Virus record (IMG/VR): IMGVR_UViG_3300047548_001872
Length of the DNA: 64,000 nt
Source: a virus
Lineage: Duplodnaviria; Heunggongvirae; Uroviricota; Caudoviricetes
Strand: one strand, 5' to 3'
Made by a program: the position numbers and the translations under genes. The notes below the pieces were generated by a model. That model saw only the letters and a program-made list of their open reading frames with translations. It was not told the DNA's origin and did not search any database. Numbering within the stretch: the first letter of the stretch is position 1; each line of letters begins with the position of its first letter. This document shows positions 1 through 64,000 of the stretch, one piece after another.

Positions 1-335
1 GTTGAGTTCCCACAGCTTACCCAAATTGGCAACGACAACTTCCGTGTGTGCAACGCATTGACGTCGGTTGAGTTCCCACAGCTTACCCAAATTGGCAACG
101 ACAACTTCCGTGTGTGCAACGCATTGACCTCGGTTAACTTCCCACAGCTTACCCAAATTGGCAACAACAACTTCTACGACTGCAACGCATTGACATCGGT
201 TGAGTTCCCACAGCTTACGCAAATTGGCAACGACAACTTCCGCTACTGCAACGCATTGACGTCGGTTGAGTTCCCACAGCTTACCCAAATTGGCAACGAC
301 AACTTCCGTGTGTGCAACGCATTGACGTCGGTAAA
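1..335 (+). repeat. Five near-perfect 66-bp tandem repeats (in-frame LRR units)
   Basis: gttgagttcccacagcttacccaaattggcaacgacaacttccgtgtgtgcaacgcattgacgtcg repeats with a 66-nt period and only a few substitutions. Confidence 0.9.
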
Positions 336-822
336 ATTTAAAAATAACAACCTTAAAATAAAATCCGTAGATTCATATCCTTTTGTAGTCCAAACCGAAA
401 AAACAACCAAAGGAATTACATTGTATTCAGGCTATAATTTCAATGGAACGAATAGTGAAGGTATGCCAAAGGTAGAAAGTGCCTACGTAGCCAAAAAAGA
501 TGAATTCACAGCGCATGGCAAAACAGTTAAACAAGCCATTGCCGACTTAGAGTTCAAAGTGGTTGCCGAAAAGCTAAAAAAAGAACCAATTGCACCAGAT
601 ACAGAACTGACCGTAATGTACTACCGAACCATCACAGGTGCATGCGACTTCGGATGCCGTGAATTCATGGAAAAAAACGGAATACCCTACGAAGTAGTAA
701 ACGATGGAAAAACCGAAAGAACAATCGAAAAAAAACCCATCAAAGCCAAAGACCTACTCCCAATACTCGAAGAAAATAATGCATACGGACTGCAAAAATT
801 TAAAGAATTAATACGGTTTTAA
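1..822 (+). CDS. BspA-type leucine-rich-repeat surface/adhesin-like protein (5' partial; continues upstream of window)
   Basis: Frame 1 is open from nt 1. The 22-aa repeats CNALTSVEFPQLTQIGNDNFRV match the Bacteroidetes BspA-like LRR consensus (C.sLtsv.iP.sv..IG..aF). The C-terminal ~160 aa are non-repetitive. Confidence 0.7.
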   Translation, partial: VEFPQLTQIGNDNFRVCNALTSVEFPQLTQIGNDNFRVCNALTSVNFPQLTQIGNNNFYDCNALTSVEFPQLTQIGNDNFRYCNALTSVEFPQLTQIGNDNFRVCNALTSVKFKNNNLKIKSVDSYPFVVQTEKTTKGITLYSGYNFNGTNSEGMPKVESAYVAKKDEFTAHGKTVKQAIADLEFKVVAEKLKKEPIAPDTELTVMYYRTITGACDFGCREFMEKNGIPYEVVNDGKTERTIEKKPIKAKDLLPILEENNAYGLQKFKELIRF

Positions 823-999
823 AAAGAAATGAAATGAAACAAGTGATATCGGTTAGGTGCTTGCCGAAGTGGGGATTTAATGTACTACTGCCTCACTTCT
901 GCACAAAAGATTATTAGTAGTACCATTGCTCAATGTGGCACGTCAGCCCCACTTTTTGCAATGCAATGTTATAGGCTGGCACGGTAAATTAAAACGAAA

Positions 1000-1176
1000 T
1001 GAATTTAGTATTTGTAAATGAGTGTGCCGTAGATGGCTGCTATAAAAAGAATGTCGGGAAAGGAAAACAAATGTGCAAAGAACATCAAGCTGCTTATGAA
1101 AGAGGTGAAAAGTTAAAAGCCTTCTACGGCAAAACGGTTCAAAAGAAGGAATTTCAAACGGAGGCAGTCAAGTAGT
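1000..1176 (+). CDS. small Cys-rich protein (58 aa, below ORF-track cutoff)
   Basis: ATG at 1000 runs to TAG at 1174-1176. CxxxC...CxxH pattern. Confidence 0.3.
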
Positions 1177-1340
1177 GCTTGCCTATAACGTTTGGTGGCT
1201 ACACGATGTTGCCAAAAAATAAGACCATATTGTTGACTTCAACAAAATGGTTTACAAGTACAAAATAAACATTAAATAACTCCCGAATTGGCAATATTGT
1301 GTAACCACTGTTATCACTTCGGCTTAATTTACATAAAAAA

Positions 1341-1766
1341 ATGAAACTCAATGCTTATCAATGTTGGAAAGAAAAAAAAGAAAAAAATCTTTCTGATGAA
1401 GATTATAAAAGATTGTTGATTGAAAACGGAATAATTAAGAAAAAAGAAAAAACTATGAACAAAAAAATTTTATTAGTGTGGCAAGGCACAAATGAACAAT
1501 CATCAGGTACAATTACCGAAACAAATGATATGATTGTTGTTTATTTAGACAATAGGTCAAAATGGGAACAAATGGAAAAAGACATTGAAGCCTATAAAAA
1601 CAGAATTAGAGTTTTACAAAACTTAAATACAAAGTATCGTGAAAGACTTGGAATTTCAAACGAGCCAGTTGATGCTATAAATGCTGTAAATGATTGCAAT
1701 CACGAAAATATGCAAATGAAATCAAGCGGTATTTGGAAGTGTAAATGTGGTTATACGCACTTTTAA
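1341..1766 (+). CDS. hypothetical protein with C-terminal zinc-ribbon-like Cys cluster
   Basis: ORF of 141 aa. Ends CNHEN...CKCGYTHF. Confidence 0.5.
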   Translation: MKLNAYQCWKEKKEKNLSDEDYKRLLIENGIIKKKEKTMNKKILLVWQGTNEQSSGTITETNDMIVVYLDNRSKWEQMEKDIEAYKNRIRVLQNLNTKYRERLGISNEPVDAINAVNDCNHENMQMKSSGIWKCKCGYTHF

Positions 1767-1829
1767 TCTGAGTGATAACGGTTGGGTATTGGCGATGTTG
1801 CCTATTCCCGAAGCTAAATAGAATTACTA

Positions 1830-2162
1830 ATGTTTAAAATAAAGATGAAAAAGTTAATTGAATCACTGAAACAGGCATGGCACAAATACCATGTTAGCCG
1901 TAGTAAGCGGAATCGGAGCAAGAACCAAAGAACATTCGTGTATTGCAAATGCGGTAATGAAATGGTTGGTGATGATGATGGGCAAAAAAACTTGTCGTTT
2001 ATTCGAGATGTGTATGTTGAAGAACGAAATGTTGTCCACTACAAATGCAGTAAGTGTGGTATAGAGAGTTTTTTTGACTTTGACCACCCTTGTCCAATTT
2101 CATTGCCATTTGCGGAGAACGATGATATAATTAAGCGATACAGGCTAGCTTATTACGGCTAA
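1830..2162 (+). CDS. hypothetical Cys4 zinc-finger-like protein
   Basis: ORF of 110 aa with CKCG...CSKCG. The stop codon lies inside the TAACG box. Confidence 0.5.
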   Translation: MFKIKMKKLIESLKQAWHKYHVSRSKRNRSKNQRTFVYCKCGNEMVGDDDGQKNLSFIRDVYVEERNVVHYKCSKCGIESFFDFDHPCPISLPFAENDDIIKRYRLAYYG

Positions 2163-2300
2163 CGTCGTGCCAGTAGGCGCAGTAGCGGCTAAATAACAGC
2201 TTACTTTCTGTTAAAAATAAACAAGTAAAAAAAACGATTATTAACTAAACGAGCTATTGCCGCTTACTGGCGGTTAGCGGTTCGTTGCAATTCAAAAGAT

Positions 2301-2450
2301 ATGTTAGAAATAATCAAAGAATTAAATCACACCAGCGCATTACGCACTATTTTCTATTGCGTTGTGCTTATTATCATCGTTGCTATTTTGGCTTCATCTA
2401 TTGAGGGAATTGTAAAATCAATTTTCAAAAGTTTGCGTGGTAAGCAATGA
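2301..2450 (+). CDS. small hydrophobic peptide (49 aa)
   Basis: ATG at 2301, TGA at 2448-2450. The central stretch VVLIIIVAILASS is hydrophobic. The stop is embedded in the 18-mer GCAATGACCGCTAACGTT. Confidence 0.35.
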   Translation: MLEIIKELNHTSALRTIFYCVVLIIIVAILASSIEGIVKSIFKSLRGKQ

Positions 2451-2516
2451 CCGCTAACGTTTTGCGTATATGAGCAGTACGCAAAGCACGAACCTTAAAT
2501 TAAATATTAAACCTTA

Positions 2517-2750
2517 ATGGTGTATTGCTTATATACGCTGTTAGTATTAGTAAACGGAATGAAATACGATGAAGTAATAAAAAGAATAGAAGGTATTGAT
2601 AAATCTGAAATAATTATTGTTGATGGTGTCAGTAAAAATTATTCAAAAATATCCTTAAAACATAAAGGTGTGAGAATTTTATATTTAACAAGACCACAAT
2701 TTGAAAAATTAAAAAAACTTGGATACAAGTGGGAAATGGTAGTTTATTAA
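2517..2750 (+). CDS. hypothetical protein
   Basis: ORF of 77 aa. Confidence 0.45.
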   Translation: MVYCLYTLLVLVNGMKYDEVIKRIEGIDKSEIIIVDGVSKNYSKISLKHKGVRILYLTRPQFEKLKKLGYKWEMVVY

Positions 2751-2768
2751 TACTAACTAATGGCTAAC

Positions 2769-2870
2769 CGCATATTTTACCGACTTATACAACCATCTAT
2801 CAGGCTTATACATCCGAAACAAGGTGCATACCCCTTAAAACAAGCCCCATACTTATCGGGGCTTTTTGTT
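2769..2870 (+). other. conserved ~100-nt 3' element ending in an intrinsic terminator (copy 1)
   Basis: CATATTTTACCGACTTATACA...AGCCCC-loop-GGGGCTTTTT. The stem is 2843-2848/2857-2862 and is followed by a T-run. Homologous to 14318-14397. Confidence 0.55.
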
Positions 2871-2899
2871 TTGTTATTTTCACTAAAAAAAACTTTTCT

Positions 2900-2960
2900 T
2901 TTTTTGTTGTATCAATAGATATTATCTTTATATTTGTACTAACAAACACTTAAATATTTT
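2900..2960 (+). promoter_or_regulatory. conserved phage promoter P1 (Bacteroidetes -33 TTTG / -7 TAtaTTTG) plus conserved leader
   Basis: TTTG at 2903-2906 and TATATTTG at 2929-2936. The leader is GTACTAACAAACACTTAAA. Three further copies occur at 9605, 14421 and 21235. Confidence 0.65.
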
Positions 2961-2964
2961 TAAA

Positions 2965-3456
2965 ATGGAGAATTTAACTCAAAGACCTATTTGGAATCAG
3001 GCTATGCTTGAGAAATTATCATTAGTGTTAGGTGGTTTAATTTTTGATTGGTGTACTGATGATATTAGCTTAGAAGACTGCATTGAATCTTCCAGAAAAG
3101 TATTAGAATTTAATAGTAATTCCAATGGCTATGAACTTGCAAAAGAGTTTGAGGGTGAGGGCTTCTCTCCTGACTCGGAACTTGTGGATATTTTAGATAG
3201 TGTGTGGTATGAAAAGCACAAAATACAAGAAGATTTTGAGAAGCAGTGGGTTTCGGGAAACGCTCTAAAATTAGATTATGTGGTCGGTCAAAAGGTAGTT
3301 GCTAAACTAACTCGTTTGGGAGAGGTAGAGTGCGAAATTATGGCACTTTATCCTGAAACTATGAAGTATGGATTGTGGCACGAAAACCATTCTTTTAAAA
3401 AGGGTAAAGGTCATACCATTATTGGCTATGAAAATATTTTAAAATTAGTTTCATAA
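2965..3456 (+). CDS. hypothetical protein
   Basis: ORF of 163 aa, first gene after P1. Confidence 0.55.
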   Translation: MENLTQRPIWNQAMLEKLSLVLGGLIFDWCTDDISLEDCIESSRKVLEFNSNSNGYELAKEFEGEGFSPDSELVDILDSVWYEKHKIQEDFEKQWVSGNALKLDYVVGQKVVAKLTRLGEVECEIMALYPETMKYGLWHENHSFKKGKGHTIIGYENILKLVS

Positions 3457-3684
3457 ATGGTTTGGCATTTGTTATCTAAGAAAGCTCCAATAGCCTACAT
3501 TACAGGTTGTTTTGATGGAGAAAAAAGTGACAAGATATTAGTCTGCACCTTTTCTGGGAAGTATCATGTAGTCGAAATGTATGAGGGAGTTTTAGATGGT
3601 GTTTCATTTCGTGATTTTTACGATGACCGTGATTTTAAAATAGATAATGTTCAGTTTTGGACTGAAATTGACTCTCCTTTTTAA
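3457..3684 (+). CDS. small conserved protein, paralog of 13688..13915
   Basis: 75 aa. About 60% identical to the ORF at 13688 (shared ...KSDKILVCT.SG.Y.V.EMYEGVLDG..F.DFYDDRDF.I.NV.FWTEIDSPF). Confidence 0.55.
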   Translation: MVWHLLSKKAPIAYITGCFDGEKSDKILVCTFSGKYHVVEMYEGVLDGVSFRDFYDDRDFKIDNVQFWTEIDSPF

Positions 3685-3693
3685 TTTTATAAA

Positions 3694-4075
3694 TATGAAA
3701 AAGACTGAAAAAGAACTTAGACTTCCATTGAAGAAGAAGTGGTTTGGAATGAGCAAATCAAGAATCAAAACGGAAGACTATAGAGAAATGACTTCTTATT
3801 GGTATAGCAGGCTATGTTTGTACAATGGCATTAAAAGGAGTCAAAAGTGGTGGGATGAGCATTTTCGTTACGCCTTTGCATTTGATGAAAAGCCTATTGA
3901 ATTTGTAAAATTTACTCAAAATACAATGACTTTAGGTTATCCAAAAAAAGGTGATGCTGAGAGAATTTTAAAGCTCAAACATAAAGGAATTGAAATTCGT
4001 ACTGGCAATCCTGAATGGGGCGCAGAGCCAAATAAAATTTATTTTGTAATCCTTCATGGTGAAATTGTTGATTAG
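3694..4075 (+). CDS. hypothetical protein
   Basis: Start placed at the MKKTEKELRL Met (3694) inside ORF 3647..4075. Confidence 0.45.
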
Positions 4076-4082
4076 AATTAAT

Positions 4083-4409
4083 ATGAAGAAAACTGAGAAA
4101 AAGCAGCTCTATTTTAGCCCGAATGATGAGACAACTTGCCATGAGTTTGATTGGCTTTTAGCTGATTGCATTGCTGAAGCTAAGGATAATGGTGAAGATG
4201 AGTTTAAGCTGATTGAAGCAATTCCTGATAATAGCAATCATGATTATGTTTGGTGTACTCACTATCAAGAGGTTGTCGAAAGAGTCGACTGTAAAAAACA
4301 TATTTGCCCACATTACAAGTCAAAGAGTGGTAGGGGGGTGTGTCAACTTCGTGGGAACTTTTACTTGCACGGGAAGGAAGTAATTTTTAAGGTTAGCGAT
4401 TATGAGTGA
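4083..4409 (+). CDS. hypothetical Cys-rich protein
   Basis: Start at MKKTEKKQ (4083). Several Cys/His residues (C...C...CPHY). Confidence 0.45.
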   Translation: MKKTEKKQLYFSPNDETTCHEFDWLLADCIAEAKDNGEDEFKLIEAIPDNSNHDYVWCTHYQEVVERVDCKKHICPHYKSKSGRGVCQLRGNFYLHGKEVIFKVSDYE

Positions 4410-5256
4410 TGTTTTAGAAGGTAAAAAATATTTTAAAGCGATTATTCGTGTGGTCAAATCAATAGCATTTAAAAACCCTGATGAATACTTGGGATTTGAT
4501 ACTGTTGAAGTATTAAGAGAGCCTGTTATTTTAGCAAATGACAAAAACGAGGTTAAACAGTATTTGGCTGAAAAATACCCTCAATTTTTCCCAAACGCAA
4601 AGGTTTATGAGAGAGAGTCGAAAAACGACAAGACTCAATTCTTCTATGTTGTGATTTTCCCTTTATATCAATATGAAGTTAATCAAATCAATGAGGGCAA
4701 TTGGACTTGCGACTATTGTGGTCATGTACATGAAAACCAATACATTTCAAAACCATTGAGGAGCAATAAGTTTGAAGGCAAAATGTTTTGTTCAAGTGAC
4801 TACAAAAGCGGTAATGATATTTCTCAAGTTCCTGATTGTTATGAGCTTTGGAAAAGAGAGTATTACAAAGTAAATAATGGTTTAGAAATTCCCGATGACT
4901 TGAATTTTATAAACGTTGATTCGCTAAATTACATTTACAAAATCACCGAAAAATCAACGGGTAAATGCTACATAGGCAAAACAAGAAATGCTCCTTTTTT
5001 TCGTTGGTGGAATCACCTAAAGCATAGTAGCAGCCCATTTGGATTATACCTTAGACAATCGAAAATAAACGAATGGACTTTTGAGGTTTTAGAGGAGTTG
5101 CCTTCTAACATAGAAGATTCTGAAGTGTTTAGAATCGAAACGGAATATATCCAGAAGTATAACTCAGTTGCTAATGGATTTAATACTATTGTGTCGAACA
5201 AAAAGGCAATAAAATCAAATCAAATTGATTTGTTTGAAAACCAAGAAAACTTATAA
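4402..5256 (+). CDS. GIY-YIG nuclease domain protein (domain at the C-terminus)
   Basis: YIYKITEKSTGKCYIGKT...RWWNH...EYIQKYNSVANGFN has the GIY-YIG core motifs. The N-terminal ~170 aa carry CDYCGHVH. Confidence 0.6.
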   Translation: MSDVLEGKKYFKAIIRVVKSIAFKNPDEYLGFDTVEVLREPVILANDKNEVKQYLAEKYPQFFPNAKVYERESKNDKTQFFYVVIFPLYQYEVNQINEGNWTCDYCGHVHENQYISKPLRSNKFEGKMFCSSDYKSGNDISQVPDCYELWKREYYKVNNGLEIPDDLNFINVDSLNYIYKITEKSTGKCYIGKTRNAPFFRWWNHLKHSSSPFGLYLRQSKINEWTFEVLEELPSNIEDSEVFRIETEYIQKYNSVANGFNTIVSNKKAIKSNQIDLFENQENL

Positions 5257-5294
5257 ATAAAACAGATAATCAGATAATCAACAATCTTTAATTT

Positions 5295-5474
5295 ATGGAC
5301 TTATTAAATAAAGTCAAGGACTCCTTGGCAAAAAACAAACGATATGATTTCTCAAGCGAAATATTCGACGATGAGATGCTAACCATCATTTATGATGTGG
5401 TTTATGAAACTGAAAAGGTTCTGCTAAATAAAGCCGATTCAAACCCAAATTATGAGGATGAAAAAGAATATTAA
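5295..5474 (+). CDS. small hypothetical protein (59 aa)
   Basis: ATG at 5295 to TAA at 5472-5474. Confidence 0.3.
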   Translation: MDLLNKVKDSLAKNKRYDFSSEIFDDEMLTIIYDVVYETEKVLLNKADSNPNYEDEKEY

Positions 5475-5685
5475 TCATAAAAAGCTATCATATAATTGGA
5501 ATTTATCAGATACGGTTTTCACTAAAGACAAAGGTACTGTTTTCTCTTGTTTTTCGTCGGTGGGGGTTCTGTAATTTCACAATAAATGGCTCTCTAAAAT
5601 TAACCTCTAAAAAGCCTCTTTTTTCCGCCCATGTATTATTTTTTGATAATTTGTGGTGTACGGAATTTTAAAACAAGAAAACATT

Positions 5686-6168
5686 ATGAAGAAAATAATC
5701 AGAATTATAGCCTCGTGGTTTTTCAAAAACAACAAAACAAAAGAAGTCAAACCCGAAAGAACTGTTTTTTTGTTCCTCGATGATATTAGGATGCCCGTAG
5801 ATGCGTTTTCTTACACCAACAAGAAAATGTTCATTCAGGAAGATTGGGTCATTGTGCGTGACTACAATCAGTTTGTGCAGCATATTGAGCTAAATGGGCT
5901 ACCTAGGATGATTGCTTTTGACCATGACTTAGCTGATAGCCATTATACGCCTGAAGAGTTATGGACTGACTATGAAAAGTCAAAGGCTTGGCAAGAGCAG
6001 CAAGTACACAAAGAAAAGACTGGGTTTGAATGCGCCAAGTGGCTGGTTGAATATTGTGTTGATAATGATGAAGAACTACCTGATTTCTTTTGTCATAGCC
6101 AAAATCCCGTTGGTAAGGATAATATTTGTTGGCTTTTAAACAATTTTAAGGAACATCAAAAAAAATAA
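5686..6168 (+). CDS. hypothetical protein
   Basis: Start at the MKKIIR Met (5686) inside ORF 5653..6168. Confidence 0.5.
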   Translation: MKKIIRIIASWFFKNNKTKEVKPERTVFLFLDDIRMPVDAFSYTNKKMFIQEDWVIVRDYNQFVQHIELNGLPRMIAFDHDLADSHYTPEELWTDYEKSKAWQEQQVHKEKTGFECAKWLVEYCVDNDEELPDFFCHSQNPVGKDNICWLLNNFKEHQKK

Positions 6169-6170
6169 CC

Positions 6171-6200
6171 GAAGCAAAATGAATAATCGCTTCGGTTAGT
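6171..6200. terminator. bidirectional intrinsic terminator between convergent genes
   Basis: Hairpin ACCGAAGC-aaaatgaataatc-GCTTCGGT. Confidence 0.6.
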
Positions 6201-6253
6201 TGAAATACAATCTTTGGACGGATATTGTTTTCAATAGTAAATTTAAGCTGAAT

Positions 6254-6562
6254 TTAACCAAATCCATAAAAAGAGTGTTTTGGGTCTTTCACCTGAGATG
6301 TAATGTCTTTTTCTCCGAAGAAGATTTCATTTTCAGACATAACATCCACATGGTATCCGTTGTCAACCACAGACTCTTTTATAACGTTCCCTTGTTCATC
6401 AATAATGGCGTTTTCTAAAACCATTACTCCCAACTCAACAACCGCATGGATTCCCTCTCCATACGTTAGTTGGTCTTCAAGTCGGGTATAAATATTTTTA
6501 GCCAACAAATCAGCTATTGCTTGGTCTTTATTCTCGTATTTGAGTTTGTATATGTTTGGCAT
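6254..6562 (-). CDS. hypothetical protein
   Basis: ORF of 102 aa, last gene of the minus-strand island. Confidence 0.5.
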   Translation of the reverse strand: MPNIYKLKYENKDQAIADLLAKNIYTRLEDQLTYGEGIHAVVELGVMVLENAIIDEQGNVIKESVVDNGYHVDVMSENEIFFGEKDITSQVKDPKHSFYGFG

Positions 6563-6564
6563 GG

Positions 6565-8463
6565 TTATAAGGTTGTTAGTTGAATTGCTTCGGTATCTGT
6601 TATTTGGGTTTTTGATAAATAAAAATCATTGATACCTCCACCCCATTGTCTAAGATTATTCCTATGACCTAAAGCAATTGTATCCATAGCTGGTATAGCA
6701 GTAGTTGCCAGTGGGGCTTGTTGTACACCATTCAAAAATATTTTTGTTCCTGATGTACTATACACTACGGCAAGTTTATTAAGTCCTGATAATGGCGTTA
6801 AAGTTCTTGCTGCTAAATCACCTCCTGTTAGTATAGTTAATATTAAGTTTTGCATATTATTACTTGTTTGTAATGTTATGTTTTCAGTTGCTAAATCCGA
6901 GAATAAAACAAGTAGACTTTTGATACCTAATGGATATGGTGTTCCATAAAATTCCAAAAATATTGTACCCTCTGTCTGTCCAATTAAATCAGTCGCCCCT
7001 GTTCTTGTTATAACATCGGCATTTCTTGTTACAGCAACCGTTGATGTTGGTATTACTGAAGTTTGAAATGCTTGTTGTTCCATTTGAGGCATGCCTATTC
7101 TGACTGTAAAGTCGTATGATTGACCAGTTGTAGTGACAAATTCAAGTATAGGTTGAACCCTTGCAACTGTTGCTCCACCAGAAAGTGTTCTTGTGTAACT
7201 AAATCTTTGTAAAGTAGTTGTTGGGGTTATATTTTGAAAACCAGCAGCAACAAATCCTCCAATGCTTGTTAGTTCAAACATTAGTAATCTAAAAAATGTT
7301 GGGGGTTGTGGTTGTGAAACCACTTTAACATAACTTGATAATGTCCAAGTTTGACCTGTTGCTGCTACTATTTGTGTTGTAGGTTCAAATAGTATTCTTT
7401 GTAATGCTGTACCTGCCCCTCCAGCCGTTCCAGAAAGTCTTAAATCAACATACTCAACCCCATTTTCTACACCTAATCCAACAACTTCCCTTGTTAACCC
7501 AATTAAACTTTGAGTCCAGTTAGTAGGTAATGTCCCTGTGTTTCCTACAACAGCACCAACCATTGTGTTGTTTCTGATTTCATTTCTTGACTGTGGTTCA
7601 ACAAGTATTGCTGGACAAGTTCCATTAGAATAATCTAAACGTGCAATATTTGATGCGCTTGTGCCATCTTGTGTTAATCCTTGAAATTTTGTTCTAACGG
7701 ATGAAGTTGTTGGTATGTATTCTCCTGCACGATTTGATTGCTCAAGCTGTGCGCCCCAGACATAACAAACATCTTCAGCAACAGTTGATTGATAAGAGGG
7801 GTATCTACCACTATTCGTGTTATTTGTTGTTACAACTTCACAACCTGTAAAAGTACCAGATGATAATGCTGTTGCTTGCAAAGTACATCTATACCAACCA
7901 TTACCAACATCAGTTATTGTTGCAATAGCTCCAGCTCCTATATTTCCAATTACACCATTTTCTAAATCAAAATTAACCCAATTACTTGCTGTAAATGGAA
8001 CGTCTGATACATAAACTAATTGTATCCATCTATGGTTAGCTTTTTTTAAATAATATGATGTTGTATAAGTAGTGTTTGAGATAAAATTTGTAGACTGTTG
8101 AAGTCTATGTCTTACCGATGAAATATCAACGCCTAATCTCAAAGTATCTGCTGTTAAAGTTCCATCTGGTGCAATTACAGTGTTTGCCGTAATGGTCAAA
8201 TTTATTTTATTCCATATTCCTTGTGAAAACATTTCACTTTGCAAAAACAAATTAGTTATAGGCGTTTCAACAGCACCTAAACTATTTACTCTTGTTGCGC
8301 TTGTTGCTCTTGTAACCGTAAAATCTCCACTGCCATCAGTTGGTTTTAATGAATATAGCTTATTAACGCCTACTCCATTAGGAGTTACAATTAAACTTGC
8401 ATCATTATAAAAACTTCCCATTGCTATTATTGATTTAATGTTACTAATAGTGCGGTAAGACAT
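6565..8463 (-). CDS. large beta-rich (T/S/G/N/V-rich) structural-like protein; candidate virion/receptor-binding protein
   Basis: 632 aa. Composition is typical of jelly-roll or fibre proteins. No catalytic motif seen. Confidence 0.45.
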   Translation of the reverse strand: MSYRTISNIKSIIAMGSFYNDASLIVTPNGVGVNKLYSLKPTDGSGDFTVTRATSATRVNSLGAVETPITNLFLQSEMFSQGIWNKINLTITANTVIAPDGTLTADTLRLGVDISSVRHRLQQSTNFISNTTYTTSYYLKKANHRWIQLVYVSDVPFTASNWVNFDLENGVIGNIGAGAIATITDVGNGWYRCTLQATALSSGTFTGCEVVTTNNTNSGRYPSYQSTVAEDVCYVWGAQLEQSNRAGEYIPTTSSVRTKFQGLTQDGTSASNIARLDYSNGTCPAILVEPQSRNEIRNNTMVGAVVGNTGTLPTNWTQSLIGLTREVVGLGVENGVEYVDLRLSGTAGGAGTALQRILFEPTTQIVAATGQTWTLSSYVKVVSQPQPPTFFRLLMFELTSIGGFVAAGFQNITPTTTLQRFSYTRTLSGGATVARVQPILEFVTTTGQSYDFTVRIGMPQMEQQAFQTSVIPTSTVAVTRNADVITRTGATDLIGQTEGTIFLEFYGTPYPLGIKSLLVLFSDLATENITLQTSNNMQNLILTILTGGDLAARTLTPLSGLNKLAVVYSTSGTKIFLNGVQQAPLATTAIPAMDTIALGHRNNLRQWGGGINDFYLSKTQITDTEAIQLTTL

Positions 8464-8575
8464 GCCTCCGCCTCAAACGTACCTCCATCTGCCAAGACTC
8501 TTGCCTTGAACTGATTTACAATATTTTGTATGTCATAATTTTGTCCTTGACCACAACCCAATAATGTAAGCATAA

Positions 8576-9235
8576 TTAAGCATAGGTTAAGTTAATAATT
8601 ACATCACCAGCTCCCACTGCTACAGAATTATTATCCGCAGAACCGCTTGTAATTGCTATTCCAATACCCAAAGGGAAATTTACCCCCATAGAGAATGGAA
8701 TCGATATACCAGCACCTTGCGTGTTTGCAGGCACGGGAATAGTCATAATTGGAACATCAGTTCCTACGTTTGGTGCGGTTGCCTTATTGTATAGCTTCAA
8801 AAACCTTACGGTTGAGGTAAGTCCAATAGCTATAATAGAGTACAAATTACCTCCTGAAGCCTTAATTACGTTGGCATTTGTGCTTGCTAAGGAAATTAGT
8901 CTGTAGGCGGTTGTTCCGTTCACACCTGTGTTATTAGGTCTTGGACTAATCGGAATTGGAGATGCACTACTTGAGGTTGTTCCGAAATAAGTAGACGAAA
9001 AAGTCAAAAAAGAACTTAATGTAAATGGAGTGTCTGTTGAGTCGGTGCAATCCGACAATAAGGATACGAACAATAATGCTCCACTTCCTTGATATGCATT
9101 GTATAATACAACTCTTGGAGAGGCATCATATAAACTTGCAACATCTAATCCTATTAATTGGGTTGGCAAATACAAAACGTTTGTAGCCCCAACCGAAATC
9201 TGTAAAGTAGAATTTACTATAGTGAATTTTGCCAT
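8576..9235 (-). CDS. beta-rich structural-like protein
   Basis: 219 aa, rich in T/S/G/A/V/I. Confidence 0.45.
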   Translation of the reverse strand: MAKFTIVNSTLQISVGATNVLYLPTQLIGLDVASLYDASPRVVLYNAYQGSGALLFVSLLSDCTDSTDTPFTLSSFLTFSSTYFGTTSSSASPIPISPRPNNTGVNGTTAYRLISLASTNANVIKASGGNLYSIIAIGLTSTVRFLKLYNKATAPNVGTDVPIMTIPVPANTQGAGISIPFSMGVNFPLGIGIAITSGSADNNSVAVGAGDVIINLTYA

Positions 9236-9283
9236 GATTTTTTTTGTAAATATAAGATAATTATGGTTTTAAACAAAAGAACA

Positions 9284-9541
9284 CTACCAAAACAACCAAC
9301 TCAGCCAACTGCCTTTATCGGTTTCACCTCCCTTTTCAAATAATCCTTTAGCATAAGCCTTCTCCATCCATTCGGGCATTTCCATACCATTGTCAATGTA
9401 GGCGTGAGCATCTTCCAAGGTCTTGAACTCAATATCATTTACGAAATAATTGTCATCAATAGGGATGTACATTATCATTTCACCCTTGTAATCCAAGAAC
9501 TCAGGGTCATTATTTACTGGTGTGTTTTTTTGTTTTTTCAT
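9284..9541 (-). CDS. hypothetical acidic protein
   Basis: 85 aa, first gene of the minus-strand island. Confidence 0.45.
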   Translation of the reverse strand: MKKQKNTPVNNDPEFLDYKGEMIMYIPIDDNYFVNDIEFKTLEDAHAYIDNGMEMPEWMEKAYAKGLFEKGGETDKGSWLSWLFW

Positions 9542-9604
9542 AACAATTTGATTTAAAACACAAAGTTGCTTTTTTTTCGCAAAAAAAACATTAAAAAAGG
9601 AATA

Positions 9605-9665
9605 TTTTTTGTTGTAGTAAAAACAGTTTTCTTATATTTGTACTAACAAATACTTAAACCTTTAA
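9605..9665 (+). promoter_or_regulatory. conserved phage promoter P2 plus leader
   Basis: TTTG at 9608-9611 and TATATTTG at 9633-9640. Leader GTACTAACAAATACTTAAA. Confidence 0.65.
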
Positions 9666-9670
9666 AAAAA

Positions 9671-9952
9671 ATGGAATCAGCAAAACTTACAATGTCTTTG
9701 GTTTACGACAAAAAACGAGATGCGAACATGCATATTGTTGTTTGTTCAAACAATATTTTTGAAGATGTTTTAAAGCAAATCAAGAAGTGTTTCAAAGAGG
9801 ATTTTGAGGCTTCGGGAGTTGTTGAATATTACTCAAAAGAAACTATGATTTCTTTGTACGTCTCCGACCAAAAAAAAGTCGATTTTTTAAAAGTTAAGAT
9901 TTTGGAGAAGAAGTTAGAAACTTTTGGATTGCCTAAAATTTGTAAAAACTAA
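9671..9952 (+). CDS. hypothetical protein
   Basis: 93 aa. Confidence 0.5.
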   Translation: MESAKLTMSLVYDKKRDANMHIVVCSNNIFEDVLKQIKKCFKEDFEASGVVEYYSKETMISLYVSDQKKVDFLKVKILEKKLETFGLPKICKN

Positions 9953-10824
<872 letters not shown>

Positions 10825-10832
<8 letters not shown>

Positions 10833-11397
10833 TCAAACCCAACAAAACAAAGAAGCAATTCTTGCCTTCATTAACGAAAAGCTAATTGTTGACCGCTTCC
10901 CCGTTTCAAAAGAAATAAAACCTAATGGAAAACATTCTGATTGTAAGGTCATAATCAACGTTTCTGATGAGTTTTATTTGGGCAACTCCGAAGAAATTAT
11001 GCGCCAAGGAATTTTGAACTATTACTTCCCTATGGGAGAGTCAGGTGTCAATATGGGGATGAACTCTATATATGGAGCATTGCAGGTGCTTCATTCTATT
11101 TACACATGGAATCCTGATTGGAAAGTGCTTATCCATTGTCAAGCAGGCAAAAATAGAAGCCCAACAATCAAATCAGCTTTTTACTTCATGATGTTAAATG
11201 AGCATGAGCCTGATAAGACTAAAGAAGGAGGTAGAAATAATCGTATGATTGATAATTGCAACCGAGGTTTTTTGCCAGAACTTGTGAGAATGGAATTGTT
11301 CTTGCGAAAATGCAAGTTTGCCTTTGACAACCCTGAAAAGTTTTTTGGAGGGATGTTTGATTGGGCAATGTCAGACAAGCCAATTAATAAAAATTAG
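10825..11397 (+). CDS. dual-specificity/tyrosine protein phosphatase (CX5R)
   Basis: VLIHCQAGKNRSPT matches the VH1/DSP active site VxVHCxAGxxRS. Confidence 0.7.
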
Positions 11398-11409
11398 AGA
11401 GGAAAAGTT

Positions 11410-11649
11410 ATGTGTTATATTTTACTAATTAATTTAGGCGAAAAGAAAATTAAAACGCCAAGGCAGTTTTTAGAGCATTTTGGATTTGAAGGTACGAAGC
11501 GGTATATTTATCAATCTGTTGATTTAGATGGTTGTCTGTGCCAAGTGGATATTGATGATGCTTTAAAAACCCATTCCATTCCGTACAAAAGAGATTGTGG
11601 CGATTACTTTGTGGGTGAATTGGACGAGATTGTCGGTGATTCTGATTAA
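11410..11649 (+). CDS. hypothetical protein
   Basis: 79 aa. Confidence 0.45.
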   Translation: MCYILLINLGEKKIKTPRQFLEHFGFEGTKRYIYQSVDLDGCLCQVDIDDALKTHSIPYKRDCGDYFVGELDEIVGDSD

Positions 11650-11706
11650 AGGCTATTTTATGCCTTTTTCATTAGTATTTAGCTTAATGATTTAAAATTT
11701 AAAACG

Positions 11707-11916
11707 ATGGGGGTAGATACAAAAAAATTACTATTGGAAGTAAAAGACTTGCACAAGCATAGAGTTGAAGAAACAGTTTTGTTTGCAAGATGTGGCGCAA
11801 CTGACAAAGAAATGCGTTTGACATTCTATGGTGGTATTCAGGTTTTGCAAAACGGTAAGATTGTCCGAGAATTTGTGCAAGAGTTTCAGGCTGTAGAATT
11901 TTTTAATAGCTTATAA
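11707..11916 (+). CDS. hypothetical protein
   Basis: 69 aa. The stop abuts the TATAACGG box. Confidence 0.4.
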   Translation: MGVDTKKLLLEVKDLHKHRVEETVLFARCGATDKEMRLTFYGGIQVLQNGKIVREFVQEFQAVEFFNSL

Positions 11917-12006
11917 CGGTAGGCAGCTTGGCGACAGTAGCCGAAGCGTCGGCTTGCAGCGTTGGGGCTATTGCGCCAAACTGCGGTTATCGGCTGCCCT
12001 TCTTTT
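11917..12006 (+). other. GC-rich structured element (TAACG box plus nested stem-loops, terminator-like 3' end)
   Basis: Outer stem GGCAGC 11922-27 / GCTGCC 11993-98, inner GCCGA-agcg-TCGGC, then CTTCTTTTGG. Local GC far above the genome background. Confidence 0.45.
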
Positions 12007-12037
12007 GGAGTGATTAACAATTAAAACAAAAATACAA

Positions 12038-12403
12038 ATGGACAAAAACGAAATATTTCAATGCAATCAGATTATTGCACAATTCATGGGATGGACACCT
12101 GATGAAATTAGAATTTACATAGTTGGTAGAAATGGCAACATGGGGAAATTGGCTTTCAATGAAAGTTGGGATTTGCTCATGCCTGTAATTGAAAAGATTG
12201 AAAGCCTACCAACCAATAAGGAGGAAGGCGAGGAATATCAATTTAGTATTACAGGCGATGGCATTGCAATTACTCAATACGATGATGGCAGTGGCGTTAT
12301 TGCCAACAGAGTTAACGAAATCGGTAAAAGTAAACTAATGTCAGCTTTTGAAGTTGTGGCTGCTTTTTGCTGTGATTATCTCAAAGTTGAAAGGCGGTCT
12401 TAG
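12038..12403 (+). CDS. hypothetical protein
   Basis: 121 aa. Confidence 0.5.
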   Translation: MDKNEIFQCNQIIAQFMGWTPDEIRIYIVGRNGNMGKLAFNESWDLLMPVIEKIESLPTNKEEGEEYQFSITGDGIAITQYDDGSGVIANRVNEIGKSKLMSAFEVVAAFCCDYLKVERRS

Positions 12404-12461
12404 GGTTGCCGATAACGTGCGGGCGGTTGGCGCAGTGCGTATTACTAAAAACAAACTTGAT

Positions 12462-12749
12462 ATGAAAGCAGAAGAAATACTAAGGAGAATTGGATACGAC
12501 AATGATTCAATTACTTCAACAGAAAAATGGATAGCAGAAACAGTTTATAAACTTGCTATGGATGATGCAGCATCATTGCGCCAACCGCTTGTTAGCGGTT
12601 CGTTGCCGCCTGTTGACAATAGAGTGATGTTTGCTGATTATATACAACGTTGCGTAATTGAGAGGGGCGCTATGACTTACCCAAGTTTGCAGGATGCTAT
12701 TAAGGTGTGGGATGAAACTACAGAGAGGTTTAGTGGCAATGACCGCTAA
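12462..12749 (+). CDS. hypothetical protein
   Basis: Internal Met of ORF 12348..12749 chosen, downstream of the GC-rich 12395-12445 element. The stop lies within GCAATGACCGCTAACGTT. Confidence 0.4.
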   Translation: MKAEEILRRIGYDNDSITSTEKWIAETVYKLAMDDAASLRQPLVSGSLPPVDNRVMFADYIQRCVIERGAMTYPSLQDAIKVWDETTERFSGNDR

Positions 12750-12887
12750 CGTTATGCAACTTGGTGTCAGTTGCGGATTATGAAAACAGATTTTTCTATT
12801 TAAGAAAAAAGAACTTAAAAATTAGTATAAACAAAATACAGCAATTGCACCAAATTGCTGTTATAAGCAGGCTTTAAATATAATTTT

Positions 12888-13112
12888 ATGAATAGGTTAT
12901 TGATAAATATGAAAAATAAAGTAGAAACGATTAACGGGGCTATTGATATGATTTTTAGATTAAAAAAAGGCGAAAATATAAAACTAAATGGACTACATAG
13001 TTTTGAAGTTTCAATGGAAAACAATAAAGATTTCGATTACAATAAAAGATTATCGGAATTATACGAAGAACGCGAAAATTTACAAATCAGAATTATGCGT
13101 ATGGGTGGATAA
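12888..13112 (+). CDS. hypothetical protein
   Basis: 74 aa. Confidence 0.45.
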   Translation: MNRLLINMKNKVETINGAIDMIFRLKKGENIKLNGLHSFEVSMENNKDFDYNKRLSELYEERENLQIRIMRMGG

Positions 13113-13219
13113 GCTTGCTTATAACGGTTTGCAGATACACGCTGTGAGCGTTGGATTGAGCGTTGCAAAATAGCGTGTATGTGCTGTTAGTAGATGGCAC
13201 GGTTAATTAACGATAAAAT

Positions 13220-13606
13220 ATGATTATGAAACGAATACAAAGAAAGCGGACAAAAGGGTGGAAAATGCCCGAAAATACTGTTTATGTTGGCAGACCTACC
13301 AAATGGGGAAATCCTTTAAAATTGGTTGGAGATATTATTTACATAAATGCAAGTTGGAGAAGAAAGATTTTAGACCCGTGGGTTTACTTTAAGCAAGGAA
13401 CTATTGAAGATGTGGTAAAGTATTACGACTTGCTTTTAAATGGAGAATGGTTAGGAGATAACGAAGATATGAGATACTGGAATATTGAACTGCATAAGCT
13501 ACCAATACACGAGTTGAAGGGCAAAGATTTAGCTTGCTTTTGTCCGCTTTCTTGTGCTTGTCACGCAGATGTTCTTTTGAAACGTGTCAGTAGTGCTTTC
13601 TGCTAA
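13220..13606 (+). CDS. DUF4326-like protein
   Basis: KGWKMPENTVYVGRPTKWGNP ... DLACFCPLSCACHADVL resembles the DUF4326 signature as recalled from memory. Confidence 0.45.
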   Translation: MIMKRIQRKRTKGWKMPENTVYVGRPTKWGNPLKLVGDIIYINASWRRKILDPWVYFKQGTIEDVVKYYDLLLNGEWLGDNEDMRYWNIELHKLPIHELKGKDLACFCPLSCACHADVLLKRVSSAFC

Positions 13607-13687
13607 CGTTTTGCAGATTGGCGGTCGTTTTAATGCCGCCAATGTGCTGTTACCAGCAGTTAATATTCACAATTTAAAAACAGAAAT

Positions 13688-13915
13688 ATGATTTGGAATA
13701 AGATTGAAAACAAAAAGCCATTAGCCTACCAAAGCGGTGGATGGGATGGCAAAAAGAGCGACAAGGTATTAGTATGCACACGAAGCGGAAGATACTATGT
13801 TGCTGAAATGTATGAAGGTGTTTTAGATGGTAGCGAATTTTGTGACTTCTATGATGACCGAGATTTTGAGATAGAAAATGTGGCTTTTTGGACGGAGATT
13901 GACAGCCCGTTTTAA
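13688..13915 (+). CDS. small conserved protein, paralog of 3457..3684
   Basis: 75 aa, about 60% identical to 3457..3684. Confidence 0.55.
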   Translation: MIWNKIENKKPLAYQSGGWDGKKSDKVLVCTRSGRYYVAEMYEGVLDGSEFCDFYDDRDFEIENVAFWTEIDSPF

Positions 13916-13920
13916 TTGCT

Positions 13921-14056
13921 GGTAACGGCTGACGCTATACGAAGGCAGGGTTCAGATGCACTCCCTTTCAGCCTTTCACAATGATAAATAGATGCACACC
14001 GCTTGTATTAGCAGTACGCCCCTGCTTTTGTATAGCGTATGTTATAGGGCGTTTTT
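13921..14056 (+). other. large GC-rich structured RNA-like element
   Basis: 18-bp long-range stem CGCTATACGAAGGCAGGG (13933-50) / CCCCTGCTTTTGTATAGCG (14019-37) enclosing GATGCAC direct repeats, then GGGCGTTTTT. Confidence 0.45.
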
Positions 14057-14068
14057 AATTTAATTACA

Positions 14069-14290
14069 ATGTCAAAATTTACAATTTACAACGAAGATGG
14101 ATTTCCAGTAGGTAGCGTTAGAAAAGCATATCCTGTGAAATTTGTAGACCCGAAAAAAGAATACGAAGTAAGTTATCTTGCTCCGCACCAAAGTAAAAGT
14201 GGTGAACGGGAATCTGGAAATTTCACACTTAAAGGCGAAGATTTAACTGAAAATCAAATATGGCAGTTGTTTCTTCGGGAGGCTCTTTAA
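14069..14290 (+). CDS. hypothetical protein
   Basis: 73 aa. Confidence 0.5.
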   Translation: MSKFTIYNEDGFPVGSVRKAYPVKFVDPKKEYEVSYLAPHQSKSGERESGNFTLKGEDLTENQIWQLFLREAL

Positions 14291-14317
14291 AATGCCCTAT
14301 AACTCATCGCTAAGGAC

Positions 14318-14397
14318 ATATTTTACCGACTTATACATCTAAAATAAGGTAGATACCCTTGAAGCAAAGCCCTTTCTAATTGGGGGCTTTTTTTATT
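14318..14397 (+). other. conserved 3' element ending in an intrinsic terminator (copy 2)
   Basis: CATATTTTACCGACTTATACA...AAGCCC-tttctaatt-GGGGGCTTTTTTT. Homologous to 2769-2870. Confidence 0.55.
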
Positions 14398-14420
14398 GAT
14401 TTTTTTTAAAAAAAATGACT

Positions 14421-14480
14421 TTTTTTGTTGTAGCAAAAAATATTTATTTATATTTGTACTAACAAATACTTAAAACATAT
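14421..14480 (+). promoter_or_regulatory. conserved phage promoter P3 plus leader
   Basis: TTTG at 14424-27 and TATATTTG at 14449-56. Leader GTACTAACAAATACTTAAA. Confidence 0.65.
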
Positions 14481-14483
14481 AAA

Positions 14484-14735
14484 ATGAACTCATCTGAAAC
14501 CCCAATCTTGTGTGCCGAACACTCAAATGGAGCATTCAAAAAAACCTACATTATGTTCGTTAGAAAAGAAAATCCTTCCGCTAATAACGGGAACAAACCC
14601 TCTTTTGTTAAAGAAAAATTACCTACAAGTGACAAGAGTTTTTTGCAAAAGCAGAACTTTTACATTCGCTTGGTTGCGCTTGCCTTTGTTTACTTCTTTT
14701 GTAGATTTTGGGCTGGAATATTGTTTAATGTTTAA
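14484..14735 (+). CDS. hypothetical protein with hydrophobic C-terminus
   Basis: 83 aa. An alternative overlapping frame exists at 14512..14751. Confidence 0.35.
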   Translation: MNSSETPILCAEHSNGAFKKTYIMFVRKENPSANNGNKPSFVKEKLPTSDKSFLQKQNFYIRLVALAFVYFFCRFWAGILFNV

Positions 14736-14747
14736 TAATAAAAAAAA

Positions 14748-16466
14748 ATGAAGATTTCACTTTCCATAGAAAACATCGAAAAATTGGACAGTATTTTTTA
14801 CCGACATTTTTCTTCGGATTACTTTAATTATTCTGTCAGAAGATTAATTAAAGATGAAGATGCGGATAAAACACAAACATTTCCGTTTGACTTATCGGTA
14901 CTTGACTTAGAAAAATGCAAAGATTTCAAAGTCAAACTTGAAGAATTAAAAGTTCATAAAAAAACAATAACGACTGTTGACAATTGGATTAAGGCAATAT
15001 CCAATCCCTCAGATGTTGTTATTACATCTTTGAATTTTTTAGAAAAAACCATTGTCAATTCTTTAAAGACAATGAAGAAGACATACTTGTACTACAAAAA
15101 CCCCGATGAGTGCTTGGTTCGCTATGCTGTTTCCAGAGTTAAATATTCCGTGACAAGAGACGACGGAGCATTTGTGTCTTTGTCTTTAGCTGCTTTAAAT
15201 TATAATGTGCCTAATGGATATTACCACGACAACAATGATAAAATCGAAATCGGAAAAATAGAAACCATAATCCATTTTCAAAAGTCAGATATATCCAAAA
15301 TTTCTGAATCAGATATAGATTTCTTGTTAGACGATGAAAACAAGAAAGATGATTCCAGCACCGCTAAAAACTTCTTTTTTTCAAAAATATTATTTAACAA
15401 AAAGCTCTATTTGCCAACGGATGAACTGGATGAGGAGTATGAGGCTTCACTAAAAAAAGCATACGATTTGAGAAAAAAAGTCGGTCTTGTCTTTACAACC
15501 AATTCTATTGGAAGATTAATTTCAGACCCCCCAAGAGGCTCTTCGAATTGGAGAGTAATCAATAATGACAACCTAAAGTCAAGGTTGGTGGTAGATGTAA
15601 CACCAGAGCAAAAAGTTTCCTCAACCATATCTTCTGAAAACTTTGGAAATGTTGAATTGCCAGAACACCCTTATTGCTTGTTTTATGACTTGGCAAATTT
15701 TAGATATGTACTTCTTCACATTGAAAATTGCTTGCCTTATGTATATGACAAGACAATAATTGACAAGTTAGTTTTGAACACCAAAACTAAAGAGATATTG
15801 AAATCTTTAATTGGTTCTAAAAATAATTTTGAGGATATCATTTCAGGGAAAAGCGGTGGTATTGTAATACTTTCATCGGGAGGGGCAGGACTTGGAAAAA
15901 CCTTAACCGCTGAAGTTTATTCGGAACTTATGGAAAAGCCATTGTATTCGGTGCAATCTGCACAATTAGGTATCGATATAAAAGAAATCGAGAAAAACTT
16001 AAATAAGGTTTTAAATCGTGCCGAAAAATGGGGTGCAGTTTTGCTAATTGATGAAGCTGATACTTACGTTTATGAGCGAGGCAAAGACATTTTGCAAAAC
16101 GCTATTGTTGGCACGTTCTTGCGATTGATGGAGTATTACAACGGAATTTTGTTTTTGACAACAAATAGACCTGATATTGTAGACGATGCAATTATGTCAA
16201 GGGTTACTTTGCACATACCTTATAACTTACCAAACAAAGAGGAAAGTTCATTGTTGTGGTCTATCTTAACGGATAATTTTTCAATCAAAATTTCAGAGGA
16301 AACAAAATCCGACATTTGGGAAAAATACCAGCCGATGAGTGGTCGTGACATTCGTAATTTTTTGAAAGATGTAAAAAAAATATACAAGGATTCGAATGAG
16401 GTAAAAATTTCAATGCTTGAAGACTTATCGAACTTCTTGCCATTCTTGAAAGCAAAATCAAATTAA
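14748..16466 (+). CDS. AAA-family ATPase with ~350-aa N-terminal extension
   Basis: Walker A GGAGLGKT, Walker B LLIDEAD, sensor-1 and second region of homology LFLTTNRPDIVDDAIMSR (canonical AAA). Confidence 0.8.
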   Translation: MKISLSIENIEKLDSIFYRHFSSDYFNYSVRRLIKDEDADKTQTFPFDLSVLDLEKCKDFKVKLEELKVHKKTITTVDNWIKAISNPSDVVITSLNFLEKTIVNSLKTMKKTYLYYKNPDECLVRYAVSRVKYSVTRDDGAFVSLSLAALNYNVPNGYYHDNNDKIEIGKIETIIHFQKSDISKISESDIDFLLDDENKKDDSSTAKNFFFSKILFNKKLYLPTDELDEEYEASLKKAYDLRKKVGLVFTTNSIGRLISDPPRGSSNWRVINNDNLKSRLVVDVTPEQKVSSTISSENFGNVELPEHPYCLFYDLANFRYVLLHIENCLPYVYDKTIIDKLVLNTKTKEILKSLIGSKNNFEDIISGKSGGIVILSSGGAGLGKTLTAEVYSELMEKPLYSVQSAQLGIDIKEIEKNLNKVLNRAEKWGAVLLIDEADTYVYERGKDILQNAIVGTFLRLMEYYNGILFLTTNRPDIVDDAIMSRVTLHIPYNLPNKEESSLLWSILTDNFSIKISEETKSDIWEKYQPMSGRDIRNFLKDVKKIYKDSNEVKISMLEDLSNFLPFLKAKSN

Positions 16467-16471
16467 AATAA

Positions 16472-16747
16472 ATGAGGTCAAATAAAGAAATCGATTTGCA
16501 AATTGAAGGTCTTATTTCTGAAAAAAGACTGACACCCGAATACTCTATGTTTGGCGAGCCTAATCATGCAATTATTGATGCTCAAATTGAAATCCTAAAA
16601 GGAGAAAAAACGTTGGATGATTTTCCTTTTGATGAGGGCAATGAGATTTACAAAAAAGCAGAAAGGGCAACATTGTGGCTTACTGGTGATTATAAAAAAA
16701 ACTTGTATAATGAAAACCTTTTTTACGATGAAAAATCAATTCAATAA
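16472..16747 (+). CDS. hypothetical protein
   Basis: 91 aa. Confidence 0.45.
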   Translation: MRSNKEIDLQIEGLISEKRLTPEYSMFGEPNHAIIDAQIEILKGEKTLDDFPFDEGNEIYKKAERATLWLTGDYKKNLYNENLFYDEKSIQ

Positions 16748-16916
16748 GAAGTTCGCTTACTTAAAAGCCGTGCTTCTAATCTTAATTATCTTGGCTGTTG
16801 TCTACATCAATCTAAAAGCATTTAGAAGCAGCATGCCTACGATGATAATTCCAACACTTATCGGAACTATTTTATTTTTAATAATGTTCAACTTCAAAAA
16901 ATTTTTAAAAAACTAA
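16734..16916 (+). CDS. small membrane protein
   Basis: Start at MKNQFNKK inside ORF 16617..16916. Two hydrophobic segments. Confidence 0.35.
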   Translation, partial: NQFNKKFAYLKAVLLILIILAVVYINLKAFRSSMPTMIIPTLIGTILFLIMFNFKKFLKN

Positions 16917-16929
16917 AAAATCAACAACG

Positions 16930-17721
16930 ATGAAAAAAGCAATTTTTATTTTAGGCTTAATTGCCTTAGCAGCAATCTTTATGGTGTCATGTAATCGCCC
17001 TGAGCCTCAATATGAAGGGGTTCTGATGTCAAATTATGGTCGGAATGGAATCGAGGATTTCAAACCTGTTACGGGAGCGCAAGGAATCTTGTGGTTTGGA
17101 GAGGAACTATACCAAGTACCTATGTGGGAACAAGATGGTAATCCTAAAAAAGTTAGAATTAGCACAAAAGACCAAACGCCATTTTATGTAGACCCTTCCT
17201 ACACATATCGACCCATTAGATATAAGGGGGCAAACATTGTTTTAAGTTACAAAAACTATAACATTTCCGAGCCTGAGACTTTCTTCAATAGTATTGAGAA
17301 AAATATTTTAGACCGAAGGGTAGTTGATGCTTATAGAGAAGAAGCCCGAAAATTCACTACCGATTCATTGATGAATAATATGGCTAAATTTGAAGAAAAT
17401 GTTGAGGAAAAATTGAATAAAATTTTCGAGAAAAAGTTCTTTAGCCTTGAAACACTAACATCAGGATTAACGCCATCGGACAAAATGCTTGATGCAATTG
17501 AGGCAAGAAACGTTTCTTTACAAAGAGCTAATACCATTCGAAACGAGTTAGAAAACTCAAAACTACTATTGGAAAAAGCAAAAATTGATGCCGAGACGAA
17601 CCGAGTTAAATCCTCTGGACTGACCAAGGAGGTTTTAACCGAAAGATGGATTAACGCTTTCAAATCCACAAAGAACAAAGTGATTGTTACTGATGGAAGA
17701 ACTCCAATTATTTTGAATTAG
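16930..17721 (+). CDS. lipoprotein, possibly SPFH/band-7-like
   Basis: Signal peptide plus lipobox ...AAIFMVSC. The Ala/Glu-rich coiled region LEKAKIDAETNRV resembles SPFH proteins, weakly. Confidence 0.4.
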   Translation: MKKAIFILGLIALAAIFMVSCNRPEPQYEGVLMSNYGRNGIEDFKPVTGAQGILWFGEELYQVPMWEQDGNPKKVRISTKDQTPFYVDPSYTYRPIRYKGANIVLSYKNYNISEPETFFNSIEKNILDRRVVDAYREEARKFTTDSLMNNMAKFEENVEEKLNKIFEKKFFSLETLTSGLTPSDKMLDAIEARNVSLQRANTIRNELENSKLLLEKAKIDAETNRVKSSGLTKEVLTERWINAFKSTKNKVIVTDGRTPIILN

Positions 17722-17723
17722 TT

Positions 17724-18203
17724 ATGTCAACGACCCTTTCTCATAGCTCCATTGAGGAATTGTTTTACAAACCCTTGAAGCAAAAGCAAAAAGAGCCAAT
17801 GGATTCTGAATTATCAGAGATTTTCATTCGATTAGCTTTAGCTAAAGGCGTGAATATCCCTAATGAAGAAAAGCCTTTTTTGTATCAACTAATCGAGAAG
17901 AGATTAGAGCATGTGTTCACATTTAAGATGACTGACCCAAAAGCAATTTTATTAATTTGTGCGGTATCAGAATCAGCAGGAAATGCGGTTATGTATTTGT
18001 GGTATCTACAAGGGTGGTGCAAGGAAAATAATGTCAAAGAACTCGATTTCGAGTTGATTTCAACAAAGATTTTTCCTTTTGGTTTTTTTTCAAAAAGCAC
18101 TTTACAAGCAGCTTGGGATGCACAAAAAGTAAAAATTAAAGATTCATTTACGGGTAATCTTCTTGACTATACAGTTTTTGGTAAAACCCTTCAATTTGAA
18201 TAA
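17724..18203 (+). CDS. hypothetical protein
   Basis: 159 aa. Confidence 0.5.
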   Translation: MSTTLSHSSIEELFYKPLKQKQKEPMDSELSEIFIRLALAKGVNIPNEEKPFLYQLIEKRLEHVFTFKMTDPKAILLICAVSESAGNAVMYLWYLQGWCKENNVKELDFELISTKIFPFGFFSKSTLQAAWDAQKVKIKDSFTGNLLDYTVFGKTLQFE

Positions 18204-18205
18204 TA

Positions 18206-18565
18206 ATGGTTAAAAATTTCGAATCTGAAACGCAAGAGCTTTCGCAAGAGGAATTAATGCTTGTGAATCCATTAATGTTGGGGCTTGAGAGCAAAACCAA
18301 GGCAAAACCCATAAAGGGTAAAGACATTATTCAAAAAATGAATGTTTTCGCCAAGGAAAAAAAATTGCCAAAACTAAATGATGTACGGCTTAGAAAGCTA
18401 ATAAACCATATCAGGAGCAATTCGTTGCTTCCTGTTATGGCTTCATCGAAAGGGTATTATGTTTCTTATGATAAAGAAGACATAATGGCGCAGGTTGATT
18501 CTTTAAATCAAAGAGCAAAAAGCATTATGAATTGCGCAAAAGGACTTCAAAATTTTGTGAAATGA
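18206..18565 (+). CDS. hypothetical protein
   Basis: 119 aa. Confidence 0.5.
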   Translation: MVKNFESETQELSQEELMLVNPLMLGLESKTKAKPIKGKDIIQKMNVFAKEKKLPKLNDVRLRKLINHIRSNSLLPVMASSKGYYVSYDKEDIMAQVDSLNQRAKSIMNCAKGLQNFVK

Positions 18566-18885
18566 AAAAAAGAAGCCTTATCCGTGAAATCATGATTCTC
18601 TTATCAAATTCTCTTGAATTAAGAGATGATTGGATGGGTGTAGTAAGGGAAATTCATTTGATTCAAATGAAAGAGTTAGGGATAGATTCAAAAGACTATT
18701 TCTACACCTTATTTTACACGGAAAAACTAACGAATCCTCAAACGATTGGTCGTTTGTGGAGGTTAGTTCAAAACGAAAAAGAAAGCCTTCGGGGTAAACT
18801 TTGGAAAGAAAGACAAAAACAAGGAGGGCAAATCTCACAAGAATTTGCTCAAGCTAATAATCAACAACAAAAATTAGATTTGTAA
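18562..18885 (+). CDS. hypothetical protein
   Basis: ATGA start/stop overlap with the upstream gene at 18562-65. Confidence 0.45.
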   Translation: MKKRSLIREIMILLSNSLELRDDWMGVVREIHLIQMKELGIDSKDYFYTLFYTEKLTNPQTIGRLWRLVQNEKESLRGKLWKERQKQGGQISQEFAQANNQQQKLDL

Positions 18886-18887
18886 TT

Positions 18888-20231
18888 ATGAACTTAATAG
18901 TCTCAAAACAGGAGCTTATAGACATAGGCATTGCTGAAGATAAAATTCAAGAGTTAATTCAGCTAAAAATCAATAATTCAAAAACTGAATGGCAAGATTT
19001 GTTGCCGAAAATCGGAGAAGAAGCGAATGTGTTTTCTTTTTCATTAGAAAGGAAAAAGGTGGATTTTCAAACAGAAGCCGAGTATTCTTTCAATCCTAAA
19101 TACAACATTTCATTTCTTGCTAAAAAGATAGATTTATTTGTCCGAATGACAAATTTTGCTTTTATAAAAAACGATGGATGGGAAGCAGACTGGAATGACG
19201 AAAAGAGTATAAAGCAGGGATTGGTGATTTACAATAATAAGGTTGAATTATGCCCTAATTTTCATAATATTTTTCTCTTTGGTATCACTTTTAAAAATAA
19301 GGAGATTACTAAAGAAGCGTTAGATATATTTGGTGTTGAAATCGAAAATTTGTTTATTAAGTCAACTCTTGAAATAGAATCGAACACATTTATTGATGCC
19401 GTTGAAGAATTTGATTATTTAGGTTTAAATTCTGATTCTATAGAGGATGATGAGAAAATAGTTTTGGCTGACAATATAATTAGAGAGCGTTTCTATCAAT
19501 TTAGATTGATGAATTATTCAAACTCATCGGAAATACAAGATTATTTCTTAAAAAAATGTGATATCGATTTTAAAACTTTGTTGTTTTTTGTTGAAAAGTA
19601 CAACATTTCTCTTAAAAAACCATCCATCAAAAGGAGAAAAAAACCTAATGTTAATGATTTGAAAAACATTTTATTTGAAATCGAAAAAGGCACACATGTT
19701 TTAGACTTGAATAAACTTTATTGTTTTTCAATAACATCAATTATAGGAATCGCCAACGAAAATGGTTATTTTTTAAAAGAGGATGGTTCTTTTTCCAGCT
19801 TTTTAACCGAAAACATTGATTTAGCTAATATTGATAAAATAGTTTTTTTTGATAACAAAAAAATACCACTCTGTCCAAGGGGGTTAGGGTTGGAATATTA
19901 TTATGAAGATGCTATTCTTATTGATAAAATGATTAATTCAAAATATTCTTTAAGTGAAATTTTAGATTTTTTCAATGCTTCTCGAAATGTTATTGTTAGA
20001 ATTTGCAGAGAGCGAAATTTACCTTATTCAGCCCTCCAAGGGACTCATAGAGTTGGCAAAAACAAAAATACCGACGATGATAGCGAACCAAATTTTGATT
20101 CTAAAAATCAACCTAATATTTCGCCTGACAATAATTTAAACTTACCAAGCGACAACCATATTTCAGGTGTGCAACCTGAAAAAAAAGAGTTTGTTTTGCC
20201 TCCGAAAACAAAAAAATGGTGGCAACTTTAA
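18888..20231 (+). CDS. hypothetical protein
   Basis: 447 aa. No recognised motif. Confidence 0.55.
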   Translation: MNLIVSKQELIDIGIAEDKIQELIQLKINNSKTEWQDLLPKIGEEANVFSFSLERKKVDFQTEAEYSFNPKYNISFLAKKIDLFVRMTNFAFIKNDGWEADWNDEKSIKQGLVIYNNKVELCPNFHNIFLFGITFKNKEITKEALDIFGVEIENLFIKSTLEIESNTFIDAVEEFDYLGLNSDSIEDDEKIVLADNIIRERFYQFRLMNYSNSSEIQDYFLKKCDIDFKTLLFFVEKYNISLKKPSIKRRKKPNVNDLKNILFEIEKGTHVLDLNKLYCFSITSIIGIANENGYFLKEDGSFSSFLTENIDLANIDKIVFFDNKKIPLCPRGLGLEYYYEDAILIDKMINSKYSLSEILDFFNASRNVIVRICRERNLPYSALQGTHRVGKNKNTDDDSEPNFDSKNQPNISPDNNLNLPSDNHISGVQPEKKEFVLPPKTKKWWQL

Positions 20232-20298
20232 TCTAATAAGGGACTTAATTGTTTTTGCTTAAAAAAAAGTATATTTTTACAAAAAAATACTTATCGCT

Positions 20299-20937
20299 AT
20301 GAATACTAAAGACTTAGTTTATATAGGCTTAATTTTTGGAGTAAGTTACTTACTATTAAGCAATCAACAAAAAAAGCAATCGAAAAAGAAAGTTGCTGCC
20401 GAAGGGGGTTTTATTAACGGTGGTTTAGACCAGCCTACCACAATGGACTTGCCTAATTTGACCCCAAACCAAGGAATGGCTACCGAAGATTCATTAAATC
20501 AAGCCAACATTACTCCTATTGGAAGTAATGAGCCTGAGCAAATTTTTGGTTTGCCATTACCTTCTGGAATACAACCTTTGACGGGTTCATCACCAGTTGC
20601 CTCAGCATCGCAGCCTCCTGTTTTTAGCGCACCAGTGCCTCCAACGACTACTTCAGCACCAACATTAAGCCCAACGTTGACTGAAGATGTCAAACCAATT
20701 ACAACGAAAACTCAATCAGTCATCAACAACATTTCGCCATGCGGTAATTCTTTTTCGGTCAGACTAAACGATAAAGACAATTCTATTATCAATTATTGGT
20801 ATGATGGGAATTATTATTATCAGCAAACCCAAAGTACTCTTATGCGAAGTGTTCCTGTTAGAATTACCTTCCAGCAATACAATGATGCTTGTCAATCCAA
20901 CATGAATTCTAACACACAAGTTTCATCTAAAAAATAA
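20299..20937 (+). CDS. N-anchored membrane protein, Pro/Thr/Ser-rich
   Basis: Transmembrane (TM) segment LVYIGLIFGVSYLLL. Low-complexity P/T/S region. Confidence 0.5.
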   Translation: MNTKDLVYIGLIFGVSYLLLSNQQKKQSKKKVAAEGGFINGGLDQPTTMDLPNLTPNQGMATEDSLNQANITPIGSNEPEQIFGLPLPSGIQPLTGSSPVASASQPPVFSAPVPPTTTSAPTLSPTLTEDVKPITTKTQSVINNISPCGNSFSVRLNDKDNSIINYWYDGNYYYQQTQSTLMRSVPVRITFQQYNDACQSNMNSNTQVSSKK

Positions 20938-20942
20938 TTGTT

Positions 20943-21200
20943 ATGAAAGCAGAGAACAAGAAATTATTAATTTATGCAGGCAGTGCTATTGCTGTTGGCG
21001 CGGTTGCCTTTTTCGTGTATGAATTTTTCAAAAAACCCAAGCAAATTGATTTGGGAGCGACCAAGATAAAAATAGGAGGTGAAGAAGTTGTGGAAGATGA
21101 GCTTAAAACGCCTTCATCTACCGAGCCACCAAAATTCCAACAATCTTTCCCAGCTTTTAAAGACTGGAATTTCAATGATGCATTGAAACGATTGTTTTAA
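20943..21200 (+). CDS. small membrane protein
   Basis: TM segment LLIYAGSAIAVGAVAFFVY. Confidence 0.45.
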   Translation: MKAENKKLLIYAGSAIAVGAVAFFVYEFFKKPKQIDLGATKIKIGGEEVVEDELKTPSSTEPPKFQQSFPAFKDWNFNDALKRLF

Positions 21201-21206
21201 AAAAAA

Positions 21207-21229
21207 CGTGCTTCGGCACTTTTTTTTAA
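21207..21229 (+). terminator. intrinsic terminator
   Basis: GTGC-ttcg-GCAC followed by T8. Confidence 0.6.
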
Positions 21230-21234
21230 CTTAA

Positions 21235-21272
21235 TTCTATAAATTTGTACTAACAAATATAACATCAGCAAG
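21235..21272 (+). promoter_or_regulatory. conserved phage promoter P4 (variant) plus leader
   Basis: TAAATTTG at 21240-47. Leader GTACTAACAAATAT. The -33 region is overlapped by the terminator. Confidence 0.5.
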
Positions 21273-21275
21273 ACT

Positions 21276-21587
21276 ATGGCATTGAAGAAAAACTTAGGCA
21301 ACGAAATTATCCGATTAAGAGTTGAAGAAAATCGCTCTTATCCCGAAATAAAAAAGATATTGAACTGTTCATTAGGTTCAATTTACTATCACTGCTCAAA
21401 AAACGATTTGAACGATACTGGGAAGAAAAAACATGCGATTCCTGAAGAAATGAAGACTCAAATTCAAGAATTTTGTAAAACCCATACAATAAAACAAGCA
21501 ATGGCGCACTTTAATTTGTGTTATTCAACGATTGCAAAGTTCAAACTTCCAACATTAAACTCTAATGGCAAAAAAACGGAAATATAG
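21276..21587 (+). CDS. hypothetical protein (possible HTH)
   Basis: 103 aa. Confidence 0.45.
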   Translation: MALKKNLGNEIIRLRVEENRSYPEIKKILNCSLGSIYYHCSKNDLNDTGKKKHAIPEEMKTQIQEFCKTHTIKQAMAHFNLCYSTIAKFKLPTLNSNGKKTEI

Positions 21588-22500
21588 TACGTTAAGGCTG
21601 TTCAACGTTTTATCAAAACGTGCCTATAAAATATCGAAAAAGAGAAATTTAGGCTGGACTTGGAGAGATGCTCAAAAGTGGACTTCAGCTAACATTTACC
21701 CTTCTTTTAAAGGGGTAACTCTTGTTTCTCGAATTCGATTAACGGATGTAGACAAACTTGTTGAAACGAGACTCGACACACCCACTGCCGTACTTCCATC
21801 ATTCACTCCTGTCAAAAAGCAAAAAGAAGTTTGCAAAAATCCAAAAGACTATGCATCAGAATTCTTTGAAGACTTTGACTGGTTCGAAATCGTTGAAAGA
21901 CTAAGTATTTTCGACGACAATATGTATATGGCACTGGAGCTTCAAATCAATGGCGCAAATATTGCGAGTACTGGGGAGATTAAAAAGGGTCAAATCCCTA
22001 ATTTAGTTAGCATCAGAGAAGATATTAGAAAAGTAGTGCCTAACTCCCCTATTGCTCAAATAGTGCTAAATATTGTTGTCCGTGAAGGCAAAAAAGATGA
22101 TGACCAACCTTGTTCTTATTATGTTTTAGTTGCATTTGAAGGTTCAGATGCGGTTATGCAAGCAGCTCCTCGATTTGCATCGATGGTGTTTAGAACTAAA
22201 AAGGACATGACTCCTGAAGACCTTGCATTGATTAAAGAAAGGGAAGAGGCTATCATACAAGCCCGTAAGGATATTACAACCAAAAAAGCGGTCAAAGATA
22301 TGCCAAGACCTGATTTGGTTGAGCCAAAGCCTATAGTCCCTAAGACATCAGAGGAGATTAAGTTGGAAAAACTTCAAGCATACAATGAAGCCATTGCCGA
22401 ACTCAAAGAGTTACTTCGGGAGGGGCTTATTACAAAAAAACAGTTTTCAAAAAGATTTGATGATTTAGGCAAAAACCTTAAACAAGGTGGTGTAATCTAA
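21565..22500 (+). CDS. hypothetical protein
   Basis: 311 aa. Confidence 0.5.
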   Translation: MAKKRKYSTLRLFNVLSKRAYKISKKRNLGWTWRDAQKWTSANIYPSFKGVTLVSRIRLTDVDKLVETRLDTPTAVLPSFTPVKKQKEVCKNPKDYASEFFEDFDWFEIVERLSIFDDNMYMALELQINGANIASTGEIKKGQIPNLVSIREDIRKVVPNSPIAQIVLNIVVREGKKDDDQPCSYYVLVAFEGSDAVMQAAPRFASMVFRTKKDMTPEDLALIKEREEAIIQARKDITTKKAVKDMPRPDLVEPKPIVPKTSEEIKLEKLQAYNEAIAELKELLREGLITKKQFSKRFDDLGKNLKQGGVI

Positions 22501-22516
22501 TTTTGGCAAAAACACA

Positions 22517-23257
22517 ATGGAATTAGACAATCTTAAACGAAATTACAAGCGATGTTCAATGGATAAAATGTTGAACTTGCTTAAAGGTTCTGCCGAGCGT
22601 TATATGGTCAGAGAAGGTTCGGAGTGTAACGAACTGATTTTTGATGGGAATCATAATGTATATGCATCCCCTAACAAGAATTTCCCGAATGACAAAATAT
22701 GCTTATTCAGAATGGTTTCGACCAATGTGAAAAAGTATTTGGCATCCGAGCCTTTTATTCTGTTACCTCCTAAAAAGGATGTCAGCTATTTTAACTTCAA
22801 CTACGACCATAAGCGTGGAGTTCTTACTGGTACAGACCTTGACCATGCATATTGGAGAATTGCTTATGCTAAAGGCTACATTACCAAGAAAACCTACAAC
22901 TTTGGATTGGATGAAAGATGTAAACCATTACGCCTTGCAACTTTGTCTGTCTTGGGGAGAGAAAAGGTTTACGATTTGTATGAAGGAGACAGGCTTATCG
23001 AAAAGGTTGTACGTGTTCCTAAAGATGAGCAGATGAGAATGGTTTATCATGATATCCGATACTCTTGCTTTTATATGATGTATGAGCTTTCTGAAATGTT
23101 AGGAGATGACTTTGATTGCTGGAAAACTGACTGCATTTATTACCGTGATACACCAGCCAATAGAAAGATGGTTCAGAACTATTTTGAGGAGCGTGAAATG
23201 CTATATAAACAACTTATTTTTGACCAATCTAAGGTTGCTCCAGAACAAGTGTATTAG
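22517..23257 (+). CDS. hypothetical protein
   Basis: 246 aa. Confidence 0.5.
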   Translation: MELDNLKRNYKRCSMDKMLNLLKGSAERYMVREGSECNELIFDGNHNVYASPNKNFPNDKICLFRMVSTNVKKYLASEPFILLPPKKDVSYFNFNYDHKRGVLTGTDLDHAYWRIAYAKGYITKKTYNFGLDERCKPLRLATLSVLGREKVYDLYEGDRLIEKVVRVPKDEQMRMVYHDIRYSCFYMMYELSEMLGDDFDCWKTDCIYYRDTPANRKMVQNYFEEREMLYKQLIFDQSKVAPEQVY

Positions 23258-23336
23258 AATTAAAAATTATTATTTTTAATATTTTTTTTGTTTATAATTA
23301 TTTTTATTATTTTTGATGTAAATTAATAATAATAAA

Positions 23337-23630
23337 ATGAACTTATCTACAACACCTTTTACAAAAGAAGAGGTTAAAAAACCTCTAAAATTAGTGACAT
23401 TCAAGGAGTTAGGTCTTAATATAAACTTCCTAAATGACGCTGATTTACAGCAAAAAAATCCTTCTGGAAACAATTACAAGTTTGGTGTAATTATCGGAAA
23501 TCAATATTTTTGGTACTTCAACGGAAAGTCTGTCGCCAAAAGCAGAGAAAAAATGAGGGAGATTTGGAGTGCGCTTTTAGACTATCATTCTACTTCTGAC
23601 CAAACCCCATTTGTGTTTAAATCTAAATAG
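23337..23630 (+). CDS. hypothetical protein
   Basis: 97 aa. Confidence 0.45.
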   Translation: MNLSTTPFTKEEVKKPLKLVTFKELGLNINFLNDADLQQKNPSGNNYKFGVIIGNQYFWYFNGKSVAKSREKMREIWSALLDYHSTSDQTPFVFKSK

Positions 23631-23636
23631 CCTTAC

Positions 23637-24074
23637 ATGGATTTCAATCAGGATTTTTTAGACAGTAGTTTTAATAAGGTTAGTGCCTTTTTAAACTCTT
23701 TAGCGATTAGCAACGACACAGCCGAGTTTGCCGATGAATGTGTGAAAATATTGAATGATTCCGCAGCAATGGCTTATGTGCATAACATAGCTTCTTTTCA
23801 CGGCACTTGCAAGATTAATCCCTTCGAAGGCTCTAAGTATGTTAAGTTGTACGAAGATATTCATATGGCAATGTGTGTTCAATATTCCGTTTTTAAGGAA
23901 GATGATGGATTATCTAAATTAAGCCCTGAGTTTAGAAGTATTTTTTCGGGCAGAAGTGACCGAGAGTTGTTTGAGAGTAGCCTTTTAAAAAACATGACCA
24001 CTCAGATGGTTGCTACTTTTATGCATTATGAGCAATTGCCTGAAAAGTATCCTAACGTAATTTCAAAAATTTAG
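23637..24074 (+). CDS. hypothetical protein
   Basis: 145 aa. Confidence 0.45.
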   Translation: MDFNQDFLDSSFNKVSAFLNSLAISNDTAEFADECVKILNDSAAMAYVHNIASFHGTCKINPFEGSKYVKLYEDIHMAMCVQYSVFKEDDGLSKLSPEFRSIFSGRSDRELFESSLLKNMTTQMVATFMHYEQLPEKYPNVISKI

Positions 24075-24075
24075 C

Positions 24076-24399
24076 ATGAAACCAGAAGAATTCAAAGCCC
24101 TCAAGACTGTACGGCTAAAGGTAAAATACTTGTTGGAAAAAGTTCCATACACAAGGGAAAACGACATGAAATTGTTAGGGACGTACTATTTGTATGAAAT
24201 TGGCAAAGAAGAGGTAAATAAAATGAGTGGAATTGAGTTATTGACTTTAATTTCCACAAATAAATTGCCTCACTTCGAGACTATCCGTAAAGAAAGGCAA
24301 CGTGTTCAAAAAGCGTTTCCTGAACTAAAAACCGAAGAATATGGGAAAAGACGAAAGGTGGAGCAAGTTTACTTCAGGGTAAAGATGCGAGAAAAGTAG
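24076..24399 (+). CDS. hypothetical protein
   Basis: 107 aa. Confidence 0.45.
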   Translation: MKPEEFKALKTVRLKVKYLLEKVPYTRENDMKLLGTYYLYEIGKEEVNKMSGIELLTLISTNKLPHFETIRKERQRVQKAFPELKTEEYGKRRKVEQVYFRVKMREK

Positions 24400-24567
24400 T
24401 GAAAAAGTAAAGAGGGGCAACAACTCCCCTCTTCCCAAGAAACTCATCAACAACAACAACACTATGGATAATGATGTTATCGGAACGAATTTACGGATAA
24501 AGGTTTTGCAATCTCTTGAATTACAAAAGAATATTGTAAAATTATTAAAAGCCTAAGATTTTGATTT

Positions 24568-24867
24568 ATGAGTCAAATTCGATTCTATAAATATTACTTC
24601 ATTAATCTTGAAAAGCCCATTATTATGGAAGCTGAAAGTAGAGAGGTCGCCAACGATATGTTGCGCCAACTTTCTATAAATTCGAGGGTTAAAATCGACT
24701 TAAATAGAATTATTGATGTTCGGGTAGAGACTCCATTGTTAGGCATTTCCGAGAAGAAAAGGCAAGGAAAAGAATTAGTTTGGGTTGGAAAGGATTATAC
24801 TTCAGATGGGTGGATGGATAAAATAGAGTACGAAAAATTTGAGAAAATGAAAAAAAACAACTCTTAA
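24568..24867 (+). CDS. hypothetical protein
   Basis: 99 aa. Confidence 0.45.
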   Translation: MSQIRFYKYYFINLEKPIIMEAESREVANDMLRQLSINSRVKIDLNRIIDVRVETPLLGISEKKRQGKELVWVGKDYTSDGWMDKIEYEKFEKMKKNNS

Positions 24868-24870
24868 CCA

Positions 24871-25239
24871 ATGACCACGGAACAAAAAGAATTCATCAGA
24901 TTAGCCGAGCATTTTATAAAAAAAACAGGTTTAGATGTGAGGCAAAACACAAGGAAGAGAGAAATAGTAGAGTTAAAAGCAGCTTTTTGCTTCATCATTA
25001 GAAAAAGATTTAGAAGAAGAGTAACTTTGACCAAAATGGGGCAATTTTTGAGTAGAAATCACGCAAGCGTAGTCTATCTACAAAAAAACTATGAACAAGT
25101 AATTTGCAGGTATAATGCAGAGTTGTCTAAAATTGTGGAGGACGTTTTAAATAACGAAAATTTTTTTAATGATGATAACATACGACAAACCTATAGAAGT
25201 GTCGGAAACCCAAGCCAAAGCAATAATGCAGCTATTTAA
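24871..25239 (+). CDS. DnaA C-terminal (domain IV)-like DNA-binding protein
   Basis: REIVELKAAFCFIIRKRFRRRVTLTKMGQFLSRNHASVVY parallels DnaA domain IV (R.I...R......L....SL..IG..F..RDHTTV). Confidence 0.5.
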   Translation: MTTEQKEFIRLAEHFIKKTGLDVRQNTRKREIVELKAAFCFIIRKRFRRRVTLTKMGQFLSRNHASVVYLQKNYEQVICRYNAELSKIVEDVLNNENFFNDDNIRQTYRSVGNPSQSNNAAI

Positions 25240-25338
25240 GGGCTTTGTCGCTCATAGGGTTTCAGATAACAAGCATTACATAAAAGTCTGGATAATGACT
25301 GTAGCAAAGGATGTTGAAAAAATAATCCAATTCAATCC

Positions 25339-26127
25339 ATGATACCGATTTCACAATCTTTTTTAAAAGCGTTTAATGATATGCGCTTAGGCAATGAATG
25401 TGGATTGGTGGTCAAGGCTAAATACGTTGATAAAACTTTACAAGGTGTTCCTTCAGAGGTAATGGAGTTAGGTCATTTCTTTGAATTTATGGCTACGGGA
25501 AGTTTACCTCGTGATGGTAGAATTCCGCAAGCAAAATTAATCAATCAGGGGAAGCCAAATCAACGCCTATCCGAAGACTACCAAAGAGCAATGGATTCAG
25601 CCATGTATTTCAAGGAGGTAATTCAGTATTACGGCATAAATATCGTAGAAACGGGCAAGGTAATTACTCAGCAGGGCATGACTGGTATTTTGGATATTTT
25701 AGCGAATTGGAACAATCGAGTTTCAATTATTGACACAAAATACAGTGGATTACTCGAAGACCGATGGAACGATATGGGTTGGCACATTGATTCACTCCCA
25801 GATAAACACAAACTCATGATTCAAGGAGTTCACTACAAGATTTTGATGTCTTTAGAGTTAGGTTGCGATATCAACGATGTTGATTTTTACTTTTTTGTGT
25901 TTGATTCTAAAAGCCCAAGAAACGCCAAAATAATTAAACAAGAGGTCGATGAATTAACTTTGCAACAGCACTTGAAGGTTGTCGAGTTTGTAAAGAAGGA
26001 GCTTGAGAAGCCTCACGAAATAGTTTTCAAGGCAAGACCATCGTTAAAATTATGCAATGACTGCTTGCTCAGAAATAATTGCGATTTCAAGGTGGAATTT
26101 CCTCCAATAGAACACGTTTTATATTAA
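25339..26127 (+). CDS. PD-(D/E)xK nuclease, Cas4/RecB-like exonuclease with Cys cluster
   Basis: GILDIL...VSIIDTKYSG (D...D/E-x-K) plus N-terminal Cys and C-terminal CNDCLLRNNC. Confidence 0.5.
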   Translation: MIPISQSFLKAFNDMRLGNECGLVVKAKYVDKTLQGVPSEVMELGHFFEFMATGSLPRDGRIPQAKLINQGKPNQRLSEDYQRAMDSAMYFKEVIQYYGINIVETGKVITQQGMTGILDILANWNNRVSIIDTKYSGLLEDRWNDMGWHIDSLPDKHKLMIQGVHYKILMSLELGCDINDVDFYFFVFDSKSPRNAKIIKQEVDELTLQQHLKVVEFVKKELEKPHEIVFKARPSLKLCNDCLLRNNCDFKVEFPPIEHVLY

Positions 26128-26256
26128 ACCTACAGCTATGAATGATTTTGAAAAAGAACTGGCTAAAACGTACCTAAAACTGCTTTTAAAAGCCGTGCTA
26201 AAAATAGTGGTTTTAGTTCTTTGCATTAAGGTGTTGCTAACATTTATTGTGAAAGT

Positions 26257-26493
26257 ATGTCAGAGCTAAAGGACTTTATACAGCAGCAAATTTCAATTAC
26301 TTCCTCGGAAATAGTTGAGCTAACAAAACTCAAAAATAATTACGTGAAGTTTGCTTATTCCGAAACTTTGAATGGTCGCATGAGAAAAATTGATTTTGAA
26401 CACTTGATAAATGAGGTTCAAAATATTGCTTTGCAAATTGCAAAACTTGAAGAAATATTATCAGATTACAACAAACACTTTAATGTATTTTAA
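26257..26493 (+). CDS. hypothetical protein
   Basis: 78 aa. Confidence 0.4.
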   Translation: MSELKDFIQQQISITSSEIVELTKLKNNYVKFAYSETLNGRMRKIDFEHLINEVQNIALQIAKLEEILSDYNKHFNVF

Positions 26494-26494
26494 C

Positions 26495-27295
26495 ATGTCA
26501 AACTTGCCTGCAACATTAACAAACAACTTCAATGAGGGTATTCAAAAATATGAATCCACAAGTCTAACCGAATTATTGTCTGGAAGTGGGGTAACTCCTC
26601 AAAAATTCAAGCATGTATTGCATCAGGAATTAGAAAGGTCTTTACAACTCCAAGAGGCATTTTCCTTAAACCCAGCTTCTTTTTTCGCTACGGCTTTATA
26701 TTGTGCTGAACTAAATTTATCACCCTCCAGTTTGGTCGGTGAATTCTTTTTCAACGTTTCCCATAATAGGATATCTCCTATTTTGGGCTATAAAGGATTA
26801 GTAACTCTTCTGTCAAGGAATAGTCAAGTGAAAAAAATATGGTCGGAAGTCGTTTATGAAGATGATGACTTTGAGTATGAGTTAGGTCTTGAGCCTAAGT
26901 TAATGCATATACCTAATCATAATGCTTCAAGAAAAAGTAAAGACATCAAGTATATTTATGCTTGCGCCAAACTTAATGATGAGGTTTCTTTCAAGGTTAT
27001 GTCGCTCCGAGAGATTAAAAGCATTATCGATATTATTGAATTGCCAAGCGAACTCTATTTTAATGATACCCTTGACCCAGAAAAATGGATGCTAAAAAAG
27101 GTTGTCTTAAAGCAATTATCAAAACTTCTGCCTAAAGAGGATGACCGATTGAAAAAAGCCATTTCTTATGATGATAAAATCGAAGGAGGTGCTTATTTGG
27201 TTTTAGACGAAAATGATTCAGTAAAAGTTGTTCAAGGAACAATCGTGAATAAAAAAGGGGGAATCTACCAAAGTATTTTAGGTGGCAAAGATTAA
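26495..27295 (+). CDS. RecT-like single-strand annealing protein
   Basis: Start at MSNLPAT (26495). LGYKGLVTLLSRNSQVKKIWSEVVYEDDDFEY resembles the RecT core (gY.Gl..la.rsg....i...VyegDeF). Confidence 0.55.
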   Translation: MSNLPATLTNNFNEGIQKYESTSLTELLSGSGVTPQKFKHVLHQELERSLQLQEAFSLNPASFFATALYCAELNLSPSSLVGEFFFNVSHNRISPILGYKGLVTLLSRNSQVKKIWSEVVYEDDDFEYELGLEPKLMHIPNHNASRKSKDIKYIYACAKLNDEVSFKVMSLREIKSIIDIIELPSELYFNDTLDPEKWMLKKVVLKQLSKLLPKEDDRLKKAISYDDKIEGGAYLVLDENDSVKVVQGTIVNKKGGIYQSILGGKD

Positions 27296-27411
27296 TTTTT
27301 ATATCTTTGAATCCCTTGACTTACTGATTGTGTTTCTGCAAATGCTTTCGGCAAAAAAAAAGAGGAAACTTATTTTTAGTTCTTTTTCATTGAAGAGTTT
27401 AAATTTTGGAG

Positions 27412-27445
27412 TAAACCCCCGTGCATCGCATAGGGGTTTTTTCTT
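27412..27445. terminator. bidirectional terminator at the +/- module boundary
   Basis: AAACCCCC-gtgcatcgcata-GGGGTTTTTT. Confidence 0.6.
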
Positions 27446-27852
27446 TAGAATAAGTCAATTTTATTGAACACGTATTGGTTTGACGAAATGTAAATAACGT
27501 TTCCAGAAGCCCTAAAAGTTCCTAAGCCAAAAGAATTCAAATTATCAAGAACATCTTGAATGTTATCAACCTTCTTGCCAAGAACCTGATATAGTGATGG
27601 AAATCCAACCACACCTAACGCAGTGTTGAAAACAGCCACATAATTTTCCCCTGACAAATCCCATTGATATAAAACAGTCGGGGTAGTTGCGTTAGGGTCT
27701 TGATTCCCTCCTAATATACTGACGGGTTGAGTAAAAGCTGTGTTATTGACAACTTGTAAGTTGATAGTGTCGTCTATTGGAGTTATTCTTTGTTCCATAG
27801 TGTGGTTATTTTTTTCTCTTGTAAAAATAATAAAATAATAATCCAACGACAA
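27445..27852 (-). CDS. hypothetical protein
   Basis: 135 aa. The start is possibly at an internal Met. Confidence 0.45.
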   Translation of the reverse strand: MSLDYYFIIFTREKNNHTMEQRITPIDDTINLQVVNNTAFTQPVSILGGNQDPNATTPTVLYQWDLSGENYVAVFNTALGVVGFPSLYQVLGKKVDNIQDVLDNLNSFGLGTFRASGNVIYISSNQYVFNKIDLF

Positions 27853-28264
27853 AAACGCTTGTAAATCTAATCACTTGCGGACTAAGGTAGTTTTTGTCTT
27901 TAACAAAGTTCACAAAATGCTCACAATTGTAGTTGAAGAAGTCGTATTTGAAGGGTTTTAGACTATTGTAAATTTCCTTTATTTGGTTCAAGTCAATATT
28001 AGTACTTTCAATAGACAAAATCTCTTTGCCTTTAATCCAATCTTGCAAAGGCTCTCTTACCGTGTTACCACCTTTCGAATTAGTTTTGTCAGGGTGATTA
28101 TGAATAATATACAAACCATCGTTAGATTTTTCTATCAAACCATAATGGAAAACGAAGGGATGATAGTCGGATTTTACCTTAATCAAATCTCCATTTTTCA
28201 GATTTTCTATTTTTCTAATTTTAGACTTGTGCTTTAAAAATTCTATGGTCGAATTATATTTCAT
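27806..28264 (-). CDS. LRAT/NlpC-P60-superfamily (H-RAS-like suppressor type) protein
   Basis: His ...IIHNHPD... and the NCEHFV Cys motif characteristic of LRAT-like acyltransferases/phospholipases. Confidence 0.5.
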   Translation of the reverse strand: MKYNSTIEFLKHKSKIRKIENLKNGDLIKVKSDYHPFVFHYGLIEKSNDGLYIIHNHPDKTNSKGGNTVREPLQDWIKGKEILSIESTNIDLNQIKEIYNSLKPFKYDFFNYNCEHFVNFVKDKNYLSPQVIRFTSVFVVGLLFYYFYKRKK

Positions 28265-28715
28265 CTACAAATCCTCCAAAAAAATCATATTGTTGTCTAT
28301 AAAAGTACTCTTGGAATAGGCTTGGCTCTTTTAAGTAGAATGCATTTGCAATTTCTTTTACGTAAAAAACAAAATTGATGCTGCTGTTTGCCAATATATC
28401 AAAACTTAGACTTGCATTTCCATTTAGCACAACTTCTTTAATTGGCTTTAAAAACAAGGAGTTTTGATACTGATATGGGTCAATAGTGGGTATGTCGACT
28501 ATTAGTCGAATATTACCATTCACGCTATACTCTTTTACTTTGATTGGCTGTAATACTTGGGAAGGGTTGTTTGAAACTAAATAGACCTCCACAACTTTGT
28601 ACAAAACACTACCCATAGAGGTCTGAATCTCGCTATAGGGAGTTCCATCCATACTGGTTACGGATACAACTCCATTAGGGAAATTCGTTATTGTAGGGTT
28701 ATAAGTGCCTGCCAT
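28254..28715 (-). CDS. hypothetical protein
   Basis: 153 aa. Confidence 0.45.
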   Translation of the reverse strand: MAGTYNPTITNFPNGVVSVTSMDGTPYSEIQTSMGSVLYKVVEVYLVSNNPSQVLQPIKVKEYSVNGNIRLIVDIPTIDPYQYQNSLFLKPIKEVVLNGNASLSFDILANSSINFVFYVKEIANAFYLKEPSLFQEYFYRQQYDFFGGFVDEI

Positions 28716-28727
28716 TTTGCAAATCTA

Positions 28728-29063
28728 TTATTCTTCTTCAGCAATTAATTTTCCGCTTTTGTCCAAAGCTCTTAATTTCTTGGTATTCTTGTTAATCATG
28801 ACTTTTAAGCCATATTCTTTAAGAATCATGTCTTTCAGCTTGTTTAAGGCATCGGGCTTTTCTTTATTGTTAATGGCATCTCTCATCGCCTGCAATGCAA
28901 CGAATGAATCCTCTCTTTGTTTTTGCAAAGTAGAATCAGCCTCTTTTGGAGAAGCGTACTTTTCCGTAGGCTGTTTTTCAGTTGGTTTTTTCGGTCTTGT
29001 TACCAATAAAATTACGATTCCTAAGCCTAATGCCAACAAGAATGTTTTTGTTTCTTTATCCAT
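28728..29063 (-). CDS. N-anchored membrane protein
   Basis: TM segment FLLALGLGIVILLVT. Confidence 0.45.
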   Translation of the reverse strand: MDKETKTFLLALGLGIVILLVTRPKKPTEKQPTEKYASPKEADSTLQKQREDSFVALQAMRDAINNKEKPDALNKLKDMILKEYGLKVMINKNTKKLRALDKSGKLIAEEE

Positions 29064-29427
29064 TTTTGTCTTTTAATTTTTGTACTACAATAATTAGCGC
29101 AACAACACCCACGCCAAGGAAAACAAAGTTAAGAATCCTTTTTTTAGTAATATCTTTTTTGATTTCACTTTCTTTTACTTTGTTCAAATATTCAAACAGT
29201 ACTTCAGTTTTTTTTAGTTCAGTACTAACGGAAGCAACTTTGTTTTTTAGCTCTTCTTGTTGCTGGTTGTTTAGTGCTGATAGCTTTCTTGCAAGTTCCT
29301 TGTTTTTTTGAGCTTGACCTTGCGCAAACAAAAAACCAACGCCAGTTTGTATAGCTATGCTTACTCCCATGCTCACAGGGTCAAATTTTGTGCCATCAGC
29401 ATTAAGATATCCTTTACAATCTGACAT
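29056..29427 (-). CDS. tail-anchored membrane protein with coiled coil
   Basis: C-terminal TM segment FVFLGVGVVALIIVV. Confidence 0.45.
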   Translation of the reverse strand: MSDCKGYLNADGTKFDPVSMGVSIAIQTGVGFLFAQGQAQKNKELARKLSALNNQQQEELKNKVASVSTELKKTEVLFEYLNKVKESEIKKDITKKRILNFVFLGVGVVALIIVVQKLKDKNG

Positions 29428-29428
29428 A

Positions 29429-29983
29429 CTAATCCTTTTTTACAATTAAAGAAACCCCGTAAATTATTCCTACGGCTAAACCTAATCCAACAACGTAAAT
29501 CCAAGTGTCTTTTAGCCTTGTGGTACTTTCTTGCTGTAATGTTTGTCTATACTGAAGCAAAGTGTTGGAAAATATCCTTAAACGCTCGGTTTCCGCCTCC
29601 GTCTTGATTTTCTCGTAGGCAATCTTTTCATTGGTTGAAAGTTCGGCTAATTTCAAATTAACCATCAATTCTCTTTGCTTTTTAGCCTGTCTTCCACCAA
29701 ACAACCCACCAACAACCGAACTGGCAAGAGATGCTCCTGCCATTACCACTAAAGGAGCAACATTTACATAACCCTCGTTTAGAATCAAAGAATCCAATTC
29801 TTTGGAAAAATCGATGTTTTTCTTGACCGACAAAGCGTCAAAAGTTTGTTCATAGATTTGCTGAAGCGAGGCGGTATCCATCTGGATATCATACCCATAC
29901 TTCTGTAACAAAGGCACAATAAGCTGTGGTTTGTCGTAAATAAAATCAATGATTTCTTTGGTTTGCTTGTCAACTTGATTCAT
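29429..29983 (-). CDS. membrane protein
   Basis: Hydrophobic segments VVMAGASLASSVVGGLFG and VVGLGLAVGIIYGVSLIV. Confidence 0.45.
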   Translation of the reverse strand: MNQVDKQTKEIIDFIYDKPQLIVPLLQKYGYDIQMDTASLQQIYEQTFDALSVKKNIDFSKELDSLILNEGYVNVAPLVVMAGASLASSVVGGLFGGRQAKKQRELMVNLKLAELSTNEKIAYEKIKTEAETERLRIFSNTLLQYRQTLQQESTTRLKDTWIYVVGLGLAVGIIYGVSLIVKKD

Positions 29984-30042
29984 CAGTACAGTTTTTATCT
30001 TAAACTAACGACAATTTTACGAAATAGTTTTTAATAAATACC

Positions 30043-30912
30043 TTATTTTAAAGCCTTTATTATAAAATTAGCATCAAAGACTTCGTTTAAATTATTGTAG
30101 GGAAATGAATTCAAATCTTCGAATAAGAAATGCTTTTGATAATTAGAATGCTCAATTTGCCGTTCTACCGTAGGCTTATTTGCAAGAATGTTGGTGTGCA
30201 TCTCATATCCAAAAACTTTCGGGCTTGTTGTGACCCATGTAACTACGGAAGGCAATCCCAAGGCAGTTGCAAGGTGCATTGTGCTGCTATCGATTAAAAG
30301 CCTTTTTTCCGATAATGTTAGCAACACGGCAATACTTCTGATTTCATCAGTTGCCTGTAAAGTGTTTGGAAGCGCCAATTGGTCAGGTCTTTTAACATGC
30401 ACAATAGCATATTGATTTTTAAATTTCTCAATCACTTCCTCGATAATAGGAGAGGGTATGTCCCTTGTCCAAGAATACTTTAACGGCTGATTCATCGCAC
30501 CCCCGTTAGGATGAATTACCATAATGGGCTTGTCCAATTTGTAAAATTGTTGAAAGTATTCCTTTTCTGCTTTTCGCAAAAAGAACTCTGGCATTTCCCC
30601 ATCATATTCCAAACCATAAGTTTCGCACCATATTTTGATAAGATGATTTTGCTCGGTGATGAAGTCGGATGTACTGTATGGGTCAGTAACAAAAACCTTG
30701 CAGTCTTTTTTTTCAATGTAGTTTTTATGAATCCCAACCAACTGGTCATGCTTGAGTACTTTGTTTACATTTGGGTTTCCGATGAAAATTTCAGGGTAGT
30801 GTGTAACGACAATTATGTTCGCCTTGTTGTATTTCTTTTTGATTGCTTTTAATACTGCCGTTCCGATTATGGACTTTCCGATGCCCCCATCGATTTGATA
30901 GATTATATTCAT
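30043..30912 (-). CDS. glycosyltransferase, GT9 (heptosyltransferase)-like
   Basis: N-terminal IDGGIGKSIIGTAVLKAIKKKY resembles the ADP-heptose:LPS heptosyltransferase N-terminus. Confidence 0.45.
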   Translation of the reverse strand: MNIIYQIDGGIGKSIIGTAVLKAIKKKYNKANIIVVTHYPEIFIGNPNVNKVLKHDQLVGIHKNYIEKKDCKVFVTDPYSTSDFITEQNHLIKIWCETYGLEYDGEMPEFFLRKAEKEYFQQFYKLDKPIMVIHPNGGAMNQPLKYSWTRDIPSPIIEEVIEKFKNQYAIVHVKRPDQLALPNTLQATDEIRSIAVLLTLSEKRLLIDSSTMHLATALGLPSVVTWVTTSPKVFGYEMHTNILANKPTVERQIEHSNYQKHFLFEDLNSFPYNNLNEVFDANFIIKALK

Positions 30913-30915
30913 AGT

Positions 30916-31140
30916 TTAGTCTTTTTTGTTGTCAGTTCCTTTTAATCCAAAATTTGACAATTTGTACCATGCTCTTTCGTGTAGTAGGTAAATTATAGGT
31001 TTTACACACATTTCCGTAACGCCTATACTTCCTGCAACCCAAAAATTACCTGTAAAAAAATAAGAAATTAGGCACGTTTGAAGTGTGCCTAACATCCTAT
31101 AAGTGATTGCTTTTGCTATATGCCTTTTAAAATGTACCAT
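30916..31140 (-). CDS. DUF2061 membrane protein
   Basis: From Met MVHFKRH. HIAKAITYRMLGTLQTCLISYFFTGN...YLLHERAWY matches the DUF2061 pattern (commonly linked to sulfate-activation genes). Confidence 0.5.
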   Translation of the reverse strand: MVHFKRHIAKAITYRMLGTLQTCLISYFFTGNFWVAGSIGVTEMCVKPIIYLLHERAWYKLSNFGLKGTDNKKD

Positions 31141-31477
31141 CTTTGAACCCTTTATTTCTCCTGATATTAATGCCAACTGCTTTTTTATCGGAGCTGCCTT
31201 CAGGGATATCATTTATCACATATCTTGTGCCTCTTCCGATTTCCATTAGCAAAGTGTGGTACTTAACACCAATCTTTTCAAGTTCTTCTTTGGTGTAATC
31301 TTCCAAAACCTTCGGTCTTGCAGTTGTAATAACGATATGAGAACCTTTGTCAAACTCAGAATTAACTTTGTCAATAACATCTTGAATTGGCTCTACATCC
31401 AAACTCAACATTAATGAGAATGGTCGGTACTTTACAAGAGTGCCATCAATATCTACAAAATAAGTGTCATTTTTCAT
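31127..31477 (-). CDS. small HAD-superfamily phosphatase
   Basis: Motif I VDIDGTL, motif II ITTAR, Lys, VINDIPEG. Confidence 0.55.
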   Translation of the reverse strand: MKNDTYFVDIDGTLVKYRPFSLMLSLDVEPIQDVIDKVNSEFDKGSHIVITTARPKVLEDYTKEELEKIGVKYHTLLMEIGRGTRYVINDIPEGSSDKKAVGINIRRNKGFKDGTF

Positions 31478-31935
31478 TACAACTCTCCTTTTTCTCTCAT
31501 TTTTTCCCTGATTTTAGTGGCGGAGATTTCCGCTATATTAACAGGTGGAACATGCTCGATAATGTCATATCCGACTCCTCTACCAAACTCTACCGAACAA
31601 ATGTCGGGGATTATCATTACCTTAACGGTAGGCAGCCCTGCATTTGAATTTTCATAATTCAAGTCAAAATAGTGTTCTTCAATTTTTTGTCTTACTTCTT
31701 CAGCGGTGAAGGGGTTTTTTTCATCTACCTCGCCATCCCTAACGCAAACCAAAACATTTTTACCCTCAGCCATAGCCTGAGCAAATAAATTCGTGTGAGC
31801 TACGTGTAGGGGCTGAAATCTACCAATGAACATAGCATATTGATTTGGCTTAGGCTCTAACGATGATTTTACGTGTACAACCTTTCTCCAAGTGTCTTTT
31901 TCCAAGACTTCTTTTAATGAATCGTTGATTTCCAT
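31477..31935 (-). CDS. cytidylyltransferase-like nucleotidyltransferase (HxGH; NMNAT / RfaE-domain-II-like)
   Basis: FIGRFQPLHVAH (HxGH) and ISATKIR (ISxTxxR). Start placed at MEINDS (31935), which avoids overlap with the upstream gene. Confidence 0.6.
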   Translation of the reverse strand: MEINDSLKEVLEKDTWRKVVHVKSSLEPKPNQYAMFIGRFQPLHVAHTNLFAQAMAEGKNVLVCVRDGEVDEKNPFTAEEVRQKIEEHYFDLNYENSNAGLPTVKVMIIPDICSVEFGRGVGYDIIEHVPPVNIAEISATKIREKMREKGEL

Positions 31936-31942
31936 GCCCAGA

Positions 31943-32275
31943 TTAATAAATGTTAGCGATATTTTTCTCAACGATAATTTCTCTCGCATCGCAAACAACG
32001 TGATGCTTAACACCTACACCTTCAAATTTTTCCGAAAAGGTTCTTGATTTACAATTAATGATGATTTCAGAAACAAAAAACTCGTTTCCATTTAAAATTA
32101 ATCTCCATTTTTGTGTGCCATCGGTATCGTTGTTGTTGTACCGAATTCTTACCAAAGTCGTTTCATTCTCTTTTTTGAAGAGGACTTTTCTTCCTTCGGA
32201 AATCATTTTCTGAATTTGTTTCACCTGATTACCCATGCCTAAATCGTTAGAGGGATTTTGACTTGTTGATTCCAT
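31943..32275 (-). CDS. hypothetical protein
   Basis: 110 aa. Confidence 0.45.
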   Translation of the reverse strand: MESTSQNPSNDLGMGNQVKQIQKMISEGRKVLFKKENETTLVRIRYNNNDTDGTQKWRLILNGNEFFVSEIIINCKSRTFSEKFEGVGVKHHVVCDAREIIVEKNIANIY

Positions 32276-32756
32276 TTTCTTGTTGTTTTTGTTGTTGATT
32301 AAATTTGTATGTTTCTATTTTCCAAAGAAGGTCATTAAGGCTCTCAAATTCACTTACATTTGTAGTGTCGATTTCAATAAAATCTTCGGTTGGTTTTTGA
32401 TAATCTGCGGTATGGTACATTTCCCTACCACGAACATCGTTTGTGTGAACGTAAATTTCAATAACGTTGTGGGTTTTCTTCAAATCATCTCTCATGTCCT
32501 TGTATGGAGCAACCATTGAAATTATCACATCATATCGTGCGTATTCATCCAAATACTTAGCAATGGCAAAGCCTTGACCAATATTGATTCTTCTTCCGTT
32601 TTCGGAGTAATCTTGATTATTGTTGATTTTTCTTAAATCATCGCCATCAACGATAAAAACTTCTTTACTTGGCTTGGATTCAATCAATGCCTTTCTTAGC
32701 CAATTTGCTAAAGTGGTCTTGCCTGAATGTGGCTGACCCGTGAACAAATAAATCAT
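32247..32756 (-). CDS. cysC: adenylylsulfate (APS) kinase
   Basis: P-loop FTGQPHSGKTTLA plus VDGDDLRKINNNQDYSENGRRINI, equivalent to CysC LDGDNVR...DLGFS..DR.ENIRR. Confidence 0.7.
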   Translation of the reverse strand: MIYLFTGQPHSGKTTLANWLRKALIESKPSKEVFIVDGDDLRKINNNQDYSENGRRINIGQGFAIAKYLDEYARYDVIISMVAPYKDMRDDLKKTHNVIEIYVHTNDVRGREMYHTADYQKPTEDFIEIDTTNVSEFESLNDLLWKIETYKFNQQQKQQENGINKSKSL

Positions 32757-32759
32757 ATC

Positions 32760-33617
32760 TTAAACGTAATTAAATTTGTCAAAAAACCACTTATATGTAT
32801 TCTTGATTTTGGCACACAACTCGTAGCCTAACACATCCATAAAGTCATCATCTAACTTTTCGAACTTAGGTCTAAGAGTGTGGTCTCCGTAGATGCCGTG
32901 AATTTCATCGTTTTCTTTCGTGTATTGAGTGATATTCTCAAAGTCATGACCTTCGTAGTTAGGCAGCCCTAAATAGTCATAAAAACGCTTCATTTCGATT
33001 TCTGGGTTTGACATTAAGTCCTCATATCGAATGAATAAGATGTGTTTGTCCAGTCCTTGTTGAAATATATCTCTTAATCGGTCTAAGGATATCCCTACTG
33101 GAATACCGCTTGCCCATATATCTACCCTCTTGTCGACGGTAGTACCTTGAAGTTGAGAAGGGTCTTGAATGAAGTTTTGTTTGTGTGGGTTTTTTCGGAA
33201 GTTTTTCTCCATAGATGCGTAGATTGCTCTAACATCACGAACCATACAAATGATTTTTGGATTAGGGTAAAGCATGTTAGCAAAAGCATAGTGTACACCC
33301 CAACCTCTATTTTTGTCCAAAACGTATGGTTTGTTGGTTAATGCGTCAAAATATGCTTTGTAACCTTCACGGCAAAAGTTAAGAAATGCCTTTTCCATTT
33401 CTTTTGGGTCTTGAGCCTTGAATTCTGGAGAATGATGGTAGCTATTCCTTGCGCCAAACAACAATTCTAAAGCACCACTTGTGGGGGTGCAATAGAATTC
33501 AGGGTTTTGTGCTACAATATTTTGAAACAAGGTTGAGCCTGCTCTTGGTAAAGAGGAATTATAAAATATTTTCTTGTCCATAAAAAAGTTAGTTTCTTGG
33601 TGTATGTAAAGATACAA
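32760..33617 (-). CDS. sulfotransferase
   Basis: PAPS-binding loop SLPRAGSTLFQNIV (PKSGTT-like). The start may be at MDKKIFY (33581). Confidence 0.55.
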   Translation of the reverse strand: MYLYIHQETNFFMDKKIFYNSSLPRAGSTLFQNIVAQNPEFYCTPTSGALELLFGARNSYHHSPEFKAQDPKEMEKAFLNFCREGYKAYFDALTNKPYVLDKNRGWGVHYAFANMLYPNPKIICMVRDVRAIYASMEKNFRKNPHKQNFIQDPSQLQGTTVDKRVDIWASGIPVGISLDRLRDIFQQGLDKHILFIRYEDLMSNPEIEMKRFYDYLGLPNYEGHDFENITQYTKENDEIHGIYGDHTLRPKFEKLDDDFMDVLGYELCAKIKNTYKWFFDKFNYV

Positions 33618-33653
33618 AAAAAGCCAGAATCAAAATAACTCTCGCATTTTTTA

Positions 33654-33968
33654 TTAATTGTTTTGCAAATTGGCGTGTGCCGTTCTTAGCTCATCGATTA
33701 ACTCATCGATTTTTGTTTTCAAATCGGCTGCATCTTCTCCTTTAATGGAAAATCCTTTTTTAGACATATAACGAATGTCGGAATGATTAAAGATATTGAT
33801 TGCATGATAATTTTGCTCCGCATCGCTATCTGTAGGTTTTTTTGACCAAATATCCGTTACTAATGGCTGAACTTTTGTCAAATTGGTTGTTTTGACTTTT
33901 ACCGAGAACTCGTCGCTATTAATTTGGGTTTCTCCATACCCAAAAATATGAATTGTGAAATTTTTCAT
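33654..33968 (-). CDS. hypothetical protein
   Basis: 104 aa. Confidence 0.45.
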   Translation of the reverse strand: MKNFTIHIFGYGETQINSDEFSVKVKTTNLTKVQPLVTDIWSKKPTDSDAEQNYHAINIFNHSDIRYMSKKGFSIKGEDAADLKTKIDELIDELRTAHANLQNN

Positions 33969-33982
33969 TTTTTTTTATTTTT

Positions 33983-35842
33983 TTAAGTCAAAATTTGAAC
34001 TCCTGAAATGTGGGCAACCCACTTTATAAGGTTATTATTAGGTGATGTGCCTACAATTCTTAAACTACCTCCACTGGCAGAAATGGTAACGGAAAAAGAA
34101 GGGCTATGGAATTTTTCAATATTATTTTGATATAATATTTGTGCCGAGCCTGATGTGTTAGATGCAACGACATAATCCAAAGAACTACTAACTTGCCCTA
34201 CACTATCATCAAACCCAAGTGTTTTAATAGTTATTAAAAGAACATAACCATCAGGGATATTAAATAATAATGATGCTCCATCTAAATACAAGTCAGTATT
34301 TCCTGCCGTTGAATTTGAGTTAAATGCCGTTGCATCTATTTGCTGAACATCACCATTAGTAGTAATACATCCTGACGCATGCGCTCTCTCTCCATACCTG
34401 AACGCTTTAGCAGCAACCCCCCCTAAAATAGAAGAGTATTGCCCACAAGCAGTGTTTTCTTTTCCACCTACCACTAAAGCTAAATCACAGTTTGCAACAT
34501 TATCCGTTCCTCCACCGATGAAAGTAAGTCTACAATTGCTATAGTTATTGTATCCACCTACAATCGAATTCAATTCCCCAAAAGCTCTGTTTGAAAACCC
34601 ACCACCAACAAAGCCATAACAATTTCGTGCGTAGTTGCTTTTACCCCCACCAGTGAAGCTATAGTCCCCTCTTGTTGTGTTAATATATCCCCCACCAATG
34701 AAACTAAAACATCCCAATGCAGTGTTACAATATCCGTTTCCGACAAAACTAAAACATCCCGATGCAGTGTTACATTGCCCATTTAATATAGTAGAATAAT
34801 TTCCTGATGAATTATGGTTAAGCCCATTTATAACCACCCCATACTGAGATGAAGATGTGTTATCTCTTCCATTTCCGACAAAACTATATAATCCAGATGC
34901 GCTATTGCATTTTCCATTTACAACTGAACTAAAATTGTAAGATGCGGTGTTAAAATATCCGTTTCCGACTGAACTATAACCTCCAGATGCGGTATTTTGT
35001 TGCCCCCCAGCAACGGAACTACAATATCCTGATGCGGTATTATAACGACCTGCGCCAACGAAACTATTATATCCTGATGCGGTATTACAATACCCCCCAC
35101 CAACGAAACTGCTGCCTCCTGATGCGGTGTTTAAATAACCTCCACCAATTGAACTAAAACTGCATGATGCGGTATTGTATCGTCCGCCACCAACTGAACT
35201 AAAACCGCATGATGCGGTATTACAAAACCCTCCACCAACGGAACTATAATTTCCTGATGCGGTATTATAAAGCCCTCCAACAACTGAAGATGCTAATCCT
35301 GAAACTGTATTTGAAACCCCTGCACCAATAAAAGATTCATTGCAAGACATAGTGTTGCATTGCCCCGACACAATTGCGGAAGCCGTTATACCATATGCTA
35401 CGGAATTACAATTACCAGCACCTATAAAAGCACTATAACCACCATTACTGTTATATGAACCAGCTCCAATGAAAGCCCTTCCCCCATTAACAGTGTTATT
35501 GTACCCTGAGCCAATAATAGCGTTTGTCCCTACATTACAATTGCTTGACCCACCCACGATAGAGTTGTAGAGTCCGCCAACGTAGTTGTTTACACCGCCT
35601 GAAATAGACCCATTATTACCACTGGCAACATTATTCCCTGTTTTTGGGATTATGGAGTCGCCTTGGTCATATTCGTATGGACTATTACCCCCTAAATTAC
35701 TTACGTAATTTGATAAAGGTTCGGTATTTCCTTGAACGTCTTTAAGCATTAAAACGCCTGTAACACCATCTACAAAAACAGCCAAGCTATTTCCTTCGGG
35801 AGATGTTATGTTATATGGTTGTGATTTAGTTACAGTTCCCAT
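33983..35842 (-). CDS. vertex fibre/spike protein with Gly/Asn-rich repeats
   Basis: 619 aa. About 20 copies of a ~15-aa repeat NTASGxxSxVGGGxx. The N-terminal 50 aa are shared with the next gene. Confidence 0.6.
   Translation of the reverse strand: MGTVTKSQPYNITSPEGNSLAVFVDGVTGVLMLKDVQGNTEPLSNYVSNLGGNSPYEYDQGDSIIPKTGNNVASGNNGSISGGVNNYVGGLYNSIVGGSSNCNVGTNAIIGSGYNNTVNGGRAFIGAGSYNSNGGYSAFIGAGNCNSVAYGITASAIVSGQCNTMSCNESFIGAGVSNTVSGLASSVVGGLYNTASGNYSSVGGGFCNTASCGFSSVGGGRYNTASCSFSSIGGGYLNTASGGSSFVGGGYCNTASGYNSFVGAGRYNTASGYCSSVAGGQQNTASGGYSSVGNGYFNTASYNFSSVVNGKCNSASGLYSFVGNGRDNTSSSQYGVVINGLNHNSSGNYSTILNGQCNTASGCFSFVGNGYCNTALGCFSFIGGGYINTTRGDYSFTGGGKSNYARNCYGFVGGGFSNRAFGELNSIVGGYNNYSNCRLTFIGGGTDNVANCDLALVVGGKENTACGQYSSILGGVAAKAFRYGERAHASGCITTNGDVQQIDATAFNSNSTAGNTDLYLDGASLLFNIPDGYVLLITIKTLGFDDSVGQVSSSLDYVVASNTSGSAQILYQNNIEKFHSPSFSVTISASGGSLRIVGTSPNNNLIKWVAHISGVQILT
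34400..35400 (-). repeat. degenerate ~45-nt coding repeats (NTASG..S.VGGG units)
   Basis: Periodicity visible at the protein level across residues ~150-480. Confidence 0.6.
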
Positions 35843-35850
35843 GTTTTTTT

Positions 35851-36456
35851 TTAAATTTTTATTACCGTTAGTATTACCGATGGAATTTCAGGGTATGGAA
35901 TAACCAAGTTGGCTGGTTCGGCTACAATCTTAATGTTTGTTGTAGGCGTGAGCCAAACAAGTTCTGCATTTTCTCCAGCATTCAATTGAACAATAAAGTT
36001 CCAAGCAGCAACAATTTTTGATTGGTTGGCGTTCCCCATCATAGTTACTTTAGTATTACTATGAGGTACATCAAAACCATTTTTTCGCAACCAAATATCT
36101 ATTGCAACCACTCCACTACCAGAAACTCTGTCTAATTGTGCTGAAAATTGAATGTTATAATAACCTGTTTGAGCAACGGTTATTTTTGTATCGTTAATTA
36201 TCGAAACTCCATTAGAAACGTCAGTCATGTTGTACTTCATCGGAGTAGGGATATTATCTCCTGAAGCGGTTTGTGTTGTTGTGTCGTAAAAAGAGCCAAA
36301 AACACCTGTTTCTGGAATGTAATTTGTTATTGGTTCGGTATTCCCTAAAGCGTCTTTTAAAATAAGTCTATTAGTAATTCCATCTACAAAAACAGCAAGG
36401 CTATTTCCTTGTGGGGAAAATACGTTAGATGCCTGTGATTTATAGACTGAACTCAT
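35851..36456 (-). CDS. vertex/fibre-associated protein sharing its N-terminal domain with 33983..35842
   Basis: MSSVYKSQASNVFSPQGNSLAVFVDGITNRLILKDALGNTEP versus MGTVTKSQPYNITSPEGNSLAVFVDGVTGVLMLKDVQGNTEP. Confidence 0.55.
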   Translation of the reverse strand: MSSVYKSQASNVFSPQGNSLAVFVDGITNRLILKDALGNTEPITNYIPETGVFGSFYDTTTQTASGDNIPTPMKYNMTDVSNGVSIINDTKITVAQTGYYNIQFSAQLDRVSGSGVVAIDIWLRKNGFDVPHSNTKVTMMGNANQSKIVAAWNFIVQLNAGENAELVWLTPTTNIKIVAEPANLVIPYPEIPSVILTVIKI

Positions 36457-36463
36457 GTTTTTT

Positions 36464-36829
36464 TTAAAATATTTTATCCCAGAACTTTAAAATAAAAGTC
36501 CAAAAAACACCTACCGCAACACCTCCACCAACAAGTTTTGCTTTGAAGGCTTTGTCATTTTCGATATACTTATCATGCTCATCGACTTTGTGCAAGATGT
36601 TGATATGTTTACAATCATCGATGAACTTTTTGTTTTCTTTCACTTGTTCGACCAAACCAATCTGTCCATAAGCTGAGTCACCTATGATGGTTGTGTTTAG
36701 CTTCTCGCAAGTTTTGTCAACAGAATCTACCTTTTTAGTCAATTCCGTTAGTGTTGTTTTTATAAAATGTATATCAGTTGCGCTGACGGTTATGGTTTCT
36801 TGGGCTTTTTTTGTTCTTGTTAAAGCCAT
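36464..36829 (-). CDS. tail-anchored membrane protein
   Basis: C-terminal TM segment VGGGVAVGVFWTFIL. Confidence 0.45.
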   Translation of the reverse strand: MALTRTKKAQETITVSATDIHFIKTTLTELTKKVDSVDKTCEKLNTTIIGDSAYGQIGLVEQVKENKKFIDDCKHINILHKVDEHDKYIENDKAFKAKLVGGGVAVGVFWTFILKFWDKIF

Positions 36830-36840
36830 ATTTTAAAAAT

Positions 36841-37242
36841 TTATATTCCTACACCTAAACTTTCTAACTGTTTCGCCAAAGTAACATTTTTCACATTTTT
36901 GTTTCCGACATAATAAGACAAAAATATTTGCTCTTTATGTTTTAATATGAATGCATTCGCTTCAAGTGGTGAAACATTAGCCTCTTCTGAGAAATTAACG
37001 ATACATTGACCTAAAAACGGAGTAGCGAGTTGTTCGTATCCTAAAAAGTCAATTTTTTTGTCCATAATTTCAAGAAAAGTAACGGTTTCAACTACGGAGA
37101 AATCATTACACATTTCATATTTCACATGCCCTTCTTCGGTTATGCTAACTTTGATTTGAACGTTGTCGGATGATTGGTTGAATTTTTTAGCATATTTGTT
37201 CAACCCAGTCATCATAATTTTTTTGACAATACCATGTATCAT
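36841..37242 (-). CDS. hypothetical protein
   Basis: 133 aa. Confidence 0.45.
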   Translation of the reverse strand: MIHGIVKKIMMTGLNKYAKKFNQSSDNVQIKVSITEEGHVKYEMCNDFSVVETVTFLEIMDKKIDFLGYEQLATPFLGQCIVNFSEEANVSPLEANAFILKHKEQIFLSYYVGNKNVKNVTLAKQLESLGVGI

Positions 37243-37277
37243 TTTGTTGTTTATTAAAGTTTCTTGTGTAAAAATAA

Positions 37278-37838
37278 TTATTTTAAACCAAAAAGTCCAA
37301 AGAGTTTTGGGTATTTGGCTTTAAATTTTTCGAATGGCTTGTCCAAGTTATACTCCCGTAAAAGGTCAGTTGAATAAGTGAACGATTCTTTGTCAAATTT
37401 CAATGTAGTAGGTATGCCTAAAAAGACTACCTTAACTTCGCCAGATACTTGAATATCGATTGGTTTTCTTTCAGCAACATCTTTCAAAAATGGAAGCAAC
37501 GCAGTCTTGGTTTCTGCAATGTTGATGCTTCCTTGCCCAACTACTTCAAAAGTTGAATTAGGCTGAATCATAATCGATGTATCGCTTGCCGTGTTAGCAA
37601 ACTGTTTGTCTTTGAAGAATAAATCAATGTCGTATGCTTTAACCTCAACTTGGAAGTTTGACCTATTGGTCAAAGCAAAAGTAGCCTCCACTTTAACGTT
37701 TTCATTATCAACGCTAATTATTTTGAAATCCTTTAGGTTGTAGTCGTAATTTAATGCCAAATCTACTTGGTATCTAAAATACCGATATAACCCAAATCCA
37801 GCGAGTGCAACACCACCAATTAATAAAACCTTTTTCAT
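37278..37838 (-). CDS. N-anchored membrane protein
   Basis: TM segment VLLIGGVALAGFGLY. Confidence 0.45.
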   Translation of the reverse strand: MKKVLLIGGVALAGFGLYRYFRYQVDLALNYDYNLKDFKIISVDNENVKVEATFALTNRSNFQVEVKAYDIDLFFKDKQFANTASDTSIMIQPNSTFEVVGQGSINIAETKTALLPFLKDVAERKPIDIQVSGEVKVVFLGIPTTLKFDKESFTYSTDLLREYNLDKPFEKFKAKYPKLFGLFGLK

Positions 37839-38356
37839 TTTCTTTTGATTAAAATTATTCCCAAAGCAAGTAAAACCACTATCCCACCAGCAATTACCCT
37901 TTGTCTTACCATTTTTTTGGTTTGCTCTTGTATTCTTAACTTATCTTGTTCTTGGTATCCTTGCAAAATCGTGTTGATTTGCTCGGTTTTCACCTCGTTT
38001 ATTTTTGATTCACAACCTTTTTTGTTGAACTCATCTTTATACTGCTTTATAAGCTGCTGAGATATAGCAACTGACTGACTGCTTCCTTGTTTTAACGCAA
38101 CATCAATAGCAGACTGCATCAATCCTATTTTCATTTCAAGGTCGAAGCAAGTGTCTTTCAAATTATCCACCCCACACCCTGATTCTAAATACTGTTTTTT
38201 AAGGGTATCATAGAAACTAAGTTGTTTGATTTCTGTGGGTCGTAAATTTGACTTTAACCGATATAATTCAAGCATCTTGAGGTAGTTTAGCTTATCACCA
38301 CAAGCATACTTACCCATCTTTTCAAAACTCGATAAAGGATTTACATACTCAGCCAT
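37835..38356 (-). CDS. tail-anchored membrane protein
   Basis: C-terminal TM segment VIAGGIVVLLALGIILI. Confidence 0.45.
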   Translation of the reverse strand: MAEYVNPLSSFEKMGKYACGDKLNYLKMLELYRLKSNLRPTEIKQLSFYDTLKKQYLESGCGVDNLKDTCFDLEMKIGLMQSAIDVALKQGSSQSVAISQQLIKQYKDEFNKKGCESKINEVKTEQINTILQGYQEQDKLRIQEQTKKMVRQRVIAGGIVVLLALGIILIKRK

Positions 38357-38359
38357 TTT

Positions 38360-38716
38360 TTACTTTTTTGACGGAATTAATAAATACAAAGAAGTCAATA
38401 AGACTACACCACCCAAGGCAATATAAACAAGTTGCTCTCTATTTTTTTTCGGAATGATTTCAGATTCTTGTTTTGAAGCTAATTCTGTTTGAATTTTACC
38501 TCCTTCTTGAATCCTTGTCATTTCAATGAAATCCCTGCATCTCTTTCCTTTAAAAGCAAACTCTAAACCAGTTTTCCAACTCTCCATCTTATTTATAAGA
38601 CCACTATTGGGGTTCGGCACTCGACGCAAATTGACAATCTCAGACATAATGTTTGAGATATGCTCATCCAAATCAAAGCAGTTGGAATTCAAAGGATATT
38701 TTTGCTCTAAAGTCAT
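38360..38716 (-). CDS. tail-anchored membrane protein
   Basis: C-terminal TM segment VYIALGGVVLLTSLYLLI. Confidence 0.45.
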   Translation of the reverse strand: MTLEQKYPLNSNCFDLDEHISNIMSEIVNLRRVPNPNSGLINKMESWKTGLEFAFKGKRCRDFIEMTRIQEGGKIQTELASKQESEIIPKKNREQLVYIALGGVVLLTSLYLLIPSKK

Positions 38717-38901
38717 TGTCTTTTTTTTGTCAATATTTTTACCATTACAATAATAAAAATTGCTCCCAACCCTACAATTGCAAATCGAATTACGTCTTTC
38801 TTTTTGTCAGACAATTCGTCGATTTTTTGCATCTCTTCATTTACGTTAAGGAGATATTCTTTAGCTCTTTGCCCTTCATTTTTATCATACACTAAACCCA
38901 T
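38713..38901 (-). CDS. tail-anchored membrane protein
   Basis: C-terminal TM segment FAIVGLGAIFIIVMV. Confidence 0.4.
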   Translation of the reverse strand: MGLVYDKNEGQRAKEYLLNVNEEMQKIDELSDKKKDVIRFAIVGLGAIFIIVMVKILTKKRQ

Positions 38902-38904
38902 AAT

Positions 38905-39396
38905 TTACTTTTTTAAGAGTTTGTAAACTAAAAATGCCCCCACGAGTACACCGCCAATCAACAAATAGTTCGTTGTTGCCTTTTTGTTTTTTGGTTTGGC
39001 ACTTGCTTGTTGTGCTTGTGATGGAGAATTAGGTGTGTTTCCCGAATCAACAAGACCACTTTCAGTTTTTATAGGCGTTGTTGTTGAACCTTGAGAGAGG
39101 TTGTTTGCCGTTGGTTTCGGAGGAATGACGTTTATAATTTCAGGAACTGTTGTGGTCGGTTGTGCGCCACCAATTACGCTTGGCTCTTTTGGAGGTGCAA
39201 TAGTTACAATGTTTCCTGAAACAACCAAAGATGGAGGCGGAGCTACTTCTTCCTTTATTGATGGTATTTGTGCCTCATACAAGCCCAAAACAGGTCTTGC
39301 TGGTGCTGGTTGCACGTAAGTTTCAGAGTCAAATATACCACCAACATTATTCGTATTGGTTGGAGTTTGTAACGGCATTGATTCTAAGGTAAGCAT
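38905..39396 (-). CDS. Pro/Thr-rich tail-anchored membrane protein
   Basis: C-terminal TM segment LLIGGVLVGAFLVY. Confidence 0.45.
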   Translation of the reverse strand: MLTLESMPLQTPTNTNNVGGIFDSETYVQPAPARPVLGLYEAQIPSIKEEVAPPPSLVVSGNIVTIAPPKEPSVIGGAQPTTTVPEIINVIPPKPTANNLSQGSTTTPIKTESGLVDSGNTPNSPSQAQQASAKPKNKKATTNYLLIGGVLVGAFLVYKLLKK

Positions 39397-39431
39397 AACA
39401 ATTGTTTTTAGTGGTTATTTTTTGGTGAAAC

Positions 39432-39992
39432 CTATAATTTCAAAGTATCCTCTCGATAGTACAATTCTAACTTTGGTGTTAGCATTCTATTGGCTTGCAA
39501 AAACGTTTTGTTTCTGTTAAAAGCATCGATTGATTGCTGGGATGGCTTTATTTTAAACCACTTGTAAACTCTCCCTTGTGGGTTTGTCATTTTGCCCTTG
39601 TCTTCAACAACGGAAATCACTTTTCCAACATTAACTCCCGATTCTTTAATTTGTCCAAATCGATTTGTTATAATGCCATCATTCACATAATTTTCAAGTC
39701 TTGCACGAACATCTGGAACTTTGGTGAACAGTGTCTTGTTGGAAAGCAATTTAGAAGCAACCTGAACATTATTCTTTAGAATAGCATCCAAGTTTTCTGG
39801 CACGGTTGCTTGTTCAACGGAAATCTCATCACCTGTAGGAGTTATGATTGTGTTTTCTTCAACATCTGCTTGAATGGATTCAGCTTGTGCTTTGATAATT
39901 TCCTTTCGTTTTCGATTAGAAACATAAGCGTATAGCCCAATTGCCCCTAATAGAGCGATTCCTGAATATATGTAAACTTTCTTTGAGTCCAT
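39432..39992 (-). CDS. N-anchored membrane protein
   Basis: TM segment IYSGIALLGAIGLYAYV. Confidence 0.45.
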   Translation of the reverse strand: MDSKKVYIYSGIALLGAIGLYAYVSNRKRKEIIKAQAESIQADVEENTIITPTGDEISVEQATVPENLDAILKNNVQVASKLLSNKTLFTKVPDVRARLENYVNDGIITNRFGQIKESGVNVGKVISVVEDKGKMTNPQGRVYKWFKIKPSQQSIDAFNRNKTFLQANRMLTPKLELYYREDTLKL

Positions 39993-39996
39993 TTTT

Positions 39997-40206
39997 TTAC
40001 TTTTTTGCTTCTTGAATTTTTTTCATAACCTCATCATAATCTTTCTTCAATGAAGAATCATTAGTGATGTCTTTTTGGGTTGCTTTTTTAAAAGTTGCAT
40101 ATAACAAAGATGCTACTATAACGCCAACCACTCCTACGACAATATATTCTTTTTTCATATTATTGTTTTTTGAATGTCTTGTAAACGTATGCCCCTGCCA
40201 AAACAA
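39997..40206 (-). CDS. small membrane protein
   Basis: TM segment IVVGVVGVIVASLLYA. Confidence 0.4.
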   Translation of the reverse strand: MFWQGHTFTRHSKNNNMKKEYIVVGVVGVIVASLLYATFKKATQKDITNDSSLKKDYDEVMKKIQEAKK

Positions 40207-40645
40207 CCCCTGCGATTAAAGCTACATTCAAGGCTGTTTTAACCTTGTTTTCCGTGAAAAAGTTAGAGACACCTCTAAGTGTACTACCTACAACATCCTG
40301 ACTTGCTCCTACACCTTGTAAAACAGGAGCAAAAATACCAGCATTAGCAAACGGGTCTAACTTATTATCATTTACATACTTCCGAAAAGAACTATTAAAA
40401 GTACGGCAATTCAAGTTACCGCTTAAATTGCCCGATTGGGCAAAAGCATAATTCCAAATATCATTAGCGGTTTCTTGACCAAAGTGTGCTTTTAGAAGTT
40501 TGTGCCATTGAGTCCAATCTTCGCAAGCCCACCAAGTATCATTACCCCACTCATCATAATCGGGAGCAGTATTCCAAGTTTTTACAGCCATAACACTTTT
40601 TTTTGTTTTCTTTTTAAAATTAAGCAGCTTTAACTGGTTGACCAT
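40160..40645 (-). CDS. tail-anchored membrane protein
   Basis: C-terminal TM segment ALIAGVVLAGAYVY. Confidence 0.45.
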   Translation of the reverse strand: MVNQLKLLNFKKKTKKSVMAVKTWNTAPDYDEWGNDTWWACEDWTQWHKLLKAHFGQETANDIWNYAFAQSGNLSGNLNCRTFNSSFRKYVNDNKLDPFANAGIFAPVLQGVGASQDVVGSTLRGVSNFFTENKVKTALNVALIAGVVLAGAYVYKTFKKQ

Positions 40646-41084
40646 TTACCTCAACGTAGCCTAATTTAGCTAACTCATTTGATAGCCTATCAATTTCAAG
40701 TTGTGCTTTTGCGTTTGTTCCAATAATTGAACCTCTTTGTAGATTGTATTGGGTTTGCGCTCCTAAACTTGAAAATCCTGAATTTGGTCTTGATGGTGGA
40801 ACGGGTTTTATTTTTGCTCTTTCAGCAGCAATTTGCTTGGCTAATTCTCTTGCAGTTTGCAAGTTATCAATGACCTGAGCAACTTGTGTTGGGGTAGTCA
40901 GCGTTGTTCCGCTTTGTGGCGAACCCTGAGAAGCAATCAAGGCAGCTTGCGCTTGATTTATTTGACCTTGTGTCAAAAGACCTCCTGATGCTTTTTTCTG
41001 AGCATTTTTAGACTTAAAGTATAAATATGCCCCAGCTCCTAAAAGCGTTAATGCTACTCCTCCTATAATTAAATTTCTACTCAT
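40620..41084 (-). CDS. N-anchored membrane protein
   Basis: TM segment LIIGGVALTLLGAGAYLY. Confidence 0.45.
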   Translation of the reverse strand: MSRNLIIGGVALTLLGAGAYLYFKSKNAQKKASGGLLTQGQINQAQAALIASQGSPQSGTTLTTPTQVAQVIDNLQTARELAKQIAAERAKIKPVPPSRPNSGFSSLGAQTQYNLQRGSIIGTNAKAQLEIDRLSNELAKLGYVEVNGQPVKAA

Positions 41085-41091
41085 GACAATT

Positions 41092-41397
41092 TTAAATTAA
41101 ATCAGACAATGTTGTTTTGTCAACTTGATACACTTCTTTGAGACGGGCTTCAGTCTTTGACCCAAAAATTCCATCAACAACCAAATTACCAAGTTTTTTT
41201 TGCAACTCCTCGACTTCTTTCCCACGACTACCCTTTGCCAAAACTAAAGAATAATCCAAGTCATCGCCAAGAACTTTTGATTTTTGTTGGTAATGCTTAA
41301 AAACAAAGTATGCACCAATTAAAATTAGTGCAGACGACAAATACAAGATTGTGGTTTTATTTTTCATTTCCTTCTTGATTAGGTTCGTTTTGACCAT
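41092..41397 (-). CDS. N-anchored membrane protein with peptidoglycan-binding domain
   Basis: TM segment plus GSRGKEVEELQKKLGNLVVDGIFGSKTEARLKEVYQ (PG_binding_1-like). Confidence 0.5.
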   Translation of the reverse strand: MVKTNLIKKEMKNKTTILYLSSALILIGAYFVFKHYQQKSKVLGDDLDYSLVLAKGSRGKEVEELQKKLGNLVVDGIFGSKTEARLKEVYQVDKTTLSDLI

Positions 41398-41572
41398 TAT
41401 CGGCAGCCTCTATTGGGGGCTTTAAAAATTCATCTTCTGAACTGATGTTTTCCGAATCCTTTTTTGTTGGTGCTTTTGGTTTTACATTTTTTACAGAATT
41501 GTAAATCATGTAACCCGTGAATGCAATAATTACCCCTGTTATGGCTAATGCCAAAATGTTTTTTGACTTCAT
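41357..41572 (-). CDS. small membrane protein
   Basis: TM segment ILALAITGVIIAFTGYMIY. Confidence 0.4.
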   Translation of the reverse strand: MKSKNILALAITGVIIAFTGYMIYNSVKNVKPKAPTKKDSENISSEDEFLKPPIEAADNGQNEPNQEGNEK

Positions 41573-41784
41573 TATTCCTTAGTTAATGCAAACCCTATTG
41601 CGAATGAAATTACGGCTACCACTACTACTGTATTGAAGTCGTACATTTTTGTTCTCAAGGGCTTTATTTGTTGAGATGTTGTTTCTTGTAACTTTGGCAA
41701 TTCTTTACCAGCTTTAACGATAGCGGTTTCCTCCGCTTCATTAAAATTTTCAATGTCGAATTTAGCTCCTGCAAAAGTTCCCAT
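41572..41784 (-). CDS. tail-anchored small membrane protein
   Basis: C-terminal TM segment VVVAVISFAIGFAL. Confidence 0.4.
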   Translation of the reverse strand: MGTFAGAKFDIENFNEAEETAIVKAGKELPKLQETTSQQIKPLRTKMYDFNTVVVVAVISFAIGFALTKE

Positions 41785-41790
41785 ACTGAT

Positions 41791-42576
41791 TTATTTTAAA
41801 ACCATGTTCTTTTTTTCAAAATTAGTGATAAAAGCATTGATTTTATCATATCTGGATTGATTTTGTATTGTAGGCGTTCCTAAAAAAACCTCCAAAAACG
41901 CTTGATACGCTTCGATTCTTGGATAGCCAAGACCCAAATAGATTAGCAATCCATTTAAGTCAGCCTCGGTCTCATCGTTAATATCATCATTCAGATAGAA
42001 ATGACTAAACTCATGGCACAAGATTGCAAATCGCATCGGAACTGTGTACTCATCGAATTTCTTCTTGCTTACCTGAATTCTACCTGTGGTTCTCGAAATC
42101 CGAGCAGGCGTTGATGCCTCTCCTCCATTTTTGCTTGGTATGATTGGTAAGTATTCAATCAAAAACTCGTTGTTGTCGGAAGTGTATGATTTGTTTGCTT
42201 CCAAATATGGGGAATTGAAGCAAAATCGTTGCGCAAAATCGACGAAATAATAAATGGTGGGGTTTGTTATGTCAACCACATCCAATCGCTTCTGTAAAGG
42301 CGTTTTTTCGATTCCTAAAACCCTAATATTCTTCTCTTGTTCTTTGGGCAAATTACCTCTTTTTTGGTCATACACAGAAACAATAACTGAGTTAGAAGTA
42401 ATAGGCATATTTACCATAAAAGTAAACTTGTTTGAAACTGTTTTGTACCTGTCCGTAAAAACAATTTTTGGTTTTTCAGCATCAACAATTTTGATAACTA
42501 CAACCGTCGGTGTAGTCACCTCAACGGTGATTGCCAAACACATCTCTTCAAAACGAGTATTTATTCGAAAATTCAT
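41791..42576 (-). CDS. putative zinc metallopeptidase (HExxH)
   Basis: FAILCHEFSHFYL contains HEFSH. Otherwise unassigned. Confidence 0.4.
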   Translation of the reverse strand: MNFRINTRFEEMCLAITVEVTTPTVVVIKIVDAEKPKIVFTDRYKTVSNKFTFMVNMPITSNSVIVSVYDQKRGNLPKEQEKNIRVLGIEKTPLQKRLDVVDITNPTIYYFVDFAQRFCFNSPYLEANKSYTSDNNEFLIEYLPIIPSKNGGEASTPARISRTTGRIQVSKKKFDEYTVPMRFAILCHEFSHFYLNDDINDETEADLNGLLIYLGLGYPRIEAYQAFLEVFLGTPTIQNQSRYDKINAFITNFEKKNMVLK

Positions 42577-42878
42577 TTCTTTCTTTTTTGGTAAATACTA
42601 TATCCAATACCAGCAGCTATGATTAAAATAGAAACCCCAATAGCAACATTGCTTAACCCGATGAAATTAGATTTTGCCTTTGGGTTTTCCCCAAGACCTA
42701 AATCTCCTTCTTTGTTATCATCAAATTTGCTTAAAAGATTGCTTTTCATCGAGGCTAAGGTATCTTGAACTTTTTTATTCAAGATGAAATTACCCTTTTC
42801 TTTTTCTCTTTCAATCCAGTCTTTGAAGGAAAGGGTTGTACCGCTTTCTCTCCATAGTTGATTTGCACTCTTATCCAT
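42573..42878 (-). CDS. tail-anchored membrane protein
   Basis: C-terminal TM segment VAIGVSILIIAAGIGY. Confidence 0.45.
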   Translation of the reverse strand: MDKSANQLWRESGTTLSFKDWIEREKEKGNFILNKKVQDTLASMKSNLLSKFDDNKEGDLGLGENPKAKSNFIGLSNVAIGVSILIIAAGIGYSIYQKRKK

Positions 42879-42879
42879 A

Positions 42880-43041
42880 TTATTTTGTTGTTGTTTGAGG
42901 ATTAACTTTCACCATAGATTTCAAGTCTTGAAATTCGGCTTCTACTTCTTGTTTGGGCTTTAAATAGCCTCTGTAAAGGAACACTAAAGCACCTACGCCA
43001 ATGGTAACTAAAACTATTCCCGTTATTTGCTTTTGTGTCAT
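42880..43041 (-). CDS. micro membrane protein (53 aa, below ORF-track cutoff)
   Basis: MTQKQITGIVLVTIGVGALVFLY... Confidence 0.35.
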   Translation of the reverse strand: MTQKQITGIVLVTIGVGALVFLYRGYLKPKQEVEAEFQDLKSMVKVNPQTTTK

Positions 43042-43089
43042 CTTTAGTCGTTTTTAATTAGTACTTTCTTGTAAAGATACGTTTTACAA

Positions 43090-43260
43090 TTAAAGTTGAC
43101 TACCTTTTAAGGGTTTTAATTCAACTTTTTCTTCAGTAGCTAAAACGGCTTCTTCCTTCACCTTGGGTGCGGAAACTTTATTTCTTTTCGAGAAATAATT
43201 ATAAGCTAAAACGCCTAATACTACTACACCTGCTCCGATTAATAAATTTTTGTTTTTCAT
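43090..43260 (-). CDS. micro membrane protein (56 aa)
   Basis: MKNKNLLIGAGVVVLGVLAYNYF... Confidence 0.35.
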   Translation of the reverse strand: MKNKNLLIGAGVVVLGVLAYNYFSKRNKVSAPKVKEEAVLATEEKVELKPLKGSQL

Positions 43261-43270
43261 GATTCAAATA

Positions 43271-43405
43271 TTAAGCTGTTTGACTTTTTTTCCATGCACG
43301 ACCTACTAAATAAACTGCTGCAAAAACAGTGATTGCCGTAACTGCTAAACCACCTACTAATTGCATAGTTGTTGGTTTGTTTTTTTCATCAAAAAATGTG
43401 TCCAT
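43271..43405 (-). CDS. micro membrane protein (44 aa), paralog of 43434..43547
   Basis: ...QLVGGLAVTAITVFAAVYLVGRAWKKSQTA. Confidence 0.35.
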   Translation of the reverse strand: MDTFFDEKNKPTTMQLVGGLAVTAITVFAAVYLVGRAWKKSQTA

Positions 43406-43433
43406 GACTTGTTTTTTTTTAAAAGATTAATAA

Positions 43434-43547
43434 TTAGTTTTTCTGGCTTTTTTTCCAAGCCTTTCCTGCAATATATACAGTTCCGTAAATTACGGCTAAT
43501 GATAGTGCCAATCCTAACACTCCCATTACTAAGTTTGGTTTTTTCAT
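43434..43547 (-). CDS. micro membrane protein (37 aa), paralog of 43271..43405
   Basis: MKKPNLVMGVLGLALSLAVIYGTVYIAGKAWKKSQKN. Confidence 0.35.
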   Translation of the reverse strand: MKKPNLVMGVLGLALSLAVIYGTVYIAGKAWKKSQKN

Positions 43548-43551
43548 GATT

Positions 43552-43779
43552 TTACTTTCTTACAATTATTGATGTAGCCACACCTCCAATAATACCCCCA
43601 ACAAGACCAGAGATGTAAATATTCTTGTCTTTCCAATAACCCACCATAAGACCAATCAAAAGACCCGTTACAGCGCCCTCAACCGATGCTTTGGTAGTGA
43701 GCTGTAGAATCTCTCTTTTGTCTTTATCGGTAATCTGCTTAACTTCTTGAAGATAGTCTTTCGTAATAGGCATAATCAA
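43552..43779 (-). CDS. small membrane protein with glycine-zipper-like TM segments
   Basis: GAVTGLLIGLMVGY and GLVGGIIGGVATSIIV. Confidence 0.45.
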   Translation of the reverse strand: MIMPITKDYLQEVKQITDKDKREILQLTTKASVEGAVTGLLIGLMVGYWKDKNIYISGLVGGIIGGVATSIIVRK

Positions 43780-43780
43780 A

Positions 43781-44089
43781 TTATTTTCTTGTTACTGCAA
43801 ATATTACTAAACCCAAAACAAAAACTCCCCCAACACCTAAACCAATATATAGAGGCAAATTGCTTTTACCATCACCTTGTTTTGCTCCTTGTAGTTGAGC
43901 TAATGCGGTTTGCTGATTAATTTGAGCAAGCTGAAGTTGTTTGTCTGCAATTTCTTTTGCATTATTTGCTTGTTCTCTTGCTAAATCTCTTTGTTGTTTG
44001 CTGCCAAAAGCAGCAACACCTAAGCCTAACACAGAACTAATGCCACTTGCGATAGCACCTTGACCTAATTCAGTTGAAAAAAAACCCAT
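43781..44089 (-). CDS. membrane protein
   Basis: GAIASGISSVLGLGVAAFG plus C-terminal TM segment YIGLGVGGVFVLGLVIFAV. Confidence 0.45.
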   Translation of the reverse strand: MGFFSTELGQGAIASGISSVLGLGVAAFGSKQQRDLAREQANNAKEIADKQLQLAQINQQTALAQLQGAKQGDGKSNLPLYIGLGVGGVFVLGLVIFAVTRK

Positions 44090-44091
44090 AA

Positions 44092-44367
44092 TTATAAATT
44101 TAGTTTATCTTGATTTTTATCTACCCAAATAGAAAAAGCCTTGTTAAAAGACACGTTTTTTCTTAACCCATTAAACACGGCATCAATTAACTGATTAGTA
44201 TCAAAATTCTCTGCATCAATTGTAACCCCATTTTGGTTAAGCAATATTGCTATTTCCATAGGGTATAATCCAACCGATTGCCCAATCAATTTTGAAATTT
44301 GCTCCTGATTCATACTATTGATTTTTTTTAGAAACAAAATAGATGATTCCTCCAATAACAGCCACAC
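44092..44367 (-). CDS. hypothetical protein
   Basis: 91 aa. Confidence 0.4.
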   Translation of the reverse strand: MWLLLEESSILFLKKINSMNQEQISKLIGQSVGLYPMEIAILLNQNGVTIDAENFDTNQLIDAVFNGLRKNVSFNKAFSIWVDKNQDKLNL

Positions 44368-45031
44368 CTAAAACACCTAATAATATGTAAGTACCAGTGT
44401 TAGAACCTTTGGTCTGAGGACTTACATCAGATGCTTGTGGAATGTTAATTGACGGGCTTCCTTGTGCTTGCGCTTGCGCTTTTGTTGCCTCTGCGATAGC
44501 AATATTTGCTTCGTTTGTACTTTTCGTCTTTAAGAAGTCTAAAGCCATATTACCAACAGTAAAAATACTTGTCCAAAGCCCTTTTGGAGCTGCCGTTGCT
44601 TGACCCTCGCTTGTTGAAACTAAAGGAGGTGTCGAAGGAGCGTCTTTTTGAGTGCTAAAATCTAAGCCAAATTGAAATGGCGAACCTGTTGCGTTGTTAT
44701 ATCCACCATCCATTCTTAGGTATTGGGCTTCCTCAACAAATCTAAAGTAATCCGCTTCTTCGGTGAAACCAAAGAATTGTGGGTCTTCGGTGAAGTTTTT
44801 AAACTCACCAAAAATTCTTCCTAAAACAACTGGTTTTGCTAAAAACGCACGTAAATCCTTGTCAAAAGACTTGGAAACTTTCATTGTTGTGACAATCAAA
44901 TCAACGATGTCTCTATCAGATGCTCTGGGTGGAACAATAACACCATTTTTTTTCAACAAAGAAACCATACTTTGCTTGTAGTACTTAACGAGCAATACAA
45001 TAATCATTGCTCCCATATTTTCTTTTCCCAT
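44315..45031 (-). CDS. tail-anchored membrane protein
   Basis: C-terminal TM segment YILLGVLGVAVIGGIIYFV. Confidence 0.45.
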   Translation of the reverse strand: MGKENMGAMIIVLLVKYYKQSMVSLLKKNGVIVPPRASDRDIVDLIVTTMKVSKSFDKDLRAFLAKPVVLGRIFGEFKNFTEDPQFFGFTEEADYFRFVEEAQYLRMDGGYNNATGSPFQFGLDFSTQKDAPSTPPLVSTSEGQATAAPKGLWTSIFTVGNMALDFLKTKSTNEANIAIAEATKAQAQAQGSPSINIPQASDVSPQTKGSNTGTYILLGVLGVAVIGGIIYFVSKKNQ

Positions 45032-45035
45032 TTTT

Positions 45036-45437
45036 TTATTTTTTAAGAATTAATGCCGTTGCAATAAATAATGCTGAAACCACCAAAATCACATTGGTTT
45101 GATGCGCTAATGTAGTGGATTCTGACTTTGCTTTTCCAACAATTTCACTTCCACTTGCATTCATGAAGTGTTCTTGATAATTCATTCGTGCTTTTGAGGT
45201 TGCACAAGACGGACAATTGCATCCTGAATTTGAATCTTTGGAGTACATTTCTAAAATGATTTCCTTATCAGGGTGAAAGTCCATAATTTTTTTCAAGGCA
45301 GGCTCACCTACTTGATTTACCAACTCGCTTAAACTTTGACCTAAGTCTTTGTTTGAAACCACCTCATAACCAAATGAATTGATAATTGAAATAGCCCCAT
45401 TCGGGTCGGATTCGGCAATATATTTGTAAACATTCAT
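45036..45437 (-). CDS. tail-anchored membrane protein with Cys motif
   Basis: CNCPSCATS. C-terminal TM segment VILVVSALFIATALIL. Confidence 0.45.
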   Translation of the reverse strand: MNVYKYIAESDPNGAISIINSFGYEVVSNKDLGQSLSELVNQVGEPALKKIMDFHPDKEIILEMYSKDSNSGCNCPSCATSKARMNYQEHFMNASGSEIVGKAKSESTTLAHQTNVILVVSALFIATALILKK

Positions 45438-45454
45438 AATCTACCTTTTTAAGT

Positions 45455-45495
45455 AAAAAAGGGCAAGTAGAATAAAGTCTATCTTGCCCTTTCTT
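45455..45495 (-). terminator. intrinsic terminator downstream of the candidate capsid gene
   Basis: GGGCAAG-tagaataaagtctat-CTTGCCC flanked by A6 on + (a U-run on the minus-strand transcript). Confidence 0.55.
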
Positions 45496-45531
45496 TATTA
45501 TACAATAATCGGTTTAAAGCATATTGCTTAA

Positions 45532-46224
45532 TTACGCTTTCAACTTGATGGTTTGACCATTAGTTACAGGCGGAGTGCCGAATTGTCTGCTTACTGGTTG
45601 ACCTCCCAATGCACGAGCAAGGTTGATATTATCAGCAGGGTAGAAGTACAATTTCAAGGTGGCGTTAGCCAAAACTTGACGGATGATGATTTTGGTGAAA
45701 CCATCGATACGGTAAGCGTACTTCATCGCAATGATGTTCGTTTGTTGCTGATATGGGTCAATTGTTGGCACTAAAGTTTTTTGCGCCAAGTTACCATTTG
45801 CGTCACGAGTGTTTACGGACAACGTTTCCAAAACTTGGTTAGCCGTAGCAGACTGAATGTAAGTTAAACCTACACTGTACGGGTTGTTCATGAATTGGTA
45901 AAGCATTTCACGGTAAGTGATGTCAGGAATACCTGAACTGATTGTTACCGAACCTACAACTAAGTCTCCACCTGAAGTGAAACCTGAGTTGTTGATGTAT
46001 TGGTAAGAACCTAATACTTCAAAATTTGACACGGCAGAACCTGAAGTGGAAGTTACCGTTACGATGTATGGTTGAGAAGTTTGAACGTTCCCTCCCATTC
46101 CTGATGCGTTGAAGAAGTCATCACCTGTGAATGACAAGTCTTCGTCAATGAAACCATCTGCATTCGCAAAATTTTCCATTGCATTACGCTGGGCAGTTGC
46201 TAAATAGCGTCTTACGTTTGACAT
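45532..46224 (-). CDS. candidate major capsid/coat protein (beta-rich, jelly-roll-like)
   Basis: 230 aa, rich in T/S/G/V/N/Y. A monocistronic-looking unit with a strong downstream terminator. No motif-level proof. Confidence 0.35.
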   Translation of the reverse strand: MSNVRRYLATAQRNAMENFANADGFIDEDLSFTGDDFFNASGMGGNVQTSQPYIVTVTSTSGSAVSNFEVLGSYQYINNSGFTSGGDLVVGSVTISSGIPDITYREMLYQFMNNPYSVGLTYIQSATANQVLETLSVNTRDANGNLAQKTLVPTIDPYQQQTNIIAMKYAYRIDGFTKIIIRQVLANATLKLYFYPADNINLARALGGQPVSRQFGTPPVTNGQTIKLKA

Positions 46225-46532
46225 TTTGTTTTGTTTTTGATATTGTTAAAAAAATTTTTCAAATTCGGTTGACTACCCGATTACTTTGTTGCATCTGTTT
46301 TCTTGGTTAAGAAGTTAGTTTGAACATAGTTCGCAACTAAAACGCCTACCACAACAGTACCAACGGCTTTCAAAAAAGGAACAACTTGATTCATTTCAGA
46401 ATGATTATTGATTAAACTTATTTTTTTTAATAATTATTTACAGAAATAATATTGTTCCAAATTTATAATACTATTTTTTTTAAACGTTAGCAAATCAAAA
46501 CATTATCCTAAAATTATAAATGCGCTATAATT

Positions 46533-46961
46533 TTAGTTTACGACTAAGACAAAAGCCAATGCTAATGTTGCAAGAGTTGTCAATTTGTAAAATACAGTCT
46601 TTCGCTTCTCGGATTTAAGTTCCGCTTCTCTTTGTTTTAGCTGCTCTTTAAAAATATCCCTTTGCTCATCCTTATTAGAAATGATACTTTCCAAATTGAA
46701 AATCTGTTTATCCTTATTGAAGATAATACTGTCTTTTAAGGAAACCTTCTCTTTGAGTAACTTGAAATTTTCCCGAACAATTTTTATTTCGGCTTTACAT
46801 ACATCACCATTAACAAGGTCATTGGCTACCTTTCGTGCTATGGAGGTGTCGATACACACCAAGCGTAAGGAATCATTTTTTTTGCTTGTATCGTTCTGTG
46901 AAATAGCGTTCCCACATGCGAGCATCATAATGCTTAAAACGATTAATTTTAACTTTGCCAT
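46533..46961 (-). CDS. lipoprotein with coiled coil and C-terminal TM (u-spanin-like architecture)
   Basis: Signal peptide plus lipobox IMMLACGN, coiled coil, and C-terminal TM segment LTTLATLALAFVLVV. Overlaps the upstream gene by ~90 nt. Confidence 0.4.
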   Translation of the reverse strand: MAKLKLIVLSIMMLACGNAISQNDTSKKNDSLRLVCIDTSIARKVANDLVNGDVCKAEIKIVRENFKLLKEKVSLKDSIIFNKDKQIFNLESIISNKDEQRDIFKEQLKQREAELKSEKRKTVFYKLTTLATLALAFVLVVN

Positions 46962-47226
46962 CTTTTCTGATTTTTTCGATTATTTGATTGTTCTCATCGA
47001 TTTTGTCGTCGATGCTTAATATTTTGACTTGAAAATCTTCTATCTTTTTTTGATATTCTTCATTTTCCTTCCGTAGTTTTTTTATCTCTGATTCTATCTC
47101 ATCTATTCGCTTGACCATATAGTCATTGCTAATAGAAGTAGTGTAGTTAAAAAACATTGTTACAAAAAGCAATACCAAAAGAATACCTCCAAGTATTAAA
47201 CTCGATTTGTTTTTTATTTGCTCCAT
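46873..47226 (-). CDS. N-anchored coiled-coil membrane protein (i-spanin-like)
   Basis: TM segment LILGGILLVLLFVTMFF, then a charged coiled coil. Partly overlaps 46533..46961. Confidence 0.4.
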   Translation of the reverse strand: MEQIKNKSSLILGGILLVLLFVTMFFNYTTSISNDYMVKRIDEIESEIKKLRKENEEYQKKIEDFQVKILSIDDKIDENNQIIEKIRKDGKVKINRFKHYDARMWERYFTERYKQKK

Positions 47227-47227
47227 A

Positions 47228-47755
47228 CTAACTTTCGTTTTGAGAAATTACACCTTGACTATTTAGTCTTATGACTCTAACATTATTTGGCCGCCTAACT
47301 TTCCAAGAAGTACGACGAATTGCACTAAGTCTTGATTTTTCAATTCTTACAACACAAACCGAATTGTTTTGATTGCCCCCAAGCACATGATAGCACACAT
47401 CGTCTTCACCTACATAAATTCCTACGTGACCGCCTCCCTTACGCTTAAAGGTAAGTACATCGCCAAGCATGGCAACTGTTTGCCTTGTGCCAAACTTATT
47501 CCAATTTAATGCCCAAAGACCATCTTGATAGGAGAAAGGGATATCCAAGCCTGCTTGATGGATGACATACCCCATGAATAATCCGCACCACGGAATTTCA
47601 TCAGCTTTATAGATATTCTCTAAGTCTAAAGTTTTTGCCCAGCCTAAAATTGTAGGGTTATGCTTGCTCCCCACAATTTCTTTTACCCCGATTAGCTTTT
47701 TAGCCTCGACCAAAATTTTTGGGGCGTTTTCTTGATTCAAATAATTGTAATTCAT
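47228..47755 (-). CDS. CHAP/NlpC-P60-family peptidoglycan peptidase (endolysin candidate)
   Basis: Catalytic Cys context EIPWCGLFMGYV and His GGGHVGIYVG. Confidence 0.55.
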   Translation of the reverse strand: MNYNYLNQENAPKILVEAKKLIGVKEIVGSKHNPTILGWAKTLDLENIYKADEIPWCGLFMGYVIHQAGLDIPFSYQDGLWALNWNKFGTRQTVAMLGDVLTFKRKGGGHVGIYVGEDDVCYHVLGGNQNNSVCVVRIEKSRLSAIRRTSWKVRRPNNVRVIRLNSQGVISQNES

Positions 47756-47771
47756 TTCCTTCTTGAGTTTT

Positions 47772-48005
47772 TTACTCTAACGTTGGATTGCCACTCCCGT
47801 TAAAAGTAGAGTTTACTTTTGCTTTCAGTATTCTTTCAACTATTGAAGTAGCTCCCTCTAACGATATATACACCGAAGAAATGATTACCCAATTATCACC
47901 GTCAATTTTATCAAAAAAAAGTCCAAATGAACCAATGATAAAAACCACCAATTTTCTACTTATCCACTTAGATAAGTGTTTATCTACAAATTCTTGTCTA
48001 CTCAT
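47772..48005 (-). CDS. small membrane protein (holin candidate)
   Basis: 77 aa. TM segment LVVFIIGSFGLFF, located immediately upstream of the peptidase. Confidence 0.35.
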   Translation of the reverse strand: MSRQEFVDKHLSKWISRKLVVFIIGSFGLFFDKIDGDNWVIISSVYISLEGATSIVERILKAKVNSTFNGSGNPTLE

Positions 48006-48009
48006 AAAA

Positions 48010-48828
48010 CTACATTACATATTGATTTATTAATTCTTGAGTCTTTTTTGTCAAAGCCTGTTCTAAAGTTAATGGCTTTTCTTTTATTAAAGGATTTTTT
48101 TTAGTCAAGGGGTCAAGATATTTTTTCTGATTAAGGATTAGATAGTCTTGAATAACTTTTTCAAATTTACTTTTATCAGGCACTATTACCTTTTCATCGT
48201 CAACATCTACATAAACAAAAATTCGCTTATTACCTGCATAATACTCTTTATTGACATAGGCTTCTACCAATAATAATAACTCAAATTTTTCCGCATACTT
48301 ATTTTGATGCTTGGTTACATCATCCGTAATTTTATGGAATCGAATCCAGTTGAGATTTTGCCATATTTTAGGGGAAATCCTTCCAATTGATTGGAAGTGC
48401 AAAATTATGTCCGTGTCCGTGTGTCGGTTTGTACAAATTGCACCAATTAAATCGTTTGGAAGGGTGTCGGAAACATACCGATTAATATCTTCAATTAAAA
48501 GTAAACCACCTCTAAAATCGTTCAGGATTCGAAACAATGCGTCTTGTATTTCTCGAATTGTCCATCGAACACCATTATCGTTAAAGGGTCTTATTCTTCG
48601 GGCTTCAATTTTTGGGTGTGCTGAAAACCTAATTACGTCAGAAAGTCTTAATGCGTTAATTTGCTCGAACTCATCATTCACATCCAAAATCAAAACCCGT
48701 CTTGGGGCAACTCCTTTGGATGGGTTTCCTACCACATATTTTTCAATCATTTTGGTAGTCGTATAAGTTTTTCCACAACCTTTTCTCCCTACCGCTACAC
48801 CTAATCTTGGTTCTCTTAATTCTGCCAT
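48010..48828 (-). CDS. small P-loop ATPase, FtsK/HerA-superfamily (A32/P9-like packaging ATPase candidate)
   Basis: N-terminal Walker A GRKGCGKT. Walker B RVLILDVNDE / LLLIEDI. Only 272 aa, so there is no room for a terminase nuclease domain. Confidence 0.45.
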   Translation of the reverse strand: MAELREPRLGVAVGRKGCGKTYTTTKMIEKYVVGNPSKGVAPRRVLILDVNDEFEQINALRLSDVIRFSAHPKIEARRIRPFNDNGVRWTIREIQDALFRILNDFRGGLLLIEDINRYVSDTLPNDLIGAICTNRHTDTDIILHFQSIGRISPKIWQNLNWIRFHKITDDVTKHQNKYAEKFELLLLVEAYVNKEYYAGNKRIFVYVDVDDEKVIVPDKSKFEKVIQDYLILNQKKYLDPLTKKNPLIKEKPLTLEQALTKKTQELINQYVM

Positions 48829-48939
48829 ATTTTAAACGTTGAAAAGTTTATACATAAAAAAAGTAAGCCATGCCAACATTATTAATAATAAAGTCAGCAA
48901 TGGCTTATTGTTGTTGTTTTGACTATTACTAACCATTTA

Positions 48940-50010
48940 TTATCTCTTTTTTCTCGGAGTTGCTTTACCTCTTGTGCTTCTTCTTTTTGGTGGCTCTGAA
49001 TCTTGACCGCTTAATCGGTCTAATTCAGCCAAAATGGATTTATCGCCAAAACTTGGCATACTTGGGTCATTCTGGAAGTCATTTTTAAAGCCTGCGTTGT
49101 CCTTTAAATTATCGTAAACTGGCTCGGAATTGAAGTTTTCTAATTGTTCTTCCAAGTTTGTTTTTGGTTTTTTTCTTTTTGGCACATTATCGTTTGAGCT
49201 TGTTACACTTGAAATATCAGTCGTGTAATCCACTAAGTCATCATTTTGAGCAACATCACTTTTTGTTTGACTTGTCGATGCTGGCTGTGATGGGGTCGGT
49301 GGCGTAGCTGGTCTTTCATAACGCATTCTTGATTCACGCATTTCAATAGTATTTTCCTTGAGAGCATCTAAAATGGAATTAGCTTGCTTTCTTAACATAA
49401 ATGCTTGCGCCCCTTTTGCTCCTAAATCTGTTAAAAAGTAATAACCCAACATTTGTTCATCGGTCATCCCGATTCCACGTTTTTTGAAAACACGCACCAA
49501 AGGTGGTCTAACCTTTTCTTTGAACTCATCATCAACTTCAAAGGCATCCTTAATGCTATTATTGTATTCTTTGGCGAAATCTCTAACGGGCATTTCTCCT
49601 GCTTGTGTTGGCAAAGTAATGTCAGCATCAATATCGCCTTCGGCAATAAGTTTGTCAATTTTTGATTCGCTAATTTGAGGTATTTTGCCAATCCAACCAC
49701 ACGCTTTTTCGTAAATATCCAAAGTCATGTCTGCCATCATTTCAGCCCCCATAGCCTTTTCCTTATTGTCTAATTCAGAAAAGGAAGGGTTGAATGGTCT
49801 TTCGGGTTCAGGAGCGTCCTCCTCTTCATCAAATTCGGAAAAACTGGGTCTTTCAAATGTTGGAACTTCTAAATCCCCCATAATTTCCGCCTCATCAATG
49901 TTTGGTCTGGTATAAGCACGTTGTTTTACGGGTGCATCTAACGGGGAATACCCGTCAATATCCTCGTTATTATCCATTATTGGTTCTGCGTAATTAGTTT
50001 CTTGGCTCAT
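48940..50010 (-). CDS. acidic Pro/Glu-rich protein with strongly basic C-terminal tail
   Basis: 356 aa. Ends PPKRRSTRGKATPRKKR. Confidence 0.5.
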   Translation of the reverse strand: MSQETNYAEPIMDNNEDIDGYSPLDAPVKQRAYTRPNIDEAEIMGDLEVPTFERPSFSEFDEEEDAPEPERPFNPSFSELDNKEKAMGAEMMADMTLDIYEKACGWIGKIPQISESKIDKLIAEGDIDADITLPTQAGEMPVRDFAKEYNNSIKDAFEVDDEFKEKVRPPLVRVFKKRGIGMTDEQMLGYYFLTDLGAKGAQAFMLRKQANSILDALKENTIEMRESRMRYERPATPPTPSQPASTSQTKSDVAQNDDLVDYTTDISSVTSSNDNVPKRKKPKTNLEEQLENFNSEPVYDNLKDNAGFKNDFQNDPSMPSFGDKSILAELDRLSGQDSEPPKRRSTRGKATPRKKR

Positions 50011-50011
50011 T

Positions 50012-50443
50012 TTAATTGTCTTTAAGTTTTAACTTTATGTTTTTCATTTTTTTTATAATAACGTAATCCGTTGGGTGGTTTTCATCCAGCCTATTAATTT
50101 CATTTCGTAATACTGAAATTAACGAGTCGGACTTTTTCAAAATAAACGAAATGTCTGCATTATTCAATCCTAATTTGCTGCCCAAAAGATTTGCTGAAAC
50201 ACCAATCGCAAAACGCCTATTATTACTTCTTTTTGCCCCGAAGAATTCTTGCGTAGTTAACTGGAATTCATCGCAAGTCAATTGAATAATATCCAACGCC
50301 TGCTTTATCTTTTCGTCATCAATCTGTAAGGTTCTTGAGTTTTTAAGAACAATTAACAGCTTGTCGATACCAATAACATTTATGGTTTTTTCCAGTTCCT
50401 TAAAAACCATAGAAAAACTTTTTTGATTTGTAGCTTCTTCCAT
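50012..50443 (-). CDS. hypothetical protein
   Basis: 143 aa. Confidence 0.45.
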   Translation of the reverse strand: MEEATNQKSFSMVFKELEKTINVIGIDKLLIVLKNSRTLQIDDEKIKQALDIIQLTCDEFQLTTQEFFGAKRSNNRRFAIGVSANLLGSKLGLNNADISFILKKSDSLISVLRNEINRLDENHPTDYVIIKKMKNIKLKLKDN

Positions 50444-50445
50444 AA

Positions 50446-50880
50446 CTATGGTTTTAAGTAGTTGTCAATAATTTCTTTGGTCATTTCAAATCCCCAGCTA
50501 AACGCAGCGAAGTATCCCTTAGAGTTTAATTTATCAATAGATTTTTGTTGTTCTTGTAGATGGTCGTATTCGGATACCACAACTTTGGTTTTGCCTACAG
50601 TAATAGTCTTTGTTACCTTTTGGCTTTTGAGTTCGCCATTCTTTTTAAAGGGGGAAGTTGTCTTCAGCTCAAGAAACAATCCATGATAACCCTTTTTAGG
50701 CTCAAAAATTAAAACGTCAGTACATCGAAACCCTTTTTTTTGAATTGCGGAATTTCTTCTGGCTTGACCGTTGCTTAACTTTAAGAAAGCAACCGTGTCG
50801 GATAGAAAATCCACATCGGGGTATTCGATGGAAATGTATCTTGCAATTTGTTTTTGTAATTCGTATTCAGCGTGCTTCAT
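50446..50880 (-). CDS. VRR-NUC-like PD-(D/E)xK nuclease
   Basis: ...RNSAIQKKGFRCTDVLIFEPKKGYHGLFLELKTT...SQK resembles the VRR-NUC core (G..G.PDL...ElK...Q). Confidence 0.45.
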   Translation of the reverse strand: MKHAEYELQKQIARYISIEYPDVDFLSDTVAFLKLSNGQARRNSAIQKKGFRCTDVLIFEPKKGYHGLFLELKTTSPFKKNGELKSQKVTKTITVGKTKVVVSEYDHLQEQQKSIDKLNSKGYFAAFSWGFEMTKEIIDNYLKP

Positions 50881-50898
50881 TGTTGTTGATTGTTGTTG

Positions 50899-51546
50899 TT
50901 ATATCCCGTATTTCTTAGTGAATTCAGGATTTTTGAGAATCTTGCTCCCGACTAATTTTGCGAAATCATTGTCGGAAGGGTAATGCAAACCCAAATATAC
51001 TCTACTATTGGCAATATCTTCAATAATTTCCTTACAAAATTTATAAACTTGTGGGTGTTTGTTGCCAATAACATTCAAAATAACGAATGCTTGTAATGTA
51101 TGCCCAGAAGGTAACGATGGAGAATCATCTGTGCTGCTTTTGTAAGGAAATAGCTTAAGTTTGTATGCATAAGCCAATTGATATGGTCTTGGTCTTTGAA
51201 AATGATACTTTAGTTTCGAAATCAAAGGCTTTAAATCTTTTGCTATTTCAGTACAATAGTTTTCTACATCGATATTTTCCTCCTTGAATATGCTTACGAT
51301 TGTTTGTAATAGGTTTTTATCATAAGCCTTATACCTTTTGAGATATTCCTGATTTTCTTCATCCGAAACCGCTGCAATGGAGTCTACGATTTCATTTAAT
51401 TCATCCTTGGTTAATTCGGAATCATTAGAAGGTATTGGCTCGTTCTTTAATTCCATAAATACTGAATCCAAAAAAGATTCCTTGACAATTAAATCCAAGA
51501 CCTCTTTATTGGGATTTCCGTATGCCAATGAATTTAATACATCCAT
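50899..51546 (-). CDS. PAP2-family phosphatase
   Basis: KYHFQRPRP (KxxxxxxRP), PSLPSGHT (PSGH), SRVYLGLHYPSD (SRxxxxxHxxxD). Confidence 0.65.
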   Translation of the reverse strand: MDVLNSLAYGNPNKEVLDLIVKESFLDSVFMELKNEPIPSNDSELTKDELNEIVDSIAAVSDEENQEYLKRYKAYDKNLLQTIVSIFKEENIDVENYCTEIAKDLKPLISKLKYHFQRPRPYQLAYAYKLKLFPYKSSTDDSPSLPSGHTLQAFVILNVIGNKHPQVYKFCKEIIEDIANSRVYLGLHYPSDNDFAKLVGSKILKNPEFTKKYGI

Positions 51547-51558
51547 AGTGTTGTTGAA

Positions 51559-51789
51559 TTATTTACCTGACAAACAAGCCTGCATTTTCTCTTTTTCCCA
51601 AGCTGCCCAATCGAAGTTGGCTGATACTCGCATCAACATTCTTTCTTTTGCAATTTGGTCTTTGCAAGCATTCACTTTGGCATCATCCATAGGGACGATA
51701 GTTGGCTCATTTTTTTTGTTTTTTGCTTTTAAAATCAAAGCAATGGCTACAACGCCAAGTCCAAGTAATAATAAATTTTCTGTTTTCAT
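51559..51789 (-). CDS. N-anchored small membrane protein
   Basis: TM segment LLLLGLGVVAIALIL. Confidence 0.4.
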   Translation of the reverse strand: MKTENLLLLGLGVVAIALILKAKNKKNEPTIVPMDDAKVNACKDQIAKERMLMRVSANFDWAAWEKEKMQACLSGK

Positions 51790-51801
51790 TTTTGATTCAG
51801 A

Positions 51802-52155
51802 TTAGGTTGAAGGATTGGTCAATATTTTCTCAACCATTCCCTTCTTAATTAGTTCAATTCTTTCATAGCTTACTTTCCCATTTTTCAGGGTAGTTCCAAA
51901 CCTTACACCCCAATCGCCACCGATTAAGAATTCAGAACTTCCATAAATTTGCAATAATTTACCGAAAGGTAATTTTAAGGTTGCAAATCCGTTATCATAG
52001 TCAACACTAACGATTTTCACGTTAGGTTGCCAAATGTTATTTATAAAAAAGGCATATCCTCCAGCAATAACAGTAATTGCTCCTACAACACTGGCGATTT
52101 TAATTATCGTTTGTGTTTGTTTGCTGAACTCAACTTTTGCTTTATCAAACAACAT
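51802..52155 (-). CDS. membrane protein
   Basis: TM segment IIKIASVVGAITVIAGGYAFF. Confidence 0.4.
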   Translation of the reverse strand: MLFDKAKVEFSKQTQTIIKIASVVGAITVIAGGYAFFINNIWQPNVKIVSVDYDNGFATLKLPFGKLLQIYGSSEFLIGGDWGVRFGTTLKNGKVSYERIELIKKGMVEKILTNPST

Positions 52156-52166
52156 AGGGATAAATT

Positions 52167-52505
52167 TTATTGGCTTACGGTGTATTTTTTACCAAGTGCC
52201 TTTTTTACATTGTACTTTACTTCCTCGACATCATCTACTAAGTTTTCAAACTCATCCTTAGACGCAGCCTCTTCAAGTTTTTGAATAGCTTTTCTATGGT
52301 ACATAATGCTGTACCATGCGCTTGCGAATATTAAGCCAAATGTAACTATTGTCAAGATAGAATAAGGCTTGTCGTTTGCCATTTTTTCAATGACATTTGT
52401 ATCACCACCACCTTCAAAACTTGGCGTAGCTTGAGCCACTGGAGGTGTACTTTGTGGAGTTGGAGTTGGCGTTTCTATTACGGGTGCTTGAACTGGTGCT
52501 TCCAT
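52167..52505 (-). CDS. Pro-rich membrane protein
   Basis: TM segment ILTIVTFGLIFASAWYSIMY. Confidence 0.4.
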   Translation of the reverse strand: MEAPVQAPVIETPTPTPQSTPPVAQATPSFEGGGDTNVIEKMANDKPYSILTIVTFGLIFASAWYSIMYHRKAIQKLEEAASKDEFENLVDDVEEVKYNVKKALGKKYTVSQ

Positions 52506-52506
52506 T

Positions 52507-52929
52507 TTAAATTTTGTTTTTTTTGATTGATAATGCTATTAAAGCCAAACCTAACAATCCTCCCATTGAGGCATATGCTAATTTATGCTTTTGCATGTGG
52601 GCTACAAACTTTTTTTTAGTTTCATTATTTGACAAAACAGGTTTAGGCTTTCCTTGTGGTCTAATCACAACCTCTTCTAAAGTTTCAATATCTTCCTTCA
52701 ATGTTATTGTTTTACCATCCAAGTCTTTGGCAAGTATGGTTTGTGGTTTGTAGCCAACATAGGAAATTTTCAACTCTGATTCGGGTACTATAATTTCATC
52801 GTTGACCTGATAATTACCCTCATAGTCAGACGTAAATACTTTTTGGACTTTACCATTGTTTATAATCGACAAGTTTGCCAATGGCAAACCTTCTCCTTTT
52901 TCGTCGATTATTTTAGCTGATAACTTCAT
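52507..52929 (-). CDS. CarboxypepD_reg-like domain protein with C-terminal TM
   Basis: LANLSIINNGKVQKVFTSDYEGNYQV. TM segment MGGLLGLALIALSI. Confidence 0.4.
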   Translation of the reverse strand: MKLSAKIIDEKGEGLPLANLSIINNGKVQKVFTSDYEGNYQVNDEIIVPESELKISYVGYKPQTILAKDLDGKTITLKEDIETLEEVVIRPQGKPKPVLSNNETKKKFVAHMQKHKLAYASMGGLLGLALIALSIKKNKI

Positions 52930-52931
52930 AA

Positions 52932-53087
52932 TTATTTGTAGCCATTTAGTCTTTTAATGGTGTAGTAATTAACAATAGCCCCTAAAGTAAAAGACACAAT
53001 CCCTACTACCACAAAAATGGTAGAAAGATGAGTATGAAATTTACCATTTTTATTGTTCTCGTTATTTATGTTGTTTTGCTCTTGCAT
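52932..53087 (-). CDS. micro membrane protein (51 aa)
   Basis: ...LSTIFVVVGIVSFTLGAIVNYY... Confidence 0.3.
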   Translation of the reverse strand: MQEQNNINNENNKNGKFHTHLSTIFVVVGIVSFTLGAIVNYYTIKRLNGYK

Positions 53088-53089
53088 TT

Positions 53090-53734
53090 TTATTTTTTTA
53101 AAACGAATTTTCTATATGCTAAATAACCAGCCACAATTAAAGCTACTCCCAAAATCAATTGATTCTTGTAGGTTTTCACGACTAATGAAAAACTGCCGTC
53201 ATTTAACCACTCTTTTGGCAACTTTGATAGCATTACACTCTTCACCTCCCACACACGCAATTTTCCATCTTTCACTTTTCTAAAAGCTGGGTTTTGGTCG
53301 TATATTTTTTGAGCAGTCAATCCACCTCCTTGAATTACCCAATCATCGGGTTTCCCGATTGCCAATGGAAAGAAAATTGCGAAATACGTGTCAATGTAGC
53401 TATTAATCTTTCCAGTGTATTGCTTCAGATATTCATAAACCAAATCTAATTGCTCTACTGCGGTCATTTTGATAATTTGGTCAAGAGTATATCTTTTTCC
53501 TCCAATGGTTTTGTATTTCAATCCTTTTGCATCGGGGCAAAACTGAATCAATCCTACACAGCCAATTTGGTTTTTTTCAGACGGAGAAAAAGACCTTGCA
53601 GATTCAAAGTACATAATTGCCATCAACCAGTTAGGGTCAATTTTCAACTTGTCGCTTATCTCTCTAACTTTGGCTACAAAATCAGCACGATAGCTTTGCG
53701 GAACTTTTGATTCGTAGATTAACTCCATCACCAT
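53090..53734 (-). CDS. SLT-domain lytic transglycosylase with C-terminal TM anchor
   Basis: YFESARSFSPSEKNQIGCVGLIQF (E-S ... GLMQ-like). C-terminal TM segment LILGVALIVAGYLAY. Confidence 0.55.
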   Translation of the reverse strand: MVMELIYESKVPQSYRADFVAKVREISDKLKIDPNWLMAIMYFESARSFSPSEKNQIGCVGLIQFCPDAKGLKYKTIGGKRYTLDQIIKMTAVEQLDLVYEYLKQYTGKINSYIDTYFAIFFPLAIGKPDDWVIQGGGLTAQKIYDQNPAFRKVKDGKLRVWEVKSVMLSKLPKEWLNDGSFSLVVKTYKNQLILGVALIVAGYLAYRKFVLKK

Positions 53735-54021
53735 AAAATTTTATCGGCATACCAACCGTTTGAACCCACTTTATGTCGGTCACTATTGTGGCGTTGCTTG
53801 TATAGCTTACGCCTTTTATTAGCATGTCCTTTTTCATAATAGCCCTTTTTTTCTTTTTCCAAGTAAGTTGGATAGTCATTCATACCTCTTGCCCCTATAG
53901 ATGCTACTTTTTTCCCATTCTTGAAAACATCAATCTTTTTCAATGGATTAGTTGAGGGTTTTATTTCAACCCCCAACTTTTTTGCTTTATCGTAACTATA
54001 TGGCAATATTTTGTAAGGCAT
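53728..54021 (-). CDS. basic hypothetical protein
   Basis: 97 aa, rich in K/R/H. Confidence 0.4.
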   Translation of the reverse strand: MPYKILPYSYDKAKKLGVEIKPSTNPLKKIDVFKNGKKVASIGARGMNDYPTYLEKEKKGYYEKGHANKRRKLYKQRHNSDRHKVGSNGWYADKILW

Positions 54022-54024
54022 AAA

Positions 54025-54270
54025 TTACGATGCTGAAAACTGTTTTACAGTTTGTCTACACGTATCTCTGCGTCGACATCTTCCGTCTTGCGCAAAATAA
54101 CCAACTCCATCAGAGCCTTCACAAACACGACAAGGGGAAGAAGTTGTTTTAGTTCCATCAACCGAATAAAACCCGTCTGAATTTTTACGAGGCTTTTTGA
54201 ACATAAAATATCCAACGGCAGCAACTGCTGCTAATCCCCCTACCAATAATAATGTTTTTTTAGTATTCAT
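54025..54270 (-). CDS. N-anchored Cys-rich small membrane protein
   Basis: TM segment LLLVGGLAAVAAVGYFMF. SSPCRVCEG...GRCRRRDTCRQT. Confidence 0.4.
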   Translation of the reverse strand: MNTKKTLLLVGGLAAVAAVGYFMFKKPRKNSDGFYSVDGTKTTSSPCRVCEGSDGVGYFAQDGRCRRRDTCRQTVKQFSAS

Positions 54271-54333
54271 TTTTTTTAAAAATTAAGATTCAACTTTTTT
54301 GAATCATTATGCCGTGATTGTTGTTGATTGAGT

Positions 54334-55035
54334 TTATTTTCTGACTTCCTTATACCACAAGTCTAAGAATCCATTAACGCCAAGCATTTTTAATAAATAT
54401 GCTTTTGGTTCTTTGCCAAGACCTTTTCGGTTTAAAAGCTGTTCTGTGGTAGTCAATCCTCGCATTTTGGCTCTCGCTCCATAAAAGCCTGAGTTATATG
54501 CGACCATAGTTTTGTTTAGTGGTGCTACCCCTTCTTGCGCAAACGCTTCAAGCATCCACCTAACTATTGCACAGCCTAATGCAATATTGAATTCTTCATT
54601 TCGGAGTGCTTTTTCAATACTATTAGTGTCGGAGGATGTCATTTTTCTATTTCTATCCCACGCTTTCCAATTTGGAGTATTTTTGCTTAAAATAGCCTTA
54701 AACGAAGTCGAAAGAGGCACGTCTACAAAAACATCCCATTTAGTCACTACTTCATACACAGTTTCAGCAGTGGCTTGCATAAGACCGATAGCCCCAAAAC
54801 TGTTTCTACCTACATTTTTCCCACCGCTTTCTGTGCAAATAAAAGAATTGATAACATAGTTTGGGATGTCAAAATCTTCTCCCCATTTGTCCATTAAGGA
54901 TGAGTACTTTTTTGATGTAGCAATCAACATTCCCGTATTTGCACGAATTGTTTCTGGCTTACTATAGCTAAAACTTCCTTGGACAAAAGTCCTATTTACG
55001 TCTGGGGCTTTAATATTTATTTTGGAATATGCCAT
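54334..55035 (-). CDS. SLT-domain lytic transglycosylase
   Basis: CTESGGKNVGRNSFGAIGLMQAT (E-S ... GLMQ). Confidence 0.6.
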   Translation of the reverse strand: MAYSKINIKAPDVNRTFVQGSFSYSKPETIRANTGMLIATSKKYSSLMDKWGEDFDIPNYVINSFICTESGGKNVGRNSFGAIGLMQATAETVYEVVTKWDVFVDVPLSTSFKAILSKNTPNWKAWDRNRKMTSSDTNSIEKALRNEEFNIALGCAIVRWMLEAFAQEGVAPLNKTMVAYNSGFYGARAKMRGLTTTEQLLNRKGLGKEPKAYLLKMLGVNGFLDLWYKEVRK

Positions 55036-55039
55036 GATT

Positions 55040-55207
55040 TTAATCTTCTAAAGGTTCTTCAATTGGAGGAGTATCATATTCAATAAATTCAACAGTCCAT
55101 CCTCTATCACGAACAACGTTTCGTGTCAGAAATTTTGTGAGAGCATAGCCCCCGATTGCGAGAGCTATAACGCCTACTCCTATTAAAATTTTTTTTGCCC
55201 TTGTCAT
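55040..55207 (-). CDS. micro membrane protein (55 aa)
   Basis: MTRAKKILIGVGVIALAIGGYALTKF... Confidence 0.3.
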   Translation of the reverse strand: MTRAKKILIGVGVIALAIGGYALTKFLTRNVVRDRGWTVEFIEYDTPPIEEPLED

Positions 55208-55209
55208 TT

Positions 55210-55701
55210 TTATTTTTTTCTAAAATAGTTAATAGCTCCGAGAGAACCTACTAACAATAATGTACCGAAAACAATACCAAATGTTCCAATTCCAGACCCT
55301 TTTTTTGCCTTTGCTTCAGCCTCCTCTTTAGCCTTTGCTTCAGCCTCCTCTTTAGCCTTTGCTTCAGCCTCCTGTTTGGCTTTAGCATCAGCCTCCTCTT
55401 TAGCTTTTGCTTCAGCCTCCTTTTTGGACTTTGCATCAGCCTCCTCTTTGGCTTTAGCATCAGCTTTCTCTTTAGCTTCTACTAATTCTTCAAGTTCTTC
55501 GACCAAATCTTCTTGGAAGTCTTGAATGTAGTTCTTGATTTCGTTAATTTCTGCTTCAGAGTCAGGCGATGGGTTTTCTTTGTTTTCTTCAATTGCGCTT
55601 GCAAGTCTTTGATTCAAATCGTTTAAAGCGTCAAGTTTTTTTGCAACGCTTCTTGGTACTTTATTGTTTAGTTTGGTTAATAACAATTTAATTGACTCCA
55701 T
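55210..55701 (-). CDS. coiled-coil protein with EAEAKAKE octapeptide repeats and C-terminal TM
   Basis: About 9 repeats. C-terminal TM segment FGIVFGTLLLVGSLGAI. Confidence 0.5.
   Translation of the reverse strand: MESIKLLLTKLNNKVPRSVAKKLDALNDLNQRLASAIEENKENPSPDSEAEINEIKNYIQDFQEDLVEELEELVEAKEKADAKAKEEADAKSKKEAEAKAKEEADAKAKQEAEAKAKEEAEAKAKEEAEAKAKKGSGIGTFGIVFGTLLLVGSLGAINYFRKK
55297..55475 (-). repeat. 24-nt tandem coding repeat
   Basis: gcctcctctttagcctttgcttca-like units, about 7 copies. Confidence 0.8.
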
Positions 55702-55801
55702 AAGTTATTGTTTTTTAAGTTCTTATTTATTTTATTCCCCATAATTTTTAGGCTATGGGGAAATTTATTTACAAATATAAATAAATATCATTTAAGATGA
55801 T

Positions 55802-58800
55802 TTATTTTTTAAGTTCAGCAAAAGCACGTTTTAAAGCTGATTGCCATGACTCTCCATCTTTGCGAATTTCTTTCGCCAAAGCTGTAGCTTGCTTGAATTT
55901 ATTGTTATTTTCTTGTTTTGGCAAACTTCCGCCATTCATAAAGCTCGTCTCATCTAAATCAGATAACTTTAATCGCATTGGTGGTGCGCCAGAGGTCATT
56001 TTATTCAAATAAACAGCCATGATGTAATTATCATCGTCATGGCTTAAAATATGAACGGATTTACCTTCCTTGGTTTTTACTTGTTTGCCCTTCAAGTTAA
56101 CTTTAACTTTCTTGGAGGTTTCTTCTTTTTTGCCCATTAAACCACCAAAAAACTTTTTCTCAGCTTGTTGAGCTTTAACTTTTCCAGCTACTCTATCGCC
56201 AACTTGTTTTGCTTCTTCTTTGGAGTAGAATTTACCAAATTCTTCTTGATATTCGCTTTTAACGGGTTTGCCAACATATTGCTTGGCAACTTTTAACGAC
56301 AACTTTTCAAAGTTTGAAATTTTCCCTCCATACTTGAATTCACCTGTTTCCATAAAGGCTTCAAATATTTCTACTCCTTTATCATGTTGCTCGGAAACAA
56401 CTTTTTCGGTAGTTCTCTTTGGAGTCGTAACAATTAGAGTATAGTATGGGTCTTTATGTGCAGTGTACTTCCACATTTTTACGCCTTTTGTTCCCGTCTC
56501 TTCAACTCTACCTGCTTGGACAGAAGTAATTAAATTGCCTTTAAAGTTTTTGTGGGTTATAAGCCTCCAATCATATCCGTTGTGGTCAGAATACTCGGTT
56601 TCAGCCATCCAGTTGCCTCTTGCATCTTTTCGCAATCGAGTTGTTGGCTTGTTGCTGCTGCTTGCACCTTTAGATGAAGATGAATCTTCAATTGGTTTTG
56701 CATCTTTCTTAACCCAATATCCATTAGCAGGATTTATTTTATTACCGTTTTTCAATTCAACCTCAACAACATCACGTTTTGGAACGTAAAAAGCCTTTTT
56801 AGACAATTCACCGCCATTCATTAGTATGTTTGCTCCATTGAATACATCTGAACCTTTGTAGGTAACTTCTTTTCCATTACGTTTAACCGTAACGGTCTTG
56901 ATGTCAGCTTTTAGGATGTATTTTTTGGCTTTTTTTGAACCTTCTACCATAGAATCAAATTCTCCATCAAGAAGTCTTTTGTATATATCTTTGTAATAAG
57001 CCACTCCTTCTTTGTCTTTGCTTTTAGCTCTCATGTCAATAAGCCTTTTTGCACTTTCTTTCATCTCATCAAGAACTTCTTGAGTAAATTTGCCTGTATC
57101 GCCTTTTGCTCCTAATTTTATTAGGTTATATCCATTTCTCAATCCATCTCTGTCCTGAGTAAAAATATAGGTATTCCCTGATGTATCTAATCGAATATCA
57201 CCATAATCCCCATTTACTGGGTTGCCATAATTATTCATTACGGTGGCATATCTTTTCTCATCTTTTTGATAAACCACATCCCCTACGTTGAATTTTATAT
57301 TTTCATCGGGAGTGAAAGAGTTTTTGGCAAAATATAAATACATCGTGTTAGCTACACCTGAACCCTCCATTTTTGTGACAAAATAAAAAGCCTCCATAAT
57401 GTCCAGTCCGTCCCATTCCGTTAATCTTGCAATGGCTCTTCCATAATCTTCTGCAAGTTTACTTGGAATGAAGTATTCAGACTTGTACGCCTCATCTTTA
57501 TCATCGGTGTCTGCAAGAATTTTTGCTAATTTTAATGCTTCGTCATGAAAATTGGCATCGGTCAAAGCCTCAATTAAGGCTTGATACATAGTTAAATCAT
57601 ACTCTTTTTTGCCCAGATTATCAATTGTGATTCCTTTTTCTTTGGCTATTTTTTGAGCTTGCAAATTCAAACTTCCATTGACTTTACCGCCAAATAAGTA
57701 TGAATTTTTCGTGCTTCCACCATAAGCAAAATCCTCAACCAAATAAGGTATTTGAACAGGTCGACCCATCATGTCGGTAACTCTTGACATTTGAATTTTA
57801 GTCATAGGTATAAATGGGTAATTGCTACCCCAAGCACCTTGTTTAAGGTTTGTTAAACCAACAATTCCATTTTTTTCATGCACATACCAAAGCTCATCAT
57901 CATAAATAACAGGGTCGCCTAAGTACATTTTTCGCTCGATGCTTCCTCCGTTTTCAAACTTCGTGTTAGTCCATCCAAACAATTCAGAATTAGCACGGAA
58001 ATAACGATTACCTCCGACTGATGTATAGTCGATTTCCCCGACGATATTATCCATATTGTCAAACACATTGAAAAAAGCACTAATAACTTGAGAATCGGAT
58101 GTCTGAATCATTGGGGCAATATAATATTCTAAGCCATCCATTTCAAAAGACATATTATCTCTTAGTACAACATCGTTTTTGCCTTTTAGAAAGCCTTTGA
58201 TTTTTTCAAAAGCCATTTCGGAAAACTCTTTTTTGAATTCCTTTTCGGGAACTTCTTCGATTTCAACCATGCCTCTTTCGTTTTCCTCTTCCTCTTCTTT
58301 TAGGTCTTCAATCATTTCTTGTTTACCATCAAGGTAATGGACAACATCCGATAAATCAGCCGTTGCTCTACCCATTTTGGCAATAACCCAAGCAGGAATT
58401 CGAACTGGTTTTTTCAAAATATCCTCCAACTCATCCGAGTGGTGGTCAATTTGCTCATTTTGATTTATAAGCATTTCTTTTGCCTCATCTGAAAGGCTAC
58501 CTCCGTTGGCAAAAAACTCCCCAGCACGTAAGCCCTGAAGCACCTCTTCGGCATTGATAGGCGTGAAAGAGGTATCTCTCTCAAAACCTAATCCAAATCG
58601 ACCTCGATAGTTCTCAAGCTGGCTTCTACTCACCGAACCAACTTCAGCACCATAGCCCAAGTCAACAATTGCCCAAAGGTAATCAGGGTCGTCTGGGTCT
58701 GAATTAATAATAAACCATGTTCCAACACCAGTAGGGTTGAATATTTTAGCAACGACCACTTGTTTAGAGAGGTCGCTGCCTAATGGATATTGACTAAATA

Positions 58801-58834
58801 GCTTTTTATCTATTGCGGATGTAAATAATTTCAT
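55802..58834 (-). CDS. giant protein (1010 aa), partly paralogous to 58847..61405; recurring F/Y-x-N/D-GG motifs
   Basis: FANGGSL, FENGGSI, LMNGGEL, FMNGGSL. The block KRNGKEVTYKGSDVFNGANILMNGGEL...ANGYWVKKDAKP is shared with the 852-aa neighbour. Confidence 0.6.
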   Translation of the reverse strand: MKLFTSAIDKKLFSQYPLGSDLSKQVVVAKIFNPTGVGTWFIINSDPDDPDYLWAIVDLGYGAEVGSVSRSQLENYRGRFGLGFERDTSFTPINAEEVLQGLRAGEFFANGGSLSDEAKEMLINQNEQIDHHSDELEDILKKPVRIPAWVIAKMGRATADLSDVVHYLDGKQEMIEDLKEEEEENERGMVEIEEVPEKEFKKEFSEMAFEKIKGFLKGKNDVVLRDNMSFEMDGLEYYIAPMIQTSDSQVISAFFNVFDNMDNIVGEIDYTSVGGNRYFRANSELFGWTNTKFENGGSIERKMYLGDPVIYDDELWYVHEKNGIVGLTNLKQGAWGSNYPFIPMTKIQMSRVTDMMGRPVQIPYLVEDFAYGGSTKNSYLFGGKVNGSLNLQAQKIAKEKGITIDNLGKKEYDLTMYQALIEALTDANFHDEALKLAKILADTDDKDEAYKSEYFIPSKLAEDYGRAIARLTEWDGLDIMEAFYFVTKMEGSGVANTMYLYFAKNSFTPDENIKFNVGDVVYQKDEKRYATVMNNYGNPVNGDYGDIRLDTSGNTYIFTQDRDGLRNGYNLIKLGAKGDTGKFTQEVLDEMKESAKRLIDMRAKSKDKEGVAYYKDIYKRLLDGEFDSMVEGSKKAKKYILKADIKTVTVKRNGKEVTYKGSDVFNGANILMNGGELSKKAFYVPKRDVVEVELKNGNKINPANGYWVKKDAKPIEDSSSSKGASSSNKPTTRLRKDARGNWMAETEYSDHNGYDWRLITHKNFKGNLITSVQAGRVEETGTKGVKMWKYTAHKDPYYTLIVTTPKRTTEKVVSEQHDKGVEIFEAFMETGEFKYGGKISNFEKLSLKVAKQYVGKPVKSEYQEEFGKFYSKEEAKQVGDRVAGKVKAQQAEKKFFGGLMGKKEETSKKVKVNLKGKQVKTKEGKSVHILSHDDDNYIMAVYLNKMTSGAPPMRLKLSDLDETSFMNGGSLPKQENNNKFKQATALAKEIRKDGESWQSALKRAFAELKK

Positions 58835-58846
58835 ATTGTAAAATTT

Positions 58847-61405
58847 TTAATCGTTTTTGTGAGTTTTTCCGTTTGGTTTTGGAAGGTTCAAATGCTCATA
58901 AGCATTCGGATTTACCGATAACAATTTATCAGGGTTTCCAGCGGAAAATCTTTTAATCGCACGGATTCTTCCTTCAGACAAATCAATATCTTCTTCAAGC
59001 CCATCCTCTAATGGCTTTCTACCGATGTAATCGGAGGATAAATCCATAGGAATATCTACGGGTTCTACTTCTTGGTTAAAGATTGGGGAGCGAAATCTTC
59101 TTTCGTTATCCATTTCCATGAATCCATCGTTTTTTTCGTACAAATTACCTCCATCGGCAAAAGACTTTTTCGTAATACTCATTGGTACGGGTTTTGCATC
59201 TTTCTTTACCCAATATCCATTTGCAGGCGTTACTAAGTGTCCATTTTTAAGCGTTACGTACACAATTTCTCTTTTAGGAATGTAATTTGCCTTGGAAGAA
59301 ATCTTACCCCCATCATCAAAAGTATTTACCCCATTAAAAACATCCGTGCCTTTGTAAGAAACCTCTTTGCCATTTCTCATAACATTTACATAAGCAATAT
59401 CATCATGGTCAATATACTTTCTTGGCTTGCTTGCATACATTTTGTCAGATTTTATAGTTTTCATAACCTCTGACTTGGTTTTTTTGTATCCAGATGTAGA
59501 TTTATCGCCAACAATCAAAATCACGAATTCTTCTTTATCAATAGTTTTTGTTCCTAATGCTTGCATCAATGCTAAAACTTCACGCTCGCTAAGATTTTCT
59601 TCTTTTGTAAATTCTTTAACGGCAGCAACATTTGTTCCTGTTAAAGATGCAATTTGTTCAATAGCAAGTTGTTCTAACGATGGGGTGCTTTTTAACTTGC
59701 CTCCACTCTTGAAAATACCTGCACTTGCACCTTCTCCTAAGTAATAATTTACATAGGGTTGAGATGCAGCATCGATAATAGCTTGGTTTTGCATCATCAC
59801 GCCACCATCCATAAACAACTCTCCTGCGGACATTGCTCCTGTTTCACCAACAAGACCATCATAGTGAGTGCCTGTGAATCCATTAAGCATAGAAGGGTCT
59901 CCAGTTCCAAATTTACCTCCCATATGACCAGCAAGGTCGGGCATTACGTTTCCGCCAAGTTCAAAACTCTCGCTGTAGTGCAACTCTTTGTAGCCTTTTT
60001 TAATAAGGTCTTGCACAAAGTCGTTAAGCATTTCTTTGTTTTTAAAAGTAGCGATGTCATAAAAATTACTACCATCCTTGTGTTTTTGAACACCATCATG
60101 ATAGCTAACTAAGTATTTGACTTTTCCAACGTTATATTGAATAGTGTATCTTTTTTTACCTACATTACCTCCATCAGCATAAACCTGATTTTGGAAATTA
60201 CCGAAAGTTGGGTCGGTCATGAATTCACCTCCATCAGCATATTTCGTTTCCAACACTTTATTTACTGAATAAGCAGAGCCATAATACCCATTTCCAACAT
60301 CTTTAGCATTCATGTTTACTAAATTTTGGAAATTAGAAGCTGCGTCTTTTGGAGTGAAATGCAAAATATACTCATCACCTTTGTCTTCAATAAAGAAATC
60401 ACCTGATGGTTTATATAGTTTAGCCTTAATTCTATCTTTGGTGAGCTTCACTTTTACGCTTTTGCCTAAGCCACCACCCGATTCCATTTTTAATGACTCC
60501 AAGTGCTGATTCCAATAAGAGAAAAACCGTTCTACCTCTTTTTTGTCACCATCGTTGATTGCTTTTTCTAAGTTCACCAAATCCTCTTTCAAGAAATTAT
60601 ACATTCTTTCATTAGTTTTTGTCAGAAGTGATTTTAAATGACCTGAACTTCCAAGCCAATAAGAGAAAAACCTGTTGACTACTTCAGCATTTCCGCTGTT
60701 TGTAGCTTCACGCAATTGTTCTAAGTCATCTTTCAAAAAATTGTACATTCTTTCATTAGAAACTGAACCGCCATTCTCCAACAAAGGCATGTCTTTTGGG
60801 TATGCAGGAGACAATCTATCGGCATGACCGTCACGGCTTTCCCAATACTTTCTTCCAATCTTGTTTTCGAATGTTCCATATTGGTTTGATGTAAAACCTT
60901 GTTTTGTAACCACTCGCTTGCCTCTTGGCTTTGCAGTGCGAACAGAATCTCTAAGAATATCAGAGTCCTTGAATCCTTCTAACTCTTTACGGGTACGAAC
61001 AATTTTTAATAGCTTCTGCAATTCCGTATCGACTGTTTTTTTGGCTTGGGCTTTATTATTTTTCATAATATCGCTTGCCCGTTTAACCGCATCATTCCAA
61101 GACTCGTCAGCACGTCTAATCTCTTTTGCTAAAGACATGGCGGTTGGTTTTGATGGAGCTGATTTTTTGGGTTTTGCTTTAGTTTTGGATGTGGTTTTTT
61201 TAGTCGTGATTGGCTTTAATGCTTCAGGGTTTTTCTCCTCCAATGCAGCAATAATCTTGTCCAGAGCTAAATCGATTTTCTCTAAAACCTCTTTATCCTT
61301 TGTCTTGAAGTCATTTGTTTTTTGTGAAATGGCTTTCAAAATGCCAACTTGTTTTTCATCAAGTTTGCTTTGGTCGATTCTTTGGAATTTTTGTTTAGTG
61401 TTCAT
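58847..61405 (-). CDS. giant protein (852 aa), paralogous blocks with 55802..58834; internal ~45-aa tandem duplication
   Basis: LENGGSV, ADGGEF, ADGGNV, FMDGGVM, FDDGGKI, FADGGNL. NERMYNFLK(D/E)DL...FFSYW is duplicated in tandem. Confidence 0.6.
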   Translation of the reverse strand: MNTKQKFQRIDQSKLDEKQVGILKAISQKTNDFKTKDKEVLEKIDLALDKIIAALEEKNPEALKPITTKKTTSKTKAKPKKSAPSKPTAMSLAKEIRRADESWNDAVKRASDIMKNNKAQAKKTVDTELQKLLKIVRTRKELEGFKDSDILRDSVRTAKPRGKRVVTKQGFTSNQYGTFENKIGRKYWESRDGHADRLSPAYPKDMPLLENGGSVSNERMYNFLKDDLEQLREATNSGNAEVVNRFFSYWLGSSGHLKSLLTKTNERMYNFLKEDLVNLEKAINDGDKKEVERFFSYWNQHLESLKMESGGGLGKSVKVKLTKDRIKAKLYKPSGDFFIEDKGDEYILHFTPKDAASNFQNLVNMNAKDVGNGYYGSAYSVNKVLETKYADGGEFMTDPTFGNFQNQVYADGGNVGKKRYTIQYNVGKVKYLVSYHDGVQKHKDGSNFYDIATFKNKEMLNDFVQDLIKKGYKELHYSESFELGGNVMPDLAGHMGGKFGTGDPSMLNGFTGTHYDGLVGETGAMSAGELFMDGGVMMQNQAIIDAASQPYVNYYLGEGASAGIFKSGGKLKSTPSLEQLAIEQIASLTGTNVAAVKEFTKEENLSEREVLALMQALGTKTIDKEEFVILIVGDKSTSGYKKTKSEVMKTIKSDKMYASKPRKYIDHDDIAYVNVMRNGKEVSYKGTDVFNGVNTFDDGGKISSKANYIPKREIVYVTLKNGHLVTPANGYWVKKDAKPVPMSITKKSFADGGNLYEKNDGFMEMDNERRFRSPIFNQEVEPVDIPMDLSSDYIGRKPLEDGLEEDIDLSEGRIRAIKRFSAGNPDKLLSVNPNAYEHLNLPKPNGKTHKND

Positions 61406-61419
61406 AACCGTGATTTTTA

Positions 61420-61860
61420 TTAGAATGCATCCTCGATATTATCTAAGAATGACAAGTCTTCTTCTTCTTCTTTTTGTTCAACATTTTTTTTCTTAACTGT
61501 TTTTCCAGTTTTTTTAGTTTTCTTTGGAGCAACCTCTTCCAAATCAATAGTGTCGATTGTATCTATTTTTGCTTCGGGAACTTGCACCACTTCGGGCTGC
61601 ACAACTTCAATCGATTCTGGGTTTTGTCCGATATTCGTTTTCTCTACAACCGCAGCAGTTGGTATTGCTTTTGCATCTTCTTTCGCTTCTTCAAACAACC
61701 CCTTGATGATTTGGTCAATTATTTCAGCTTCTTCCCTTGGGAGTTCTTGAAATAATTTGTTAGTTTCGGATTCTAACTCAGCGAACCTAACAACTCTTTC
61801 ATCTTTGTCCATATAAGCCAAAGAAATCAATTCATTTGATATTTTTTCCAATACGCTCAT
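61420..61860 (-). CDS. acidic hypothetical protein
   Basis: 146 aa. Ends EEEEDLSFLDNIEDAF. Confidence 0.5.
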   Translation of the reverse strand: MSVLEKISNELISLAYMDKDERVVRFAELESETNKLFQELPREEAEIIDQIIKGLFEEAKEDAKAIPTAAVVEKTNIGQNPESIEVVQPEVVQVPEAKIDTIDTIDLEEVAPKKTKKTGKTVKKKNVEQKEEEEDLSFLDNIEDAF

Positions 61861-62198
61861 ACAATGACCAAATTACCGTTTGCATCTAAATCAATCTCAA
61901 TTAAATTTGATTCAAACTCAAGACGTTGATTAATATTTTCGAATTGCTCCAAACAATCCTTTTTTTCTCCATTGGGCTTAATGCAAAGTATTTTGTAAAT
62001 AGACTCAATACCATTATCTGGAAGCAATCCATACGAAGTGTACTTAACATAAATGTCGTTTGGAGTCAAGGCACTATAAAACAACTTCAAATCCTCTCTT
62101 TTTTTCTTGTTAGCAAAAGCAAAACCACTCAAGTAATCTTGCATAGCCTCGATTTGTTCGTTTGTTATTTTGGCAATGTTTTCCATTTTTTTAAACAA
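61857..62198 (-). CDS. hypothetical protein
   Basis: 113 aa. Confidence 0.45.
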   Translation of the reverse strand: MFKKMENIAKITNEQIEAMQDYLSGFAFANKKKREDLKLFYSALTPNDIYVKYTSYGLLPDNGIESIYKILCIKPNGEKKDCLEQFENINQRLEFESNLIEIDLDANGNLVIV

Positions 62199-63879
62199 TA
62201 TTTAGTGCTTCGTTCAAAAGTAAAACTTTTTCCTGAAATTTTTTGTCTTTTTCATTTATTTGTTCCTGACTATCAGCATAAGAGCCTCCGCTAACAACTT
62301 GGTACTTTTCGGTTAAAATAGACAAAATGTACTTTCTAATCATATCTTTAATTTCAACTTTAGTGGATGGTCTGCTGAAAATTTTGTTGAACGTTGAATC
62401 TTCGGTAATTCTTTTATAAAGACTACGAACAAAATCGTTCATCTCAATCATTTCAATAGCCAAAAAGTCCATATAGTAATAGAAACTATAAAACACCTGA
62501 TGCAAGTACGAAAGGATGTTATCATAAGTGATGTTTGCATCGGCAATTTTAGTGTCTACTGTAGATAATGCAAATTGGAAATTTTCATTAACAACTTTTG
62601 TGTTCACAAACGGCTGGTCTTTATTTAATTTCACCCAATTTTTATACCGCTGTAACATTGAGTTCATATAATTTCTATTCCAATAAAAAACATCTGAAAA
62701 AGATGCATCATATTTACCTGAAGGGGAAGCTTGAATTCCATCGTTAGTATTGTAGACTTTGAAAAACCCAAAGAATTGTTCGGCATATTCAGAAGTTGAC
62801 AACAAATAGTATATTTTGTCAAAAGCATCGCTACTTGATTCATTATAATCTTTGACTGGTATAGAAATTGTTGTCATCACAGATTTGTCAGAACCAATTC
62901 TTAACGCTGATATTCGAGAATCGATTCCAAATTCCTCTAAAGTTGCAGCAATTAAAAACGCAGGCAACAAAGCCAAACCTCTTGAGGCATCATTTGTGTA
63001 TTTTTTTTTCAAAAAGTTTATAGGCATAAAAATGTCTACATTTTTTACTGAATCATCTTTTTTATCATAAATTAAGTATGACTTTTTGTTGTTAGAGGCA
63101 TACTTTAATTTTGCATCGCCTCTACCATTAAAAACTTTGTTTTGATTCACGATATCATAAGTAAGCACAATGCCATCCTGATTAGCTTTTAAAAAGCACT
63201 CATCTTTAAATGCATTATGCACTTTTGTAGCTCCTCTCTGTCTTCTTTCGCAATAATAGTCTTTTCCCTTGTTAGAATAGATAAAAAAAGTATTTACTCC
63301 TACAACATTTTTTCTGACATCATCAGGCATCACAACTCCATTTTCTAAACTTTGAAAAAAATACGGGTTTTTTAGAACGCCTTTTTCGATATCTTTTTTA
63401 AGCTCTTCCGAATAAAATTCAATAGGTCTGTACAACCCTAAACTTGCCAATCCGAAATCAAAAACACCATTTGTATCTTGTGTTACGATAATCCTATCAT
63501 TCTTATACAATCCCCCTAAATTGATTAGCGTTTTGATGTTTTCCACAACAATCTTGCTGATTTTTTTAATCTTATCAAACGATTTGTTTGGTTTGTTAAT
63601 TTCGGAAATGAAGGTGCTGAAATCCTTATATTTTGGGTCTGAAACAAAGTACAAGGCTTGTCTTTCAAAGGTTTGTTGATTAGGCTTATTTCTAACTTGC
63701 TCAATAAAACCAAAAGCATCCTCCAAGTTCTTGTACTGAGAGAATATAAATCCATTTTTGCTTGCACCTGTGGTAGAAGCAGAATTTGAACTTATAGAAG
63801 CAGCAGCCCATCTATTAACATAATTAATAAAGGGCTTCCGACCTGCCTGTTGTATTGCCTCAAATAAGTTACTTACCAT
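62191..63879 (-). CDS. large hypothetical protein (562 aa)
   Basis: No recognisable motif. Portal or capsid roles cannot be assigned by eye. Confidence 0.55.
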   Translation of the reverse strand: MVSNLFEAIQQAGRKPFINYVNRWAAASISSNSASTTGASKNGFIFSQYKNLEDAFGFIEQVRNKPNQQTFERQALYFVSDPKYKDFSTFISEINKPNKSFDKIKKISKIVVENIKTLINLGGLYKNDRIIVTQDTNGVFDFGLASLGLYRPIEFYSEELKKDIEKGVLKNPYFFQSLENGVVMPDDVRKNVVGVNTFFIYSNKGKDYYCERRQRGATKVHNAFKDECFLKANQDGIVLTYDIVNQNKVFNGRGDAKLKYASNNKKSYLIYDKKDDSVKNVDIFMPINFLKKKYTNDASRGLALLPAFLIAATLEEFGIDSRISALRIGSDKSVMTTISIPVKDYNESSSDAFDKIYYLLSTSEYAEQFFGFFKVYNTNDGIQASPSGKYDASFSDVFYWNRNYMNSMLQRYKNWVKLNKDQPFVNTKVVNENFQFALSTVDTKIADANITYDNILSYLHQVFYSFYYYMDFLAIEMIEMNDFVRSLYKRITEDSTFNKIFSRPSTKVEIKDMIRKYILSILTEKYQVVSGGSYADSQEQINEKDKKFQEKVLLLNEALNIV

Positions 63880-63885
63880 ACGGAT

Positions 63886-64000
63886 TATTTAAGCATTTTT
63901 TTAATTTCTTCAAGTTCCGCTTCGGTATTCAACATATCTAACGGCAATTTATTTTTCTCGGAAACAATTCTTAACCAATTTGAATAATCGGTTTTTGTTT
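63886..64000 (-). CDS. 3' end of a minus-strand gene continuing beyond the window
   Basis: Open frame ...LPLDMLNTEAELEEIKKMLK* ending at the stop at 63886-88. Confidence 0.3.

What the first reader, a model, noticed from the sequence alone, without database searches (positions are those of the whole stretch)
55802..61405. Two giant partly paralogous proteins with recurrent [FY]x[DN]GG[NESK][LVI] motifs and shared modules
The 1010-aa and 852-aa proteins share a ~75-aa block (KRNGKEVTYKGSDVFNG...NGYWVKKDAKP) and an LAKEIR..ESW..A.KRA module. They carry 5-8 copies each of a short GG-containing motif. The 852-aa protein has an internal tandem ~45-aa duplication. This is unlike tape-measure proteins. 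They could be polyvalent internal or ejection proteins, or membrane-remodelling scaffolds.
Basis: seen in the sequence. Interest (0 to 1): 0.6.

Follow-up and report, generated by a model that had tools for sequence, protein, structure and literature searches.

The report
Mosaic phage effector proteins, GG-joined modules
Two neighbouring giant genes of an uncultured Bacteroidota phage encode strings of small interchangeable protein modules joined by one conserved seven-residue Gly-Gly junction; this fits the known "polyvalent" anti-defence proteins, but the junction is not reported in the literature I could search and may be a protease cutting site.

Summary
ORF A (55802-58834, minus strand, 1010 aa) and ORF B (58847-61405, minus strand, 852 aa) share a 90-aa block (59% identity, E=1e-28) and a short LAKEIR helical hairpin. 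B contains a 48-aa-period tandem duplication.

Both carry a [FYLMW]xxGG motif 16 times, against 2.65 expected.

The motif is a feature of the whole family. In 240 relatives its consensus is [FY]-A-[DK]-G-G-x-[IVLM], about one per 108 aa. It marks the module boundaries: 44% of internal BLAST alignment ends fall within 4 residues after the GG, against 5.5% at random. AlphaFold confidence dips at the motifs.

The 2247 inter-motif segments form about 320 module families, shuffled between genomes.

Recognisable modules are DUF2958 in A, and ArdA, RelA/SpoT and LPD11 in relatives. This is the domain set of polyvalent proteins (Iyer et al. 2017). Nothing matches tape-measure or polymerase families.

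The gene pair sits in a conserved late-looking operon upstream of two SLT transglycosylases.

My best reading is that these are virion-delivered, hypervariable anti-defence cargo whose junction motif is a processing site. A conserved HExxH protein is the candidate protease. Cleavage and packaging are both inferred, not shown.

Verdict: a new variant of a known kind, of moderate interest.

The parts
58847..61405 (-). ORF B, 852 aa. A B-type polyvalent protein of 10 modules separated by 9 junction motifs.
   Evidence: ORF. 255 homologs, many fused to ArdA. AlphaFold model.
55802..58834 (-). ORF A, 1010 aa. An A-type polyvalent protein of about 9 modules, with 7 canonical and 1 degenerate (FFGG) junction motifs.
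   Evidence: ORF. 283 homologs, nearly all starting with DUF2958. AlphaFold model.
58559..58762 (-). DUF2958 domain (A residues 25-92). This first module ends at FANGG, residues 108-112.
   Evidence: Pfam PF11171, E=1.8e-12, 48 bits against a cut-off of 21.
58325..58474 (-). Conserved core of A module 2 (residues 121-170). Residues N124 Q125 N126 H131 H132 E135 E137 P147 A148 W149 H166 G170 are nearly invariant. Function unknown.
   Evidence: Alignment A1. AlphaFold confidence is low here.
56669..56938 (-). Copy in A (residues 633-722) of the block shared with B. It consists of a small beta unit, the junction motif LMNGG, then a second small beta module.
   Evidence: BLASTP E=1e-28. Strands and a pLDDT dip at 669-672.
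59165..59434 (-). Copy in B (residues 658-747) of the shared block, spanning the junction motif FDDGG.
55823..55888 (-). LAKEIR helical hairpin at the C-terminus of A (residues 983-1004).
   Evidence: C-terminal in 86/120 A-type relatives. Helices 978-990 and 997-1009.
61076..61141 (-). LAKEIR helical hairpin in the basic N-terminal module of B (residues 89-110).
   Evidence: At about residue 88 in 91/120 B-type relatives. A93 K94 I96 E101 R109 A110 are invariant.
60512..60760 (-). Tandem duplication in B (residues 216-250 and 264-298, period 48 aa). It is modelled as two helical hairpins.
   Evidence: Score 122 against shuffles 23.5 +/- 4.9. pLDDT about 90.
59813..59956 (-). Glycine-rich segment of B (residues 484-531). 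It is nearly invariant across relatives yet predicted to be unstructured. Function unexplained.
   Evidence: Alignment A2. pLDDT 26-30.
58499..58513 (-). Junction motif FANGG (A108-112).
57944..57958 (-). Junction motif FENGG (A293-297). Homology to about 75-100 relatives stops here.
57686..57730 (-). Double junction FAYGG and YLFGG (A369-373 and A379-383), 10 aa apart.
   Evidence: pLDDT below 50 over 362-398.
56810..56824 (-). Junction motif LMNGG (A671-675).
56324..56338 (-). Junction motif FKYGG (A833-837).
   Evidence: pLDDT below 50 over 834-840.
55928..55942 (-). Junction motif FMNGG (A965-969).
   Evidence: pLDDT below 50 over 968-977.
60767..60781 (-). Junction motif LENGG (B209-213). 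It ends the N-terminal module conserved in about 119 relatives.
60473..60487 (-). Junction motif MESGG (B307-311).
60167..60241 (-). Two YADGG junction motifs (B389-393 and B409-413), 20 aa apart.
59699..59965 (-). Junction motifs FELGG (B481-485), FMDGG (B531-535) and FKSGG (B565-569).
59306..59320 (-). Junction motif FDDGG (B696-700).
59147..59161 (-). Junction motif FADGG (B749-753).
41791..42576 (-). Candidate processing protease (inferred only). A 261-aa core protein of the lineage with an invariant HExxH...E...D.
   Evidence: H188 E189 H192 E202 D206 are invariant in 40 members at 28-53% identity. 712 representatives at 50% clustering. Weak Pfam PhageMetallopep and SprT-like hits in 8/40 members.
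53090..55035 (-). Downstream context conserved in relatives: SLT transglycosylases (54334-55035 and 53090-53734), with small membrane proteins between and around them.

Best explanation
A and B are a conserved, adjacent pair of mosaic 'polyvalent' effector proteins. They belong to an abundant, uncultured phage lineage with genomes of about 100-130 kb, whose hosts are probably Bacteroidota.

Each protein is a string of small, independently folding modules, about 10-290 aa long in A and B.
- Only the first module is fixed: DUF2958 in A-type proteins, and a basic LAKEIR-containing module in B-type proteins.
- The remaining modules come from a pool of more than 300 families, reshuffled from genome to genome.
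- The identifiable families are anti-restriction or host-takeover domains: DUF2958, ArdA, RelA/SpoT and LPD11.

Modules are joined by a specific seven-residue junction, [FYM]-A-[DKN]-G-G-x-[IVLM]. It often occurs in tandem, 6, 10 or 20 aa apart.

Shown: the mosaic architecture, the junction motif and its position at module boundaries, the domain repertoire, and the conserved synteny.

Inferred:
(i) The proteins are made late, packaged into the virion and delivered with the DNA. This is the standard logic for polyvalent proteins.
(ii) The junction is a recognition site at which a protease releases the modules. This would be a polyprotein strategy.
(iii) The lineage's conserved HExxH zincin-like protein (41791-42576) is the most plausible protease.
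For: The motif is far above chance.
- 16 copies against 2.65 expected in A+B, reached by 0 of 5000 shuffles.
- 1399 against 208 expected in 120 homologs.
- Positions not used to select the motif are constrained: Ala 52% at +1, aliphatic residues at +6.
- GG codons vary, so selection acts on the protein.

The motif lies at module boundaries.
- 44% of internal HSP ends fall 0-4 aa after the GG, against 5.5% at random. 37% of HSP starts fall on the motif, against 5.4%.
- Homolog coverage of A and B drops at FENGG (A293-297), LENGG (B209-213) and FADGG (B749-753).
- AlphaFold pLDDT dips coincide with the motifs in the modelled parts of both proteins.

It is a linear motif rather than part of a fold: spacings of 6-20 aa are common.

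It is strictly internal: none of 240 proteins ends at a motif.

Shuffling is extensive.
- There are 320 module clusters, 29 of them shared by A- and B-type proteins, at variable positions.
- In relative L031 the flanking 562-aa protein is 57% identical over its full length. Its A- and B-type proteins (713 and 495 aa) share only one or two modules with the window's.

Domain content: DUF2958; ArdA, RelA_SpoT and LPD11 in relatives. In P0171 the ArdA domain begins 5 residues after a junction.

The polyvalent-protein concept, including proposed proteolytic release, is from Iyer et al. 2017, PMC5512222.

Synteny with bpMoxR upstream and SLT transglycosylases downstream is conserved.

Candidate protease.
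Against: - No cleavage product, virion proteome or expression timing is available.
- No capsid, portal or terminase gene was recognised in the 64-kb window or in the 10 kb upstream in a relative. Assigning the operon to a virion or late module is therefore contextual only.
- No Gly-Gly-specific protease family was found as a conserved gene (no clan CE, no C39).
- The HExxH protein lies 13 kb away. It has only weak family matches (best E=0.005), and nothing links it specifically to the motif.
- The shared A/B block runs straight through a junction motif, so junctions are not always recombination breakpoints.
- Both AlphaFold models are of low overall confidence (mean pLDDT 54.6 and 58.7).
Confidence: 0.55

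Rival explanations
1. The architecture is the same, but the junction is never cut. It would be a conserved hinge in a 'beads on a string' design. The aromatic and aliphatic anchors cap the neighbouring modules. The Gly-Gly lets the chain be compacted in the particle and threaded through a narrow channel module by module, with the proteins acting full-length.
For: - The motifs sit in low-pLDDT linkers, and the aromatic residue ends a predicted strand of the preceding module, for example strand 288-293 before ENGG.
- No dedicated Gly-Gly protease was found.
- Some polyvalent proteins are known to be transferred as full-length polypeptides (PMC5512222).
Against: - Ordinary linkers do not conserve a specific seven-residue pattern (Ala 52% at +1, aliphatic at +6) across more than 2000 instances.
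- Tandem copies 6-20 aa apart add nothing to a hinge.
- Modules as short as 10-39 aa cannot be folded beads.
Confidence: 0.27
2. The motif is a short linear binding motif repeated for avidity. It would dock the cargo onto a partner, such as the upstream bpMoxR AAA+ ATPase with its 562-aa partner, the capsid interior or the portal. Its purpose would be loading or retention, not cleavage.
For: - The bpMoxR and 530-562-aa genes lie immediately upstream in every relative examined.
- The multiplicity and tandem arrangement of the motif fit avidity.
- The motif is confined to the giant proteins rather than spread over other proteins of the genome.
Against: - The motif is never terminal and always lies between modules (0/240). 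That is not required of a docking tag.
- Motif number scales with module number rather than being fixed.
- There is no evidence for any binding partner.
Confidence: 0.12
3. The proteins are structural: a tape measure, an internal core ruler or a membrane-remodelling scaffold.
For: - They are large and sit in a long co-directional operon with lytic transglycosylases and many small membrane proteins.
Against: - Among homologs, length ranges from 473 to 1751 aa. The proteins in the same syntenic slots of related loci measure 495-2267 aa (B-type) and 713-1659 aa (A-type).
- Module content is not conserved apart from the end modules.
- The predicted modules are mixed alpha/beta, not one long helix.
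- Neither protein has a transmembrane segment.
- There is no match to tape-measure families.
Confidence: 0.04
4. The motif is a compositional or chance feature, or a DNA-level recombination signal with no role in the protein.
For: - Both proteins are fairly rich in Gly, Lys and Asn.
Against: - Shuffles keeping composition never reach the observed count.
- GG codons differ from site to site (GGA GGT, GGC GGT, GGT GGC, GGG GGT).
- Flanking residues are conserved at the amino-acid level.
Confidence: 0.02

Closest known systems
Polyvalent proteins of phages and conjugative elements (Iyer, Burroughs, Anand, de Souza & Aravind 2017, PMC5512222)
   Same: - Very large multidomain proteins of mobile elements that combine unrelated anti-defence or host-takeover domains.
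- ArdA, RelA/SpoT and LPD11 are all domains listed for that class.
- Modules also occur as solo proteins.
- Extensive mosaicism.
- Delivery with the DNA and proteolytic release of domains were proposed for the class.
   Different: - That paper does not mention DUF2958, a glycine junction or a linker motif.
- No in-cis peptidase domain is detectable here.
- Most modules (over 300 clusters) have no family assignment.
- The proteins come as a fixed syntenic pair with fixed end modules.
Gly-Gly-X-processed viral polyproteins: African swine fever virus pp220/pp62 and adenovirus precursor proteins
   Same: - Large precursors of dsDNA viruses whose mature products are delimited by Gly-Gly sites.
- Small spacer peptides are released. 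This is established knowledge; pp220/pp62 are described as polyproteins in PMC10308890.
   Different: - Those sites are cut by clan CE cysteine proteases, and none was found here.
- The hydrophobic anchor lies at a different distance from the GG.
- Cleavage here is hypothetical.
- The products there are structural core proteins, not variable effectors.
Head-internal proteins processed by prohead proteases: T4 internal proteins and Alt, phiKZ-like inner-body proteins (own knowledge)
   Same: - Packaged cargo proteins cut at short recurrent motifs, sometimes at several sites in one protein, and injected with the DNA.
   Different: - The motifs there are L/I-x-E or S/A/G-x-E, cut by a recognisable prohead protease.
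- No such protease and no HK97-type head genes were recognised here.
Ejection or internal core proteins of podoviruses (T7 gp14-16, P22 gp7/20/16) and N4 virion RNA polymerase (own knowledge)
   Same: - Large proteins encoded next to a lytic transglycosylase function and delivered into the cell.
   Different: - Those proteins are conserved in length and sequence within a lineage and form a defined channel or enzyme.
- A and B are hypervariable mosaics.
Tape measure proteins
   Same: - Size, and proximity to cell-wall-degrading functions.
   Different: - No sequence match, not predominantly helical, and several-fold length variation between close relatives.

Membership tests
Polyvalent proteins (Iyer et al. 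2017) | Many (2-15 or more) unrelated domains in one polypeptide | tested here: met
   A has about 9 modules and B has 10. The modules fall in different sequence clusters and are modelled as separate folded units.
Polyvalent proteins (Iyer et al. 2017) | Encoded by a phage or conjugative element | tested here: met
   - Relatives lie on IMG/VR viral contigs of about 100 kb.
- The window carries phage-type genes: a tail-fibre-like protein, SLT transglycosylases, a TIGR02594 lysin, RecT and homing endonucleases.
Polyvalent proteins (Iyer et al. 2017) | Contains hallmark conflict domains (ArdA, RelA/SpoT, LPDs, peptidases, methylases and others) | tested here: inconclusive
   - In the window's own proteins only DUF2958 is recognisable.
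- ArdA, RelA_SpoT and LPD11 occur in homologs that share modules and synteny.
Polyvalent proteins (Iyer et al. 2017) | Genomic association with virion or packaging genes, implying delivery into the host | tested here: inconclusive
   - The genes are co-directional with SLT transglycosylases, fibre-like proteins and a small P-loop ATPase.
- No capsid, portal or terminase gene was recognised.
DUF2958 (PF11171) | Score above Pfam's gathering threshold | tested here: met
   48 bits against a cut-off of 21, E=1.8e-12, A residues 25-92.
Gly-Gly-X-processed viral polyproteins | Gly-Gly sites located at the boundaries of the mature products | tested here: met
   The motif coincides with homology-block ends and with pLDDT dips. 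This establishes position only, not cleavage.
Gly-Gly-X-processed viral polyproteins | A virus-encoded Gly-Gly-specific (clan CE or similar) protease | tested here: not met
   - Pfam, PHROG and NCBIfam scans of the window ORFs found no clan CE or C39 peptidase.
- A PPPDE/LRAT-like ORF (27806-28264) looks like an LRAT-type enzyme and is absent from relatives.
Gly-Gly-X-processed viral polyproteins | Demonstrated cleavage products | not testable with these tools
   This needs proteomics or biochemistry.
Tape measure proteins | Sequence or profile match to tape-measure families; long helical protein; length conserved within a lineage | tested here: not met
   - No match.
- Mixed alpha/beta modules.
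- Lengths of 473-1751 aa among homologs and 495-2267 aa in the same syntenic slots of related loci.
Zincin metallopeptidases (for the candidate protease 41791-42576) | Invariant HExxH plus a third metal ligand; match to a peptidase family | tested here: inconclusive
   - H188 E189 H192 E202 D206 are invariant in 40 diverse members.
- Family matches are only weak: PhageMetallopep in 6/40 members (best E=0.005) and SprT-like in 2/40.
- No PDB match.

The most novel reading that the evidence does not exclude
A bacteriophage lineage uses a true polyprotein strategy. Two hypervariable precursor proteins are packaged and then cut at a lineage-specific [FY]-A-[DK]-G-G-x-[IVLM] junction by a phage-encoded zincin. 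This would release a combinatorial cocktail of a dozen or more small anti-defence domains and peptides into each new host. The junction would then act as a universal 'plug' that lets any of more than 300 effector modules be swapped in by recombination without re-evolving processing.
Probability: 0.3. Interest if true: 0.8.

Novelty: new variant of a known kind. Interest (0 to 1): 0.55.

Why it matters
Polyvalent proteins are thought to carry phage counter-defence functions into the host, but how their many domains are organised, exchanged and released is largely unknown.

This lineage offers a simple, testable rule. A single conserved junction peptide separates every module. That makes module boundaries readable directly from sequence. 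It defines more than 300 candidate anti-defence modules, almost all without any family assignment. It also points to a specific experiment, cleavage at the junction.

If the junction is a processing site, it would be a bacterial-virus counterpart of the Gly-Gly polyprotein processing known in large eukaryotic DNA viruses. It could also serve as a ready-made cleavable linker for protein engineering.

Tried and rejected
**Searches that found nothing**
- Cultured relatives: megablast of the region and tblastn of A, B and the 562-aa neighbour against 50,697 phage records. Only DUF2958-sized matches to unrelated phages came back.
- Family assignment of modules: PHROGs gave none. NCBIfam gave only noise. 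PDB profile searches gave none. Foldseek against PDB gave nothing below E=0.05.
- Foldseek against BFVD matched only about 110-aa uncharacterised phage proteins. The afdb50 library was unavailable.
- Literature searches for the motif strings, DUF2958 and bpMoxR found nothing relevant.

**Ideas about the motif that were rejected**
- DNA-level recombination signal at the junction: codons vary.
- Lys/Asp isopeptide pairing between K-type and D-type motifs: the window's 16 motifs include no K-type.
- Motif as a C-terminal tag on each module: 0/240 proteins end at a motif.
- Motif as a general maturation site of virion proteins: it is essentially absent from other ORFs of the window and of related loci.

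**Protease candidates that were rejected**
- The NlpC/P60 (TIGR02594) protein at 47228-47755 occupies the slot that holds a Peptidase_M15_3 lysin in relatives. It is therefore an endolysin.
- The PPPDE-like ORF at 27806-28264 has the LRAT-type NCEHF motif plus a C-terminal anchor, and it is not found in related viral contigs.

**Unresolved**
- Virion type. A small FtsK/HerA-like ATPase and many tail-anchored membrane proteins hint at a membrane-containing particle. No capsid protein could be identified.
- The promoter and terminator scan was uninformative.
Full report
**1. The observation**

The two ORFs lie exactly where stated, both on the minus strand. B is upstream (58847-61405, 852 aa) and A follows after a 12-nt gap (55802-58834, 1010 aa).

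- BLASTP of A against B gives a 90-aa block (A633-722 / B658-747, 59% identity, E=1e-28). It also gives a 22-aa LAKEIR...ESW..A.KRA match (A983-1004 / B89-110, E=1e-4).
- The tandem duplication in B is real. Residues 216-250 and 264-298 share 22/35 identities. The alignment score is 122, against 23.5 +/- 4.9 for shuffles. AlphaFold models the two copies as two confident helical hairpins.
- The GG motif is far above chance. [FYLMW]xxGG occurs 16 times in A+B against 2.65 expected, and none of 5000 shuffles reached that.
- A position-specific scan of all six reading frames of the window puts 14 of 17 hits inside these two ORFs.

**2. What the motif is**

The motif is a property of a whole protein family, not of these two genes.

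- A has 283 database homologs and B has 255.
- In the 120 best homologs of A the motif occurs 1399 times against 208 expected. The consensus is [YFM]-A-[DK]-G-G-x-[IVLM].
- Over all 240 retrieved proteins there is one motif per 108 aa.
- Positions not used to find the motif are strongly constrained: Ala 52% at +1 and an aliphatic residue at +6, about 1.5 bits each.
- The Gly codons differ from site to site, so selection acts on the peptide, not on the DNA.

The motif marks module boundaries.

- In an all-against-all BLASTP of the 240 proteins, 44% of internal alignment ends fall 0-4 residues after the second Gly (5.5% at random). 37% of alignment starts fall on the motif (5.4% at random).
- In A and B, the number of homologs covering each position drops sharply at FENGG (A293-297), LENGG (B209-213) and FADGG (B749-753).
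- The AlphaFold models have low overall confidence (mean pLDDT 54.6 and 58.7). They still contain well-modelled small units, and pLDDT falls below 50 between them. In A the dips 295-315, 362-398, 669-672, 834-840, 887-910 and 968-977 each coincide with a motif. B behaves the same way.

The motif is a linear peptide, and it is strictly internal.

- Motifs are often only 6, 10 or 20 residues apart. Recurrent spacers include FMNNVYADGG and YFDGTIPKVSTYMSTYAKGG. It therefore cannot be part of a fold.
- None of the 240 proteins ends at a motif.

**3. Architecture and evolution**

- Cutting the 240 proteins at the motif gives 2247 segments of at least 25 aa. They fall into 320 clusters, 151 of them singletons.
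- 29 clusters occur in both A-type and B-type proteins, and most clusters occur at variable positions along the chain.
- Only the first module is fixed: DUF2958 in A-type proteins and a basic 213-aa module in B-type proteins.
- The LAKEIR hairpin is a second fixed element. It sits 23 aa from the C-terminus in 86/120 A-types and near residue 88 in 91/120 B-types.
- In the related contig L031 the flanking 562-aa protein is 57% identical over its whole length. Its B-type protein is only 495 aa and its A-type only 713 aa, and each shares just one or two modules with the window's proteins.
- Elsewhere the B-type protein reaches 2267 aa.

This several-fold length variation between conserved flanks, together with the lack of any profile match, excludes a tape measure or other ruler.

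**4. What the modules are**

- In the window only DUF2958 is recognisable (A25-92, E=1.8e-12).
- Relatives carry ArdA (anti-restriction DNA mimic) in many B-type proteins. Some A-type proteins carry RelA/SpoT or LPD11.
- In P0171 the ArdA domain begins five residues after a junction (FMAGG-SMETPRIYVADL).
- One module of A resembles stand-alone ~110-aa proteins of other phages (Foldseek against BFVD, E=3.9e-4, TM 0.72).
- This domain set, the solo occurrence of modules and the mosaicism match the 'polyvalent proteins' of Iyer et al. 2017 (PMC5512222). Those authors also proposed delivery with the DNA and proteolytic release of domains.
- That paper mentions neither DUF2958 nor any glycine junction. 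Full-text searches for the motif strings found nothing relevant.
- Everything else is unassigned. PHROGs, NCBIfam, PDB profile searches and Foldseek against PDB gave no significant match.

**5. Context**

The gene order is conserved in relatives:
- bpMoxR-type AAA+ ATPase
- a 524-562-aa protein
- one to two further genes of 91-679 aa
- the B-type gene
- the A-type gene
- a coiled-coil membrane protein
- one or two SLT transglycosylases
- a CarboxypepD_reg-like protein
- a PAP2 phosphatase

Further points:
- The window's minus-strand block from 27 to 64 kb is a single co-directional array. It includes many small tail-anchored membrane proteins, a TIGR02594 lysin, fibre-like proteins and a small P-loop ATPase.
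- Relatives lie on IMG/VR contigs of about 100 kb and on a 132-kb contig binned with a Sediminibacterium MAG, which points to Bacteroidota hosts.
- No cultured phage is related.
- No capsid, portal or terminase gene was recognised in the window or in 10 kb upstream in a relative. The particle type is unresolved, and the 'virion module' assignment is an inference.

**6. How it most likely works**

Shown: these are mosaic polyvalent proteins with a conserved junction peptide.

Inferred:
- The proteins are produced with the late genes, packaged, and delivered into the next host, where the modules counter restriction and other defences.
- I consider proteolytic release at the junction the most likely role of the motif, at about 0.4 on its own. 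Four points favour it. The sequence is too specific for a passive linker. The motif is strictly internal. It often occurs in tandem with peptide-sized spacers. And some modules, such as the 39-aa basic repeats in P0171, are too short to be folded beads.
- The best candidate protease is the 261-aa protein at 41791-42576.
  - It is a core gene of the lineage: 1693 homologs, and 712 representatives at 50% identity.
  - H188 E189 H192 E202 D206 are invariant across members only 28-53% identical.
  - Some members give weak Pfam matches to PhageMetallopep and SprT-like.
  - Nothing links it specifically to the motif.

Rivals are an uncleaved hinge for compaction and threading, and a repeated docking motif for the bpMoxR system or the particle.

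**7. Verdict**

It belongs to a known kind (polyvalent proteins) but adds an organising principle not described in the literature I could search: a universal junction motif delimiting more than 300 exchangeable modules. It also yields a testable polyprotein hypothesis. I rate it a new variant of a known kind, with interest 0.55.

Noticed in passing
window 27806-28264 (-): A 152-aa ORF with an H-box, an exact NCEHF motif and a C-terminal transmembrane anchor. Pfam gives PPPDE/Peptidase_C97 at E=3e-5 (below its cut-off) and LRAT at E=0.008. It looks like a PLAAT/LRAT-type phospholipid-modifying enzyme in a phage. It was not found in related IMG/VR contigs.
   Followed up: partly
window 36464-55701 (-): A run of more than 15 small proteins with a single C-terminal (or N-terminal) transmembrane helix ending in basic residues. 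With them are a PAP2 lipid phosphatase (50899-51546), a LEA_2 protein (37278-37838) and a 272-aa P-loop ATPase with weak FtsK/HerA-like hits (48010-48828). An SPFH/Band-7 protein was also hit among the window's ORFs, but its position was not determined. No capsid, portal or terminase gene was recognised. A membrane-containing virion is possible but unproven.
   Followed up: partly
window 41791-42576 (-): A 261-aa protein of nearly fixed length, 60-70% identical across more than 100 database clusters (1693 homologs). It has an invariant HExxH-(9)-E-x-x-x-D and no Pfam family of its own. It appears to be an uncharacterised, abundant phage zincin-like family.
   Followed up: yes
window 30043-33617 (-): A cluster suggesting a sulfation pathway: a sulfotransferase (32760-33617, Sulfotransfer_3 E=7e-20), an APS kinase (32247-32756, E=1e-14), a cytidylyltransferase-like / weak ATP-sulfurylase protein (31477-31989) and a possible glycosyltransferase (30043-30912). 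It lies next to fibre-like proteins (33983-36456).
   Followed up: no
window 59813-59956 (-), B residues 484-531: A glycine-rich stretch (GH.GG..G.GNP..L.G.SGT.Y.GLVGETGAMS.GE.FM.GG) that is nearly invariant across B-type relatives yet predicted to be unstructured (pLDDT below 30). Unexplained.
   Followed up: partly
window 58325-58474 (-), A residues 121-170: A nearly invariant N-Q-N...H-H-x-x-E-x-E...P-A-W...H...G pattern in the module that follows DUF2958. It may be a metal-binding or catalytic site. AlphaFold confidence is low and no family matches.
   Followed up: no
window 53728-54021 (-): A 97-aa ORF with a sub-threshold match (E=2e-5, 25 bits against a cut-off of 27.4) to DUF5754. From memory, this Pfam family comes from large eukaryotic DNA viruses.
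   Followed up: no
window 62191-63879 (-) and beyond the window end (L001 318-1667): A bpMoxR-type AAA+ ATPase (AAA_5) followed by a 524-562-aa protein without any family. The pair lies directly upstream of the giant-protein pair in every relative examined. It may be a chaperone or loader for the cargo.
   Followed up: partly
L005 9447-9995; window 4402-5256 (+): Homing endonucleases: an HNH/NUMOD4 gene inserted exactly between the B-type and A-type genes in one relative, and a GIY-YIG endonuclease in the window's plus-strand block.
   Followed up: no
P0171 residues 450-530 (locus L029 10001-12403): Tandem 39-aa, strongly basic mini-modules (S[IV]TNERKHVNH.EDYEVRY.KPRP.RKGYKG.R.F.KGG), each bounded by junction motifs. 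This is the largest module cluster: 213 copies in 92 proteins. They are too short to fold and may act as released peptides or nucleic-acid binders.
   Followed up: partly
L031 4425-8822; L029 57-3869: A third giant ORF (1465 aa; in L029 more than 1270 aa with DUF5661) lies upstream of bpMoxR in relatives. It carries only 1-2 junction motifs. Whether the window's own genome has it, beyond the right end of the window, was not checked.
   Followed up: no
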